Both the position numbers and the translations under genes were made by a program. A stretch of DNA of 47,559 nucleotides. Source: a virus (lineage: Duplodnaviria; Caudoviricetes). The notes under the pieces are model-generated. The model did not search any database. It was not told the DNA's origin and saw only the letters and a list, made by a program, of their open reading frames with translations. The stretch lies in the IMG/VR virus record IMGVR_UViG_3300038674_000378, positions 1 to 47,559 of that record; one strand, 5' to 3'. Below, piece after piece: positions 1 through 47,559 of the stretch; the first letter of the stretch is position 1, and each line of letters starts with the position of its first letter.

Positions 1-86
1 TGGAACTGAAGAAGATTTCCTTCTTCATGCAGCGCAAGCGGGAACAGGCCAAAACGAAAAGATTCAAACCTATTGTGAGGTAACGT

Positions 87-422
87 ATGGCTTCCAAAGA
101 GGACTTACTCGCCGCCTTAGTCGCATACAACCCGAACAACTACGTGCCCATCGATAAAGTAGTACTACCACATTTTGAAGTTCCCGAGCGTGCCTATTAC
201 AAAAAGGAATTGGTTGCCGCTCTCACATCTGATGCAAAATTCCTTATACGCCTCATACTCAACACACCTGACGATCTCATCTCCACATTGTTCCAAGACA
301 ACGGTGATGTGCGGCGTACAGTTCTCACGGACATTCTAAAGCTTCGAGGATGGAGACCTTCTAAGATTAAAGAAGTCCAAGGGGAAGTCAAAACATTCGT
401 CCGGAATTATTACGGGAGTTAA
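87..422 (+). CDS. hypothetical phage protein
   Basis: 111-aa ORF with GAGG SD upstream; its stop sits 1 nt before the helicase ATG. Confidence 0.6.
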   Translation: MASKEDLLAALVAYNPNNYVPIDKVVLPHFEVPERAYYKKELVAALTSDAKFLIRLILNTPDDLISTLFQDNGDVRRTVLTDILKLRGWRPSKIKEVQGEVKTFVRNYYGS

Positions 423-423
423 T

Positions 424-1827
424 ATGCCTTTGAGGATTCACATAGAATCCTCCTCACTAACTACCATCTGTAAAGAGACCAGAAAACTGGTCAATGACTT
501 TTTGTCATTCCCTGCAACCAGATGGGAGATTGGTCCCTTCAAAAATAAAATAAAGAGGGGATACGTCAGGAGGATAATTGCGACCATTGAAGAGGACAAC
601 CAGAAGTTTTATTGCATTCCTACAGGACTTGTCCCTTCTGTGATAAGATTTCTGGAAACGAAAGGCCACAAACCGGAAGTCACTGACGACCGAGAACGAA
701 GAGGAAAGATAGTAAAGCCTGAGTTACCTGGTATCGAGTTCCGAGGTGATCAGATGATGACGCTGAGGAGAGCTTTGACTCACCATAACGGTGTGATCAT
801 CGAACCTACAGGAACAGGTAAGACTGTCCTTGCCGCAGGTATCCTGTCCTCCTACGGTGTAGGGAAAGGCGGGCCAAAAGCCCTGTTCCTTGTCCACACC
901 AAAGACTTACTTCATCAGGCCCTGGATGAGTTCAAGAAATTCGGGTTTCGCGTAGGCGTTTGGCAGGGGTCTACGTTTTCCTCAGGAGATGTCACAATCG
1001 CCACACGGCAGACGGCTGTGCGGAAAGAGCGTGATGCCTTCAAGGACTTCGGACTCGTCATCGTTGACGAAACGCACCACATCTCAGGATTCGCTGGCGA
1101 TTACTTCGATGTCCTTTATCGCTGTTCTAATACTGTGTCACGTTTCGGTTTCACTGCCACGAAACCCACAACAATCGAAGCACGTTGGGCATTAGAAGCA
1201 GCCATTGGCCCCATCGTTTCAGAGAAAACTATAGCACAAGGAAATGAATTGGGCATTCTGGCTAAACCTAAGATAAAACTGATCTCCTATCAAGGAGATG
1301 AATGGACGGGGGAAGAAAAAGAATACCCCCAGTTCTACAAACGGTTCATCGTAAACAATCGATCTCGCAACAAGATTGTTGTGGATATTGCGGAAAAAGA
1401 AGCCAAGGAAGGCCGCTCTTCCCTCATCTTCATCACCAAGCTTGAGCACGGAAAATTACTTGAAACGATGATAAAGCGAAGAGGACTTGACTGTGACTTC
1501 GTTCATGGTGCATCTGATGCTGATACCAGAAACTCTACAAAGAATAAGATCCAGAAGAAAAAGTCTCTCATCGTCATCTGTTCTGTTATCTGGAAGGAAG
1601 GCGTCAGTATCAAATCCCTCAACAACGTTATCATGGCGGCAGGAGGCAAAGACCAGAAAGGCGTCTTGCAGGCCATAGGAAGAGGAACAAGACTGGATGA
1701 AGGTAAAACTGAAGTAAACATCTGGGACTTCATGGATCCGTATAGACATCTTGCAGAACATTCCATAGGTCGCGTCAAGATATACAAAGACGCGGAATGG
1801 GATGTGGAGGTGATTGCATGTGCATGA
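424..1827 (+). CDS. SF2 DExH-box helicase (UvsW/RadD-like)
   Basis: Walker A PTGTGKT, DETHH box, motif III TAT, motif V EGVSI, motif VI QAIGRGTR. Confidence 0.92.
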   Translation: MPLRIHIESSSLTTICKETRKLVNDFLSFPATRWEIGPFKNKIKRGYVRRIIATIEEDNQKFYCIPTGLVPSVIRFLETKGHKPEVTDDRERRGKIVKPELPGIEFRGDQMMTLRRALTHHNGVIIEPTGTGKTVLAAGILSSYGVGKGGPKALFLVHTKDLLHQALDEFKKFGFRVGVWQGSTFSSGDVTIATRQTAVRKERDAFKDFGLVIVDETHHISGFAGDYFDVLYRCSNTVSRFGFTATKPTTIEARWALEAAIGPIVSEKTIAQGNELGILAKPKIKLISYQGDEWTGEEKEYPQFYKRFIVNNRSRNKIVVDIAEKEAKEGRSSLIFITKLEHGKLLETMIKRRGLDCDFVHGASDADTRNSTKNKIQKKKSLIVICSVIWKEGVSIKSLNNVIMAAGGKDQKGVLQAIGRGTRLDEGKTEVNIWDFMDPYRHLAEHSIGRVKIYKDAEWDVEVIACA

Positions 1828-2797
1828 AGGTAAAAAGAAGGCAAAATATCTTCCGGTAAACGTTACCGCTGTACTGCAGGAATTGAATGTGTTTTACGCC
1901 GATCACGGCAAGAACGTTACAGTCGGTTGGGTAAACGTGAACTGCCCATTTTGCCATGATCCGTCTTGGCACTTAGGAATTAATCTATTGACCAACCGCT
2001 GTAGCTGTTGGAAGTGTGGAAGAAGGACTTCTTTTTGGTTTTATTTGAAAGAAAAGTTCGGCTTTGACAATTACAAGCTCGGCAGGCTGTTCGATAAGCA
2101 CACACAGATAGGCCAATTTGGCCCTGTACGCGACGCTACCGAGCCTCTAGGCCATTTTGGCCGTGAATGCCTGAAGTGGCCTTCGAACGTCAAGGACAGC
2201 CCCCTCCCTATTCATGAGAAATACCTCAGAAAGAGAGGCTTTAATCCCCAGGAGATAGTGCCGTACTACAACTTGAAGTTCACCGGCCACAATTCGAAGT
2301 ACACGAAAGACGATAGAACCCAGATAGATTTTAGATACAGAGTATTGGCCCCCGTAATCATGGGCGGCAAGACAGTCAACTTCATTGGCCGTGATGTAAC
2401 GGAAAACGAAAGCGCAATACGCTATAAGAACTGCCCTAATGAGGAAGCAATTATCACTACCAAAGATTGTCTTTACAATTCTGACGGAGTGAAGGATATA
2501 GCCATAATCGTTGAAGGTCCTACAGACGTTTGGAACGTAGGCTTCGGGGCAGTAGGTGTTATCGGTATCAAAGTAACGAAACGGCAGATAGCGTACTTGC
2601 AGGAACTGCATTTACAGAAAGCTGTCCTTCTCTTTGACGAAGGCGCAAAAGAAGAAGAGGATAAACTGAATGACATCCTCAGTATTTTCATACCAGAAGT
2701 ATTTTCTCTCGATGAAATATGGGACGATTACGATGACCCAGGTAATTTAACGAAGGCCCAAGTAAAGGAAATCAGAAACTTAGTATTTAGGAGATAG
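1814..2797 (+). CDS. DNA primase (Zn finger + TOPRIM)
   Basis: N-terminal CPFC...H...CWKC zinc finger; TOPRIM VEGPTD, LLFDEG and DDPG; start may be GTG at 1820. Confidence 0.85.
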   Translation: MHVHEGKKKAKYLPVNVTAVLQELNVFYADHGKNVTVGWVNVNCPFCHDPSWHLGINLLTNRCSCWKCGRRTSFWFYLKEKFGFDNYKLGRLFDKHTQIGQFGPVRDATEPLGHFGRECLKWPSNVKDSPLPIHEKYLRKRGFNPQEIVPYYNLKFTGHNSKYTKDDRTQIDFRYRVLAPVIMGGKTVNFIGRDVTENESAIRYKNCPNEEAIITTKDCLYNSDGVKDIAIIVEGPTDVWNVGFGAVGVIGIKVTKRQIAYLQELHLQKAVLLFDEGAKEEEDKLNDILSIFIPEVFSLDEIWDDYDDPGNLTKAQVKEIRNLVFRR

Positions 2798-2799
2798 TC

Positions 2800-3165
2800 A
2801 TGTCTACGCAGAAAATTTCCCGAATTTTCCCTGTTCCCACTTATATGATCAAGGACAACACGCTTTTCAAAATTTATAAGGCTTTGCTGGAATGTGCTGA
2901 TGTCTACGGCAGGATCTACACGACCAACGAAGAAATTTCCAGGATGATTGGTGTCTCTGAAACTTCTACTGTGGTAACTACTGGTATCAGCAAGCTGAAA
3001 GATATGGGTGTCGTGGAACGTATTAAGAAGACTTCTCGGTCCCATAAGATCGGTCTGAAACGCATCCTTCAGCTTTGCCCTCCGTACGATAAGTTGTCCG
3101 TTGCTTTTCAAAAGCAGGGCTCTATCCCCGCTACTGACTTTCTCAAGGAAATGAGGAACCTGTGA
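2800..3165 (+). CDS. small basic helix-turn-helix protein
   Basis: TNEEISRMIGVSETSTVVTTGISKLKDMGVVERI fits a winged-HTH pattern. Confidence 0.55.
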   Translation: MSTQKISRIFPVPTYMIKDNTLFKIYKALLECADVYGRIYTTNEEISRMIGVSETSTVVTTGISKLKDMGVVERIKKTSRSHKIGLKRILQLCPPYDKLSVAFQKQGSIPATDFLKEMRNL

Positions 3166-3368
3166 TGAACGTACTTTGTTTGCAAAATTTAACTGTGATA
3201 GGAATGAAGTGCCCGAACTGCGGAATGTACATCAAAGCATATCTAACTCCTGACGACTACACTATGCTTTTAAATAGTGAAAATACGGATGCAGTAAAGT
3301 TCGTCGCCAATTTTGAGTGTACACAATGCCACAAAACGTGGAGCATTACGCTAAAAAGGCCGCAATGA
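3162..3368 (+). CDS. small Zn-ribbon protein
   Basis: CPNC...CTQC cysteine pairs. Confidence 0.5.
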   Translation: MMNVLCLQNLTVIGMKCPNCGMYIKAYLTPDDYTMLLNSENTDAVKFVANFECTQCHKTWSITLKRPQ

Positions 3369-3383
3369 GGGCCTTTATTTTTC
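3356..3383 (+). terminator. probable intrinsic terminator
   Basis: AAGGCC-gcaatgag-GGCCTT followed by TATTTTTC. Confidence 0.5.
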
Positions 3384-3419
3384 AGAGTGATATATGTTTA
3401 TAGAACACGCACGCACGAA

Positions 3420-3600
3420 AATATGTATTCTTTTTGATCTTATATTCTTATTTCTTATATTCTTATTTCTTAATATTATTAATATTCTTTCTTCTTTCTT
3501 TGCTTCTTTCTTTCTTCTTGAAACCCTAGCAACATCTTGAAATTTTTAAGATTTTTAAGAAAGAAGAAAACCATAAGAAATAAAGAAAATAAATTCTTAC
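3420..3600. repeat. AT-rich non-coding tract with tandem repeats; candidate replication origin
   Basis: TCTTATATTCTTATT x2 (3438-3467), then TTCTTTC-type pyrimidine repeats and an opposing AAGAA-rich tract. Confidence 0.5.
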
Positions 3601-3798
3601 CGCACAATCAATATTTGCCGGGGGAGAGTTCGTTCCACTCACTCTTACCGGAAAGAAATTATTTTATTAGCGACCAAGCTCCTAAAAATTACATGAAAAC
3701 CAAATTTATTTGGGGCGGCGCAGCCGCAACCTCATAAAGTTTCAAATATATGCTAATATGAAATTGGCAGCACTGCTAGACACAATTATGGAGGCTTT

Positions 3799-4758
3799 AT
3801 GGCCATAAAACCACTGGGCTTTAAGCAGGAAAAGAAGCCCTTGAAAGGAAAGTTAGTTCATTTTGAGCCATTTGAAGAGGAATTTATGGCTTTTTGGAAA
3901 TCTTTAGGTTTTTCTACACCCAAAGATAAGACTGCAAAATACTATAAAAAGAGTGTGAGGTACTTGCGTTATCTTCTTCGTGGAGAGAAGTTTTTCTGGT
4001 TGGATCGCCCTCTTTCTATAAAGGAAATTCAGCATTTTTGTATTATCTTTAAGGAACACGCAGAACTGAATAAATTCTTTGAGAGTGAAGGAAGAAAGTA
4101 TGATCTGAAGAAATTTTATTTCCATCAGTTCGTGCTATCTTTTTCCGGCCATTCTTTTCTACGTGACATTTTGGAAGGAAAACTAGCTTCCGTCGAAGTA
4201 GACGACGATTTGGCCGCATTTGCCAACGAAATATCGATTCTTATACGGAAAAATTTGAAGCGGGAGGCTGGATTCTCTTCTGGAGAATATGCAAGAATCC
4301 TCAGCTTTGCGAAGACAATACAATCTTTTTTCAATAACAACAGAGGGAAGATAGCTTTTGGTGTAGATGCGCTATCCCTAGTAAAAGCATCGTACAAAGT
4401 GATAAATGAGTTTCGAAAGATAAAGGGTATAACCAGTAACGTACTCATTTATACAGGTAATTACGCTGCCGGTGCTGCTTTAGAGCAGGCTATGGATCAG
4501 TTCTCTTACTGGAAGATTTATGAGAAACACGAGGATGACAAGGCCATTGTTACGAAGGATCCTGATAAGGTTCGCCGTGTCATAGAAGAACAGAAGAAGA
4601 AGGAAGAAGAGAACCTGCCTGATATAGTTAAACGCAGAAGAGAGGAGATGCGAAAAAATGGCACTGTCTGCAAACCAAAGGATACGGATGAAGATTGCTC
4701 ACGTAGGGACGAATACCTCAGAAAAAAGAAAGAAAAACGTAACCCCTTTGGCCGTTGA
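3799..4758 (+). CDS. hypothetical protein
   Basis: 319-aa ORF with GGAGG SD; no motif recognised; basic C-terminal tail. Confidence 0.7.
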   Translation: MAIKPLGFKQEKKPLKGKLVHFEPFEEEFMAFWKSLGFSTPKDKTAKYYKKSVRYLRYLLRGEKFFWLDRPLSIKEIQHFCIIFKEHAELNKFFESEGRKYDLKKFYFHQFVLSFSGHSFLRDILEGKLASVEVDDDLAAFANEISILIRKNLKREAGFSSGEYARILSFAKTIQSFFNNNRGKIAFGVDALSLVKASYKVINEFRKIKGITSNVLIYTGNYAAGAALEQAMDQFSYWKIYEKHEDDKAIVTKDPDKVRRVIEEQKKKEEENLPDIVKRRREEMRKNGTVCKPKDTDEDCSRRDEYLRKKKEKRNPFGR

Positions 4759-5197
4759 CAGCAGGCAGCTTTTTCGGATAATCGTGATTCTGATCTTTAC
4801 AGAAAAGGTGATAACCGCTAATGCTAACGCTGATCCTACGAAGACGATCAAGAAGCAGAGATACCTGTTTGATGCAAGCATTCAGCATATTTGGGACTGT
4901 CTTCCTAAGGAAGACGTACCCTCTGATAATATTTCTTCTGCTCTTAGGATGATTTATAATTTTGCTTCTCGTCGGGACGCTGTTTGTGTTAGAACATTGC
5001 TCAACACCAGCTTGGAACTAATAAACCACTTAAAAACATTCGTTATAGACCCATTCCCTCTTGCTCATTTGTTGAATGTTGAAAGCTCGGTGTACAAAAT
5101 TCTTCAGGAATATGATCCTAATATAAGTCATGATGAATCGTATAAAACGGGCGTCGAGCTTGCTGATGAGATTCTAGCTTACCTGGAGCTGTTATGA
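4748..5197 (+). CDS. hypothetical protein (start uncertain)
   Basis: Open frame fills the gap after the previous gene; the 4658 start would overlap it by 100 nt. Confidence 0.5.
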   Translation: MAVDSRQLFRIIVILIFTEKVITANANADPTKTIKKQRYLFDASIQHIWDCLPKEDVPSDNISSALRMIYNFASRRDAVCVRTLLNTSLELINHLKTFVIDPFPLAHLLNVESSVYKILQEYDPNISHDESYKTGVELADEILAYLELL

Positions 5198-5386
5198 TGT
5201 CTTCTGTTCGCTGTCCCAACTGTGGCTCTATGCTTGACGTATGTGTGAACACAGATTTTATCACACCGTAAACATTTGCTGTCATGGCTGCTATACTTGC
5301 TTTTTGGCAACTCCCGTGCCGTTCGATCTTCCGAAGAAACCTAAAATCGGGATACTCTATTCCTTTACTGAGTGGGGTGGTTATCC

Positions 5387-5833
5387 ATGTTCAATTTCGC
5401 AGGAAATGTGACAGACACGAAAACCGGCAAAAGTAAGTTCGTATTGTTATCTCCTGGTAAAGATTTCTGGAGAGATGATAAACGAATACGTTATGACAGG
5501 GTTACGGGGAACGGCGTGCTGGCCCGAAGACTTCACCTAGACACCAAATCCATATTTCCTATATTTTTCACCCATACTGGTCATATCAAGCACAACGCTT
5601 ATGATCACGCTAAGGGTTCTGGTAAAAAGGTGTTTCTCGTCGGCTACGCTAGAGGCGTGTGGATGACACACCAGAAAGAGTTATTCCACGCCGGTCACGG
5701 ATTTCATCTCATGATGAAGAATGATGAGATTTTGCCGGGTGACTACAGAAGGTACTTGGTTCTGTGCTCTGTCGAAATGCTATCATACCCCATAGATTTC
5801 AGAAAGGTTGAGGTTTTTAGAAATGTCGCGTAA
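5387..5833 (+). CDS. hypothetical protein
   Basis: ORF with GGGGTGG SD before ATG 5387. Confidence 0.55.
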   Translation: MFNFAGNVTDTKTGKSKFVLLSPGKDFWRDDKRIRYDRVTGNGVLARRLHLDTKSIFPIFFTHTGHIKHNAYDHAKGSGKKVFLVGYARGVWMTHQKELFHAGHGFHLMMKNDEILPGDYRRYLVLCSVEMLSYPIDFRKVEVFRNVA

Positions 5834-6044
5834 CTGTGAAACGCTTCGGAAAGAACTTGAAATAGAGAGGAGTATTACTGAGAAGATGGAGTTTGCCATA
5901 CAGGCAATGCTCCTAGGCGATCTACATGCGTATCACCACATGCGTGATGCTTTACAATTCGCTGAACATCAGCGAAAGGAGGCCGAAAATGCAAGAAGGA
6001 TTCAAGATTTGCCTCGACTGGCGGGCGGGAAGGGATCTTCCTGA
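5823..6044 (+). CDS. hypothetical coiled-coil protein
   Basis: GAGG SD; overlaps neighbours in operon style. Confidence 0.5.
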   Translation: MSRNCETLRKELEIERSITEKMEFAIQAMLLGDLHAYHHMRDALQFAEHQRKEAENARRIQDLPRLAGGKGSS

Positions 6045-6264
6045 CATTCCAAACAACGAGATTCTGGATAAGATTTCAGACACCGTTATTGAAATGTCAA
6101 TCGAGAATGGGAAATTGGCTAGGACTCTGCACGACGTAATGTTTCGAATCTTCGGTAAAAAAGAACTTCCTGCTGAGGATGTAAGCTACATCCGCAACGT
6201 TGTCATTGGTAATTTGGGGAGAGTATATGCCGATCCTTGCACAGAGGAAAAACACAAAGACTGA
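5989..6264 (+). CDS. hypothetical protein
   Basis: AAGGAGG SD before ATG 5989. Confidence 0.55.
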   Translation: MQEGFKICLDWRAGRDLPDIPNNEILDKISDTVIEMSIENGKLARTLHDVMFRIFGKKELPAEDVSYIRNVVIGNLGRVYADPCTEEKHKD

Positions 6265-7762
6265 AGAACTCATCCTGACGGGAATGATCGTCAGCGATGA
6301 GTTTTTTTCTGGGATACGTTCCGTAGTCAAGACGGATTATTTCGCAAATACATACACATCCAGGGTCGCAGAATGGTGCATAGACTATTACAACAGTAAC
6401 GGTTCTGTTCCGTTCGAAAATATCTTCCACATCTTCGAGGCTGAGAAAGACAGTTTACCCAGAGAAGACATTCAGGTTTTATCGGCATTGTTCACAAGAA
6501 TAGGCGAAGTCTACGATACAGGCGATAATTTCAATCATCAGTATTTGCTCCACAGTGTCACTATACCTTATTTCGAAAAGAGAGAAGTAGAAATAAGAGC
6601 GCAAAAAGCACTAGGCTATTTGCAGAAGGATGACGTAGAATCGGCAAAGAACATTCTCAATGATCCCATAAGGCTGAGGGAATCTGCAATACATATTGTA
6701 AACCCTTTTGAGCCGGAATACGTTGAAGACTCTATCTTCACGATAGAAGAGCCGTTGTTCCAGTTACAAGGGGCATTAGGAAGATTGCTTGGGCCTATAC
6801 AAGAGGGCTGGCTGATTAACCTGCAGGGAGCTATGAAGCGAGGAAAATCGAACTTTCTTTACGACATAGCTTTTTTGTTGGCGGCATCGAACATCAAGGT
6901 TTATCACGTATCCCTTGAGATGAAGCGTAGAGACTCCGTACTCAAGTGGGCCAAGAGAATGACTGGTTGTAGCACAGAGGCGGGAACAAAGATTTATCCA
7001 TGCTTTGACTGTGTGAAGAATCAGGCGGCTACCTGCGATAAGATCCAAAGGCCCGATCAGCCCGCCCTACTTTCCGAGAAGGGAAAGAAACCCAAGTACG
7101 ACATTGATCACCCACACATTCCGTGTACGGCTTGCAGAGCAGACAATGACTACTACACGGACTTTGAGCCAGCTACATGGTTTCAGCCCGTGCTAAAGTC
7201 GTACATAGGCACGAATTACAACTTGAAATTGTTGGAAACATTCAATAGGTACTATGGTCACAACATTCGCTCAGTGACATACCCTAAGTTCAGTGTGTCT
7301 TTTCAAGACATTGTGCGAGACATGGATGTTTACACACAAGACACTGGCTGGATTCCGAAAGTATTTATCATCGACTACCTTGACGTTACAAGACTGCCCA
7401 AGTCAAGCAATGGCAGAGATTCTTACGACGAAGTGTGGAAACGTGCTGCTGGCTTCAGCGATGAACGCGCCATAACCGTTATCAACGTTTCTCAGCCAAA
7501 CAGAGGCGGCATCATAAAGAAGTCGATGGATGAGACAGACACCTCTGAAGACATTCGCAAAATGGCACATGTGGATGTGTGGGCAACTCTCAATCAGTTA
7601 CCCTCAGAAAAACGAGACAAGTGTGCTAGAATAGGCTTAGTAGCGCACAGACACCATGATTTCGATAAGACCAAGCAAGCAATGATTTTACAGGATATTG
7701 ACACAGGCCAGTTTGTTTTGGATTCTGAAATTGTTCACGTAGAAAGCGATGAAGAGGAGTAA
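6227..7762 (+). CDS. replicative DnaB/gp41-like (SF4) helicase with Cys-rich insertion
   Basis: Walker A GAMKRGKS, VSLEM, FIIDYLD, VSQPNR, SEDIRKMAHVD. Confidence 0.85.
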   Translation: MPILAQRKNTKTEELILTGMIVSDEFFSGIRSVVKTDYFANTYTSRVAEWCIDYYNSNGSVPFENIFHIFEAEKDSLPREDIQVLSALFTRIGEVYDTGDNFNHQYLLHSVTIPYFEKREVEIRAQKALGYLQKDDVESAKNILNDPIRLRESAIHIVNPFEPEYVEDSIFTIEEPLFQLQGALGRLLGPIQEGWLINLQGAMKRGKSNFLYDIAFLLAASNIKVYHVSLEMKRRDSVLKWAKRMTGCSTEAGTKIYPCFDCVKNQAATCDKIQRPDQPALLSEKGKKPKYDIDHPHIPCTACRADNDYYTDFEPATWFQPVLKSYIGTNYNLKLLETFNRYYGHNIRSVTYPKFSVSFQDIVRDMDVYTQDTGWIPKVFIIDYLDVTRLPKSSNGRDSYDEVWKRAAGFSDERAITVINVSQPNRGGIIKKSMDETDTSEDIRKMAHVDVWATLNQLPSEKRDKCARIGLVAHRHHDFDKTKQAMILQDIDTGQFVLDSEIVHVESDEEE

Positions 7763-7765
7763 CAC

Positions 7766-8827
7766 ATGGAAAGTGATAAAATTTTGAAATCTTGCCCTGT
7801 TTGTGGAAAGATAAAGAAGAATCTTTCTCTGCATTTTACAAAGGTCGATGATGCAGCCCATGAAAAATTTTTAGAGAGGGTGTATTTTGTTGTTGACCCT
7901 CTTCTTTCAGAAAATTATTTGTTTGAAATTATATCTCTAATAGAGGAACAACACGAGGAGTTTGCTAGTGTTTGTACGGAAAGGTTTCTAGCTCTTAGAA
8001 GAGAAGCCTTGGGTATCTCCGGAAGAAAAGTAGTAGGGAAGAGAAGATTGGGGGAGTGTAACCCCGCCAAAAATACGGAAGTGCGTATAAAAATCTCGGA
8101 CGCAATTAAAGAAATGTGGAAAAGCGGCGATTACTCGGACAGAATAAACGGTATGATGGGTGTGTGTGGTTCCGATCATCCTGGTTGGAAAGATGAAAAG
8201 CATACACCTCTATACTTTGCAGAGAAGAATTACAGAGAATTTTTAGGGCATTTCCAAGATATAACACAGTGCTCTTGCTGTGGTAAGATTTGTGAAACTA
8301 ATGTTCATCACATAGATGAAAACCATGAAAACTTCTTAATTTCGAACTTGGAACCTTTGTGCATTTCTTGCCATGCTGATTTGCATTATGGAAAAAGGAA
8401 AATGCCTTATGTGACTATAGGGAAGTTTTTCCGTTTCGCGGGGGCACATTTTCTTCCCACACATCCCAGACTTTGCAAGCACTGGCACGGCCATGAATGG
8501 CGCATGGAAGTACAGATTATGAAGAGGGTTGACAAGACCACAGGTATGGTTTTGGATTTTTCTGATTTGAAGAAGGCAGTTAAATCCTGCATTGTTGATA
8601 AACTGGACCATAACATGCTAAACGATTTTTTGGTAAACCCCACGGCTGAAAATATTCTTGTGTGGTGCTGGGAACGTTTGATGTTTGATGGTCTTTTAAA
8701 GGGTATAAAGAAAATAACTTTGTGGGAAGCAGAGGATTCCTGGGCCTCTTTGGATGTGGATGGGATGCTTTCTGTTTTCCGCGGCAATATTGAAAATTAT
8801 GTAGAGAAAGAATGGTACGAAGCATGA
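7766..8827 (+). CDS. queD: HNH endonuclease domain fused to 6-carboxytetrahydropterin synthase (QueD)
   Basis: C-terminal FAGAH...CKHWHGHEW...GMVLDFSDLK...LDH...NPTAENI is QueD; the middle CSCC...VHHIDENHEN...NLEPLCISCH is HNH. Confidence 0.85.
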   Translation: MESDKILKSCPVCGKIKKNLSLHFTKVDDAAHEKFLERVYFVVDPLLSENYLFEIISLIEEQHEEFASVCTERFLALRREALGISGRKVVGKRRLGECNPAKNTEVRIKISDAIKEMWKSGDYSDRINGMMGVCGSDHPGWKDEKHTPLYFAEKNYREFLGHFQDITQCSCCGKICETNVHHIDENHENFLISNLEPLCISCHADLHYGKRKMPYVTIGKFFRFAGAHFLPTHPRLCKHWHGHEWRMEVQIMKRVDKTTGMVLDFSDLKKAVKSCIVDKLDHNMLNDFLVNPTAENILVWCWERLMFDGLLKGIKKITLWEAEDSWASLDVDGMLSVFRGNIENYVEKEWYEA

Positions 8828-9081
8828 ACTTCCAAGACTTCGATAGTGCCATAACAAGGGCAAAGGCATACAAGGTTCCGTGTGTCATTTGTAAACTTTT
8901 GAATCCAACCACACCACTGAAAAGGCGGAACCCATTCTTCATAATGAAAATCGAATCCTTTCATTCTGGTATTCTCAAAATGGCGTCTATTGAGGCTTGC
9001 ACGGTTCCTTTGGTGCCCGACGACATTTGTTGCTGGCACTCCACTTCCAAAATACAGACGGATATATTTAGGAGGCGGTAA
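8824..9081 (+). CDS. hypothetical protein
   Basis: ATGA overlap with the queD stop; ends overlapping the next ATG. Confidence 0.45.
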
Positions 9082-9605
9082 TGTGTGAATGCCCTATGTG
9101 TGAAATGGATTATGCTCCCGTAGAAGAAAAAGTTTATGCCGCAATGGGGAGTGGTAAACGTGTTATGATAATCAACAATGAAATGGGTGTGAGGTCTGAA
9201 CGTATGGAAAAAATTCTTATCGGCATGAGCGAAAGGAGGCCGGTGGAATCTGAGAGAAAATACACCGGCTATACGACGTTTGTGCGGCAAGGCCGCAAGA
9301 TAGGCCGCAATGAGCCGTGCCCCTGCGGTAGCGGCCGGAAATTCAAGAAATGTTGCCATCGCAGCGCAGGCTTTACGCTCATTGAAGTGCTGATCATCAT
9401 TGCCATCATAGGCATCCTTGCCGCCATAGCTATACCCGCCTTTATGGGTAAAGGCGGCTACAAGAATGGTGATTATTCCATGGGTATAGGTGGCATTGTC
9501 GAAACTCGTTGCATTGGCGGCTACCAGTTTGCCGTTGGTGCTCGTGGCAATCCCGAACAGATTTTGGATAATAATGGCAAGGGTATTCCTTGCGGGAGCA
9601 AATAG
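9081..9605 (+). CDS. SEC-C motif protein fused to a type IV prepilin-like C-terminal part
   Basis: [18 protein letters not shown] (SEC-C) directly followed by G|[22 protein letters not shown] (class III signal with E+5). Confidence 0.8.
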
Positions 9606-9606
9606 T

Positions 9607-10323
9607 ATGAGTTCTTATGAACTGGGATTTAGTGATGTTTTCACCTCTATCAACGGAGAAGTGTCTCCTTGTAAGCAGGGATCGATAGCCACTTTTCTCC
9701 GCCTGTCTCATGGCTGCAATTTGCAGTGTCCCTGGTGTGACACAATCGGTCACACTGAAAGAAAGTTTCGTTTGCTTGATTTCGAGGAAAACAAAATCGA
9801 AAAGGCCCTAAGTAAGATGAACGAAGGACCTATCGTCAAGAACATCACGATTACTGGTGGTGAACCCATGCTCGCCCATTATCTTATGAAGCAGCCTTTT
9901 GTTCATTTGCTGCGGAGCTTGCATGGCCTGGGTCATTCCATCGCAATAGAGACAAATGGGACATATCGATTGCCCGACGCTTTGCGATCCTTTGTCAAAG
10001 GCTTTGTAGTTGACTACAAATTTTTTCTTTTGGATATGGGGTGGAAAATAGAGAAGGCTTTTGCTGCAAGTAAGGATCTGCGCTCCGAAGATTACGTCAA
10101 ACTTGTCATTGACAAAGAACATCACATAGGACTTGCAAAACAATTTCTGTCATACTATACAAGCCTTGTCGCACCTGAACAACACCCAACATTTGCAGTT
10201 TCCATTATCAACGAAGACGGCAAACATGTTTTGGAACCTATGCGAGTCATCAAAAGCTTCGCTGATGATGGTTATAACATTTTGTTGAATGTTCAGATCC
10301 ACAAATTTCTCAAAGTACCTTAA
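9607..10323 (+). CDS. queE: 7-carboxy-7-deazaguanine synthase (radical SAM, QueE)
   Basis: FTSINGE, FLRL, CNLQCPWCDT, ITGGEP, IETNG, QIHK; lies between queD and folE. Confidence 0.88.
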   Translation: MSSYELGFSDVFTSINGEVSPCKQGSIATFLRLSHGCNLQCPWCDTIGHTERKFRLLDFEENKIEKALSKMNEGPIVKNITITGGEPMLAHYLMKQPFVHLLRSLHGLGHSIAIETNGTYRLPDALRSFVKGFVVDYKFFLLDMGWKIEKAFAASKDLRSEDYVKLVIDKEHHIGLAKQFLSYYTSLVAPEQHPTFAVSIINEDGKHVLEPMRVIKSFADDGYNILLNVQIHKFLKVP

Positions 10324-10386
10324 AAATCGTTTTTACGTCTGTTAAAATCGAACAGAAGAAAACGAAAGAGCCACAAAGGAGGGCTT

Positions 10387-11184
10387 ATGGACGTCAAGGA
10401 ACTCAAAAAGTATTCCAAGGAGCTGAACAAGCACCTGGACGGGGAGATCGGTGAAATTGATCTTACCCTGGGAGAGGAAGAACTTCTGGAAGCTTTCGTC
10501 ACGAAGCTTGCTGAGGTGCAGGATGCCAAACCCGAAGTGATCAAAGACCTGTCCGAAGGTCTGATCGACTTCTACAACGAGATGATCTCGGAAATGTTCT
10601 CCGGTGAAGAAGGAGAAGAGGGCTCGGAAGAAGGCGAAGAAGCCTACGAGGAAGCGCCCGAAGAACCCGAAGAGCAGCCCGCACCGAAGGAAAAGGCCAA
10701 GAAGCCGGGCAAGAAGGAAGAAAAGAAGCCCACCAAGAAGGAAAAGGAGCCGAAGGCTGAGAAGCCGAAGAAGGAAAAGAAAGAAAAGGCTCCGAAGGAA
10801 CCCAAGCCGCCCCGCGAGAAGAAGAGCGGCAAGAAGACCTGGCTGACCGAAGAGCACAAGACGGCCGGTGGTGAAACCCGCCAGCGTTTCGGCAAGGTCA
10901 AGGCTTTCTACAGCCACCACAAGGGTTCCGGCTCCAACTTCGGCAAAGAAGAGCAGCCGAAGGACGCTCTGGGCGCAGTGCTCGGTTCCGGCACGGCACA
11001 GATCAACGAGATCCTGCTGGGCAAGGGCGCTACCATCGCCACCATCGCTGAAAAGCTCGGCACGAAGGAAGGCCGTGTCAAGAACCACATCTACGCGCTG
11101 AAGCGTAGCGGTGTCGAGTTCGAAGTCAAGGACGGCAAGTACAAGGTTTCGAACATTCCTGAAGACTACTACAAGCAGGCGTAG
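10387..11184 (+). CDS. acidic/Lys-rich low-complexity protein with C-terminal winged HTH
   Basis: AAGGAGG SD; E-rich then K/E/P-rich linker; TIATIAEKLGTKEGRVKNHIYALKRSG resembles an HTH; strong C/G third-position bias. Confidence 0.7.
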   Translation: MDVKELKKYSKELNKHLDGEIGEIDLTLGEEELLEAFVTKLAEVQDAKPEVIKDLSEGLIDFYNEMISEMFSGEEGEEGSEEGEEAYEEAPEEPEEQPAPKEKAKKPGKKEEKKPTKKEKEPKAEKPKKEKKEKAPKEPKPPREKKSGKKTWLTEEHKTAGGETRQRFGKVKAFYSHHKGSGSNFGKEEQPKDALGAVLGSGTAQINEILLGKGATIATIAEKLGTKEGRVKNHIYALKRSGVEFEVKDGKYKVSNIPEDYYKQA

Positions 11185-11186
11185 CC

Positions 11187-11777
11187 ATGAACGAAGATTT
11201 GGACAGGGAGAAATTCCTTCGCCAAAGGGAAGTCGAAAACAGGCTTTACGTTGCGCTCAGGGACGGGTTGGGGTTGAACATGGGCGACCCCAACCTGATC
11301 GACACTCCGAAGCGTATTGCCAAGATGTGGTGCCAGGAGTTCTGTAAAAACGTTGGTATCGAATACGAATCTTACTCTGCGTTCCCGAACGATCATGGGT
11401 ATGACGAAATCATCGTATCTGACACCATTGAATTCGTGAGCATGTGCAGTCATCATTTCTTGCCGTTTTACGGTAAAGGCTGGATCGCATACATGCCCGA
11501 TAAAAAACTCGTCGGCCTTAGTAAAATGAGCAGAGTGTTACAGCACTACGCCGCAAGGCCGCAGCTTCAGGAGAATTTGTGCAAGCAGGTTATCGACAAC
11601 TTTGTCGGCCACATCGAACCGAAAGCTTGTATGGTAATTCTGAAAGCAACACACGGCTGCATTGCCTGTCGAGGTGCGAATCAGCCGAATCAGAAAATGA
11701 TCACCTCGGCTGTTTACGGCAAAGCATCTGAACTGTCTTTCAAAACGGAAGTTTTCAATTTGATCAACTTACCTTAG
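11187..11777 (+). CDS. folE: GTP cyclohydrolase I
   Basis: TPKRIAK, SMCSHHFLPFYG, GLSKMSR, RPQLQE, HGCIACRG. Confidence 0.95.
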   Translation: MNEDLDREKFLRQREVENRLYVALRDGLGLNMGDPNLIDTPKRIAKMWCQEFCKNVGIEYESYSAFPNDHGYDEIIVSDTIEFVSMCSHHFLPFYGKGWIAYMPDKKLVGLSKMSRVLQHYAARPQLQENLCKQVIDNFVGHIEPKACMVILKATHGCIACRGANQPNQKMITSAVYGKASELSFKTEVFNLINLP

Positions 11778-11789
11778 GAGGGTAATATC

Positions 11790-12308
11790 ATGGCCAAGGA
11801 AAAAAATAAGAAGGCTGCTGAAGTCGAAGAAACCGCTGTCGAACCGGAAGAGAACACGGCTGTTGCCGAAGACGATCTCGAGGGTGCCGAAGACAACGAG
11901 AACGAAGGGGTTGACGACGCCGATCTGCCCGAGTATATGAAAGTTGGGCGCGACACAGTGGACGACTTGGACGATGCCACGAAGGTCCAGTATCTTGAAG
12001 AACTGACCAAGGCAATGTTCGGGTACTCGGCGGACTTCATGAACCAGGCGGATGCGTTCGGAGCCAGAAACATCCTCATCGGTGCAGGTCGCGCCAGAAA
12101 GGCCGCCGTGATGTTCCGCAAGTGCGTCACTGCCTACAGATTGCTCTCGATCCATGTCGCACGGCTGAAGCGGGCTGAGAAGGCCGAAGCGAAGGAATCG
12201 AAAAGAACCGCAGAAGCGGAAGAAGCCAAGGCAGCGAAGACTCCGAAAAAGGCCGAAGAGAAGGCTCCTGCGGCCAAGCCTGCGGCCAAGAAACCGGCCA
12301 AGAAGTAG
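11790..12308 (+). CDS. protein with acidic N-terminus and histone H1-like K/A/P-rich C-tail
   Basis: AGGAGG SD; tail KAPAAKPAAKKPAKK. Confidence 0.7.
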   Translation: MAKEKNKKAAEVEETAVEPEENTAVAEDDLEGAEDNENEGVDDADLPEYMKVGRDTVDDLDDATKVQYLEELTKAMFGYSADFMNQADAFGARNILIGAGRARKAAVMFRKCVTAYRLLSIHVARLKRAEKAEAKESKRTAEAEEAKAAKTPKKAEEKAPAAKPAAKKPAKK

Positions 12309-12329
12309 ATCGTGGCCGCATAATTCCCG

Positions 12330-12362
12330 AAAGGCAGTTATCGAAAGGTAACTGCCTTTTCC
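12330..12362 (+). terminator. intrinsic terminator
   Basis: AAGGCAGTTA-tcGAAAgg-TAACTGCCTT followed by T-rich sequence. Confidence 0.75.
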
Positions 12363-12377
12363 TTCCATAGGTGCTAT

Positions 12378-12617
12378 ATGAGCTTATTCCCTGACGAGAT
12401 CACAGTGTATGTCATCATGAAGTACGAGGAACAAGTGCCCGGCCTTGCTGTTTCCGTACCTATTGGTGTGTTCAAAGGCAGTAAAGAAAATCTGGACACC
12501 TTCATGAAAAGGCACTACGATGATACCAAAAAGTACCACACTGTTAAAGTGCCCCATTACTGCGAAAAAGGTGAACTGTGTTGTGGTTGTAAGCTTTACG
12601 AAACAAAGGAGGTTTGA
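12378..12617 (+). CDS. hypothetical protein
   Basis: 79-aa ORF with AGGTG SD. Confidence 0.55.
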   Translation: MSLFPDEITVYVIMKYEEQVPGLAVSVPIGVFKGSKENLDTFMKRHYDDTKKYHTVKVPHYCEKGELCCGCKLYETKEV

Positions 12618-12619
12618 AC

Positions 12620-12676
12620 ATGGATAAACACATTATCTACTTTCCCCTTGAGCCGTACAAAGAACGCTATATTTGA
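12620..12676 (+). pseudogene. stranded original 5' end of the glycosyltransferase gene (MDKHIIYFPLEPYKERYI*)
   Basis: Strong AAGGAGG SD; peptide nearly identical to the N-terminus of ORF 13339 (MTKTIIHFPLEPYKERYT). Confidence 0.85.
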
Positions 12677-12724
12677 CACACATAATAAATCATGTCATAA
12701 ATGTGTCAAATATGGAGGCTTGAC

Positions 12725-13342
12725 ATGATTTGCAGAGTACCAGAATGCTACAACAAAGTATATGGTAATCAGGATGTTTGTAATAAACACTATAAGCAAC
12801 TGCTTTACCACGGAAAAATACGGGAAAGAACACAACACACGCTAAATTCTTGGGAAAGAACAGAACAAGGATATCTTTTTTCTTTGTACTTTCGGGGAGG
12901 TGGCGAAAGGCCAGAGAAATTTCTTATCGATCACGAATCTTTTGAAAAAGTTCGGTACCATAAATGGTGTTATCAAGGAAGATACGTCAAAAATAAAAAT
13001 CTGGGGTTGTTACATAGATTTCTTTTGGGTTACCCGGATGATCCCATAGATCACATAAATGGTGATTGTCTGGATTATAGAATCCAAAATTTGCGTATTT
13101 GCAGGCACAAAGATAATATACGGAATTCAAAGTTATCCAAGAACAATAAAACAGGGTTTGTTGGTGTTTGTGTATACCATTATGATAAAATGCGCTACGA
13201 AGCGTACATACATGTAGATAGGAAAAAGATTGGACTTGGAATACATGAAACTGCGGAAGAAGCCGCCAGAGCTTATAATGAAGCGGCGGTAAAGTATTTC
13301 GGAGAATTTGCGAGACTAAACAAGATACCGGAGGAACTATGA
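12725..13342 (+). mobile_element. free-standing HNH-AP2 homing endonuclease
   Basis: LHRFLL...IDHINGDCLDYRIQNLR (HNH) and AP2 domain LGIHETAEEAARAYNEAAVKYFGEFA; GGAGG SD at 12714; AT-rich relative to flanks. Confidence 0.88.
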
Positions 13343-14517
13343 CCAAGACTATTATTCATTTCCCTTTGGAACCGTATAAAGAAAGATACACGGAACAGCT
13401 TTGTGCTGATGAGGGGGGCTGGTTGTCTTCTCGTTGGAGAGAAAACGATATACCTTTCATAAATATTAAAGGTAAAATGCTTCGGGAAGACAGGTCAATA
13501 AAATCCGGGTCTGTTCTTGATGCAAACGGCAGGGGTTACTGGGCAACCACACAAATTGCTGAGTTTTTGAGAAGATATGAGAAAGGAGAATTTGATTACA
13601 ACCACTCTGTTATCTACTTCTCCGACTTCTGGCATCCCGGCATTGAAGCATTGGCCTATACGTTTCACATTACGGGTAAACGTATCCCCATGTACGCTAT
13701 GCTACATGCCCAGTCCGTGGATATTTTCGATTTCACCTATCCTATGCGAAACTGGATGCGTCACTTCGAGAAAGGCATCGGTTCGATCCTCGATGGCATT
13801 TTTGTTACTTCGAAGATTCTCAAGGATCTTTGCCTGGAAGCAGGTGTAGGCAATAACGACAACCTGTTTATTGCTGGCCTGCCGTACAACTCCAAGTGCG
13901 TCATGCTGCAATACTTCCCCGAGAAGCTGCCGGAAAAGAAACGGCAGGTCGTCTTCAGTTCTCGCCTCGACTGGGAAAAGAATCCCTTGTTCTTCTTGCA
14001 GGTGGCTGCTATGGTAAAGGAAATCGATCCTTCTATCAATTTCGTATTCACTACTTCCAGTAGCGAGATTCGTTCGAATGATCCGCAGATCAAAGCCATC
14101 TTCGACTCCGTTGCGCCTTCCCTGGTCGAAGTGCGCAAGAACCAGAGCAAGCAGGACTATTACAATACTCTGCTGGAAAGTACCGTTCAATTTAACTGTG
14201 CCTATCAAGACTTTGTGTCCTGGACTCTTCTGGAAGCTCTCACCTGTCGCTGCAACCCCGTATATCCGTTCTTCCGGTCATTCCCTGAAGTATTGCCCTA
14301 CAACTTCATGTACACGCCTGAGAACGTGGAAGACGCCGCAAGACTGATCCTTCAGAACATGGGTCCGTTCCACGAAGAACTGGTAAACATCGTGCTGGCT
14401 TTCGACAAATCCTGGCAACGTATGTACGACTTCATGAATTCCCATCGCTCTATGCACCACACAATCGCTCCTATGTACGAAGACAGCAGGATGGCCAATC
14501 TGATCAACGCCAAATAA
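13339..14517 (+). CDS. GT-B fold glycosyltransferase (GT4-like), probably DNA-modifying
   Basis: FSSRLDWEKNP, QDFVSWTLLEA, RSFPEVL motifs; inside the deazaguanine cluster. Confidence 0.75.
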   Translation: MTKTIIHFPLEPYKERYTEQLCADEGGWLSSRWRENDIPFINIKGKMLREDRSIKSGSVLDANGRGYWATTQIAEFLRRYEKGEFDYNHSVIYFSDFWHPGIEALAYTFHITGKRIPMYAMLHAQSVDIFDFTYPMRNWMRHFEKGIGSILDGIFVTSKILKDLCLEAGVGNNDNLFIAGLPYNSKCVMLQYFPEKLPEKKRQVVFSSRLDWEKNPLFFLQVAAMVKEIDPSINFVFTTSSSEIRSNDPQIKAIFDSVAPSLVEVRKNQSKQDYYNTLLESTVQFNCAYQDFVSWTLLEALTCRCNPVYPFFRSFPEVLPYNFMYTPENVEDAARLILQNMGPFHEELVNIVLAFDKSWQRMYDFMNSHRSMHHTIAPMYEDSRMANLINAK

Positions 14518-14521
14518 CCAT

Positions 14522-14541
14522 GGGGGCGAAAGCCCCCTTAT
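14522..14541 (+). terminator. GAAA-tetraloop hairpin, possible terminator
   Basis: GGGGGC-GAAA-GCCCCC followed by a short T tract. Confidence 0.5.
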
Positions 14542-14551
14542 GAGGTAACAG

Positions 14552-14755
14552 ATGAAGAGTTTTCTGATCATCGTAGCATCCATTCTGTTTACCTGTGCTA
14601 TGTATAATATCATGTCTGCCAACTACGCCAACCGTGTTGAAGCCCGATATATTCATGTCGTACCTGAAAAAACTAGCAATTCGTGTGTAGTATATAAGAT
14701 GGACGGCACAACTGTGATCGTTATTGACGACAAAGTGGGGAGGAAACTAAAATGA
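14552..14755 (+). CDS. small membrane or secreted protein
   Basis: N-terminal hydrophobic helix; GAGG SD. Confidence 0.55.
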   Translation: MKSFLIIVASILFTCAMYNIMSANYANRVEARYIHVVPEKTSNSCVVYKMDGTTVIVIDDKVGRKLK

Positions 14756-15099
14756 AAAAGTTTCTGATTTCCTTCATTTTGGGTTCTTTGGCTCTTGTAC
14801 CCGTTTATGAGATCGAGGGAGAACAAGTGAAGGTTGGTCCTAATAAGCAGGTTGAAGCGACTATTACTGTTGACAGGAACAATCGTGTTCACGGCTACGT
14901 TGAAGACAGTGATCCTACGAAGTTCTTCCCCGAAAAAAGAAAAGTAAAAGGCGAGTGGAAATCTAATGGTGTCATAGAGGTTAAGGACAAGTATGGATAC
15001 AAGTACAATCTGAAACCTACCGGAAAGAAAATGATTGGTGAAAGGAGAACTTACACGCATGATTACCGTTACCGTAGACAGAGTTCTGAGCACAAGTGA
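14752..15099 (+). CDS. secreted protein with signal peptide
   Basis: MKKFLISFILGSLALVP; GGAGG SD. Confidence 0.55.
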   Translation: MKKFLISFILGSLALVPVYEIEGEQVKVGPNKQVEATITVDRNNRVHGYVEDSDPTKFFPEKRKVKGEWKSNGVIEVKDKYGYKYNLKPTGKKMIGERRTYTHDYRYRRQSSEHK

Positions 15100-15781
15100 T
15101 CGTTTGAAGTTTGAGAAGACAATTCGTGAAATCCTGTGTAATGACTCCTTATACTTCGAGTATGGTTCAGGGGCAACAAAGGAAGTCACAATGGCTTGCC
15201 CCCTTATAGGGTCTGATCTAAATTTTGAAAGCACACCTGTGCGGTTTAACATGCCCGAAAATGGTCCTTTCAATGTCAAGTTTACCCAGCAAGATGCGGC
15301 ACAGTTTGATTTGGTAGTGGAAAATTTCATCAAACGCAAGACAGAGAAAAAGGAGGAAAAGCCTATGAAAACAGCATCGATTCTTCACGTTGCAGTAACG
15401 GTTGCAGGCGCACACAAGTACCCTGAGAGCACCCGAGCCTATTTGAGAGCCCTGCATCGCCACGACTTCAAAATCTCGGTTAACATTGGGGTAACTGATC
15501 TCAATCGCCAGTACGAATTTTACGATGTGCAGGAAGGCTTGATCGCAGCCCTGGACAGTCTGTTCGTGAAAATCGACAAACACACCTACAACTTCGGTAC
15601 TCGTTCGTGTGAACACATCGCCCATGAACTTTTTCCTGTTCTCAGCAAGAAGTATCCCATTGTCACTTCTGTGGCTGTGTTCGAAGATGAGAACAACGGC
15701 GCAACGGTTCTTCTCGATGAACCCATGAGAGAGCTTACCAAGCTGCGTTTCGGGCACGGCGGTGTCGTGTCGGGGTTGTGA
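15059..15781 (+). CDS. QueD-like T-fold protein (DpdL-like putative CDG decarboxylase), in frame with an upstream unknown domain; likely internal start at 15365
   Basis: GAHKYP...LHRHDF...RQYEF...SCEHIA...VFEDENNGA pattern of phage QueD-like paralogs; AAGGAGG before ATG 15365. Confidence 0.65.
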   Translation: MITVTVDRVLSTSDRLKFEKTIREILCNDSLYFEYGSGATKEVTMACPLIGSDLNFESTPVRFNMPENGPFNVKFTQQDAAQFDLVVENFIKRKTEKKEEKPMKTASILHVAVTVAGAHKYPESTRAYLRALHRHDFKISVNIGVTDLNRQYEFYDVQEGLIAALDSLFVKIDKHTYNFGTRSCEHIAHELFPVLSKKYPIVTSVAVFEDENNGATVLLDEPMRELTKLRFGHGGVVSGL

Positions 15782-16049
15782 TATGGAAGAGAAAGATCCT
15801 GAAGTTCCTAGCATCTGTACGAACTGTCAACGGCATTTAAAGGCATGGGCGGAATCTCGCCGCCCTGCCTGGAAAGGATGCAATCTTCTACTTGACGAAC
15901 ACTCCGGTGTTGATGATCCGGAAAAAACAGGTAATGACATTTTCTGCGAAGAAATGGCAATGGGTTGGGTAACAAACGGCGGTATGGCCTTTAACTATCA
16001 AATTCTTAATAAAGGGACTACGAAATGCCGGTACTTCCAGCAGAAGTAA
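15762..16049 (+). CDS. Cys-rich hypothetical protein
   Basis: Fills the gap between the DpdL-like and DpdA-like genes; start may be ATG 15783. Confidence 0.5.
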   Translation: MSCRGCDMEEKDPEVPSICTNCQRHLKAWAESRRPAWKGCNLLLDEHSGVDDPEKTGNDIFCEEMAMGWVTNGGMAFNYQILNKGTTKCRYFQQK

Positions 16050-17011
16050 AGCCTGAATTCTCCTTAATGGTGGACTCAGGGGCTCACGCTATTTTTGAGG
16101 GTTTTGTTCGTTGTGGCACAGGCATCTGGGATAGGCATTTGTGGAATTGGTCCTATTACGGTTCAGAACCTTTTTGGCAGTACGTCGATGATTACGCAGA
16201 ATTTTTAAAGGTGTATAAGGACATCTTTAATGTTTACGTCACCCTCGACGCCATTTACGATCCCAAGACTTCCTACGAAACGTTCATATACCTCAGAGAA
16301 AAGCACGGCTTGAACCCTCTGCCTGTTTTTCATTATGCTGAGAATATCGAGTGGTTGAAGAAATACATGGAAGTCACTGACTACATAGGTATTTCTGGCC
16401 TTGGTCAAGGCATCAACAAAAAGGATTACATTCAGTGGGCTGATCGTGTATTTAGTCTTGTGTGCTCCGGTAAAGATCATCTGCCGAAGTACAAGATTCA
16501 CGGCTTTGCTCTCACTTCCACGGAGCTTATTCACCGTTGGCCGTGGTATAGTGTTGATAGTTCTTCGTGGGTTCAATTCTCCCAATACGGGAAGGTGATC
16601 ATCCCCAAGATGATCGGCAACAAGCGTTCTTACAAGGTAAAACCCTATGAAGTTTTTGTATCCACTCGAAGCCCTGCTATCGGAAAGGACGATGAACACT
16701 TTGAAACTCTTTCAAAGATGGAGCAAGGCTATATCCTCGATTATCTGGCGTCGTTGAATATCGCCTACGGCAAATCTCATTTCAAGATTGTCGATGCGGA
16801 TTACGAGTGTGCAGAGCATGAAAAGCCGTGGGGAAAAGCGGAGAACGGCAAAAAGAAAATAGAAGTCATCGAAGAGTTCGGTGTATCCAATCGCCATGAA
16901 TATCGTGACATGGTAAACTATCAGTTTTACGTGGATTTGGAACGTTCTGTTCCGCCCTGGCCCTGGCCGTGGAAACGTGCAACGAACAGATTCGGTCTTA
17001 TCAAAGCCTAG
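16025..17011 (+). CDS. dpdA: DpdA-like DNA 7-deazaguanine transglycosylase (TGT fold)
   Basis: MVDSGA, YVTLDAI, PLPVFH, YIGISG, KIHGFA, PWYSVDSSSW motifs; clustered with folE/queD/queE. Confidence 0.82.
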   Translation: MPVLPAEVKPEFSLMVDSGAHAIFEGFVRCGTGIWDRHLWNWSYYGSEPFWQYVDDYAEFLKVYKDIFNVYVTLDAIYDPKTSYETFIYLREKHGLNPLPVFHYAENIEWLKKYMEVTDYIGISGLGQGINKKDYIQWADRVFSLVCSGKDHLPKYKIHGFALTSTELIHRWPWYSVDSSSWVQFSQYGKVIIPKMIGNKRSYKVKPYEVFVSTRSPAIGKDDEHFETLSKMEQGYILDYLASLNIAYGKSHFKIVDADYECAEHEKPWGKAENGKKKIEVIEEFGVSNRHEYRDMVNYQFYVDLERSVPPWPWPWKRATNRFGLIKA

Positions 17012-17019
17012 GAGGTGTT

Positions 17020-17319
17020 ATGGCCTGCGATTTATGTGGTACATCTGACCATAGTATTCGTGTACACAAAGAATACAATGCACAGTTCCGTGGAAGAAAC
17101 TTTCGTAAGATCGTTTCCGGTCATCGCTGTATGCAGTGTGAGTGCGCCTGGATTGACCCGGAACAAGACCTAGTTCTGGAGAGGGAATATCAGGCATTCG
17201 TGGCCAGGGTTCTTGAAGAAACCAAGGACTGTACTTGTGTCTGTTGTGACGACAATGAAACCTGCAAGTACCGTTGGGACGCCTATAATACCAACGGTGA
17301 TTGCCTTATGGCGAAATGA
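17020..17319 (+). CDS. YgiT/MqsA-type zinc-finger protein
   Basis: CDLC...(beta-rich)...CMQC followed by a helix; GGAGG SD. Confidence 0.5.
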   Translation: MACDLCGTSDHSIRVHKEYNAQFRGRNFRKIVSGHRCMQCECAWIDPEQDLVLEREYQAFVARVLEETKDCTCVCCDDNETCKYRWDAYNTNGDCLMAK

Positions 17320-17320
17320 T

Positions 17321-17587
17321 ATGGAAGAACAACCTTTAGTATTCTGTGGAAAGTGCCAGTACTTTCTATGCTACCAAGAATGTTCAACCATTCTAATAGA
17401 AGAATGTAAATACGTCATAAGAACACGGGAGGTAATAACGCCTATTAGACGTTACACCGAAAAGGTTCACCCCAAACCTTACGTGGACAACATGAACAAT
17501 CAATGTCCATATTTTCAGCCAAAAGTCATCAAGGAAAAACCTAAACCACCTGAGTCACGATTAGTCAGAGAAGGAGGAACCTGGTGA
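17321..17587 (+). CDS. Cys-rich hypothetical protein
   Basis: CGKCQYF...CPYF. Confidence 0.5.
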   Translation: MEEQPLVFCGKCQYFLCYQECSTILIEECKYVIRTREVITPIRRYTEKVHPKPYVDNMNNQCPYFQPKVIKEKPKPPESRLVREGGTW

Positions 17588-17793
17588 ACAACTATGAACC
17601 CTGCAGACCTTGGAAAGATAAAGGCGAGTACCCTGTTGATTCTGAAGGTGTTCTTTACGTGAGTCCTTACTGGAAAAAAGCCCTGGCCTTAGCTGAACAG
17701 AGAAGGAAACAGAAAATTTACATAGTGGATGTCATAATTGTGATGATAATCATGTCCACGATACTTCATTACGGAAGGGAATATTTCAGATGA
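17584..17793 (+). CDS. small membrane protein
   Basis: C-terminal hydrophobic helix; GGAGG SD. Confidence 0.5.
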   Translation: MNNYEPCRPWKDKGEYPVDSEGVLYVSPYWKKALALAEQRRKQKIYIVDVIIVMIIMSTILHYGREYFR

Positions 17794-18083
17794 AGATTTA
17801 TCTTGTTGGCAACTTCGATTTGCTAGTTTATCCGAAGAAAGAACGCGAGATGTACGATAGAATAAACGTACAGCAGAAGAAAGACTACAACAGGCTGGTT
17901 TCGTACTTTAACGTGGATAAGCTTAACGGTATCGTGGAACTGAAATACGAACACGAAAATATCGAAGCACCGTGTAAAAAGCCGAAAGAGTTTGTAAACT
18001 CTATTGGCGCAAAGGCGAACAAGAAAGCGCAGAAGGCTGCTAACAAGGAACGTGTAAACAAGGACGGTCTTGAACGAGCATGA
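17790..18083 (+). CDS. hypothetical protein resembling the N-terminal segment of phage DpdA
   Basis: MKIYLVG...NRLVSYF. Confidence 0.5.
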   Translation: MKIYLVGNFDLLVYPKKEREMYDRINVQQKKDYNRLVSYFNVDKLNGIVELKYEHENIEAPCKKPKEFVNSIGAKANKKAQKAANKERVNKDGLERA

Positions 18084-18179
18084 GTAAGCTTTCCCTGAAT
18101 GAAATTCGTGTGGTGCAGAATCTCTCGGTTAAGAAGAAGGTTTCTTTCACTCAGGTCCCCGACAAGCCATGAAAGAAAG

Positions 18180-18352
18180 CCTGTCTCAGGGTACTGCTCA
18201 CACTGAGATCGATGGGTTCGATTCCCATCTGCCCCGAATCAAATTGAACTGGATTACTAAGGTTAGTGCCGACGCCCATGCACCGGCGATTAAGGCACGG
18301 CTGATAGTGGTAGAATATCCAGACGCGGGAGCAATAGACCTGACGCTCCCAA
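18180..18352 (+). ncRNA. putative structured RNA with a tRNA T-arm and long bulged hairpin
   Basis: GATGGG-TTCGATT-CCCATC T-arm (18211-29); nested helices CTGGAT/ATCCAG, GTGCC/GGCAC, CGCC/GGCG; GGGAGC/GCTCCC. Confidence 0.5.
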
Positions 18353-18369
18353 ACTTTTCAGGAGGCACT

Positions 18370-18651
18370 ATGCAGTTTGAAGAAGGAAAAACGTATCGTA
18401 TTCAGTACGATACGAGGTTTGTGAAAAACGCTGAACCTTTCGATTGTGTGTGCGTTCGTGTATTTCCGGCAGGGTACCAGTTTTCTGATACTGAATACGA
18501 GAAGTACCACCATAGACTTCCTGGGAAAGGAATACCCCCTGCGGTAACAAAGTCTGTAGTTTATATTCTTCAAAAGAAACATAACGGAGGCTATGTCGTA
18601 ATCCCTGAGAAGGGCGCACGTTATATAGGATCTGTTGAATTATTGTCATAA
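18370..18651 (+). CDS. hypothetical protein
   Basis: AGGAGG SD at 18360 places the start at ATG 18370, not 18169. Confidence 0.6.
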   Translation: MQFEEGKTYRIQYDTRFVKNAEPFDCVCVRVFPAGYQFSDTEYEKYHHRLPGKGIPPAVTKSVVYILQKKHNGGYVVIPEKGARYIGSVELLS

Positions 18652-18670
18652 TCATCTTTAGGAGGATGAA

Positions 18671-19420
18671 ATGGGAAAGCTCCATGAACTTTTGGCTGTG
18701 GAAAAAGAAGCCGTCGGTAAGATGAACAAGATTCTCATCGAGGGCAAGGATACGTACAGCAAGCGCACTGATCATTTTTCGGGTTTCGTCAAGACCCTCT
18801 CTGTCTTCAAGGAAGAAGACAAGCATCTGGAAGAAGCTGCTTCGGAACGCAAGGAAATGGTCACGACCGTTCACGACAAGCTGGAATACGTTCTGGGTGC
18901 TGTGCAGGATGTCATCAACATTCGCTTACAGAAGGATTGTGCGAATGCGCAGGCACAGGCCAACATTGTGGTCGATGGCCAGACCCTGGCCACGGATGTT
19001 CCGGCCACCACTCTCCTGGCCCTGGAAGACATCCTGCGGGAACTTCGCATTATGTGTGACATGATCCCTACACTGGAACCCGGCGTCAAGTGGGTTGATG
19101 ATCCGAATATGGGCAAGCATGTGAAGCGTGCTGAGTACCCGGAAAAGACGCTGCGTGCCAAGAAGAAGACCGTGTACGTTGAGGTTGCCAAGGCAACCGA
19201 CAAGCACCCGGCACAGATTCGTGAAGAAACGCAGGATGTGAACATCGGCGTGTACATCACTGAAAAGTTCAGTGGCCGCATTTCACCCGCTGAAAAAGTC
19301 GTTTTGCTTGATAAAATCGAAAAGCTGACGGCAGCAGTCAAGAAAGCGCGTGCCAGGGCCAACGAGGAAGAAGTTCCGAACGTCACCCTGAACGTGATTT
19401 CGCAATATATTTTGTCATAA
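18671..19420 (+). CDS. conserved uncharacterised protein (from memory DUF7873-like), adjacent to the large ncRNA
   Basis: KLHELLAVEK...DVPATTLLALE...KATDKHPAQI...EKFSGRI...AVKKARARAN; AGGAGG SD; high-expression codon bias. Confidence 0.7.
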   Translation: MGKLHELLAVEKEAVGKMNKILIEGKDTYSKRTDHFSGFVKTLSVFKEEDKHLEEAASERKEMVTTVHDKLEYVLGAVQDVINIRLQKDCANAQAQANIVVDGQTLATDVPATTLLALEDILRELRIMCDMIPTLEPGVKWVDDPNMGKHVKRAEYPEKTLRAKKKTVYVEVAKATDKHPAQIREETQDVNIGVYITEKFSGRISPAEKVVLLDKIEKLTAAVKKARARANEEEVPNVTLNVISQYILS

Positions 19421-19453
19421 TTTTTGGCCAACCTTAACTTTAGCCCAACTCAG

Positions 19454-19529
19454 GCTGAGAATGTACGTTCAAATCGTGCCGGGAGCCCCAAATATATGCT
19501 CCCGTCGTCTAAATGGATAGGACATCAGC
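19454..19529 (+). tRNA. permuted tRNA-like domain 1 (Glu-like body; 3' half precedes 5' half)
   Basis: GCTGA-gaat-GTACG TTCAAAT CGTGC-CGGGAGC-C-CCA-aatatat-GCTCCCG-tc-GTCT aaatggata GGAC-a-TCAGC. Confidence 0.8.
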
Positions 19530-19620
19530 GAGGGGCAGTTAGGATGAACCTCATTGTGAACTTACTAGCCAAACAACCTTAACCAAGATGCGAACTGTGG
19601 AGTAAATGTCGTCCCCAATA

Positions 19621-19715
19621 AGCCAAGACGCGGGTTCAAATCCCGTATCCCCCTCCAAGAAGGTGTGGCCCATCACAATTTCCTGGGGGGATTCGTACAG
19701 CGGGAGTATATGGCG
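19621..19715 (+). tRNA. permuted tRNA-like domain 2 (3' half precedes 5' half)
   Basis: aGCCA-agac-GCGGG TTCAAAT CCCGT-ATCCCCC-T-CCA-28-nt linker-GGGGGAT-tc-GTAC agcggga GTAT-a-TGGCg. Confidence 0.78.
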
Positions 19716-19791
19716 TATCATCGTAAAGGATTGCATGTTACAAAGCACTAGCGGAACGCAGGACGCTTAATCGCGCATTGCAAGCAATACT

Positions 19792-19825
19792 AAGGGGGAG
19801 GGCATGGGTAGCTCTTCCCCTTTTC
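19792..19825 (+). terminator. intrinsic terminator closing the ncRNA
   Basis: AAGGGGGAGGGC...GCTCTTCCCCTT followed by TTCATTT. Confidence 0.65.
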
Positions 19826-19844
19826 ATTTCTAAAGGAGGAAATT

Positions 19845-20489
19845 ATGAGGCTGAACAGTTATTACAGAGGAAAACTCCGGGCAGACATTTGTGAATTCAT
19901 CGCAAAAGAATATGAGAATTCCGTCTTTGGCAAAGAATTCCGAGAAGTTACTGAAGAAGTGCGTCAGATGATTGTTACAGCGCGTGGTACTATAGTACCC
20001 GCTGGACACATGCCTATTCTGGAGGCCTACAAAGCCACGGAAAATATTGAACACTTCAAACTATCCAAAAGAATCAACACCGAGAACGAAGAGGAAGACG
20101 GTGTTATTTCCCACGGTTTCGTTATAGAATATCCCTATAGAGTAGAAACAGGTGATTTTTTGTTCTCTCCCGGCATCGTTGTTCCCCTCAAGTACAAGGA
20201 TAAGGTTCTGAAGTGCTTCCTTGACACCACTCCCAATCCCGTATTAAATAGCGTTTTTGGTATCGTTGACAGATACCGCTGCGAAGTGTTGAAGATCAAA
20301 GGATCATACTCTCACATTCTGGAAACATCCACTACAATGAAAAGCCTTGTAAAGAAGGCTCCTGTTTTTCAGCAGTTCGTCCCCAAGTATATAAAGGATG
20401 AAGTGGAAACTGCACTTATCGAAGACGTTCCCGTAGATGATTCCCTCAAAACAATTCAAGCCTTTGAACAATCCATTACTAAGGAGTAA
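19845..20489 (+). CDS. hypothetical protein, possibly Nmad5-like (nucleotide-modification-associated)
   Basis: MRLN..R..I start and TTMKSL..KAP.F..FVP near the end resemble Nmad5 from memory. Confidence 0.45.
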   Translation: MRLNSYYRGKLRADICEFIAKEYENSVFGKEFREVTEEVRQMIVTARGTIVPAGHMPILEAYKATENIEHFKLSKRINTENEEEDGVISHGFVIEYPYRVETGDFLFSPGIVVPLKYKDKVLKCFLDTTPNPVLNSVFGIVDRYRCEVLKIKGSYSHILETSTTMKSLVKKAPVFQQFVPKYIKDEVETALIEDVPVDDSLKTIQAFEQSITKE

Positions 20490-20491
20490 TC

Positions 20492-21586
20492 ATGCCGAAG
20501 CCTGTTAAGAAACCTGCCCCTGTCAAGGTTATCAAGAAAGGAAAAGAGATCAACATCAAGGATCTTATTTCCAAGCTGGATGCTGTCGCCCCCGGCCTTT
20601 CCAAGAAAGAAATTCTGGAACAGGCCACGCACTACATTTTTTCTGGCGAACGCATCATCACGTACAATGACAAGATCAGCGTCAGCACGCCGTATACCGA
20701 ACTGTCTGAGAGTTTCAGTGTAAAAGCTGAAGATTTCTACAAGATTCTGAAAGGCATCTCGGAAGAAACAGCACACCTTCAGTTGAAAGACAACATGGTC
20801 ATCATCACGACCGATACGACTGAAGCTGAACTGGCTATTACCACTGAAGAAAGCACTGTCATCGAGCTTTACAAGTCCCTGGACATCGAGAATCAGAAGA
20901 CCAAGAAGCTCAAAGATCCTGCCGATTTCATCACGGCCTTGGACTTCTGCAAGTTCTGCGCCTCCAAAGACCTCACGGCTGATGCTCTTTTCTGTGTGTG
21001 CATCGACGGCACGAAGGTAATGGCCGCGGATGATATTCGTGTGTCTGTTTACCAGTTGAAGGAAAAGTTCCCCAAGATTCTGATTCCTGCCACGATGCTG
21101 GGCGAACTGACCACGTACCCTCTGAAGGAATATGCTGTCTCCGACAGTTGGACTCATTTCTTCATGGAGAACGGTACAGCCTTCAGTTGCCGCACCGTCG
21201 ATGACGACTACCCTGACATGGAAGCTTTCTTGCAGGAAACCACTGACAGCGAGGAAGTAACTCCTGTTGCACTTCCTGCCGAACTGAAGACTGCCCTGGA
21301 CGCCGTCATTCCGATGTGTAAAGGCGACTCCGACATGGAAAAGACTGTCGAAGTTTCTTACAACGCCAAGAACATTGTTCTGGTTGCTGAGAAAGAAACC
21401 GGCAAATTGAAGAAGACTATCAAGTATAATAGTGGCGTTGACGTTTCATTCATGATCAACCCTATCTTTCTGAAGGACATCATGAACAAGTGCGATGCTT
21501 TCAATTTGCTTGCGGATAAGTCTGTCATTCACTTTTCAACTGGACCCTTCAACCACATCATCAGCGTCGAAATTCCGGAGGAATAA
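20492..21586 (+). CDS. DNA polymerase sliding clamp (DnaN/beta-like)
   Basis: 364 aa; AADDIRVS, DDDYPD, INPIFLKD match beta-clamp ATDGxRL, xxYPD, FNxxYLxD; DnaX-like loader nearby. Confidence 0.72.
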   Translation: MPKPVKKPAPVKVIKKGKEINIKDLISKLDAVAPGLSKKEILEQATHYIFSGERIITYNDKISVSTPYTELSESFSVKAEDFYKILKGISEETAHLQLKDNMVIITTDTTEAELAITTEESTVIELYKSLDIENQKTKKLKDPADFITALDFCKFCASKDLTADALFCVCIDGTKVMAADDIRVSVYQLKEKFPKILIPATMLGELTTYPLKEYAVSDSWTHFFMENGTAFSCRTVDDDYPDMEAFLQETTDSEEVTPVALPAELKTALDAVIPMCKGDSDMEKTVEVSYNAKNIVLVAEKETGKLKKTIKYNSGVDVSFMINPIFLKDIMNKCDAFNLLADKSVIHFSTGPFNHIISVEIPEE

Positions 21587-21825
21587 TGAAAGTCTGTATC
21601 TTTGTGGTCGGCATCATCACAATTCTCTTTGGTGTCTTCGGAGTATTTGTTCCGTGGACATTGAGTGCCGACAGCACATCCCTGAACATTCTGGGCGGTC
21701 TTGTCATTTTGTTCACGATACTGTTCATGTGCTGGTTCCTTCCGGCTGTGTACAAGTCCATTAACGTTGAAAACGAAGTAGTTCTTAACAAGGAGGAAAC
21801 ATGTTCGGAAATGAAAGACAGATGA
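21586..21825 (+). CDS. two-TM membrane protein
   Basis: Two hydrophobic helices; GGAGG SD. Confidence 0.55.
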   Translation: MKVCIFVVGIITILFGVFGVFVPWTLSADSTSLNILGGLVILFTILFMCWFLPAVYKSINVENEVVLNKEETCSEMKDR

Positions 21826-22736
21826 CGGATTACGAGAAGCGCATGATGGACAGAAAAAGAATGGCCATTATGGTTATGGGCTGTTCCAGTGTTATCGGCA
21901 TTCTTGTGGTTGTTCTCCTGTTCCTGGCCATGATCCAGGTGAAGATCACGCAGGGCTACGTCGGTATTCGTGTGCATCTTCTGGGCTCTGATAAGGGCGT
22001 GGCCGTTCAAGAACTACCTGTAGGTCGCTATTTTCCCATGTGGAATGAAGAAATTTACAAGTTTCCTACTTTCACTCAAAACTATGTCTGGACTCAAGAC
22101 AGACGAGAAGGATCTGAAGATGATGAATCGCTCACATTCCAAACAAAAGAAGGTCTTTCTGTCAATGCTGATGTGGGCATCAGTTATTCTGTTCGTCCTG
22201 ATATGGTGGATGTTATCTTTCAGAAGTACAGACGCGGCGTGGATGAAATCACAGATGTGTTCCTCCGTAATATGGTTCGGGATGCTTTCGTTGATTTATC
22301 GGGCGGCCTTCCTATTGAATACGTGTATGGAGAAGGAAAAGGTGAGCTTGTCAGCAAAGTCGAAGACCGTGTGCGTGCGGAAGTAGAACAAGTTGGCATC
22401 AACATTGAGAATATATACTTGATAGGTGATATGCGCCTGCCTGCTCAAGTTGTTGACGCTATCAATAACAAGATTTCCGCCACGCAGAAAGCGCAGATGC
22501 GCGAGAACGAAGTGCGTGAAGCCGAAGCAGCCGCAAAGAAAGCCATTGCCGCAGCCGATGGCGAGGCCAAATCCATTCTTCTCAAAGCGCAGGCGCAGGC
22601 CGAAGCGAACAAAGTTATTTCGGCCTCTCTGACGCCGGAACTTGTGCGCTACACAATGGCAGTCAAATGGGACGGTGTTCTGCCGAAGGTGTCAAGCGAA
22701 TCGGTACCACTACTATCTTTTGACATGGACAAGTAA
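21822..22736 (+). CDS. SPFH/band-7 (prohibitin-like) membrane protein
   Basis: N-terminal TM, GYVGIRV, Ala/Glu coiled coil (EAEAAAKKAIAAADGEA), KWDGVLP. Confidence 0.88.
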   Translation: MTDYEKRMMDRKRMAIMVMGCSSVIGILVVVLLFLAMIQVKITQGYVGIRVHLLGSDKGVAVQELPVGRYFPMWNEEIYKFPTFTQNYVWTQDRREGSEDDESLTFQTKEGLSVNADVGISYSVRPDMVDVIFQKYRRGVDEITDVFLRNMVRDAFVDLSGGLPIEYVYGEGKGELVSKVEDRVRAEVEQVGINIENIYLIGDMRLPAQVVDAINNKISATQKAQMRENEVREAEAAAKKAIAAADGEAKSILLKAQAQAEANKVISASLTPELVRYTMAVKWDGVLPKVSSESVPLLSFDMDK

Positions 22737-22740
22737 TTCT

Positions 22741-22760
22741 GGGGGCTTCGGCCCCCTTTC
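22741..22760 (+). terminator. intrinsic terminator (UUCG loop)
   Basis: GGGGGC-TTCG-GCCCCC-TTT. Confidence 0.75.
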
Positions 22761-22778
22761 AACCCTCAGGAGGCTATC

Positions 22779-23207
22779 ATGGCTGAGAATCTGACTTTCC
22801 CAATCCCCAAAGAACTGCTGGAACCTTTCATTCAGCAAGCTGTTTCCACAAGTATCATTTCCGCTCTTGGGGACGGCAAAGAACTCATCAATCGTGCGGT
22901 TTACGAAACTGTCAAGATGAAGGTCGATAAGCACGGTGAAGTTTCCAAGTACAGCTCCGACAACAAGTACACACTTCTCGATATCCTCGCAAAGAATGAA
23001 ATAAAACGCATCGTGATCGATACGGTGAAAATATCCGTGGAAGAATTGCGGCCACAGATCATTGAGGGTGTTAAGCGGGCCCTCAATGAGAATGCTGAAG
23101 ATTTGGGGTCTGCCCTTGTGGATAGATACCTGAAAGATATTTATCGCAGTCTGGGTATTGCCGTTACAAAGCCTCATGCGGGTTACGGGGAAGATGACGA
23201 TGACTAG
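22779..23207 (+). CDS. hypothetical protein
   Basis: 142 aa; AGGAGG SD. Confidence 0.65.
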   Translation: MAENLTFPIPKELLEPFIQQAVSTSIISALGDGKELINRAVYETVKMKVDKHGEVSKYSSDNKYTLLDILAKNEIKRIVIDTVKISVEELRPQIIEGVKRALNENAEDLGSALVDRYLKDIYRSLGIAVTKPHAGYGEDDDD

Positions 23208-23490
23208 CACACACCATTCCAAAGTTCGTGTCTGGTATGAAACCAAGAAACGTCCACCGCTTATGGAAGACTTCGCCAGAGAAGAGGATATAGCCGAAGA
23301 GAAAGCAAGAGGAACTGTTATAGGGTTATCTGTACCTGTAGAGATAGCCTACATCGATACACCGGAAGGATTGTTTCACACAGCAGAGCTTTATATTCCT
23401 TTCGAAGGTAAGATCAAATGGTACATGAGCTATGCTGGTGATCCCAGAAAGGAAGTAGGTGAACCCAAGTACTGGAGGAAAAAGAAGTGA
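23200..23490 (+). CDS. hypothetical protein
   Basis: Fills the gap before the polymerase and overlaps its GTG start. Confidence 0.5.
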   Translation: MTSTHHSKVRVWYETKKRPPLMEDFAREEDIAEEKARGTVIGLSVPVEIAYIDTPEGLFHTAELYIPFEGKIKWYMSYAGDPRKEVGEPKYWRKKK

Positions 23491-26096
23491 GGAAGCTAGG
23501 TTTTGTCGATCCGTACAAATCGAAGTGTCTTGTTTGTGGGCTGAACAAGAAATGCACTAATGGACAGTTCACTGCCGAAGGTTTAGGCAGTGCTGGCATT
23601 ATGGTTGTTTTGGAGTGCCCGACAAATGCCGAAACAGCTTCCGGTCAAGGACTTCAAGGCAAAGTCTATGATTTTCTGTACGAGCAGTTCCGCAAACTAG
23701 GTTTGAATTTTCAAAAAGACTGTGTGCGTGTTCACGCAGTACGTTGCCGCAAGCCCTTCAAGAAAGGTCAGGCCGACTACAAAGAGCAAGAGGTTGTTTC
23801 GTGCTATCCCTACTTGCTTGGCCAGATAGAGAAGCTGAAGCCAAAAGCTATCTTGACGTTCGGTTCTACAGCCCTCAAGGGCATTCTGAGCAAAGAATTC
23901 ACAGACACTTCAATAGGCAGATGGCACGGCTTGCCGTTGCAGTACACGACCGAGAAAGGCCACCGTTGCTGGTTGATGGCTACTTTCAGTCCTAATACCA
24001 GCGCAGAAAACAAAGGCGACGACATTTACAAGCCTGTCATTGAAAAAGAAATCAGAGACTTCGGTAAGTTGTTGAGGAAGCCTTTGCCGCCTGTCAGGCG
24101 TCCCAACGTAATCCACCTGATGAATGACGAGGAAATAACTGAGTATCTGAAAAAGATGCGCAAGGCGTTATTCCTCAGCATAGACTACGAAACCACAGGC
24201 AAGAAGCCTGATCATCCTGACCATCGTATTGCCACAGTAAGCATTACAGCGGTTTACAAACAGATTTCCGATGATCCCTATGATGATGACGATGCAGAAA
24301 CCGTATCGTTCCCCTTGTCGTACAAGGGTGTCTTCGATGAAGATCAGCAGGCAGACATCGCAGAAGCTTTGGTCTACGCCTTGGAAGGCAAGGGTCTTAT
24401 CATAGCTCATAACCATAAGTACGAGCAGCGTTGGACTTCGGCTATATTAGGTTACGATATGCCGAAGAATCGTTCCTATTGTACTATGGTAACTGCGCAC
24501 CTGATGGACGAACGCAAAAAATTCTGTAGCCTCAAGTTCCAGGCTTATGTCCATTTTGGCCTACCTGATTACAGCAAGAGCATTAAACAGTATCTCGAAA
24601 CGCCGGAGGACTCTAGTGGAAATGCTTTCAATAGAGTTGATGAAGCTCCTCTTCCCGAACTTCTTGAATACAATGGTTACGATACTTATTATACATACCT
24701 GCTTTACAAAATCCAGCAACGCTACAGAAGAGAAACTAAACATCTGGATAAAGGCGTACTTGATCTTTTTACTCGTGGTAGTGTGGCACTAGGCCGCGCT
24801 GAAGGTGAAGGGTTTAATACTGTAGAAAACTACTTCAGCGATAATACCAAGAAGATTCGAAAGGAAATTTCGGACCTCAAAGCAGAGCTTCTTGGTATGC
24901 GTGAATCGATCCTATTCAAAAAGAAGATGGGTCGTAACTTTGAGTTCGGCAAAGACGCCGATCTTGATACCATGCTCTACGATATTATCGGCGTGGAGAT
25001 GGATAAGAAGACTGACAGTGGAAACAGAGCGAAAGACGCCGAAGTAATGCTGTCCATGAAGCACCCCTGGCCTACGAAGTACATGGAAATTGCGAAACGT
25101 GAAAAAGTAGAATCCACGTACTTCGGTCAGATTACAAGGGAGACATACGATAATGTCCTTCACACAGTTTACAACCTTCACACCACAAGGACTGGACGAT
25201 CTAGTTCGACAAGTCCTAACTGGCAGAACCTCCCCAAGCGCGATGAGATGGCTAAGAATTATGTCAGAAGAGGAATATGTGCGGCTCCTGGCCAGCACTT
25301 ATTCGAAGCCGATTATGGCTCACTTGAGGTCAGGATCGCAGCCTGCTATACGAAGGACCCGAAGCTCATCAACTACATTCTTGATCCCACAACCGACATG
25401 CACAGGGACTCAGCGTTAGAAATATTCAGTATCAAGGCAAAAGAATTCGCAACCCTTGATAAGAAGTTCGCCAAGATGATACGATTTCATGCAAAGAATG
25501 GCTTTGTTTTCGCAAACTTCTATGGCTCTTCTTTCAAATCATGCGCCAAAACCTTGTGGAAAGTAGCTCCTGATCTTCATGTTACGAAAGACATGACGAT
25601 GATGGATCATCTGAACTATCAAGGTTTTCGTGAGTATGACGAGTATGAAGAGCACATCAAGGATGTTGTTAATAAATTCTGGAAAAAGTTTTCTGTGTTC
25701 AAGAAATGGCAGAATGACAATATGGAGTTCTACAAAAAGAATCTCTATATCGAGAACTACTTAGGTTTTCGTCGTCACGGCCCGCTGACTCGTAACGAGA
25801 TCGGTAACACAGCCATTCAGGGTTCTGCTTTCATGTGTCTGTTATGGTCATTCAATAGGGTTGACGACATTCAGCATGAAGAGGGTTGGGAATCAAAACT
25901 TCGTGGCCAGATTCATGACTCTATTGTCGGTAATGTCACTCCCAAAGAAAAAGATCATGTCCTGAAGACCATCAAGCGCGTGATGGAAGAAGAACTGCGC
26001 AAACAATTCCCGTGGGTAATCGTGCCCATGGTGGCTGAATTCGAAATGGCTCCCCTTGGTGGGACTTGGGCCGACTTGGAGAGCATCGAGGTGTAA
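23487..26096 (+). CDS. polA: family A DNA polymerase with N-terminal uracil-DNA-glycosylase-like domain (SPO1-type) and 3'-5' exonuclease
   Basis: UDG4-like CxxCxLxxxC...VLECP...C...ILTFG; exonuclease IDYETTG, HNHKYE, YNGYD; TGRSSS.PNWQN, motif A ADYGSLEVR, motif B R..AK..F..FYG, motif C QIHDSI. Confidence 0.93.
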   Translation: MRKLGFVDPYKSKCLVCGLNKKCTNGQFTAEGLGSAGIMVVLECPTNAETASGQGLQGKVYDFLYEQFRKLGLNFQKDCVRVHAVRCRKPFKKGQADYKEQEVVSCYPYLLGQIEKLKPKAILTFGSTALKGILSKEFTDTSIGRWHGLPLQYTTEKGHRCWLMATFSPNTSAENKGDDIYKPVIEKEIRDFGKLLRKPLPPVRRPNVIHLMNDEEITEYLKKMRKALFLSIDYETTGKKPDHPDHRIATVSITAVYKQISDDPYDDDDAETVSFPLSYKGVFDEDQQADIAEALVYALEGKGLIIAHNHKYEQRWTSAILGYDMPKNRSYCTMVTAHLMDERKKFCSLKFQAYVHFGLPDYSKSIKQYLETPEDSSGNAFNRVDEAPLPELLEYNGYDTYYTYLLYKIQQRYRRETKHLDKGVLDLFTRGSVALGRAEGEGFNTVENYFSDNTKKIRKEISDLKAELLGMRESILFKKKMGRNFEFGKDADLDTMLYDIIGVEMDKKTDSGNRAKDAEVMLSMKHPWPTKYMEIAKREKVESTYFGQITRETYDNVLHTVYNLHTTRTGRSSSTSPNWQNLPKRDEMAKNYVRRGICAAPGQHLFEADYGSLEVRIAACYTKDPKLINYILDPTTDMHRDSALEIFSIKAKEFATLDKKFAKMIRFHAKNGFVFANFYGSSFKSCAKTLWKVAPDLHVTKDMTMMDHLNYQGFREYDEYEEHIKDVVNKFWKKFSVFKKWQNDNMEFYKKNLYIENYLGFRRHGPLTRNEIGNTAIQGSAFMCLLWSFNRVDDIQHEEGWESKLRGQIHDSIVGNVTPKEKDHVLKTIKRVMEEELRKQFPWVIVPMVAEFEMAPLGGTWADLESIEV

Positions 26097-26097
26097 C

Positions 26098-26169
26098 ATG
26101 GCTCCCTGCTGGTATGTAGTTATCTTCATGGGTATCTGTATTCTGGCTGTTATTTTAGCAAAGAGGTGA
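26098..26169 (+). CDS. 23-aa membrane peptide (MAPCWYVVIFMGICILAVILAKR)
   Basis: GAGGTG SD; fills the gap exactly; single TM. Confidence 0.4.
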   Translation: MAPCWYVVIFMGICILAVILAKR

Positions 26170-26171
26170 TT

Positions 26172-26600
26172 ATGATTTTTCCTATGGAAAGTTTCAGAAA
26201 GAAGCCGTACATTCATGGTGTCACTACCATGGAGGAGTTCTTCGAAGATCAGCATAATAGGCGCAGATTCCTTCGCAAGTACAGCCCTAAGGTATTCCCC
26301 AGGCTGAAAAAATGCAAGAACGAAAGTTGTGAGAATTATCACGACAACAAGGATTCTTACTGTAGTTTCGAGTGTCGTGTGTACTGGGAAACTACCATGC
26401 GTGTACAACGATTCGGAGGAGTTGATGTACTGAACAACAACCGCAGATGCTCTACCTGTTTGTACGGGTACGAACACAAGTCCAAGATTAAGGCTTTCAA
26501 GTACCACTGTGTTGAAGAACTTGCTTCTGAACATGGAATGAAAGAAGTTTTAGTCAACCCTGATCATTGGTGCCACTTTTACAAGGAGAAACATTCATGA
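26172..26600 (+). CDS. Cys-rich hypothetical protein
   Basis: C..C...YCSFEC, CSTC, WCHFY. Confidence 0.5.
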   Translation: MIFPMESFRKKPYIHGVTTMEEFFEDQHNRRRFLRKYSPKVFPRLKKCKNESCENYHDNKDSYCSFECRVYWETTMRVQRFGGVDVLNNNRRCSTCLYGYEHKSKIKAFKYHCVEELASEHGMKEVLVNPDHWCHFYKEKHS

Positions 26601-28708
26601 GCCGTAGTCTTTACAATACCTACAGGCCCGTAAACTTCGATGAAGTTATCGGAAACGAATCCACAGTTCAAAGCCTTCAGAAGATGTTTGAGCGTGAAGA
26701 AGGCATCCCGAATGCTATCCTGCTTCATGGGCCTAGCGGGACAGGCAAAACTACGGTTGCTCGTATCATCAAGAACCTGCTAGAAATAGCTGATCAAGAC
26801 TACAAAGAGCTTGATCTGGCCTCGACTCGTGGTATCGACAACATTCGTGATCTCCGCGAGAAATGCAAGTACAAACCGCTGCGTTCTAAGTACAGAATGT
26901 ACCTTATGGATGAGTGCTTTGCGGCAGGTACCCAGATAGAAACACCTAACGGTGCGAAAGCTATTGAATCGTTTGTAGCGGGTGATTCTGTCTATTCCAG
27001 CAACGGCGTAGATATTGTTACTAACACTTTTGTAAAAGAAATTCCACTGGATAGGCTTATTCGTGTAGAAATGGAGAATGGAAAAACATTGTTCTGTTCT
27101 GATAAACACGAGGTCTTTACAGAAAAAGGATGGAAGAATTCAGAAGATTTGGTAACCGGGGACTTGCTTTTGCCTTTCTGTTGTGATTTAGTGTCAAGCA
27201 CTAATCAAGAAAACAGGGAGAAAAACAATGGCATACACAAAAAATCCACGAATGAAACCCTGCGCTGTTTGCGGAAAACTGATGAGGGCTTATCGCAACG
27301 GGGCAGAAAGAGACTTTTGCAGCCGGAAATGCAGCGACAGAGCAAGAGAGAAGCCGCGGATAATGGTTCCGTGCGGATGGTGCGAGGAGGTCTGTATCGA
27401 GATTGTTCCGGGGAGAAGGGCACAGTCTTACACATGCAGCAAATCCTGTGCAGCCCAATTCAGGGACTTTCTTCTGGAAGGAAAGAAAAACCACACAGAC
27501 GAAGCACGAAAAGTTATGTCGGAAAGTCGGAAAGCCTTCAACAAAACACCGGCAGGATTAAGAGCAGCGAAACTTTCCTCAGAAAGGATGTTACGAAAGA
27601 ACCCGTCCAAAGACCCGCTTGTGGTAGAAAAAATAAAAGAAACGAAAAGGCTGAATGGGACTTTAAATGTTTGGCCGGGAAAACGCGGGGGCAACGGGCA
27701 ATTAACCACACCACAAAAACTGCTGGCAGTAATTCTGGGAAGTTCGTGGGTAACGGAATACAACATATCATTGGGTCCTCGAAAAGATGGGTACCCAACA
27801 AACTACAAGGTGGATATAGCTCATCCGAAGCTAAAAATAGCTGTGGAAGTAGACGGGAACAGCCACAAACACCCGAACAGTATAGAAAAAGATTTGAAGA
27901 AAACAAGGAAACTTCAAGAATTAGGGTGGCGAGTGTTGCGCGTTACGAACGAGGAAATAATGACCAACTCTTTTCAAGCGTTGTCAAAGGTAAAGAAGTT
28001 CGTCAAGGATTCATAAATCTTTATGATCTTGAAGTGAAGTCTATACCGAACTACTTTGCTAATGGTGTATTGGTACACAACTGTCACCAAGTAACAGCAC
28101 AGGCGCAGGAAGCCATGCTGAAATGGCTTGAAGATTGCCCGAAACACGTAATCATCGTATTGGCCACTACAGACCCCCAGAAACTCATAAAAACGATACT
28201 TACCCGTTGCAACAAGTTTCAGTTGAACTTACTCAGCCGCGAAGAAATGCGCGTGCTGATCGAATGGGTGCTTGATAACGAAGACATTCAGTTACCCAAG
28301 AAAGTTGTTTCGGAAATCATCGTCAAATCGGAAGGCAGCCCCCGAAATGCGCTTACGCTCTTGGATAACGTTATTGAGATTGAGGATGAAGATACTGCGC
28401 TGGAAATACTGGCGGGAGACACAGGAGAAGGCTCTAAGGAGACTATTGATCTGTGCCGTCTGCTTATGGATAGCCGTGCAACTTGGAAGCAGTATCAATC
28501 TCTCTTGGCCGCGATAAAGGATGAGCCCGAGACCGTTCGTTATTCTGTTCTCGGGTTCTGCAATTCCGTAGCTCTGAGAGAAAAAGACGAAAAGAAAATC
28601 AAAAGGGCCGTAGCAGTTATGGAATGCTTTTCGAAGAATTACTATGATTCCAAGAAAGCAGGTCTGACGTATAGCTGCTTTGAGGCTTATTACGGTATTG
28701 ACGTATGA
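26597..28708 (+). CDS. dnaX: DNA polymerase III gamma/tau-like clamp loader, intein-containing
   Basis: YRPVNFDEVIG, GPSGTGKTT, Walker B LMDE|CH split by the intein, LATTDPQK, TRC, GSPRNA. Confidence 0.92.
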   Translation: MSRSLYNTYRPVNFDEVIGNESTVQSLQKMFEREEGIPNAILLHGPSGTGKTTVARIIKNLLEIADQDYKELDLASTRGIDNIRDLREKCKYKPLRSKYRMYLMDECFAAGTQIETPNGAKAIESFVAGDSVYSSNGVDIVTNTFVKEIPLDRLIRVEMENGKTLFCSDKHEVFTEKGWKNSEDLVTGDLLLPFCCDLVSSTNQENREKNNGIHKKSTNETLRCLRKTDEGLSQRGRKRLLQPEMQRQSKREAADNGSVRMVRGGLYRDCSGEKGTVLHMQQILCSPIQGLSSGRKEKPHRRSTKSYVGKSESLQQNTGRIKSSETFLRKDVTKEPVQRPACGRKNKRNEKAEWDFKCLAGKTRGQRAINHTTKTAGSNSGKFVGNGIQHIIGSSKRWVPNKLQGGYSSSEAKNSCGSRREQPQTPEQYRKRFEENKETSRIRVASVARYERGNNDQLFSSVVKGKEVRQGFINLYDLEVKSIPNYFANGVLVHNCHQVTAQAQEAMLKWLEDCPKHVIIVLATTDPQKLIKTILTRCNKFQLNLLSREEMRVLIEWVLDNEDIQLPKKVVSEIIVKSEGSPRNALTLLDNVIEIEDEDTALEILAGDTGEGSKETIDLCRLLMDSRATWKQYQSLLAAIKDEPETVRYSVLGFCNSVALREKDEKKIKRAVAVMECFSKNYYDSKKAGLTYSCFEAYYGIDV
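26915..28081 (+). mobile_element. intein (389 aa) inserted in the DnaX Walker B motif
   Basis: Begins CFAAGTQIETPNG; block B CSDKHEV; ends YDLEV...NYFANGVLVHN followed by Cys+1. Confidence 0.93.
27228..28016 (+). CDS. Vsr/DUF559-type PD-(D/E)xK endonuclease nested in the +1 frame inside the intein
   Basis: Own GGAG SD; Zn-finger repeats CAVC/FCSRKC/CGWC/TCSKSC; YKVDIA...AVEVDGNSH...D..K...LQELGWRVLRVTNEEI. Confidence 0.88.
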   Translation: MAYTKNPRMKPCAVCGKLMRAYRNGAERDFCSRKCSDRAREKPRIMVPCGWCEEVCIEIVPGRRAQSYTCSKSCAAQFRDFLLEGKKNHTDEARKVMSESRKAFNKTPAGLRAAKLSSERMLRKNPSKDPLVVEKIKETKRLNGTLNVWPGKRGGNGQLTTPQKLLAVILGSSWVTEYNISLGPRKDGYPTNYKVDIAHPKLKIAVEVDGNSHKHPNSIEKDLKKTRKLQELGWRVLRVTNEEIMTNSFQALSKVKKFVKDS

Positions 28709-28881
28709 TCCACATTTTCTTTTTCTTTTGTTTGAACATCGTTTTTTGGTCAATCATGATGGACATTGTGAATGACGTTGAATTGAAAAAGGTGTTTGAT
28801 ACCAAAAGCAAACTGAAAAACCTTTTGAGAATAACGATTTGGCCCATAGTCATGATTATGTATTACCGGAAAAGGAGGTAG
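28705..28881 (+). CDS. small membrane protein (58 aa)
   Basis: ATGA overlap with the dnaX stop; two hydrophobic segments. Confidence 0.4.
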   Translation: MIHIFFFFCLNIVFWSIMMDIVNDVELKKVFDTKSKLKNLLRITIWPIVMIMYYRKRR

Positions 28882-28887
28882 CACTCT

Positions 28888-29379
28888 ATGTCTTCTTTGG
28901 ATAAGTTTGCCTTGGATGAGGAATGTATCCGCCAGACGGAACTCATGGACGAAGCCGTTGAGGAATGTATCAAGGCAGTCGAAGATTACAATGAAGCGGA
29001 TATGGAACTCAAGCAACGTGAATCGGAACTCGACCAGGAAATCAGGGAAGACCCTGAAAGCTTCGGCATTTCGAAATTGACTGAGGGATCGGTCAAAGCA
29101 GCCATTACCAGAGAAACAGAAGAGCTTTCTAAGAAGCTGGCAAAGGCGGAAAGCAGAAAGTATGCGGCTATTCTCAGAAAAGAAAAAGTTATCGCAAGAG
29201 GGAATGAGCTTAAAAATCTCATCAACCTCTACCTCAATGATTACTACGTAAAAGGCCACGTAGCGAGAATGGAGGAAGCGGCAGGTGAAGTGTCCACTAA
29301 ACAGCTTATGACCGCAAAATCAACAGAGTTGACTGATAGACTATCAAGAGCGAAGAAAATCAAGGCCGACAAAAAGTAG
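28888..29379 (+). CDS. coiled-coil protein, possibly UvsY-like recombination mediator
   Basis: All-helical 163 aa just upstream of the SSB; AGGAGG SD; function inferred only from position. Confidence 0.5.
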   Translation: MSSLDKFALDEECIRQTELMDEAVEECIKAVEDYNEADMELKQRESELDQEIREDPESFGISKLTEGSVKAAITRETEELSKKLAKAESRKYAAILRKEKVIARGNELKNLINLYLNDYYVKGHVARMEEAAGEVSTKQLMTAKSTELTDRLSRAKKIKADKK

Positions 29380-29517
29380 GTTTTATGGGCATTGTTATTA
29401 CGGTAATCAAATATTTGTGCTTAGTGCTGGCCATCGGCTTCGGTGTGTATTATGTAAGTCTTTTGGCTGGTGCAGGTTTTTCTGACGGCGTTTTAAAATC
29501 ATTAAGGAGAGCTAAAC

Positions 29518-30732
29518 ATGGCGAAGGAAAAGAACAGAAGAGCGATGTTCAAAAGGGGTCTTGAGGATGCTGCCAAGCGTTCTTATGAAACCCGGGATTC
29601 TTTCGGTGAATCTGAAGACTACTTCAAGAAGGGTGTGAAGATTCAGAAGTGGATCCCGAAGATCGGAGAGCACTTGATCAACATCATCCCGTTCATCGCT
29701 GGCGAAAACTGCCCGAACCAGGAAGAAGGATACGCTACTCACGTTCTGGATATTTGGGTTCACCAGCGTGTCGGCCCCAGCAACACCAGCCACATCTGTT
29801 TGGCCAAGAACTTCAAACAACCCTGCCCTCTCTGCGATCTTCAGCGCGAGATGCGCAAAGACGGCGGTTTCAGCGAAGATGACATCAAGGCTTTGCAGCC
29901 GAAACGACGCACCGTTTACAACATCGTGTGCCTGGACTCTGTGGAAGAAGAGCGCAAGGGCGTTCAGATTTGGGAAGTCTCTTTCCACTTCATGGAAAAG
30001 CACCTGGCGCAGCTTGCCAAGAATCCTCGCGGCGGCGGCTTCATCCCCTTCCAGGATCCTGACACTGGCAAGTCCATCAGCTGGAACATCGAATCCAAGG
30101 GCGGTTCCAATAAGGAATACGTTGGCCATCGTTTCGTTGATCGTGATTCCGAAGTCACTGACGAGCAGCTGGATGATGCACACACCCTGGACGAAATCAT
30201 TCACATCCCCGAATACGCCGAACTGAAGAAGGTCGTGGAACTTGTTCGTGGCGGTCTGGCCAACGAAGACGATGACCAGAACGAGCCCGAGCCGGAACCC
30301 GAAGAGCCTCGCCGTCGTCGCCGTGATGAGCCGGAAGACAAGCCGCGTCGTCGCCGCGAACCTGAGCCGGAACCTGATGAACCCGAAGATGACCTGGGCG
30401 AAGACGGCCAGCCGTGGGAAGATGAGCCTGAGCCTGAGCCGGAACCGGAAGAAAAGCCTCGCGGAAAGAAGCCTCTTCCTCGCAGGCGTGAGCCTGAGCC
30501 GGAACCCGACGAGCCGGAAGATGATGCCTACGAGGCTGAACCCGAACCGGAAGAAAGGCCGCGCCGCAAGCCCGCTCCTGCTGCTCCCAAGAAGCCTCTG
30601 CCCCGCAGACGCGAACCCGAGCCGGAATACGACGAACCCGAAGCCGGTGATCCCGACGATGACGGCTACGAGCCGGAACCCGAAGAGAAACCCAAACCTG
30701 CTGTAAAGAAACCTGGCCGCCTGCGCCGGTAA
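29518..30732 (+). CDS. gp32-like single-stranded DNA-binding protein with long repetitive acidic/basic tail
   Basis: NIIPF, WVHQ, HIC...PCPLC Zn site, YNIV, GVQIWE, DPDTGKS; tail of EPEPE/RRR repeats. Confidence 0.78.
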   Translation: MAKEKNRRAMFKRGLEDAAKRSYETRDSFGESEDYFKKGVKIQKWIPKIGEHLINIIPFIAGENCPNQEEGYATHVLDIWVHQRVGPSNTSHICLAKNFKQPCPLCDLQREMRKDGGFSEDDIKALQPKRRTVYNIVCLDSVEEERKGVQIWEVSFHFMEKHLAQLAKNPRGGGFIPFQDPDTGKSISWNIESKGGSNKEYVGHRFVDRDSEVTDEQLDDAHTLDEIIHIPEYAELKKVVELVRGGLANEDDDQNEPEPEPEEPRRRRRDEPEDKPRRRREPEPEPDEPEDDLGEDGQPWEDEPEPEPEPEEKPRGKKPLPRRREPEPEPDEPEDDAYEAEPEPEERPRRKPAPAAPKKPLPRRREPEPEYDEPEAGDPDDDGYEPEPEEKPKPAVKKPGRLRR

Positions 30733-30737
30733 ACGCA

Positions 30738-30761
30738 AGGGGCCGAAAGGCCCCTTTTCTT
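30738..30761 (+). terminator. intrinsic terminator (GAAA loop)
   Basis: AAGGGGCC-GAAA-GGCCCCTT-TTCTT. Confidence 0.85.
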
Positions 30762-30767
30762 ACCACT

Positions 30768-30968
30768 ATGCACAAAAAATACGCAAAACTAATTCAGCAT
30801 AAGTTTGAATTGCCGGATCAATCGCTGCCTATGCTTGAAGAACTCATCCTCAATATGGGCACAAAGTATTATCGCATAGGTTATTACGATTCATCGGACA
30901 TTTACCTAACACAAGAAGAGGGTAAAGAACTCGTTCAAGATAAAACAGGAGAGGATTTCGATGACTAA
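30768..30968 (+). CDS. hypothetical protein
   Basis: 66-aa ORF overlapping the next start. Confidence 0.45.
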   Translation: MHKKYAKLIQHKFELPDQSLPMLEELILNMGTKYYRIGYYDSSDIYLTQEEGKELVQDKTGEDFDD

Positions 30969-31365
30969 AGAAGACCGCCACCTGATAAGTGAGGCTTTCC
31001 GCAGAAATGTGTTTACATCTTTGGAGTCAGTGTCCAGACTCAAGGAAAAAAGCTATGGTCCGGCGGAAGAATCGTTCAACCGCATTGCTATTCTCTGGGA
31101 AGCCTACTGGAAGGCAAAAGGCATGGATGTTCCGCATACTGCCATAGATGTGGCCATGCTCATGATGTTCTTTAAGGTTTCCAGGGAAATGGGCTGTCAT
31201 GATTTCGAGAACATCCTCGACGGTGACAACTACTTCTCCTTTGCTGGCGGATTTGCTGCTGCCAATAAAACGGAAAACACGTACTGCAAAGAAGATACGA
31301 TGAAGGTAATGGAAGAAATGTTTGCTGAAGGTGTAGCCGTGCAGGAGGCCGAGGAAGATGACTAA
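30961..31365 (+). CDS. DUF6378-like phage protein
   Basis: YGPAEESFNRIAILW...DVAMLM...KVSR...ENILDGDNY. Confidence 0.65.
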   Translation: MTKEDRHLISEAFRRNVFTSLESVSRLKEKSYGPAEESFNRIAILWEAYWKAKGMDVPHTAIDVAMLMMFFKVSREMGCHDFENILDGDNYFSFAGGFAAANKTENTYCKEDTMKVMEEMFAEGVAVQEAEEDD

Positions 31366-32395
31366 GATTCTCAAACCTATCAAACCCATCAAACGTGAGG
31401 CCGAGCCGGAGGAAAAGAATGAGTCTAGCTTTAATCCCTCCAAGCCTAACTGGAAACATGTCATTTCTACAGGAAGTACAATCCTGGACCTCGCCATTTC
31501 TGGGGGCCGTCTTGAAGAAGGAGGAATCCCCACAGGAATTCTCGTGGAAATTGCAGGAGACAGTGGATCAGGAAAAACAGGAATTCTTACTGAACTCTGT
31601 GCAAGTGTCCAGGCTATGGGCGGAGCCACAAGATTTGCAGACCCTGAAGCCAGACTTGATAAAGAATATGCAGAGGTCACTGGAGCAAGCATTGAGGACG
31701 AGGATTACTTCCGACCTAAAACTGTCACCGACATGTTCACACTCCTCGAAGAGTGGGATACTGACCCTTCCATTCCTAATCTATTCGCCGGTGACAGTCT
31801 GGCAGCACTGTCCACGGAAATGGAAATGGAAGAAGGAGACAAGATGGGTATGCGAAGAGCAAAGGAACTTTCTCAAGAACTACGGAAACACTGCCTGCTC
31901 TTCCATGATCGTAACGTCCTTATGGCCTGCACGAATCAGGTCAGAACTGGACAAAACAATTCTCGCGTAACGCCGGGCGGTAATGCCGTGCCGTTTTACG
32001 CCTCTCTTCGCCTTATGTGTATTCCTACGTACACGGGCAGCAAGATCGAACTGAAGAAAAAAATTCGTGGTGTCGAACAGGTTGAAGTTATTGGCGTTCG
32101 TACACAGGTAACATGCAAGAAGAACAGCCTGGACAATCCTTTCCGTAAGGCCGACATCTTTGTCGTATTTGGTTACGGTGTTGACGATATTCGCGGCAAT
32201 CTCATGTTCTTGAAGGAAAACAAGAAGGACACCAAGTTCATTCTCGACGGCAAGGAAATCGGGGCTACAATTCCCCGAGCCATTGCTTACGTCGAAGAAA
32301 ACAATCTTGAAAAGAAACTCAAGAAGGAAACAATCGCGCTTTGGCGTGAAATTCGTGAAGCTTTCAACACTGAAAGGAAAAGGAAAAAGAGATGA
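31358..32395 (+). CDS. recA: RecA/UvsX-like recombinase
   Basis: ISTGS..LD.AI.GG, GDSGSGKT, DPE..LD..YA, DSLAAL, TNQVR, TPGGNA..FYAS.R. Confidence 0.93.
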   Translation: MTKILKPIKPIKREAEPEEKNESSFNPSKPNWKHVISTGSTILDLAISGGRLEEGGIPTGILVEIAGDSGSGKTGILTELCASVQAMGGATRFADPEARLDKEYAEVTGASIEDEDYFRPKTVTDMFTLLEEWDTDPSIPNLFAGDSLAALSTEMEMEEGDKMGMRRAKELSQELRKHCLLFHDRNVLMACTNQVRTGQNNSRVTPGGNAVPFYASLRLMCIPTYTGSKIELKKKIRGVEQVEVIGVRTQVTCKKNSLDNPFRKADIFVVFGYGVDDIRGNLMFLKENKKDTKFILDGKEIGATIPRAIAYVEENNLEKKLKKETIALWREIREAFNTERKRKKR

Positions 32396-33273
32396 GTGAC
32401 ATCCTAGTTGTTGACAGTTCTTGGTTGCTGCACCGTTCGAAGCACACGATAGGCGATATTTTATCGCACAACGACATGAAAACAGGGGTCATGTTTGGTT
32501 TCTTTTGGTCTATGTTCAAATTCTGCAAGGACTATAAGACTTCCAAGCTGATCTTCTGTTTTGATTCCAGAGAGAACCTGAGAAAGCAGTATTATTCTGG
32601 GTACAAGTTCAAGAGAACCACACAGGAAAAGACTGAATTCGAAACCTTGATGGACAATGCCGCTTTCGAACAGTTCAAGCTTATACCGAAGCTGCTTCAG
32701 CAACTAGGATTTCGTCATATCTATCGGCGTAAAGGCTTTGAATCTGACGATCTGATTGCCAGTATTTGCATTAGTAACCCCCAGTACCGAGACAATATGA
32801 TCGTCATCAGCAATGACAACGATCTTTTGCAACTGTTGCCGTACTGCAAGGGCATCGTGAATGCCAAAGGCTTCATCGACGCAGAAGGTTTCAAAGTGCA
32901 GTATGGGATAGAAGCTGGAGATTGGAAACTGGTAAAAGCCTACGCCGGGTGTGACACTGACGAAGTGCCCGGCATTCCTGGCTTTGGTATATCCACTGCT
33001 ATCAAGTTCATCAAATGCCCTCCACAAAAGGGTGTGCTTGCGCAAAGATTCTACTCTGAAGAAGGTAGACGTATTATTGAGCGGAATAAGAAGCTGACGA
33101 ACTTACCCTATGAGGGCACACCGATTATCAAAATTTCGGGCAAAGATGATCTGGATTGGGATGCTTTTTTGGATATGTGTTCTATGTATGCGTTGGAAAC
33201 ATTCCTCGGCAACAAAAAGAACTTTGAATTCTGGAAAGAATTTTTTCTTACTGGGGGTTTCAAATGCGAGTAA
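32392..33273 (+). CDS. 5'-3' exonuclease / flap endonuclease (T4 RNase H-like)
   Basis: VDSS, FCFD, YKFKR, FESDDLIA, SNDNDLLQL, GCDTDEVPGIPGFG. Confidence 0.9.
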   Translation: MSDILVVDSSWLLHRSKHTIGDILSHNDMKTGVMFGFFWSMFKFCKDYKTSKLIFCFDSRENLRKQYYSGYKFKRTTQEKTEFETLMDNAAFEQFKLIPKLLQQLGFRHIYRRKGFESDDLIASICISNPQYRDNMIVISNDNDLLQLLPYCKGIVNAKGFIDAEGFKVQYGIEAGDWKLVKAYAGCDTDEVPGIPGFGISTAIKFIKCPPQKGVLAQRFYSEEGRRIIERNKKLTNLPYEGTPIIKISGKDDLDWDAFLDMCSMYALETFLGNKKNFEFWKEFFLTGGFKCE

Positions 33274-33605
33274 AGCCCATCGAAATGTGTCTCACAGGTT
33301 CTTGTCTGGTTCTTAGGGCAAAACCTAAAGATCGTGATATTGTCTGCCTGTTTAAAAGTGCCGAGGAAGTGAATGAATTTGCGCAGGAGCTGGGCAGTGA
33401 CCAAACTTTCTATGGTGAAAACAGCCCTTTTATATCCTTGACAGACGGGAACATAAATTACATTTGTACCGATGTTCCTGAATTCTTCTACAGGTTCAAG
33501 GCATACTCTGGTGTTCTTGATCGTCTTCAACTCACAGATAAGGGTGACCGTGTGGAGATAGCGAAAGCCGCTCTTTACTGGGAAAGCCCTGAAGTTTCTT
33601 TATAA
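33264..33605 (+). CDS. hypothetical protein
   Basis: 113-aa ORF in the operon. Confidence 0.55.
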   Translation: MRVKPIEMCLTGSCLVLRAKPKDRDIVCLFKSAEEVNEFAQELGSDQTFYGENSPFISLTDGNINYICTDVPEFFYRFKAYSGVLDRLQLTDKGDRVEIAKAALYWESPEVSL

Positions 33606-33621
33606 TCCACGGGAGGCACTT

Positions 33622-33990
33622 ATGGCGTTTGCAAGCAAGAAGGTTAAGTTGGAGCTGGACAGTCTCAGGCAGATGGTAACTAATCAGAACGCGAGACTGA
33701 ATGCCTACTCCGATCTTGTCAATAGTGTTCGCAAAGAATTAATTGAAAGGGAATTGGACAGAGCCGAAGACATGAAGCATTTGTCCAACACGTTGAAGAA
33801 GCTCAAGGATATGATCAACGAAATATACACTAAGGGTCATCAAAACAATTATGATTGGAATGCTGACCCCGAGAATCTTACACGCATTGAAGGCGAGATA
33901 GCCGTCATGATTGACCATACTACGGTTCTAATTGACAGCGAAATAGACATGCACAAGGCGGAAGGTGGTGATGAACATCGGCAGAAGTGA
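33622..33990 (+). CDS. coiled-coil hypothetical protein
   Basis: GGAGG SD; heptad pattern. Confidence 0.6.
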   Translation: MAFASKKVKLELDSLRQMVTNQNARLNAYSDLVNSVRKELIERELDRAEDMKHLSNTLKKLKDMINEIYTKGHQNNYDWNADPENLTRIEGEIAVMIDHTTVLIDSEIDMHKAEGGDEHRQK

Positions 33991-34103
33991 ATACACCAGA
34001 CTGAAGGAAAAGGAAAAAGCACTCATCAAGTCTGAAAAACTTCTACAGGAAATAAAGCTTTACGCTGAAAGTATGAACTGGAAAAAGATTGTGAGGAAGG
34101 TAG

Positions 34104-34310
34104 ATGAATTCCAACAAGAAGTGCATGTATGATAATCCCGTAGGTTTCCGTAGGGAATACTGGAGAGATGGAAAACTTGTGGGCTGGTATACAAAAGAAT
34201 TCCTTGATCAGGCCGATAAGATTTTGACTATAACCAAAAAGATGGAAGTTCATCTTCGCAAATTTCAACCTGGAGTGTTGCTGGGTAATCCTGAAGCTAA
34301 AACACCATAG
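34104..34310 (+). CDS. hypothetical protein
   Basis: GAGGAAGG SD. Confidence 0.5.
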   Translation: MNSNKKCMYDNPVGFRREYWRDGKLVGWYTKEFLDQADKILTITKKMEVHLRKFQPGVLLGNPEAKTP

Positions 34311-34319
34311 GAGTAATAA

Positions 34320-34541
34320 ATGTCTATTGAAATGAATCCTCAACAGATTTACGAGCAACAGATGATTTTGATGTTTGCTCAGTTGGCATATGAATCTTAC
34401 TGCAAATTTACAGAATGGAAAAGTCTAGCCACAGGGCAAGATTTACCTAAATGGGAAAATCTTCCTCAGGGTATTAAAGATGCTTGGTGCGCTTCAACTC
34501 ATGCTGTTCTGAGGAGGTTTCATGAAAGCAGGGGCTGGTAA
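34320..34541 (+). CDS. hypothetical phage protein
   Basis: AYESY...LPKWENLP...AW; AGGAG SD. Confidence 0.55.
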   Translation: MSIEMNPQQIYEQQMILMFAQLAYESYCKFTEWKSLATGQDLPKWENLPQGIKDAWCASTHAVLRRFHESRGW

Positions 34542-35115
34542 ACGCAAGGGAGGCAATTTTGAAAATAAAATGTGTAAAGCCCTTTCACTGTGGTGGTCTG
34601 AAGGAGAACGTGATGATCTCTTTGCAAGAACAGCTAGTAGTGGAGGAAGATTCACTCAGCGACGGAAAACTAATAAGGATACGGCAAATCAAGAAGGCGA
34701 TATTACGTCCACTACCCCAGAAGGATTATTGCTCATTCATGCTTGTTGCCTTGAAATGAAGAATGGTTACAAGAACTGGTCTATCATGGATATTCTTGAC
34801 AAACCCTCTCGTAACGGCAAGAGCACACCCCAGACGTTTGAACTGTTTTTCCAGCAGGCTTGCGAGAATAAAAACAAATGGCCTGTCATCATTACCAAGA
34901 AAGATGGCCGCAAAGAACTGATATTCTATCCTATCGAAATGCACCGTAAGATTTGCTCTGTGTCATGCCTCAACATCCCTCAACATCTTGTCTATAGAAC
35001 CGGCGAAAATGCGCTCGTAGACGTTACAATGATAGGCATGAATCTTTACGATTTCTTTGACTGGGCACACGTAAAGGGTTTTAAATCCATTCTCAAAAAG
35101 GGGATAAAGAAATGA
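34522..35115 (+). CDS. Holliday junction resolvase-like PD-(D/E)xK nuclease
   Basis: KRKGGNFE, RTASSGG, GDI, LEMKNG. Confidence 0.7.
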   Translation: MKAGAGKRKGGNFENKMCKALSLWWSEGERDDLFARTASSGGRFTQRRKTNKDTANQEGDITSTTPEGLLLIHACCLEMKNGYKNWSIMDILDKPSRNGKSTPQTFELFFQQACENKNKWPVIITKKDGRKELIFYPIEMHRKICSVSCLNIPQHLVYRTGENALVDVTMIGMNLYDFFDWAHVKGFKSILKKGIKK

Positions 35116-36407
35116 GCTTGAAGAAAGTTTTGGAGTCGTTAGACAAGATCGCGTCATCCAGTTCCAGAAAGGTCAAGAAGAATCGCATATTGGCCTGCAT
35201 GGGTGATCCGTACTTTCAGAACGTAGTCCTGGCAGCGTACAACACCAGAAAGGTGTACAAGGTCAATAAGTTTCCTGTGAAGGCTTCTGCTCTTGTGCGC
35301 AAGACAGACACCGACAAAATCTTCGAAGTCCTTGACAAGTTCGCCATGCAGAAGGGTGTGTCTGACAGCGACGTTTCCCATTTGCACAGCCTTTGCGCTG
35401 ATGATGCCACCTGCGAAGTCGTCAGCCGTATCGTGAACAAGGATCTGCGCTGTGGTGTCAACATCAAGACCTGGAAGGAATTCTTTCCGGAACTTTTCGA
35501 ACACAGCCCCATGCTCTGCCAGTACGCTGTCCGCTATACCAGAAGATACGAGAAGTATTCCGAGGATCTTCAGACCTTTGTTACCCGTGTCTGTGGCGGC
35601 TGGGACAACGTTATTGGCTCTATCAAGGCCAACGGCGTTCGCGTGTGGGTTGACACACTTCCCGAAACTCCTACGTACACTTCACGCTCTGGCAAGCCCT
35701 ACGAAAACTTTCGCATCCTGAATAAGGATTGCATTACCATCGCCAAAGAAGTTCAGAAACGGCTTACTCTGGACGAACCGCCCATTCTGGACGGCGAAGT
35801 CACTTTCTTGGGTGAAGACTTTCAGGATCAGATGCGGCAGGTAAGGCGGATCAAGGACATGGATCCGTCGAAGTTCCGTTTCGTTCTGTTCGACTCTCCT
35901 TCCATCGGTTATCTTGAACAGGCAGAACGAAGTGAACTTCTTGCTGCTGTGGTGAATGATCTTCATGAAAAGCGCATGATTTCCAAGTCCACATTCACTG
36001 AAGAAGTGATGTTCGAAAACTTCCAGGATTTCGACACGTACTTCCTCGATGTCGTGAACCATCGCAAACTTGAGGGTCTTGTACTCAAGAAAGCTGACGC
36101 ACTTTACGAACTGAAACGCAGTCCTTTCTGGTGCAAGGTGAAGGATTTCTTCAGTGCCGATTTGAAGGTTCTCGACGCCGAAGAAGGAACCGGAAAGTAC
36201 GAGGGAATGCTCGGTGCTTTGTGGGTTGACTTCAACGGAGTACGTGTCAAGGTGGGTTCGGGATATAGCGACGAGCAGCGTGTTTCTTTTTGGAAAAAGC
36301 TCCCGAAGATCATCGAAGTCGAGTACAAGGAGATAACGAAGGACGGCAGTTTGCAGTTCCCCACTTTCCACAAAGAGCGTGAAGATTTGGTAGGTATTAT
36401 CAAATGA
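35112..36407 (+). CDS. ATP-dependent DNA ligase
   Basis: KANGVR (motif I), LDGEV, FD, EGLVLK, KRS..W.KVK, VGSG, LQFPTF. Confidence 0.92.
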   Translation: MSLKKVLESLDKIASSSSRKVKKNRILACMGDPYFQNVVLAAYNTRKVYKVNKFPVKASALVRKTDTDKIFEVLDKFAMQKGVSDSDVSHLHSLCADDATCEVVSRIVNKDLRCGVNIKTWKEFFPELFEHSPMLCQYAVRYTRRYEKYSEDLQTFVTRVCGGWDNVIGSIKANGVRVWVDTLPETPTYTSRSGKPYENFRILNKDCITIAKEVQKRLTLDEPPILDGEVTFLGEDFQDQMRQVRRIKDMDPSKFRFVLFDSPSIGYLEQAERSELLAAVVNDLHEKRMISKSTFTEEVMFENFQDFDTYFLDVVNHRKLEGLVLKKADALYELKRSPFWCKVKDFFSADLKVLDAEEGTGKYEGMLGALWVDFNGVRVKVGSGYSDEQRVSFWKKLPKIIEVEYKEITKDGSLQFPTFHKEREDLVGIIK

Positions 36408-37462
36408 TCAAAAAGGTAATACTTGAGAATTTCCAAGCACACGAGCATTCTATTATAGAATTCTCCGAAGGCATAAACGTGATATGCGGTGCTTCTGATC
36501 AAGGAAAATCAAGTGTTATTCGTGCCATCCGCTGGGTTCTGGAAAACAGGCCCAGCGGTTTCGCTTTCAAACGCGAAGGAGCCAAAGGCCCCACACGGGT
36601 TACTCTTGAATTTGACAACGGTAAAATTGTAAAGACCCGCTCAGAAACAGAGAACAGCTATAAGGTTTACGTACCTGGAAAGAAGCCTGTAGAATTCAAG
36701 GCTTTACGTACAGATGTTCCTGATGAAGTAAAGACTCTTTCACAGTTTGGTCCTTACAACATTCAATACCAGTTTGGCTCATCCTTTCTTCTGGATGATT
36801 CGCCGGGCGATGTGGCAAAGAAGTTGAACAACCTTTCGGGTGTAGCCATTATTGATGACATCTTGAAAGAAACGAACAGCCGTATCAGGGCTGAAAAGGC
36901 AAAAGAATCCGCTACAACCGACCTTCTTAACGATCTTAAAAAGACAAAGGCAGGTTTCAGGAATCTGAAAAAGCTTGAAAAGCTTGTTGCGGAGATGGAA
37001 ACTGTGAACACTGAAATAGAAGAGTACAAAAATTATCAAAGTATCCTCACAGGACATATCTCTAATTTGAAAAGATTGGAAAGTATGCCTGTTGTCGATA
37101 CGGACAAAGCTGATTCATACATCACAGAAGCAAGGAAAAAGGCTAAGGACTACAAGGATTATTCTGATGCTTACAATAATTTGAGAGGTAATATCGCTTC
37201 TCTCACACGAATTGAAAAGCAGTTGGGCAAGTTCAAGAATTTCAAGGCGGCTGACGGCCTTGTATCAGAGGCCAGAACGGCCCTGGCTGCCCTTGTAGAT
37301 ACTAAAAACCGAGCCTCTAAGCTCGAAACGCACTTGGCGAAGTTACGAGAATATGAAGAAGGTTGGAAGGCGTCTGTCCGCAGCATCAAAAAGGCGATAG
37401 ATGATCTTGCCAAGTTCAAACAGGAGAATAAAGTATGCCCCGTTTGCAGCAAGAAATGGTAG
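36404..37462 (+). CDS. SbcC/Rad50-like ATPase, N-terminal half ending at the zinc hook
   Basis: LENFQAH, GASDQGKS Walker A, Q-loop, coiled coil, terminal CPVC. Confidence 0.85.
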   Translation: MIKKVILENFQAHEHSIIEFSEGINVICGASDQGKSSVIRAIRWVLENRPSGFAFKREGAKGPTRVTLEFDNGKIVKTRSETENSYKVYVPGKKPVEFKALRTDVPDEVKTLSQFGPYNIQYQFGSSFLLDDSPGDVAKKLNNLSGVAIIDDILKETNSRIRAEKAKESATTDLLNDLKKTKAGFRNLKKLEKLVAEMETVNTEIEEYKNYQSILTGHISNLKRLESMPVVDTDKADSYITEARKKAKDYKDYSDAYNNLRGNIASLTRIEKQLGKFKNFKAADGLVSEARTALAALVDTKNRASKLETHLAKLREYEEGWKASVRSIKKAIDDLAKFKQENKVCPVCSKKW

Positions 37463-37749
37463 TACGTGGAGAAGACGTTACTTTGACAGATGTGTGGTTC
37501 ATGGGAAAACATGTGGCAACGTCACTGAAATTCGCGTACTCCACACCCCTGAAATTTTTCAAAAGGAAAAATAAGCGTCTGATCAAGAAATGGTCGAAAA
37601 GGTACGGGGTGTCGATTACACCAAGAACAGACGCCGTTATATTGCCTCTTTTCATTCTGTGCCACCCCAATACCTTGTGGCGTTTTGATCCCAAAAACTT
37701 TGCAGACGATACATCATCAAGTGGAGTTAAACATGATATTCACGTGTAA
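37456..37749 (+). CDS. basic hypothetical protein
   Basis: Fills the gap; KRLIKKWSKRYG motif. Confidence 0.45.
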   Translation: MVVRGEDVTLTDVWFMGKHVATSLKFAYSTPLKFFKRKNKRLIKKWSKRYGVSITPRTDAVILPLFILCHPNTLWRFDPKNFADDTSSSGVKHDIHV

Positions 37750-38152
37750 TTTTGCAAACTGGGAAAAGATTCCTGTGCCTGTGCTGCCTATAAGCATTGC
37801 CAGGTTTCCTCCGAAAGGATTCAAGTGTCAGTCGTATGAACCGCTCTTCCCTCCCCTTGATCTTTTTGAAGCCTATAAGAAGAACGCTGTCTGTGATTCA
37901 GTATTTACGGACATGTACACCGGGCTGGTCTTAGCCAAACTCAACCCCGCCACAGTGGTTGATGACCTCTACAACATGGCCGAAGCTCAGGATATGCACG
38001 CCGTAGTCCTTCTGTGCTATGAAGCTTCTAACAGGTTTTGTCATCGCCATCTAGCACGTAAGTGGTTGGAAAAGAACGGCATCACTGCCATGGAGTTTGA
38101 GATAAAGCCTACCCTGAAAACCTCTTTGGGACTGAGGAAAAAGCATGATTAA
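37733..38152 (+). CDS. DUF488-like protein
   Basis: ISIAR.PP, L.PP, VLLCYE...FCHRHL. Confidence 0.7.
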   Translation: MIFTCNFANWEKIPVPVLPISIARFPPKGFKCQSYEPLFPPLDLFEAYKKNAVCDSVFTDMYTGLVLAKLNPATVVDDLYNMAEAQDMHAVVLLCYEASNRFCHRHLARKWLEKNGITAMEFEIKPTLKTSLGLRKKHD

Positions 38153-39101
38153 GTTCGCGTACACCGGTGACTTGCACGGCCACACGAAGACACCAAAGAA
38201 CCGTTCAGATGATTACTTTGAAGCTTTCAAGACAAAGTTTTCATTCTTCATTGATCACTGCTTGGATAATGCTGTGGACTACATTCTCCTGGCAGGGGAC
38301 ATAACAGATCACCACAATGTGAACTACTACGTGACGAACTTCCTTTTGAAGGAGCTTCGGAGGTGGGAAAGCTTTGCTGGCGCAAGGCGTGTGTTGACAA
38401 TCACAGGCCAACATGACGTTAAATACCACGCTACGTTCGATGGTACTCCCTACGAATCATTGTTGAACAGTGGTCTTGTTCAGCACTTGGGAGCAGAACC
38501 TTTCGTTATTGTAGACCATCGGGTTGACGACGGTGCAGAAATCCACATCTACGGTTCAAGCTTCGGAGTGGAACTTCCTACAATATTGAACCCTGATGTG
38601 TACAATATCCTTGTAACTCACGACATGATTGTCGATGAAAAGAATGAGTTCTGGGAAGAAAAGTTCACGCTGGCCAGCACTTTGTTAAGGACACACAAGT
38701 TCAATCTTATTGTGGCTGGTGACAATCATAAACCATTCATCACACACTACAGAAGCAGACGGCTGGTAATGTGTGGTTCTATGATGCGTAAGAACATCGA
38801 CCAGAAAGATTACCAGCCGAAATTCTATATCAGTTGTGTTCCGAACAACCAGCATGAAGAAGTGAAGTTTCCGATACAGCCTGACGTTTTCAAGGAAGAG
38901 GCTGTAGAGCTTGGAAAGGAAAGGAAAATCATCGTTGAAAAATTTGCAGAGAGTTTGAAAGACTCAAACCTTATAGGTCTGCAATTTACTGATAGAATAA
39001 AGAAGGCAGTGGCAGAAAATTCCGAAATGGAAGAACACGTTGTGGAAACAGTAAACGACATTATGGAGACCGTCGATGGCCGATCCAATAAAAATGCTTA
39101 G
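38145..39101 (+). CDS. SbcD/Mre11-like metallophosphoesterase nuclease
   Basis: GDLH, AGDI, GQHD, THD, GDNH, GS motifs. Confidence 0.88.
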   Translation: MIKFAYTGDLHGHTKTPKNRSDDYFEAFKTKFSFFIDHCLDNAVDYILLAGDITDHHNVNYYVTNFLLKELRRWESFAGARRVLTITGQHDVKYHATFDGTPYESLLNSGLVQHLGAEPFVIVDHRVDDGAEIHIYGSSFGVELPTILNPDVYNILVTHDMIVDEKNEFWEEKFTLASTLLRTHKFNLIVAGDNHKPFITHYRSRRLVMCGSMMRKNIDQKDYQPKFYISCVPNNQHEEVKFPIQPDVFKEEAVELGKERKIIVEKFAESLKDSNLIGLQFTDRIKKAVAENSEMEEHVVETVNDIMETVDGRSNKNA

Positions 39102-39312
39102 ATCCTTAGAGTCTGCTTTAGAGAAGGCGAAGCTCGACAAAGCCAACCTCGAAGGCCAGAAGGCTTCCATCCTCAAAGAGCTTATGGAAGTCTTTGAAAT
39201 ATCTACTGTGGAAGAAGGGGAAGACCTTCTTCAGGATTACAAAACAGAGATTGAGACTCTGGAATCTCAGATGACCTCTATTCTGGAAAAAGCACAAGCT
39301 CTCTTGGAGTAG
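39076..39312 (+). CDS. short coiled-coil protein, possible middle piece of the split Rad50
   Basis: Pure heptad repeat directly upstream of the Rad50 C-terminal half. Confidence 0.55.
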   Translation: MADPIKMLRSLESALEKAKLDKANLEGQKASILKELMEVFEISTVEEGEDLLQDYKTEIETLESQMTSILEKAQALLE

Positions 39313-39314
39313 TC

Positions 39315-39896
39315 ATGACGTTCAAAGAATTGAAGGATAAGGTCGAGCGCATGAAAGGCCAGAAAGAAGCCGTCGAAACTCAGATACAGAATCTTGAGGA
39401 TTCTCTTGATATGATGGCTTTGAACCTCGACGGCTTACACAAGGCGAGAGAATTCTTTCAGTATCAAGCCGATGTTGTGCAGAAGGAAATTGTCGATACG
39501 GTATCAAACCTCATATCTATGGCACTTGCTGACATATTTCCCAATCCATATTCCTGTGTTATTCAGACGGGGATCAAGCGGAACGCCACAGAGGCTAACA
39601 TCCTTTTCCAGAAGGATGAAATGCTACTTGAACCCAGGGACGCTGTGGGTGGTGGACCCATAGACGTTGCCAGCTTTGCGGGCCGTGTTGCTTTTGTTCA
39701 TTTGTCTGGTGATCGTAGAGTCATAATTTGTGATGAACCTTTTAAATTCGTAAGCCGTGATCTGCTTGACCGCTGTCCCGAAATGCTGAAGGGCCTGACC
39801 GCTCTAGGCCATCAATTCATTCTCATCTCACATCTTGCAGAGGTAATCGATGCCGCCGACAATGTTATCGAAATTAGTGAAGGTAAAGTCGTCTAA
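39315..39896 (+). CDS. SbcC/Rad50-like ATPase, C-terminal half
   Basis: Coiled coil, VGGG signature, Walker B IICDEP, H-switch LISH. Confidence 0.85.
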   Translation: MTFKELKDKVERMKGQKEAVETQIQNLEDSLDMMALNLDGLHKAREFFQYQADVVQKEIVDTVSNLISMALADIFPNPYSCVIQTGIKRNATEANILFQKDEMLLEPRDAVGGGPIDVASFAGRVAFVHLSGDRRVIICDEPFKFVSRDLLDRCPEMLKGLTALGHQFILISHLAEVIDAADNVIEISEGKVV

Positions 39897-40031
39897 GTAC
39901 CCTGTACAAACTATCCTCACTGAAAGGATATGGAAACAGATGATTATTAAAGCCCTCTGTGAACAGTTGAATATTGATTACCACACCATAGATAAGGCTG
40001 TTATCGAAATATTCGCACAGGAGGGTGAGGT

Positions 40032-40298
40032 ATGCCTGGAGATAAAAATTCAGTAGCCAGCACACATCTCGGCATCCTTGGCAACACACACGTGATTATC
40101 AGTGAATACGTGGATGACTATAAGAGCGTACCTAAGAAACGGCACAGACGCGCACGCATACAGAAGAAATGGTTGAAGCGTTGGGGATTCAAAATGGTCG
40201 TCATACGTTCCAACATATACCGTATGGGAAGCTCACTACTTATGAGTGCTAGAACATACAGAAGACTTGTTGAACAAATGCAAAAGGAGGGTGTATGA
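40032..40298 (+). CDS. basic hypothetical protein
   Basis: GAGG SD; RARIQKKWLKRWG motif. Confidence 0.5.
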   Translation: MPGDKNSVASTHLGILGNTHVIISEYVDDYKSVPKKRHRRARIQKKWLKRWGFKMVVIRSNIYRMGSSLLMSARTYRRLVEQMQKEGV

Positions 40299-40424
40299 GT
40301 TGTCCTTTCTGTGGTGCCGATGTTTTGGGTGACGGTATCAAAACGCCTGTCCGTTGTGAATACGCGGAAGTGCCGGAGGATGCTGAACCCGATTCCGGTC
40401 CTTACTGGTGTGGCTGCGGAGTAG

Positions 40425-40910
40425 ATGATGGTTACGTTGAAGAGTAAGGAACGGAAGATACTGAAGTTTACCACTACTCCTGAAATAGAATTGGCGGTGG
40501 CGAACTTCTTGAATATCCGCGTAAACATCATAGTCCCTAATATCCATTGGGGACTTTTGCCGTATGAAACAGACCTGTTTGTTTTATCAAAGACAGGCTA
40601 TGCTACGGAAATTGAAATAAAGGTTTCGGCATCTGATTTGAAGGCCGACAAATTGAAGAAACACACCCACAGCAGTCCTCTGATAAGGAAGCTGTACTTC
40701 GCTATGCCAGAGAGCTTGGAGAAGCACATCGAACATGTACCGGCAAAAGCAGGCATTTTTCTTGTAGACTATTACGGCAGAGTCAAAGAAATCCGTAAGC
40801 CTAAGATCAATACAGCCGCGAGAAAGCTTACGGACAAAGAAATTCACCAGGTTCTGCGGCTGGGGAATATGCGAACATGGGGACTGAGGAAGAAACTCCT
40901 GCTAAAGTAG
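40425..40910 (+). CDS. PD-(D/E)xK nuclease-like (MmcB-like) protein
   Basis: ETDL...EIEIKVSASDLKAD...LYFAMP...AGI. Confidence 0.65.
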   Translation: MMVTLKSKERKILKFTTTPEIELAVANFLNIRVNIIVPNIHWGLLPYETDLFVLSKTGYATEIEIKVSASDLKADKLKKHTHSSPLIRKLYFAMPESLEKHIEHVPAKAGIFLVDYYGRVKEIRKPKINTAARKLTDKEIHQVLRLGNMRTWGLRKKLLLK

Positions 40911-41101
40911 CTGACATTTTGAAGAAGGATAAAAAGGTTCTGGAAGAAGCTCTAGGTGTTGTGCTTGAAGCTTTCAAAGAAAAAACCGGCCTAGAAGTGT
41001 ACGAAATAAAACTAAATATAAATAAATTGTACACTAATGGTTTCAGTTACGGTGATTTCAAATACGATGTAGAGGTTTCACTCAAATTATGGGGGCAATG
41101 A
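40877..41101 (+). CDS. hypothetical protein
   Basis: 74-aa ORF bridging to thyX. Confidence 0.45.
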   Translation: MGTEEETPAKVADILKKDKKVLEEALGVVLEAFKEKTGLEVYEIKLNINKLYTNGFSYGDFKYDVEVSLKLWGQ

Positions 41102-41922
41102 TGAACGACGTTCTTTCCAAACTGAACAACAAGGTTGCACCGGCAGGCATAACTTTCGAATACCCGTCTTTCGAAATAGTGTCCATGCCAACGAAAGAAA
41201 CAATCAGGCAGTTCGAAGTAGCAGCCAGGACATGTTACAGGTCTGAAGACAAAATGACGGAAGATTTGTCTTCCGCAGAATCTCTTCTCGACAGGATAAT
41301 GAAATTCAAGCATACTGCCATGATCGAATTCTTACCGGAAATGTTCGTAAAATTTCGCACAAACCGCGGAGTTACACACGAAATGGTGCGTATGCGGCTT
41401 TGCAGTTTCGCACAAGAATCCACGCGGTACGTCAAATATGGACAAGTTCCTTTCATCGTACCTAGTTTTATGAACGCTTCCATTCTGCTAGATTCACCTA
41501 TGATACGCAAGAACGCTCTGTTCCTCAGTTCTTGCATGAACTCGGCTGAAATGTACTCGGAGCGTCTGGCCGTGGGCTGCACTCCCCAAGAAGCTCGTGG
41601 TTCTCTGAACAATGACACCGCTTCCTACATCAACGTGAAAACGAATATGCGTGAATGGTTCCACATATTCAATCTGCGGTGCGAAAAAGTTGCTCACCCT
41701 GATATGCGTCTTCTTATATGTGGCTTGGCAAGTTACTTGTTTGCCAATAACGATCTTTTCCAAGACATGTTCGCCAAACACTTTCCCAGAATCACGGATA
41801 TTGATATTCCGTGGTTCAGAAAAACACACTTCGTTGAAACCATTGAAGGCGTTCATTACATCGTGGCTTACGTCGATGCAGACTGCAATCGGGATGCTGG
41901 CGATCCCTGGGCCGATAAATGA
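41098..41922 (+). CDS. thyX: flavin-dependent thymidylate synthase (variant motif)
   Basis: AARTCY.S, RGVTHEMVRMR..SFAQESTRY, PQEAR, N.REW..I..LR...AHP. Confidence 0.85.
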   Translation: MMNDVLSKLNNKVAPAGITFEYPSFEIVSMPTKETIRQFEVAARTCYRSEDKMTEDLSSAESLLDRIMKFKHTAMIEFLPEMFVKFRTNRGVTHEMVRMRLCSFAQESTRYVKYGQVPFIVPSFMNASILLDSPMIRKNALFLSSCMNSAEMYSERLAVGCTPQEARGSLNNDTASYINVKTNMREWFHIFNLRCEKVAHPDMRLLICGLASYLFANNDLFQDMFAKHFPRITDIDIPWFRKTHFVETIEGVHYIVAYVDADCNRDAGDPWADK

Positions 41923-42224
41923 ACTTGCGGCAAATAGTTCAGGAGCACGAAAGGAAGGTCAACAAGCCTCCTTTCGGGTATCCTGTAGCACTGATCAGCA
42001 CCTTGATAAACAAGGTCTTGTCCGCGGAGAAAGAAAAGAGTAAATGGAAGGCTCTTGCGCAAAGGCGAGGAGAACTCCTGAACAAAATTCAAGAGCTTTC
42101 ACTATTAACTAAACTTTCTGAAGAGGAGCTTTTAAATGGATGTAGAGATTCTGAGACAGTACCAAGTGACAGCCCACATGACCGCGATCTACCCCAGAAG
42201 AAAAGACCCGTCAGTAATGTCTGA
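41919..42224 (+). CDS. hypothetical protein
   Basis: ATGA overlap with the thyX stop. Confidence 0.45.
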   Translation: MNLRQIVQEHERKVNKPPFGYPVALISTLINKVLSAEKEKSKWKALAQRRGELLNKIQELSLLTKLSEEELLNGCRDSETVPSDSPHDRDLPQKKRPVSNV

Positions 42225-42690
42225 CACTGGCGGCGTTGTTTACATAGCACTCGGATTGTGCGGCGAATGCGGCGAATACTCCGATGCTTTTTCTGCAATC
42301 CATTCCGGAGGACAGAATGCCAAACAGCAGTTCACCAAAGAAGCTGGTGACGTATGCTGGTATCTTGTTGAATTCCTTGCGGAACTTGATATTCCCGTCG
42401 ATGTCCTTATCAATTCAGAAGCTTATAAAGAAGGAAGAGCAGGAAAACAGGCTCTCTACTATGCAAGCGTCTGCGCCGAACTCATTAAGAAGGGCATCAG
42501 AGACAACGGACGTATTAATTCTGAAACCCTCCCCAAGATCATCGCAAACCTCCAGCTCCTCTGGGCCAGTATCAACTTCGACTGTAAGCTTCTCGGTATC
42601 CCCATCGAGCACATCCTTGAGGAGAACAACCGAAAACTTCTGTCTCGCCTTGGAAGGGGTAAACTCAACGGTAGCGGAGACAATCGCTAG
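42136..42690 (+). CDS. MazG-like nucleotide pyrophosphohydrolase
   Basis: YQ...TAIYP, LGLCGECGE, KEAGDVCWY, ENNRKLLSR..RGKLNGSGDNR. Confidence 0.85.
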   Translation: MDVEILRQYQVTAHMTAIYPRRKDPSVMSDTGGVVYIALGLCGECGEYSDAFSAIHSGGQNAKQQFTKEAGDVCWYLVEFLAELDIPVDVLINSEAYKEGRAGKQALYYASVCAELIKKGIRDNGRINSETLPKIIANLQLLWASINFDCKLLGIPIEHILEENNRKLLSRLGRGKLNGSGDNR

Positions 42691-42737
42691 GCACGATTGG
42701 TTGTATAAAGTTCTTGCGCATGAAAAGGTGATTCTGG

Positions 42738-42980
42738 ATGAAGAAAATAGAAAGGTACTTGCCTGTTTTAAAGAAAGACAGAAAAGGAAAGTACCGTGCT
42801 TCAGTTCACAAGGATCCTTACGGCAAGTATGTGAAATTCGAAGAACACGCAAAAAGAATGGCTTCACTGCGAAACGAACTGTCCACGCAAGAAACACTAA
42901 GAAGGCGCATACGCGACCTGGAGGAGGAGAATGAGCGGTTACTATGTATTTGTGGGTCCCATGAACTTCACCACTTTTAA
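42738..42980 (+). CDS. hypothetical protein
   Basis: 80 aa; GKYVKFEEH followed by coiled coil; last + strand gene. Confidence 0.55.
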   Translation: MKKIERYLPVLKKDRKGKYRASVHKDPYGKYVKFEEHAKRMASLRNELSTQETLRRRIRDLEEENERLLCICGSHELHHF

Positions 42981-42985
42981 CGTTG

Positions 42986-43013
42986 AAGGCCCCTACCAGG
43001 GGCCTTTTCTTTT
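42986..43013 (+). terminator. intrinsic terminator at the convergence of the two transcription units
   Basis: AAGGCCCCT-acc-AGGGGCCTT-TTCTTTT. Confidence 0.8.
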
Positions 43014-43078
43014 GACAAGAGCGAGAGCAGCAAAACGCTGACTCGTTCGGTTAAACAGCAAAAGAATTGATTTGCGGG

Positions 43079-43702
43079 CTATTTCATGAGCGAGATGTAA
43101 GACAGCAGAAGATCAACACGATTCAGCCAGCCTTCCCGTGCCCAAGCCATTTTTCCAAGACCTCTTCTACGATATTCAGAAAAGCGCAGAGCTATCATGG
43201 TATAAGCTAGAGCAGTGTGGTTTTCTTTCTTCAGGGCGAGCTTGGTAATACTACCAATATCGCCATCAACCTTAATGTACTCGGAGCCAGCGAGAAGATT
43301 AAGGGATTTCTGAAGAAGTTCGGCGGCGTCAAGGTTTGCATCATTCGGCTTGCCAAGGCCCATGTTCACGTAGGAATCACAGAAAACTTCACGCAGACGG
43401 CGATCAAAAAGGTACCAGTATTTGAAAAGCAGGTTGGAATAAAATTTTGAAACGCGCCTTTCAAACTCAGGACCACTCGTAATGCCCTTGTCAACGAGTT
43501 CCCAAATATCACAGGTGGGATGATATTTTCTGGAGATGCCCCAGGCCGTCTGTTTACCTGGATCTCTGGGATCATTGGTCACTGAGCGATCTTCCCTGTC
43601 CATAAGAAATTTGAAAAAGTTTTTCCATTCTTCAGATTCCAGCATGGCAGTGAACATCTCCTGTCTTTCATGCGGTTTAGTAATCTGATCTACGTCGATC
43701 AT
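43079..43702 (-). CDS. endolysin, glycoside hydrolase family 108-like with peptidoglycan-binding region
   Basis: RED...NDPRDPGKQTAWGIS, D..VNMG, LQK.LN...VDGDIG..T, GWLNRV. Confidence 0.82.
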   Translation of the reverse strand: MIDVDQITKPHERQEMFTAMLESEEWKNFFKFLMDREDRSVTNDPRDPGKQTAWGISRKYHPTCDIWELVDKGITSGPEFERRVSKFYSNLLFKYWYLFDRRLREVFCDSYVNMGLGKPNDANLDAAELLQKSLNLLAGSEYIKVDGDIGSITKLALKKENHTALAYTMIALRFSEYRRRGLGKMAWAREGWLNRVDLLLSYISLMK

Positions 43703-44163
43703 AAGCCCCTCCTAAATGGAACAACAGTGAGTTGATAAGCACCGACGAATTGGTAACAAGACAAACAATCTTTGTTGCATACCCTACGGGGATCAAGGCA
43801 TCCTTTCTTTTCGGGGGAGTAAGACGGGAATCCACCAACACGCACACCTAAGTACATACCGTAAGAAGTGAACACAAACTTACCGCTATCTTTCAAAGCT
43901 TCCTTGAAAATGTCATCACAAACGGAACGAGGCAGAATTGCACATCGGTAAAGCCAATCGTGGATCACAGCAGCGCGTTTACCTTTGTGTCCGAACAGCC
44001 AGTAGAGTAAAGGGGCTCTGGGGACAGAAGGACCATCCGAAACCATACCGGAGGGTACAGTGATTTTCAGTTGATGTTTTTCCGAGTAGTACACCAAATC
44101 TTGCAGAAGCATGAAATAGGTGTCGTCCAGTTGCCGGATGTCGAATTCTGTCAACCAAGCCAT
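43699..44163 (-). CDS. DUF1353-like protein
   Basis: ITVPSG..SDGPSVPR...AAVIHDWLY...D.IF...MY.GVR.GG. Confidence 0.82.
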   Translation of the reverse strand: MAWLTEFDIRQLDDTYFMLLQDLVYYSEKHQLKITVPSGMVSDGPSVPRAPLLYWLFGHKGKRAAVIHDWLYRCAILPRSVCDDIFKEALKDSGKFVFTSYGMYLGVRVGGFPSYSPEKKGCLDPRRVCNKDCLSCYQFVGAYQLTVVPFRRGL

Positions 44164-44408
44164 TACTTGCCGCCTTGTAGAAGTGTCTGAAGGAGTAGCT
44201 GTATTGTTTTGTCTTGGTGGCTGGTCTGGCTTTCGATGCCGCCTTTCACAGTACCATTCGTATTTGTTTCAAAAGAGACACCATTAAGCTCCTGATCCCA
44301 AAAACGGCTGTACTTAACATGGTAACCCGAAGGTGTGTCCATCTCAAAAGAAGCACAACCGCTAAGAAGGATCAAACAAAGTATAAGCTTCCTCATCATC
44401 CCCTCCAA
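44163..44408 (-). CDS. small lipoprotein (lysis region)
   Basis: MRKLILCLILLSGC lipobox. Confidence 0.65.
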   Translation of the reverse strand: MEGMMRKLILCLILLSGCASFEMDTPSGYHVKYSRFWDQELNGVSFETNTNGTVKGGIESQTSHQDKTIQLLLQTLLQGGK

Positions 44409-44619
44409 AATATTTCCTTTTCTTTACTTCAGCTTCATAATCTATTTGAGATTTGAAGTCTAAAAAAGCTTCCTCTTCAACACCTTTTTCTACAGTATCA
44501 GCAAAAAAAGAACACATCCTTTCCAAAATCAATATTTGACGAGGTGTAAGCCATAAACAAACCCCTGTCATATAAGCATCAAAAGGGTTACGTTTTCCTC
44601 TTTCGCTATAACTCATCAC
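44362..44619 (-). CDS. hypothetical protein
   Basis: Overlapping start/stop with neighbours. Confidence 0.45.
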   Translation of the reverse strand: MMSYSERGKRNPFDAYMTGVCLWLTPRQILILERMCSFFADTVEKGVEEEAFLDFKSQIDYEAEVKKRKYFGGDDEEAYTLFDPS

Positions 44620-45188
44620 AATGTCCTGTTGCTAATAACATCCCAAATCATAGCAAAATCATCAAGAGTCATGCCCTTAATCTGTGTCTCAATAGACTGT
44701 TGCCATGCCAGAATCCCTGTGCCGATATTTGTGGCCGCATCAGCATTCGCTACAATCTTTTTAGCCAATTCATCACGTGAGCAACCCCTGACAGCACACA
44801 GGGCATCTATGAGGGGCGTTTGAACTGCCAATAATGCTCTCGCTTCAGCTTCTTGCTGTGCCCAAGATTCCTTTTCTAGAACTGAATAATTGGAAAGAAT
44901 GGACTGATAAAGAGTATTCACTTTACCGTAAAGATAGGCCAACGCCTGACATTTTTTGTAAGCTAATTCTAGTTCAGGATCAGACGGAACCATGATACTG
45001 CCTAAGAACTCAAAATTAGCAAAATCTTCATCAGTTGCTTTGTGAGCATCAGGCAAGTAAAACACTTGATAAATATTGTTTATCAAATCTTTATAAAGGA
45101 AAACTTCGTATTCTGAGTGTCTATGTTCCAAGTCTACAACTTTTTCCTCACCATAAAACAATTCTAAATTGGCAGATACAGCCAGCAT
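44616..45188 (-). CDS. tail-fibre-assembly-like protein
   Basis: YS..EKESW.QQEAEARA...L..LCAVRG.SRDELAKKI pattern common downstream of tail fibres. Confidence 0.6.
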   Translation of the reverse strand: MLAVSANLELFYGEEKVVDLEHRHSEYEVFLYKDLINNIYQVFYLPDAHKATDEDFANFEFLGSIMVPSDPELELAYKKCQALAYLYGKVNTLYQSILSNYSVLEKESWAQQEAEARALLAVQTPLIDALCAVRGCSRDELAKKIVANADAATNIGTGILAWQQSIETQIKGMTLDDFAMIWDVISNRTL

Positions 45189-45195
45189 AAAAACC

Positions 45196-45579
45196 TCACA
45201 GCATGATCATTGATGGTTTAAATCCAGTTAAGTCCAATTTCTGGGGATCATAAAATTCAAAACCTTTTTCAGTATAAAAACAGTTGGTCATGTGCATTCT
45301 TCCATCTGGGAATTTTCCAACAGAAATGCCAAATGGAACTGCAAATTTCCAATTTTCTGCACATTGAATTTCTTTCACTTTTCCGCAAAGAATAAGGGCT
45401 AAATCGTCGCAATCACAAGAATCAGTTCTCCATTTGAATTGTTTTTCAGCATAGAGAGTGATCTGGTGCAACATGAAATCTTTAGAAGTTACAAAATATT
45501 TTTTATCCAAACGAGGAATATAAACCCATTTATACAATTTACGTATTTCTGAAGTAATAAAATCCCCGGAGATTTCCAT
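45196..45579 (-). CDS. papain/transglutaminase-like domain protein
   Basis: DCDDLA (Cys), HMTN (His), YDPQ. Confidence 0.55.
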   Translation of the reverse strand: MEISGDFITSEIRKLYKWVYIPRLDKKYFVTSKDFMLHQITLYAEKQFKWRTDSCDCDDLALILCGKVKEIQCAENWKFAVPFGISVGKFPDGRMHMTNCFYTEKGFEFYDPQKLDLTGFKPSMIML

Positions 45580-45586
45580 AAAAACC

Positions 45587-45889
45587 TCATGTGTAATTCT
45601 TGTGTAAAACCAAAAGAAATGTGCCCCACCTGCCCTTAAACGTCCCTAATTCAAAATATGGTTGAATTTTATAAGTTCCTTTTACTAATTTTTTTTCTGG
45701 GGGACAGACATGTCTAAAAACAAGATCATTCATTTCTAAAGTAACAGGCCATTCCTCTTCAATTTTTGTATCAGGGGGGATAACAAAAAATTTATAATTC
45801 ACCATTCCGGTGAATGATTCCACATTATTTATATGAGCGTCTATTACTAGACCTTCCACTCCTTCATATATTTTTGCATCATTTGCCAT
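45587..45889 (-). CDS. BppU-like beta-rich virion protein
   Basis: PD...EW...GTYKIQPY...G pattern; structural context. Confidence 0.45.
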   Translation of the reverse strand: MANDAKIYEGVEGLVIDAHINNVESFTGMVNYKFFVIPPDTKIEEEWPVTLEMNDLVFRHVCPPEKKLVKGTYKIQPYFELGTFKGRWGTFLLVLHKNYT

Positions 45890-45899
45890 TTGTCACCTC

Positions 45900-45925
45900 A
45901 AGAAAGAAGCCCCTTTCGGGGCTAT
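45900..45925 (-). terminator. intrinsic terminator (- strand)
   Basis: On the - strand AGCCCC-GAAA-GGGGCT-TCTTTCTT. Confidence 0.75.
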
Positions 45926-45931
45926 TGTTGT

Positions 45932-46351
45932 TTAAGCAGGTGGATTCTCAGTTGCAGCTATTGCAAATTCTCCAGCAAAGTTTCCCGTCGATAATGGGGT
46001 ATCTTCAGCATTGTTTACTGTAACTCTAGCGTAAACCGTTACAAGATCATCAGCAGAACTGCAATCCATATCTGCCGGATTTATGCTTGCCGCGTAGTCA
46101 ACATTATTCAAAGAAACTTCCCAAGTAATCCCAGACTGCTCTGTAGAGGGAGTAATTGAGATTGAAGTGTAACCACCGATATTTGTATTTCCATCCTGAG
46201 AAGCAACAAGGTAGAGTGTTACCGGAGCACTTGTTTTTGTTCCCCCAGTTTTATCAATCGTAACTGCACAAACAGCCGGATTTGTCATAGCCCCATCTTC
46301 AGAAAGATAATTGTAAGCGGGGGCGTTGTTTTTTGAAAGTTTGAGACTCAT
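45932..46351 (-). CDS. beta-rich structural protein
   Basis: 139 aa, T/S/N/A-rich; AAGGAGG SD. Confidence 0.6.
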   Translation of the reverse strand: MSLKLSKNNAPAYNYLSEDGAMTNPAVCAVTIDKTGGTKTSAPVTLYLVASQDGNTNIGGYTSISITPSTEQSGITWEVSLNNVDYAASINPADMDCSSADDLVTVYARVTVNNAEDTPLSTGNFAGEFAIAATENPPA

Positions 46352-46360
46352 AAAACCTCC

Positions 46361-47559
46361 TTAGATTTTTACTATGGTTATTTTATTGGTAGATTCTAAT
46401 GCTTTTACCACGTAAGATGCGGAATCTTTGGAAATAACGGTTATGCCGTAAGATTCAAAATCAACCTTAGCTATCTGTGAAAAATCAACCCCAATCACAT
46501 TTACTTTTCCATCCTGTATTATCGCGTATCCGAATGAAACGCCCGAAATTATATCTTGGAATTCAGAATAAGTTTTTGATACTTTTCCCTGAACATCAAA
46601 ACTGAACACGATTTCAGTATAGATTTTTGCAGAAATATCCTGGGTTAAGTTTATTTGAGATAAACACGAAACTTTCTGATCAAAGATAGATGATATTTCC
46701 GATCTTATTTTTGCAGAAATATCCTCCTGCACAGAAAAATCAGTGCTGATCTTTGCTAAAGCATCCATACTAACATACCAATTCCCGATGAGAGAAACAA
46801 CACAAGATGCGTCTTGGTAGATAACATGTGAGAAGCTGTTTCTACACAAAACATCGTAGGATTTTGATAAATTTTCTGAGATGGAAACTTTATTATCCAT
46901 TTGGCAGAAATTAGCTAATTGTGTTTTAACGGACACTGAATTATCAGAAACCAAATTATATTTTCTTGATACCTTAATTACTTCATCTTGATTTTCTGTG
47001 TAGATGGAAGAAACCTTTACATTTCCATCTTGAGTTGAAATTACATATTCCAGTATTTTTGATTTTCCATCAAAAATTAATTCCTTAGCGGAAGATATTG
47101 TGGATTTTGCATCTTGTGTGTTCTCAGTTAAAGCGGATATTTTTACCCTAGAATCCTGAATAAACCCAAAAATAGAAGATACACTTGCTTGAATACTCTG
47201 GACTAAACTATATGGCGTTCCTCCACCCGCCACATACTCCACACCAGCCGCATATTCCCAATCGCTCGGTACGCCATTGGTGAATTTTCTGATGCGGGTG
47301 TAGTACGTACCGCTGACAAGTCCCGTGGACTTGACGTATTCCAGAACGTCAGAATCAAAATTTCCTACATCAGCCCATTCGCCGTCATCGACCTTGATCT
47401 GAAGTTCCCAGTGGTTGACGGAGGGGAGGAAGTAGATCGGGGCTGTGCGCTTCTCTTTGATAAGACCAGCCAACATGGGGTCTGTTTTATTTGCGAGGAT
47501 TGCTATTTCAGCGGAGGAGAGGGCGCGGTTGTGAATAATTGGGTCAGCAATCCTGCCAA
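46361..47559 (-). CDS. tail/adhesin protein, 5'-truncated by the window: LamG end, FnIII-like segment, ~15-aa repeats
   Basis: The frame stays open past ATG 47476 to the window edge and reads GRIADPIIHNRALSSAEI (LamG C-terminal motif); repeats QD(x)3K(I/V)S. Confidence 0.7.
   Translation of the reverse strand, partial: GRIADPIIHNRALSSAEIAILANKTDPMLAGLIKEKRTAPIYFLPSVNHWELQIKVDDGEWADVGNFDSDVLEYVKSTGLVSGTYYTRIRKFTNGVPSDWEYAAGVEYVAGGGTPYSLVQSIQASVSSIFGFIQDSRVKISALTENTQDAKSTISSAKELIFDGKSKILEYVISTQDGNVKVSSIYTENQDEVIKVSRKYNLVSDNSVSVKTQLANFCQMDNKVSISENLSKSYDVLCRNSFSHVIYQDASCVVSLIGNWYVSMDALAKISTDFSVQEDISAKIRSEISSIFDQKVSCLSQINLTQDISAKIYTEIVFSFDVQGKVSKTYSEFQDIISGVSFGYAIIQDGKVNVIGVDFSQIAKVDFESYGITVISKDSASYVVKALESTNKITIVKI

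Follow-up and report, generated by a model that had tools for sequence, protein, structure and literature searches.

Several RNAs with a permuted tRNA-like organisation have been described. The closest is YrlA, which is present in bacteria and phages and is encoded beside its Ro60/Rsr protein. It carries a permuted tRNA-like domain that consists of a T-arm, an acceptor stem and a D-arm, has no anticodon loop, and is joined to the rest of the RNA through the anticodon stem (PMC4201824; 10.1101/312249). In M. smegmatis the YrlA acceptor stem has 7 bp, and the RNA is cut by RNase P and receives a CCA (PMC4201824). YrlA has been proposed to derive from tandem tRNAs (10.1101/312249). In the two-piece tmRNA (RF04321), a 3' half, CCA, intervening sequence and 5' half follow each other in this order, and the pieces are cut by tRNA-processing enzymes and held together by base pairing (PMC11915505). 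In the permuted tRNA genes of algae and an archaeon, the 3' half is encoded before the 5' half (PMC3978253). The general role of T-boxes, which are relevant to the contact described below, has been outlined (PMC10424219). Each of these sources is drawn on in part.

The window, the whole stretch of DNA that was analysed (47,559 nucleotides), is a phage record that is 53% complete. Profile annotation of its genes indicated a DNA polymerase A, helicases and queuosine-pathway genes. A structured RNA with two permuted tRNA-like domains is predicted directly 3' of a gene for a DUF7873 protein. The features of this locus are the following.

18671 to 19420, + strand: DUF7873 (PF25283) gene, 249 aa (Pfam E 2.8e-64); likely protein partner of the RNA
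19421 to 19830, + strand: whole noncoding RNA, ends predicted from sequence and family comparison; begins at the DUF7873 stop codon
19423 to 19573, + strand: closing stem P1 (19423-28 with 19568-73) around array A, domain 1 and array B; from a constrained fold, with equivalents in relatives
19430 to 19453, + strand: array A, purine-N-N-N-U-N, two clean units and then degenerate, partly paired in the predicted fold
19454 to 19529, + strand: domain 1, permuted tRNA-like, optional in the family; 3' half 19454-90 ending in C-CCA (GCTGA 19454-58, T-arm 19463-79, CGGGAGC 19480-86, C-CCA 19487-90), 7-nt linker 19491-97, 5' half 19498-529 (GCTCCCG 19498-504, D-stem 19507-10/19520-23, TCAGC 19525-29)
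19541 to 19582, + strand: array B (19541-64, four units) and an extra unit (19575-82), from the sequence
19577 to 19729, + strand: long interrupted arm (19577-91 with 19715-29) bearing domain 2; covarying equivalents in 29 relatives
19622 to 19714, + strand: domain 2, permuted tRNA-like, the family core; 3' half 19622-57 ending in U-CCA (GCCA 19622-25, T-arm 19630-46, ATCCCCC 19647-53, T-CCA 19654-57), 28-nt linker 19658-85, 5' half 19686-714 (GGGGGAT 19686-92, TGGC 19711-14)
19792 to 19830, + strand: 3' hairpin (12 bp) and U-run; loop 19804-10, with GG at 19806-07 and G19808

The two domains had been described in a first-pass annotation, and every coordinate given there agrees with the sequence. 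Seven T-arm-like sites are found on the two strands of the window. Only two of them, those of domains 1 and 2, have both a 7-bp downstream acceptor partner and a CCA. The acceptor of domain 1 contains U3-A70 and the discriminator C73, and that of domain 2 contains G3-C70 and U73. The annotation had also expected standard scanners to overlook this large RNA. This is the case: ARAGORN called no tRNA or tmRNA in the window and Rfam at gathering score matched no family there, the sole E-value match being an 18-nt T-arm against tmRNA (12.3 bits, cut-off 47). Once the halves were re-joined in silico, as had been suggested, ARAGORN accepted both window domains as tRNA. The same held for 214/216 family domains with their halves swapped back; in both cases 35 junctions were tried per domain, without a shuffled control. 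The folding energy of the whole RNA is ordinary (z -0.94), so the case for the RNA rests on comparative evidence.

Searching viral and genome contigs with a single DUF7873 protein gave no matches, and relatives were instead retrieved with an alignment query. We fetched 252 DUF7873 loci from cultured phages, plasmid records, viral contigs, genomes and metagenomes. For counting, 198 distinct loci with at least 600 nt downstream were kept, and 54 were dropped as duplicates or because they had no stop codon or less than 600 nt downstream. With a pattern scan, a permuted domain was detected 3' of the gene in 166 of the 198 loci, compared to 0/198 in antisense, 0/198 in shuffled and 3/191 in upstream controls. 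As the first-pass annotation had proposed, a covariance model was built from the downstream sequences of relatives (31 mostly actinobacterial RNAs). The model, built from other genomes, matches both window domains, domain 2 at E 1.4e-5, and it recovers 23 of the 32 loci missed by the pattern. The domain is thus present downstream of the gene in 189/198 loci, which supports the proposed link between the RNA and the upstream gene. Cultured carriers include phages of Rhizobium, Klebsiella, Vibrio, Ralstonia, Gordonia and Arthrobacter, and cyanophages.

Gene and RNA also occur together in bacteria. Among 141 sampled Streptomyces genomes, the gene is found in 75, the RNA in 75 and both in 74. In the single genome counted for the gene only, a divergent RNA follows the gene, and the RNA in the RNA-only genome, the sole case of the RNA alone, is a partial remnant. 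In a phylum-wide sample the gene is rare (3/151). Across loci, no third conserved gene was found within 2.5 kb of the cassette; a tRNA gene lies within this distance in 46/81 viral loci. Neighbouring elements are co-inherited anyway, and co-occurrence alone therefore does not prove a complex. Nine Streptomyces first domains overlap weak ARAGORN tRNA calls. In Streptomyces loci L135, L140, L141, L149 and others, ARAGORN reports a spurious tRNA-Leu, tRNA-Phe or undetermined tRNA over array A and the domain 1 T-arm, and annotations may conceal Streptomyces copies under such labels.

A reverse scan for the bare domain, covering 6 of 64 parts of the viral collection, gave 123 matches in 122 loci. 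Five of them are stand-alone permuted domains: two behind DUF7873, one beside Ro60, one beside DUF2828/DUF7788 and one with too little flanking sequence. The bare domain is thus also found beside other genes and is not specific to DUF7873. In viral contig L261, which lacks DUF7873, a DUF2828/DUF7788 (vWA) gene is followed by two permuted tRNA-like domains (1997-2057 and 2445-2502), of which one or both have CCA. The arrangement may represent a Y-RNA-like system whose partner is a distant Ro60-like protein.

Alignment of 29 RNAs revealed compensatory change in 52 of 68 predicted pairs. The covarying helices are both T-stems, both acceptor stems, the second D-stem and the three-helix arm bearing domain 2. 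The first-pass annotation had described two domains of one layout. The comparison indicated that domain 2 is the core and domain 1 is optional, one domain being found in 116 and two in 50 of the 166 pattern-scan RNAs. Domain 1 forms the tip of a hairpin arm and is absent from several Streptomyces copies. In a close relative of the window phage, other sequence takes its place, with the joint at 19446-19533. CCA is encoded in 71/81 viral, 29/40 metagenomic and 11/86 cellular domains. Both CCAs are encoded in just 6 of the 50 two-domain RNAs, which makes the window RNA an unusually complete example. Two free CCA ends, as had been envisaged, are hence not the family rule, and the core end is likely clamped.

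A third module is found in a subset of the family. Among 102 RNAs with a clear 3' hairpin, 21 have a normal-order tRNA element with an anticodon just 5' of the hairpin, and CCA is encoded in none of these elements. Loci with such an element between domain 2 and the hairpin include L039, L047, L051, L055, L120, L200 and L203. The embedded element, with an anticodon and no CCA, complements the CCA head, which has no anticodon.

The leaders of the RNAs contain arrays of purine-N-N-N-U-N units with a 6-base period (z 18.9 at lag 6, 20.3 at lag 12 and 8.6 at lag 18). At least three units are present in 132/166 leaders, compared to 20 after shuffling, and four units are commonest. The sequence AACTCAG, which had been read as a Glu-anticodon remnant, is a unit of such an array, and its CTC can pair with GAG at 19530-32. 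The array frame relative to the gene is evenly distributed (45/44/43), and the arrays tolerate insertions of 1-2 bases, which indicates that they are non-coding. Both a coding role of the arrays and read-through of the stop codon were rejected.

The acceptor identity of the domains is variable. Among 207 domains there are 142 different 5' strands, and all four discriminators are used. Such free variation argues against a specific synthetase or tmRNA role, and the synthetase sponge that had been suggested is unlikely.

The unit ends in a hairpin and a U-run, as expected from the terminator of the first-pass annotation. However, the hairpin is more than a terminator. Its loop is conserved across the family as GG-N-U/A-A and covaries with the discriminator of domain 2. 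In 70/117 RNAs, the loop base that follows GG can form a Watson-Crick pair with base 73 of the last domain (mean 31.6 and at most 48 in 10,000 shuffles); the count is 29/50 when proteins are collapsed at 60% identity (mean 13.5, maximum 26). In the controls, base 73 of domain 1 pairs in 3/36 and positions 70-72 in 24-42/117. The loop definition was tightened after this first count, in which some stem Gs had counted as loop. With the tightened definition, the pair is Watson-Crick in 83/113 RNAs and Watson-Crick or G-U in 105/113 (shuffles at most 67), and G73 meets a loop C in 47/48. The loop base facing A76 is U in only 29/113 RNAs, which suggests that A76 is left unpaired; it is A in 51/64 CCA-encoding RNAs.

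These data indicate that the N73-C74-C75 end of domain 2 is very probably held by the RNA's own 3' hairpin loop, with A76 free. In the window, the predicted contact consists of G19806-C19656, G19807-C19655 and G19808 with U19654, which are C75, C74 and U73 of domain 2. The window N73 pair is a G-U wobble, and the loop could pair at least equally well with C73 of domain 1. In cellular genomes, where CCA is encoded in few domains and the loops are 5-6 nt, the contact could be a loop-loop pairing in unprocessed RNA.

Elements of the GG-N type pair with the N73-C-C end of tRNA in the T-box antiterminator, the ribosomal P-loop and the RCC-binding loop of RNase P. T-boxes use a fourth pair to A76. 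Unlike in these systems, here the clamp and the tRNA shape are located in one RNA gene, N73 is free to vary with compensation, and A76 is mostly unpaired.

Compared to known RNAs with permuted domains, the DUF7873-linked RNA is closest to YrlA. Algal permuted tRNAs and two-piece tmRNA had been named as precedents, but bacterial and phage YrlA is closer and has the same topology: the window and family domains share its permuted order and its lack of an anticodon loop. The differences are considerable. The partner is DUF7873 and not Ro60, and the RNA, about 350-450 nt, has 6-base arrays and up to two domains. CCA is usually encoded in phages, and the hairpin loop covaries with the discriminator. 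The clamp and the arrays have no counterpart among the YrlA features reported in the parts of PMC4201824 and 10.1101/312249 drawn on here.

No TROVE (Ro60/Rsr) gene was found in the window record, which is incomplete. Ro60 is present in 1/9 cultured phage records and 12/25 bacterial genomes and is not among the conserved neighbours. The Ro-binding motif GNCGAAN0-1G, as given in part of PMC4201824, is absent in the window RNA and is found in 29/166 RNAs, compared to 35 after shuffling. Rfam Y RNA models matched neither the window nor 16 DUF7873 loci; a Ro60-adjacent control (L322) was equally unmatched, and the model is insensitive. With no adjacent Ro60 and no Ro motif, the DUF7873-linked RNA fails to qualify as a Y RNA. 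At locus L322 itself, a phage Ro60 gene is preceded by two permuted domains (1728-2130, minus strand), which Rfam does not call at gathering score.

The two-piece tmRNA resembles the window RNA in its permuted acceptor with CCA and intervening sequence. The alanine identity of tmRNA consists of G3:U70 and A73. This identity is absent in the window, and G3:U70 is found in 9/216 family domains, together with A73 in 2. Neither a conserved tag reading frame nor a match to the tmRNA or tmRNA_permuted models was found. These differences, together with the presence of two domains, indicate that the RNA fails to qualify as a tmRNA. Permuted decoding tRNAs differ from it as well. They mature into decoding tRNAs, whereas here the anticodon stem runs into long scaffold helices and has no anticodon loop.

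The AlphaFold2 model of the DUF7873 protein (pLDDT 91.6) has an elongated shape, with long helices and a long β-hairpin formed by residues 158-197. The tip of the hairpin has a conserved T-x-x-H-P-A-Q motif, and the invariant polar residues of DUF7873 include H5, N92, H179, K209, K224 and N231. A structure search of the PDB and a viral library gave no match at E <= 0.001, the best being generic helical hairpins (Z 7.9), and the model matched no Ro60 structure. Searches of PDB sequences, NCBIfam, PHROGs and Atlas revealed nothing beyond DUF7873. A longer fused form of the protein was not found, although this is weak evidence. In the open-access literature, neither the name 'DUF7873' nor a description of this RNA was found; one under another name may exist.

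In shape, the broadest weak resemblance is to the DUF6847 protein 3kdq (Z 7.4 and rmsd 7.9 over 141 aligned residues). Profile comparison of DUF7873 and DUF6847, whole and in parts, gave a probability under 1% (hhalign 0.2%). In loci L377, L378 and L380, the DUF6847 gene is directly followed by conserved sequence that contains repeats. The three share a terminal hairpin loop, two of them have a T-arm, and Rfam gave no match on these sequences. DUF6847/DIP1984 thus resembles the DUF7873 cassette in that a helical protein of unknown function is followed by a structured repeat-bearing RNA, but it has no profile similarity to DUF7873. DUF6847 and its downstream sequence are a possible sister system.

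None of the runs containing the stretch is on record as RNA. Four runs were compared as assembled contigs, which cannot fix RNA ends or levels. In run X5, labelled RNA-Seq yet with a library type predicted as 'probably DNA', the depth is 9009 in the bin 19515-19715 compared to 0-23 in other bins. The depth at 19583, a position that is not in the tRNA-like part, is 11,318, and contigs terminate in adapter sequence at 19652, 19653 and 19657. Run X3, from a different study, has no clear peak (104, with neighbours at 35 and 63 and 136 elsewhere), and the DNA runs X9 and X2 are near flat. Run X5, the single run concerned, weakly hints at an abundant RNA piece ending at the domain 2 CCA. The abundant molecule may derive from a one-domain relative.

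Taken together, comparison across the family indicates that a DUF7873 gene and a structured RNA form a conserved cassette, and that the RNA has a core permuted domain and an optional further one. The protein and the RNA probably form an RNA-protein particle. We suggest more tentatively that the particle may display the surfaces of tRNA and act as a bait or decoy for enzymes that handle tRNA, during infection or stress; this is the least supported step, and slightly less than an even chance would be our estimate. The RNA would be made together with the DUF7873 message. Host RNase P and 3'-end enzymes would open the acceptor loops, as in M. smegmatis YrlA; the RNase P-type processing put forward earlier is likely. 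The arrays would be occupied by DUF7873 copies, at roughly one for every six bases, and the N73-C74-C75 end of domain 2 would dock on the GG-N loop with A76 unpaired. Once docked, the end would be protected from synthetases and trimming nucleases, and the pieces would stay joined in a stable particle that exposes tRNA elbows. Variation in the displayed tRNA surface would come from the optional modules, which are a second CCA head or the normal-order anticodon element without CCA (21 RNAs). Nothing among the tests run points to a specific target enzyme, and no significant fold or family match suggests an activity of DUF7873.

For the DUF7873 partner, the 6-base arrays and an RNA that pairs its own NCC end, no precedent was found; the tRNA-like domain alone is known from YrlA. 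A widespread structured RNA with a likely dedicated protein partner is thus uncatalogued, despite its presence in cultured phages and about half of the sampled Streptomyces genomes. tRNA mimicry is central to phage-host conflict, and the self-clamped CCA end resembles the grip of the ribosome and RNase P on tRNA. Either a decoy or a transfer function, if true, would be new biology.

A transfer function would require a catalytic particle, in which the GG-N loop acts in a P-loop- or RNase P-like manner and presents A76, possibly in aminoacylated form, so that the RNA or DUF7873 could transfer an amino acid or a peptide. The pairing of positions 73-75 with A76 free, faced by A in most CCA-encoding RNAs, and the invariant polar residues of DUF7873 are consistent with it. 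However, there is no fixed amino-acid identity, no catalytic fold was found, and the clamped end must open for charging. We consider this reading unlikely. Equally unlikely is its extended form, a machine that holds a charged CCA end through the P-loop-like hairpin for non-ribosomal amino-acid transfer, with DUF7873 polymerised on the arrays and possibly a superfamily that includes DUF6847.

The RNA could also be a cis-acting 3' element of the DUF7873 message, with a role in stability or autoregulation, and the clamp a T-box-like sensor of the end status. It begins at the stop codon, no consensus promoter was found between gene and RNA in the window, and the RNA without the gene was met once only, as a remnant. 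However, another gene or several hundred bases separate the DUF7873 gene from the domain in L014, L015, L021, L026 and L091, and the T-box-type fourth pair to A76 is not conserved. The depth of the RNA region in run X5, far above that of the coding region, is weak evidence in the same direction. A cis-acting role is improbable in our assessment.

Another doubtful reading is a Ro60-independent analogue of Y RNA, which would use the tRNA elbow to attach a host nuclease or another effector to DUF7873. It would explain the YrlA-like permuted topology, as described in parts of 10.1101/312249 and PMC4201824, and the protein gene adjoining the RNA. But the elongated DUF7873 model is unlike any Ro60 structure, no conserved effector gene is located nearby, and the clamp and arrays lack a counterpart in the YrlA features reported in those parts.

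The reading as a two-piece tmRNA-like RNA, with an alternating peptide tag encoded by the arrays, is very improbable and largely refuted. The order of 3' half, CCA, linker and 5' half fits such an RNA, the arrays can be read as alternating polar and hydrophobic codons, and the window has a short open frame from 19544. Against this, the tmRNA models gave no match, G3:U70 and A73 are rare, and the arrays have a random frame with insertions of 1-2 bases, and their triplets are AAG/AAA/AGG/AGA even where the genome is high in GC.

Decayed tandem tRNA genes or chance structure, suggested by the frequent location of phage copies within tRNA arrays and by the tandem-tRNA origin proposed for YrlA (10.1101/312249, in part), are refuted, as the first-pass annotation had argued: the permuted acceptor strands covary in phages and many bacterial groups, the antisense and shuffled controls are empty, and the compensatory pairs and clamp covariation are incompatible with decay.

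Several other features of the window were noted. At 18176-18265, inside a doubtful ORF, a further perfect T-arm (18212-18228) follows a hairpin and is kept in relatives with different flanks. It has no Rfam or ARAGORN match and is possibly another small RNA. At 7766-17011, QueD-, QueE-, FolE- and TGT/DpdA-like genes and a glycosyltransferase likely form a 7-deazaguanine DNA-modification pathway. The DNA polymerase A (23487-26096) has an N-terminal uracil-DNA-glycosylase-like domain, and the clamp-loader gene (26567-28708) contains an intein.

Follow-up and report, generated by a model that had tools for sequence, protein, structure and literature searches.

A contiguous DnaX intein of a tailed phage encloses an out-of-frame Vsr/DUF559-type nuclease gene and a predicted beta-strand common to both proteins

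The window, here the whole 47,559-nt stretch of phage DNA that was analyzed, is a metagenomic contig with a depth of about 10 and carries a replication cluster of DNA polymerase A, sliding clamp, DnaX, gp32-like SSB, RecA, 5'-3' exonuclease, and ligase. The DnaX ORF (26597-28708; 703 aa; TIGR02397, E 7e-56 over the whole ORF) is divided on the plus strand into three parts: a clamp-loader N-extein (26597..26914) that ends at the Walker-B Asp-Glu; a contiguous 389-aa intein that follows directly (26915..28081; PF14890, E 8.6e-13) and runs from Cys1 to His388-Asn389; and a C-extein (28082..28708) whose first residue is the +1 Cys nucleophile. All residues of a class-1 contiguous intein are found, namely Cys1, the block-B His65 (present in at least 90% of 73 aligned inteins), His388-Asn389, and the +1 Cys. 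With the intein frame free of stops over 26915-28081, the intact splicing ends described in the initial annotation are confirmed. The host is a single 703-aa ORF rather than a fractured gene with a split intein (Dassa 2009), and no nuclease family matched in the intein's own frame, where a canonical intein would carry its endonuclease. The window features a continuous host frame and a nested nuclease ORF with its own start, which is the layout of inteins whose homing endonuclease lies out of frame.

An AlphaFold model of the intein, built with 73 sequences, separates a confident splicing domain (residues 1-90 and 331-389, pLDDT 83-98) from a center of low confidence (residues 111-330, mostly 39-55). 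The N-terminal splicing region (approximately residues 1-90, including His65; 26915..27184, plus strand) reaches pLDDT 95-98. The model adopts a Hint fold that aligns to Hint domains over 122-142 residues, with 2LWY matched at Z 19.4 and rmsd 1.3 over 125 aligned residues. The passenger region between the splicing parts (27227..27919, plus strand) is predicted to be disordered, is stop-free, and has no sequence conservation of its own in the intein frame. Its disorder in the model and the lack of any nuclease family in that frame agree with the earlier view that the middle of the intein is an off-frame by-product of the nuclease gene. Motifs, predicted fold, and the purging of stops described below all point to a class-1 splicing intein.

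The nested ORF (27228..28016, plus strand, +1 frame) encodes 262 aa comprising two CxxC/CxxxC zinc-finger-like repeats, a helical linker, and a Vsr/DUF559-type nuclease domain. The +1 frame is open from 27192, leaving 36 open nucleotides before the ATG, to the TAA at 28014-28016, and a Shine-Dalgarno-like GGAG (27217..27220, plus strand) lies 7 nt ahead of the ATG at 27228. The product has a DUF559 match (E 1.3e-11) and a weak one to zf-FCS (E 0.007), and both of its repeats are of the Cys4 type. The separate +1-frame nuclease gene of the initial annotation is upheld. The nuclease model has a mean pLDDT of 91. Its best match among solved folds is 3R3P, the domain of I-Bth0305I (Foldseek E 0.003, TM 0.69 by target), and the other top row is Vsr 1CW0 (E 0.015), with none of the rows below 0.001; on this predicted model, the protein has the Vsr-like catalytic fold of EDxHD homing endonucleases. 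At the sequence level it is closer to the DUF559 protein 3HRL (E 1.9e-13) than to 3R3P (E 2.5e-4). Six residues (E177, D196, E207, D209, H213, and D222) are invariant among 71 nuclease sequences. The spacing of D196, H213, and D222 is that of the I-Bth0305I active site, where D222 aligns directly and H213 is one place off; the first Glu of E-D-x-H-D falls outside every alignment and may be Gln163 or Glu177. The phage also encodes genes of the 7-deazaguanine pathway, and DNA so modified could block cutting.

The same arrangement recurs well beyond the window. A search with the nuclease recovered 13 viral loci, nine with the full layout and four mini-inteins. Profile searches, evaluated over the best 80 of 168 and best 80 of 158 viral matches and the best 80 of 323 genome matches, yielded 76 distinct viral loci (window included), of which 71 are fully nested and two are mini-inteins; the remaining three are a locus with one TAG in the intein frame (L049), a UvrD helicase intein with the nuclease in frame (L167), and a free-standing gene (L171). 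Among the 79 distinct genome loci within the best matches, 68 are nested in the +1 frame, two have only the C-terminal part of an intein recognized, and nine have no intein (five close free-standing relatives and four distant DUF559 genes). Pooled, 141 of 152 distinct relatives among these best matches are nested in the same +1 register, so that the search for comparable inteins proposed at the outset returned at least 141 distinct nested loci. Hosts include DnaX, DEAD/ResIII, SNF2, UvrD, and methylase-helicase proteins (13 were scanned, 3 without a Pfam match), and the insertion site is nearly always DE|C or DE|S in the Walker-B motif of clamp loaders and helicases. Forty cultured-phage records also match. 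The five that were checked (Vibrio 1.088.O, CP-T1, 159E43-1b, Pseudomonas MR14, and Corynebacterium phi673) all contain the nested ORF, and none of the five has it annotated.

Both frames remain open over the 789 nt of overlap, while the third frame contains 22 stops. As a null, the nuclease protein was held fixed and synonymous codons were redrawn 300 times per locus. In the window, 21.3 stops are expected in the intein frame and 0 of 300 redraws were stop-free; across 71 loci, picked from the 76 for an open host frame, 20.1 stops are expected per locus, none is seen, and none of the 300 redraws was stop-free anywhere. The open intein frame is thus more than chance, with about 20 stops purged per locus. 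Similarly, at the catalytic E-V/I-D motif a T-ending codon would put TGA into the intein frame, and it occurs in 0/135 loci.

Freedom from stops is not the same as selection on the encoded sequence, and here the frames differ. Conservation in the intein frame exceeds that expected of a by-product by only 0.006-0.024 over nuclease residues 1-231, rises to 0.24 over residues 232-241, and is 0.10-0.12 over residues 242-262. In the overlap core of a Vibrio phage pair, the nuclease frame has 3 non-synonymous versus 29 synonymous differences and the intein frame 27 versus 5; in nine further close pairs, pN is below pS in the nuclease frame in 9/9 and above it in the intein frame in 8/9. These per-frame tests draw on relatives, the window itself being without a diverged close copy, and they accord with purifying selection on the nuclease frame and relaxation of the intein frame over most of the overlap. 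Taken together, the segment-by-segment conservation and pN/pS values indicate that over most of the 789 nt the DNA serves as a nuclease gene that must avoid intein-frame stops, with sequence selection in both frames confined to approximately the last 31 codons. The long dual-coding overlap first described accordingly narrows to those codons, a truly dual-coding segment conserved in both frames (27920..28016, plus strand); over nuclease residues 1-231 the intein frame is merely stop-free. The suggestion that the 3' overlap is functional in both frames gains from this conservation and from the predicted fold.

At the start of that segment (27920-27950, plus strand), a G-W-x-V-L-R strand of the nuclease (235-240 in the nuclease model), read at -1, encodes a strand that AlphaFold places at intein residues 336-343 within a block of pLDDT 83-98. 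By these models, the last strand of the nuclease would double as the penultimate Hint strand of the intein. By our own count from the residue ranges, residues 1-90 and 365-389 supply about 115 positions versus the 125 aligned to 2LWY, so part of 331-364 must lie in the core. A PDB sequence search with the mini-intein left the shared strand unaligned, and the point therefore rests on the predicted model. Across the family, 137 of 141 nested loci offer no candidate strand other than the -1 reading, after which comes a loop whose length varies; the other four (L193, L206, L207, and L232) have an ordinary intein strand of their own further down, near or after the nuclease stop. An alternating hydrophobic strand pattern occurs in 123 of 135 shared-strand loci, minis excluded, versus 51 +/- 5.5 under the null. 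Among controls, it is present in 1/4 own-strand loci, 0/1 in-frame loci, and 4/6 free-standing loci. The last count implies that part of the pattern can persist or arise without an intein, and it cuts against a clean reading unless those loci are decayed inteins. In two mini-inteins (L010 and L013), the nuclease is deleted and its last 76 codons are retained. An apparent invariance of TNEEIMTN proved to be a bias of the search pattern; a repeat search without the 3' segment gave mostly the same loci.

The GWxVLR motif is also present in DUF559 proteins outside inteins (3HRL), which suggests that the nuclease frame is likely the older and the intein strand an overprint. Quick trees, built on about 145 columns and showing long branches, put the own-strand loci at two separate positions; a constraint that makes these loci basal is tolerated rather than favored (p-AU 0.18). 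A basal position of L206 was seen in one tree and not repeated in a second, and no order of events is claimed from it. A tree that forces the outgroup together with the free-standing, in-frame, and own-strand forms can be rejected (p-AU 5e-54), so the free-standing relatives are not established as ancestral.

Comparison of intein and extein DNA adds evidence of transfer. One contig from run X2 differs from the window at 56 of 1463 nt, and among the differences listed only 27730 is inside the intein. The run contains 0.55 of 220 sampled words; an intact intein alone would give about 0.55, and evenly spread differences about 0.2, which places nearly all differences in the approximately 296 extein bases (~19%). 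These expectations and the extein divergence are our own arithmetic and bound intein identity indirectly. The same run also contains an empty DE-C-H allele, and near-identical intein DNA within ~19% diverged exteins beside such an allele fits recent homing. Likewise, the two Vibrio phages share 95-97% identity across most of the intein (matching at 21 of its last 24 nt) versus 77-78% in the exteins. Horizontal spread among coexisting empty alleles, as found here, is typical of out-of-frame homing-endonuclease inteins.

Empty dnaX genes make up 74 of 76 distinct related phage genes (among the best 80 of 553 matches, plus L254 and L255). Among the matches listed, the +1 residue in these 74 is Cys in 38, Val in 16, Ala in 12, Ile in 5, Ser in 2, and Thr in 1; every one of the 73 viral loci that bear an intein has Cys or Ser there. 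L254, which at 87% amino-acid identity is the empty relative nearest to the window, reads DE-V-H. A cultured pair shows the same difference, phi674 being empty with DE-V-H and phi673 intein-bearing with DE|C-H; 17 differences separate their 1605 extein bases, and three of these are the +1 codon. In its available text, the paper reporting their isolation noted only the presence versus absence of the intein (PMC6132909). Either homing co-converts the codon of the +1 nucleophile or the Val alleles are escapes; the nearest empty relatives (L254 and phi674, both with Val at +1) might be resistant alleles rather than targets.

Could the displaced frame be an artefact of sequencing or assembly, the nuclease being truly in frame with the intein? 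Such a form does exist in a relative (L167), and a metagenomic contig of this depth invites the question. Contigs from two other studies are nonetheless gap-free across the intein DNA: run X2 (study P2) gives one contig over 26825-28287 that spans the whole intein with 0 gaps, X3 gives pieces over 26667-27789 and 27809-28140 with 0 gaps, and X6 (study P3) gives intein pieces of 291 and 222 nt with 0 gaps and 0 differences. Run X1 was excluded from the count as a possible source of the window, and the difference rows listed for the contigs versus the window contain no indel. Since the +1 register is also family-wide and recurs in cultured-phage records, and since the 3' overlap cannot fit into a single frame, we reject compensating frameshifts, the error against which the initial annotation advised checking, as next to impossible. 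A different concern is that ribosomes reading the dnaX frame shift into +1 and so produce a fusion of N-extein, N-intein, and nuclease, the nuclease not being initiated at its own start. The 36 open nucleotides before the ATG of the window would allow this, and some relatives lack a clear Shine-Dalgarno sequence: the best start has no 4-nt match in 16 of 71 loci, and that of the window is itself weak. Across the family, however, a match of at least 4 nt is enriched at the first ATG (40/71 loci versus 86/447 internal ATGs), and in several loci (L022, L060, L077, and L087) the open frame begins with the ATG itself, leaving no landing stretch for a frameshift. We regard frameshifting as improbable, and the nested Shine-Dalgarno sequence and ATG suggest that nuclease expression may be decoupled from the host protein. 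No internal promoter was found upstream of the nested gene (1 site versus 2.2 expected), codon-usage scores failed to separate the frames (nuclease -0.09, intein -0.11, third -0.13), and RNA runs share 0.06-0.11 of sampled words, with small shares for X19 and X20; X2-X5 are labelled RNA and may be DNA.

Alternatively, the nuclease could be a passenger, or could serve the phage in competitor exclusion or DNA repair, while the intein spreads by ordinary recombination. DUF559 proteins are indeed widespread outside inteins, and free-standing relatives exist, two of them directly upstream of intein-less helicase genes (L215 and L217). Against this, intein DNA is far more alike than exteins between phages, as expected from homing; the solved fold that matches best is the domain of a proven homing endonuclease; and the association of this gene with inteins persists in host ATPases that are unrelated. 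We consider a passenger or phage-serving role unlikely.

Overall, we propose that the locus is a contiguous intein with an intact +1-frame Vsr/DUF559-type gene, likely its homing endonuclease, and that the 3' stretch is conserved in both frames as a predicted beta-strand of both proteins; on sequence and models, we hold this to be very probable. We are equally confident that the system is genuine and widespread and, most likely, an intein that homes actively. The dnaX mRNA would yield a 703-aa precursor. Its Hint domain (residues ~1-90 and 331-389) would excise itself by class-1 splicing, taking along about 240 passenger residues predicted to be disordered, and the Walker-B DE-C-H would be rejoined. 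Independent initiation at the nested Shine-Dalgarno sequence and ATG would supply the nuclease. In a co-infected cell, this enzyme would cleave dnaX alleles lacking the intein close to their Walker-B codons, and during repair the intein would be copied together with short flanks, including the +1 Cys codon, in keeping with the transfer pattern observed. As to origin, a nuclease gene may have entered an intein out of frame, after which the -1 reading of its GWxVLRF strand likely took the place of the intein's own penultimate strand; such a replacement would leave two genes no longer cleanly separable. With clearly less assurance, though still on balance favoring it, we propose that an ancient enzyme fold here took over an overprinted reading as one of its core strands, welding nuclease and intein together, and that the combination, missed by annotation, has spread among clamp loaders and SF1/SF2/SNF2 helicases of many phyla, at their Walker-B site, and installs its own +1 Cys by converting DE-V-H targets.

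An out-of-frame endonuclease in a cyanobacterial dnaX intein was reportedly first proposed by Gorbalenya in 1998. The cyanobacterial intein and that of the window presumably occupy the same DE|CH site, and the Spirulina DnaX mini-intein is only 23% identical. Inteins with out-of-frame endonucleases have already been published (Gosselin et al. 2025, bioRxiv 10.1101/2025.01.02.630785; Phillips, DeSimone, and Gogarten 2026, bioRxiv 10.64898/2026.09.14.751524), and the distinctness claimed for the mobile-element architecture in the initial annotation is overstated. Phillips 2026 describes a cyanobacterial dnaX intein with a LAGLIDADG endonuclease in an overlapping ORF, supported by a Shine-Dalgarno sequence and frame-specific dN/dS. 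It shares with the window the DnaX host, a contiguous intein with a disordered in-frame middle, a same-strand ORF with a putative Shine-Dalgarno sequence, a nuclease frame under purifying selection, and empty alleles alongside full and mini ones. It differs in nuclease family (LAGLIDADG versus zinc finger plus Vsr/DUF559), in an ORF that lies between the splicing domains with no shared splicing strand reported, and in its cyanobacterial chromosomes, compared to phages and many helicase hosts here.

The available text of Gosselin 2025 reports antisense LAGLIDADG, antisense Vsr-like, and same-strand EndoVII genes in inteins. In common with our loci are contiguous phage inteins with the endonuclease in another frame, Vsr-like/EDxHD enzymes among them, and the proposals of an origin by invasion of a free-standing endonuclease gene and a later shift into frame. 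As far as that text goes, the Vsr-like ORFs there are antisense, the same-strand case is EndoVII, the hosts are polymerase, capsid, terminase, and thymidylate synthase, and the layout is called rare, with the second ORF typically outside the splicing domain, whereas here it is common and overlaps that domain. From the accessible part of Dassa 2009 (PMC2677866), a same-strand Vsr-like gene within an intein is already known, and 15 loci show an overlap of 6-69 bp between its 3' end and the start of the C-intein; those are split inteins with two genes and trans-splicing, unlike the continuous host frame and 789-bp overlap here. The locus with one TAG in its intein frame (L049) may be intermediate between the split-intein and nested layouts. 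I-Bth0305I (Taylor et al. 2011, PMC3239194), in the text available, likewise joins a Vsr-fold C-terminal domain to an N-terminal DNA-binding part, and its D, H, D spacing matches; it is encoded in a group I intron and features NUMOD motifs rather than Cys4 zinc fingers. Excerpts of two further papers describe a related out-of-frame HNH insertion without an intein (PMC11855218) and a DUF559 gene filed under EDxHD (PMC9403480).

In the literature searched, with preprint supplements and most subscription journals outside its scope, we found no account of contiguous Walker-B inteins that harbor a Vsr/DUF559 gene family on the same strand, nor of a shared splicing strand. Nor did we find in print the Val-to-Cys difference that near-identical empty alleles show at +1. 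The preprints call out-of-frame intein nucleases rare; here, one family alone accounts for at least 141 distinct nested loci, and many inteins whose middle looks "degenerate" may therefore be active elements that annotation has missed. The shared strand offers a compact example of selection for two proteins acting on the same 30 bases, for which own-strand relatives, the in-frame form, and mini-inteins provide natural controls. Finally, the phi673/phi674 pair of Corynebacterium glutamicum makes it testable whether an out-of-frame nuclease drives intein homing and whether homing can bring its own +1 nucleophile.

In L004, L005, L007, L043, L047, L050, and L061, related loci recovered from viral and genome searches, the conserved G-D-x-V-Y codons of the intein supply both the SD and the ATG of the nested nuclease gene (intein offset 253-259). 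As read from these sequences, the 5' end is a second point at which intein and nested gene are entangled. Within the DE|SS helicase subfamily (the bar marks the intein position), the apparent start of the nuclease ORF, with its SD, lies inside the N-terminal splicing region at intein offset 115-118 (L072, L080, L083, L086, L088, L159, and L173); the nuclease ORF would therefore overlap block B, the motif that contains His65 in the window's intein, too.

The insertion site itself is shifted in DnaX of L027 and L051, which read D-E-A-H|C and place the intein two codons downstream of the usual position. In L060, L071, L168, and L173, the part of the host ORF that precedes the nested intein is long or intein-like, and these genes may thus each contain two inteins.

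The window also encodes a 7-deazaguanine DNA-modification cluster (7766-17011), such that the nested nuclease would face modified DNA. It includes two QueD-like genes (7766-8827 and 15035-15781), a radical SAM QueE-like gene (9490-10323), FolE (11187-11777), a glycosyltransferase (13339-14517), and a tRNA-guanine transglycosylase/DpdA-like gene (16025-17011). A free-standing HNH endonuclease gene sits within the cluster (12701-13342; PHROG 99, E 1e-33). At 23487-26096, DNA polymerase A is fused to an N-terminal uracil-DNA-glycosylase-like domain.

Several loci depart from the nested +1 layout. The L049 DnaX intein carries a single TAG in the intein frame (2761-2763) with the nested nuclease intact, and could represent a fractured-gene (split intein) intermediate or else an error. 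In L167 (1238-4345), a UvrD helicase intein harbors an in-frame nuclease relative that lacks Zn fingers and is followed by an ordinary intein strand. Finally, free-standing relatives in L215 (2417-3058) and L217 (1558-2202) lie immediately upstream of, or overlap, SF2 helicase genes without an intein, which read DE-S-H or DE-C-H at the site; this arrangement could be indicative of collaborative or free homing.
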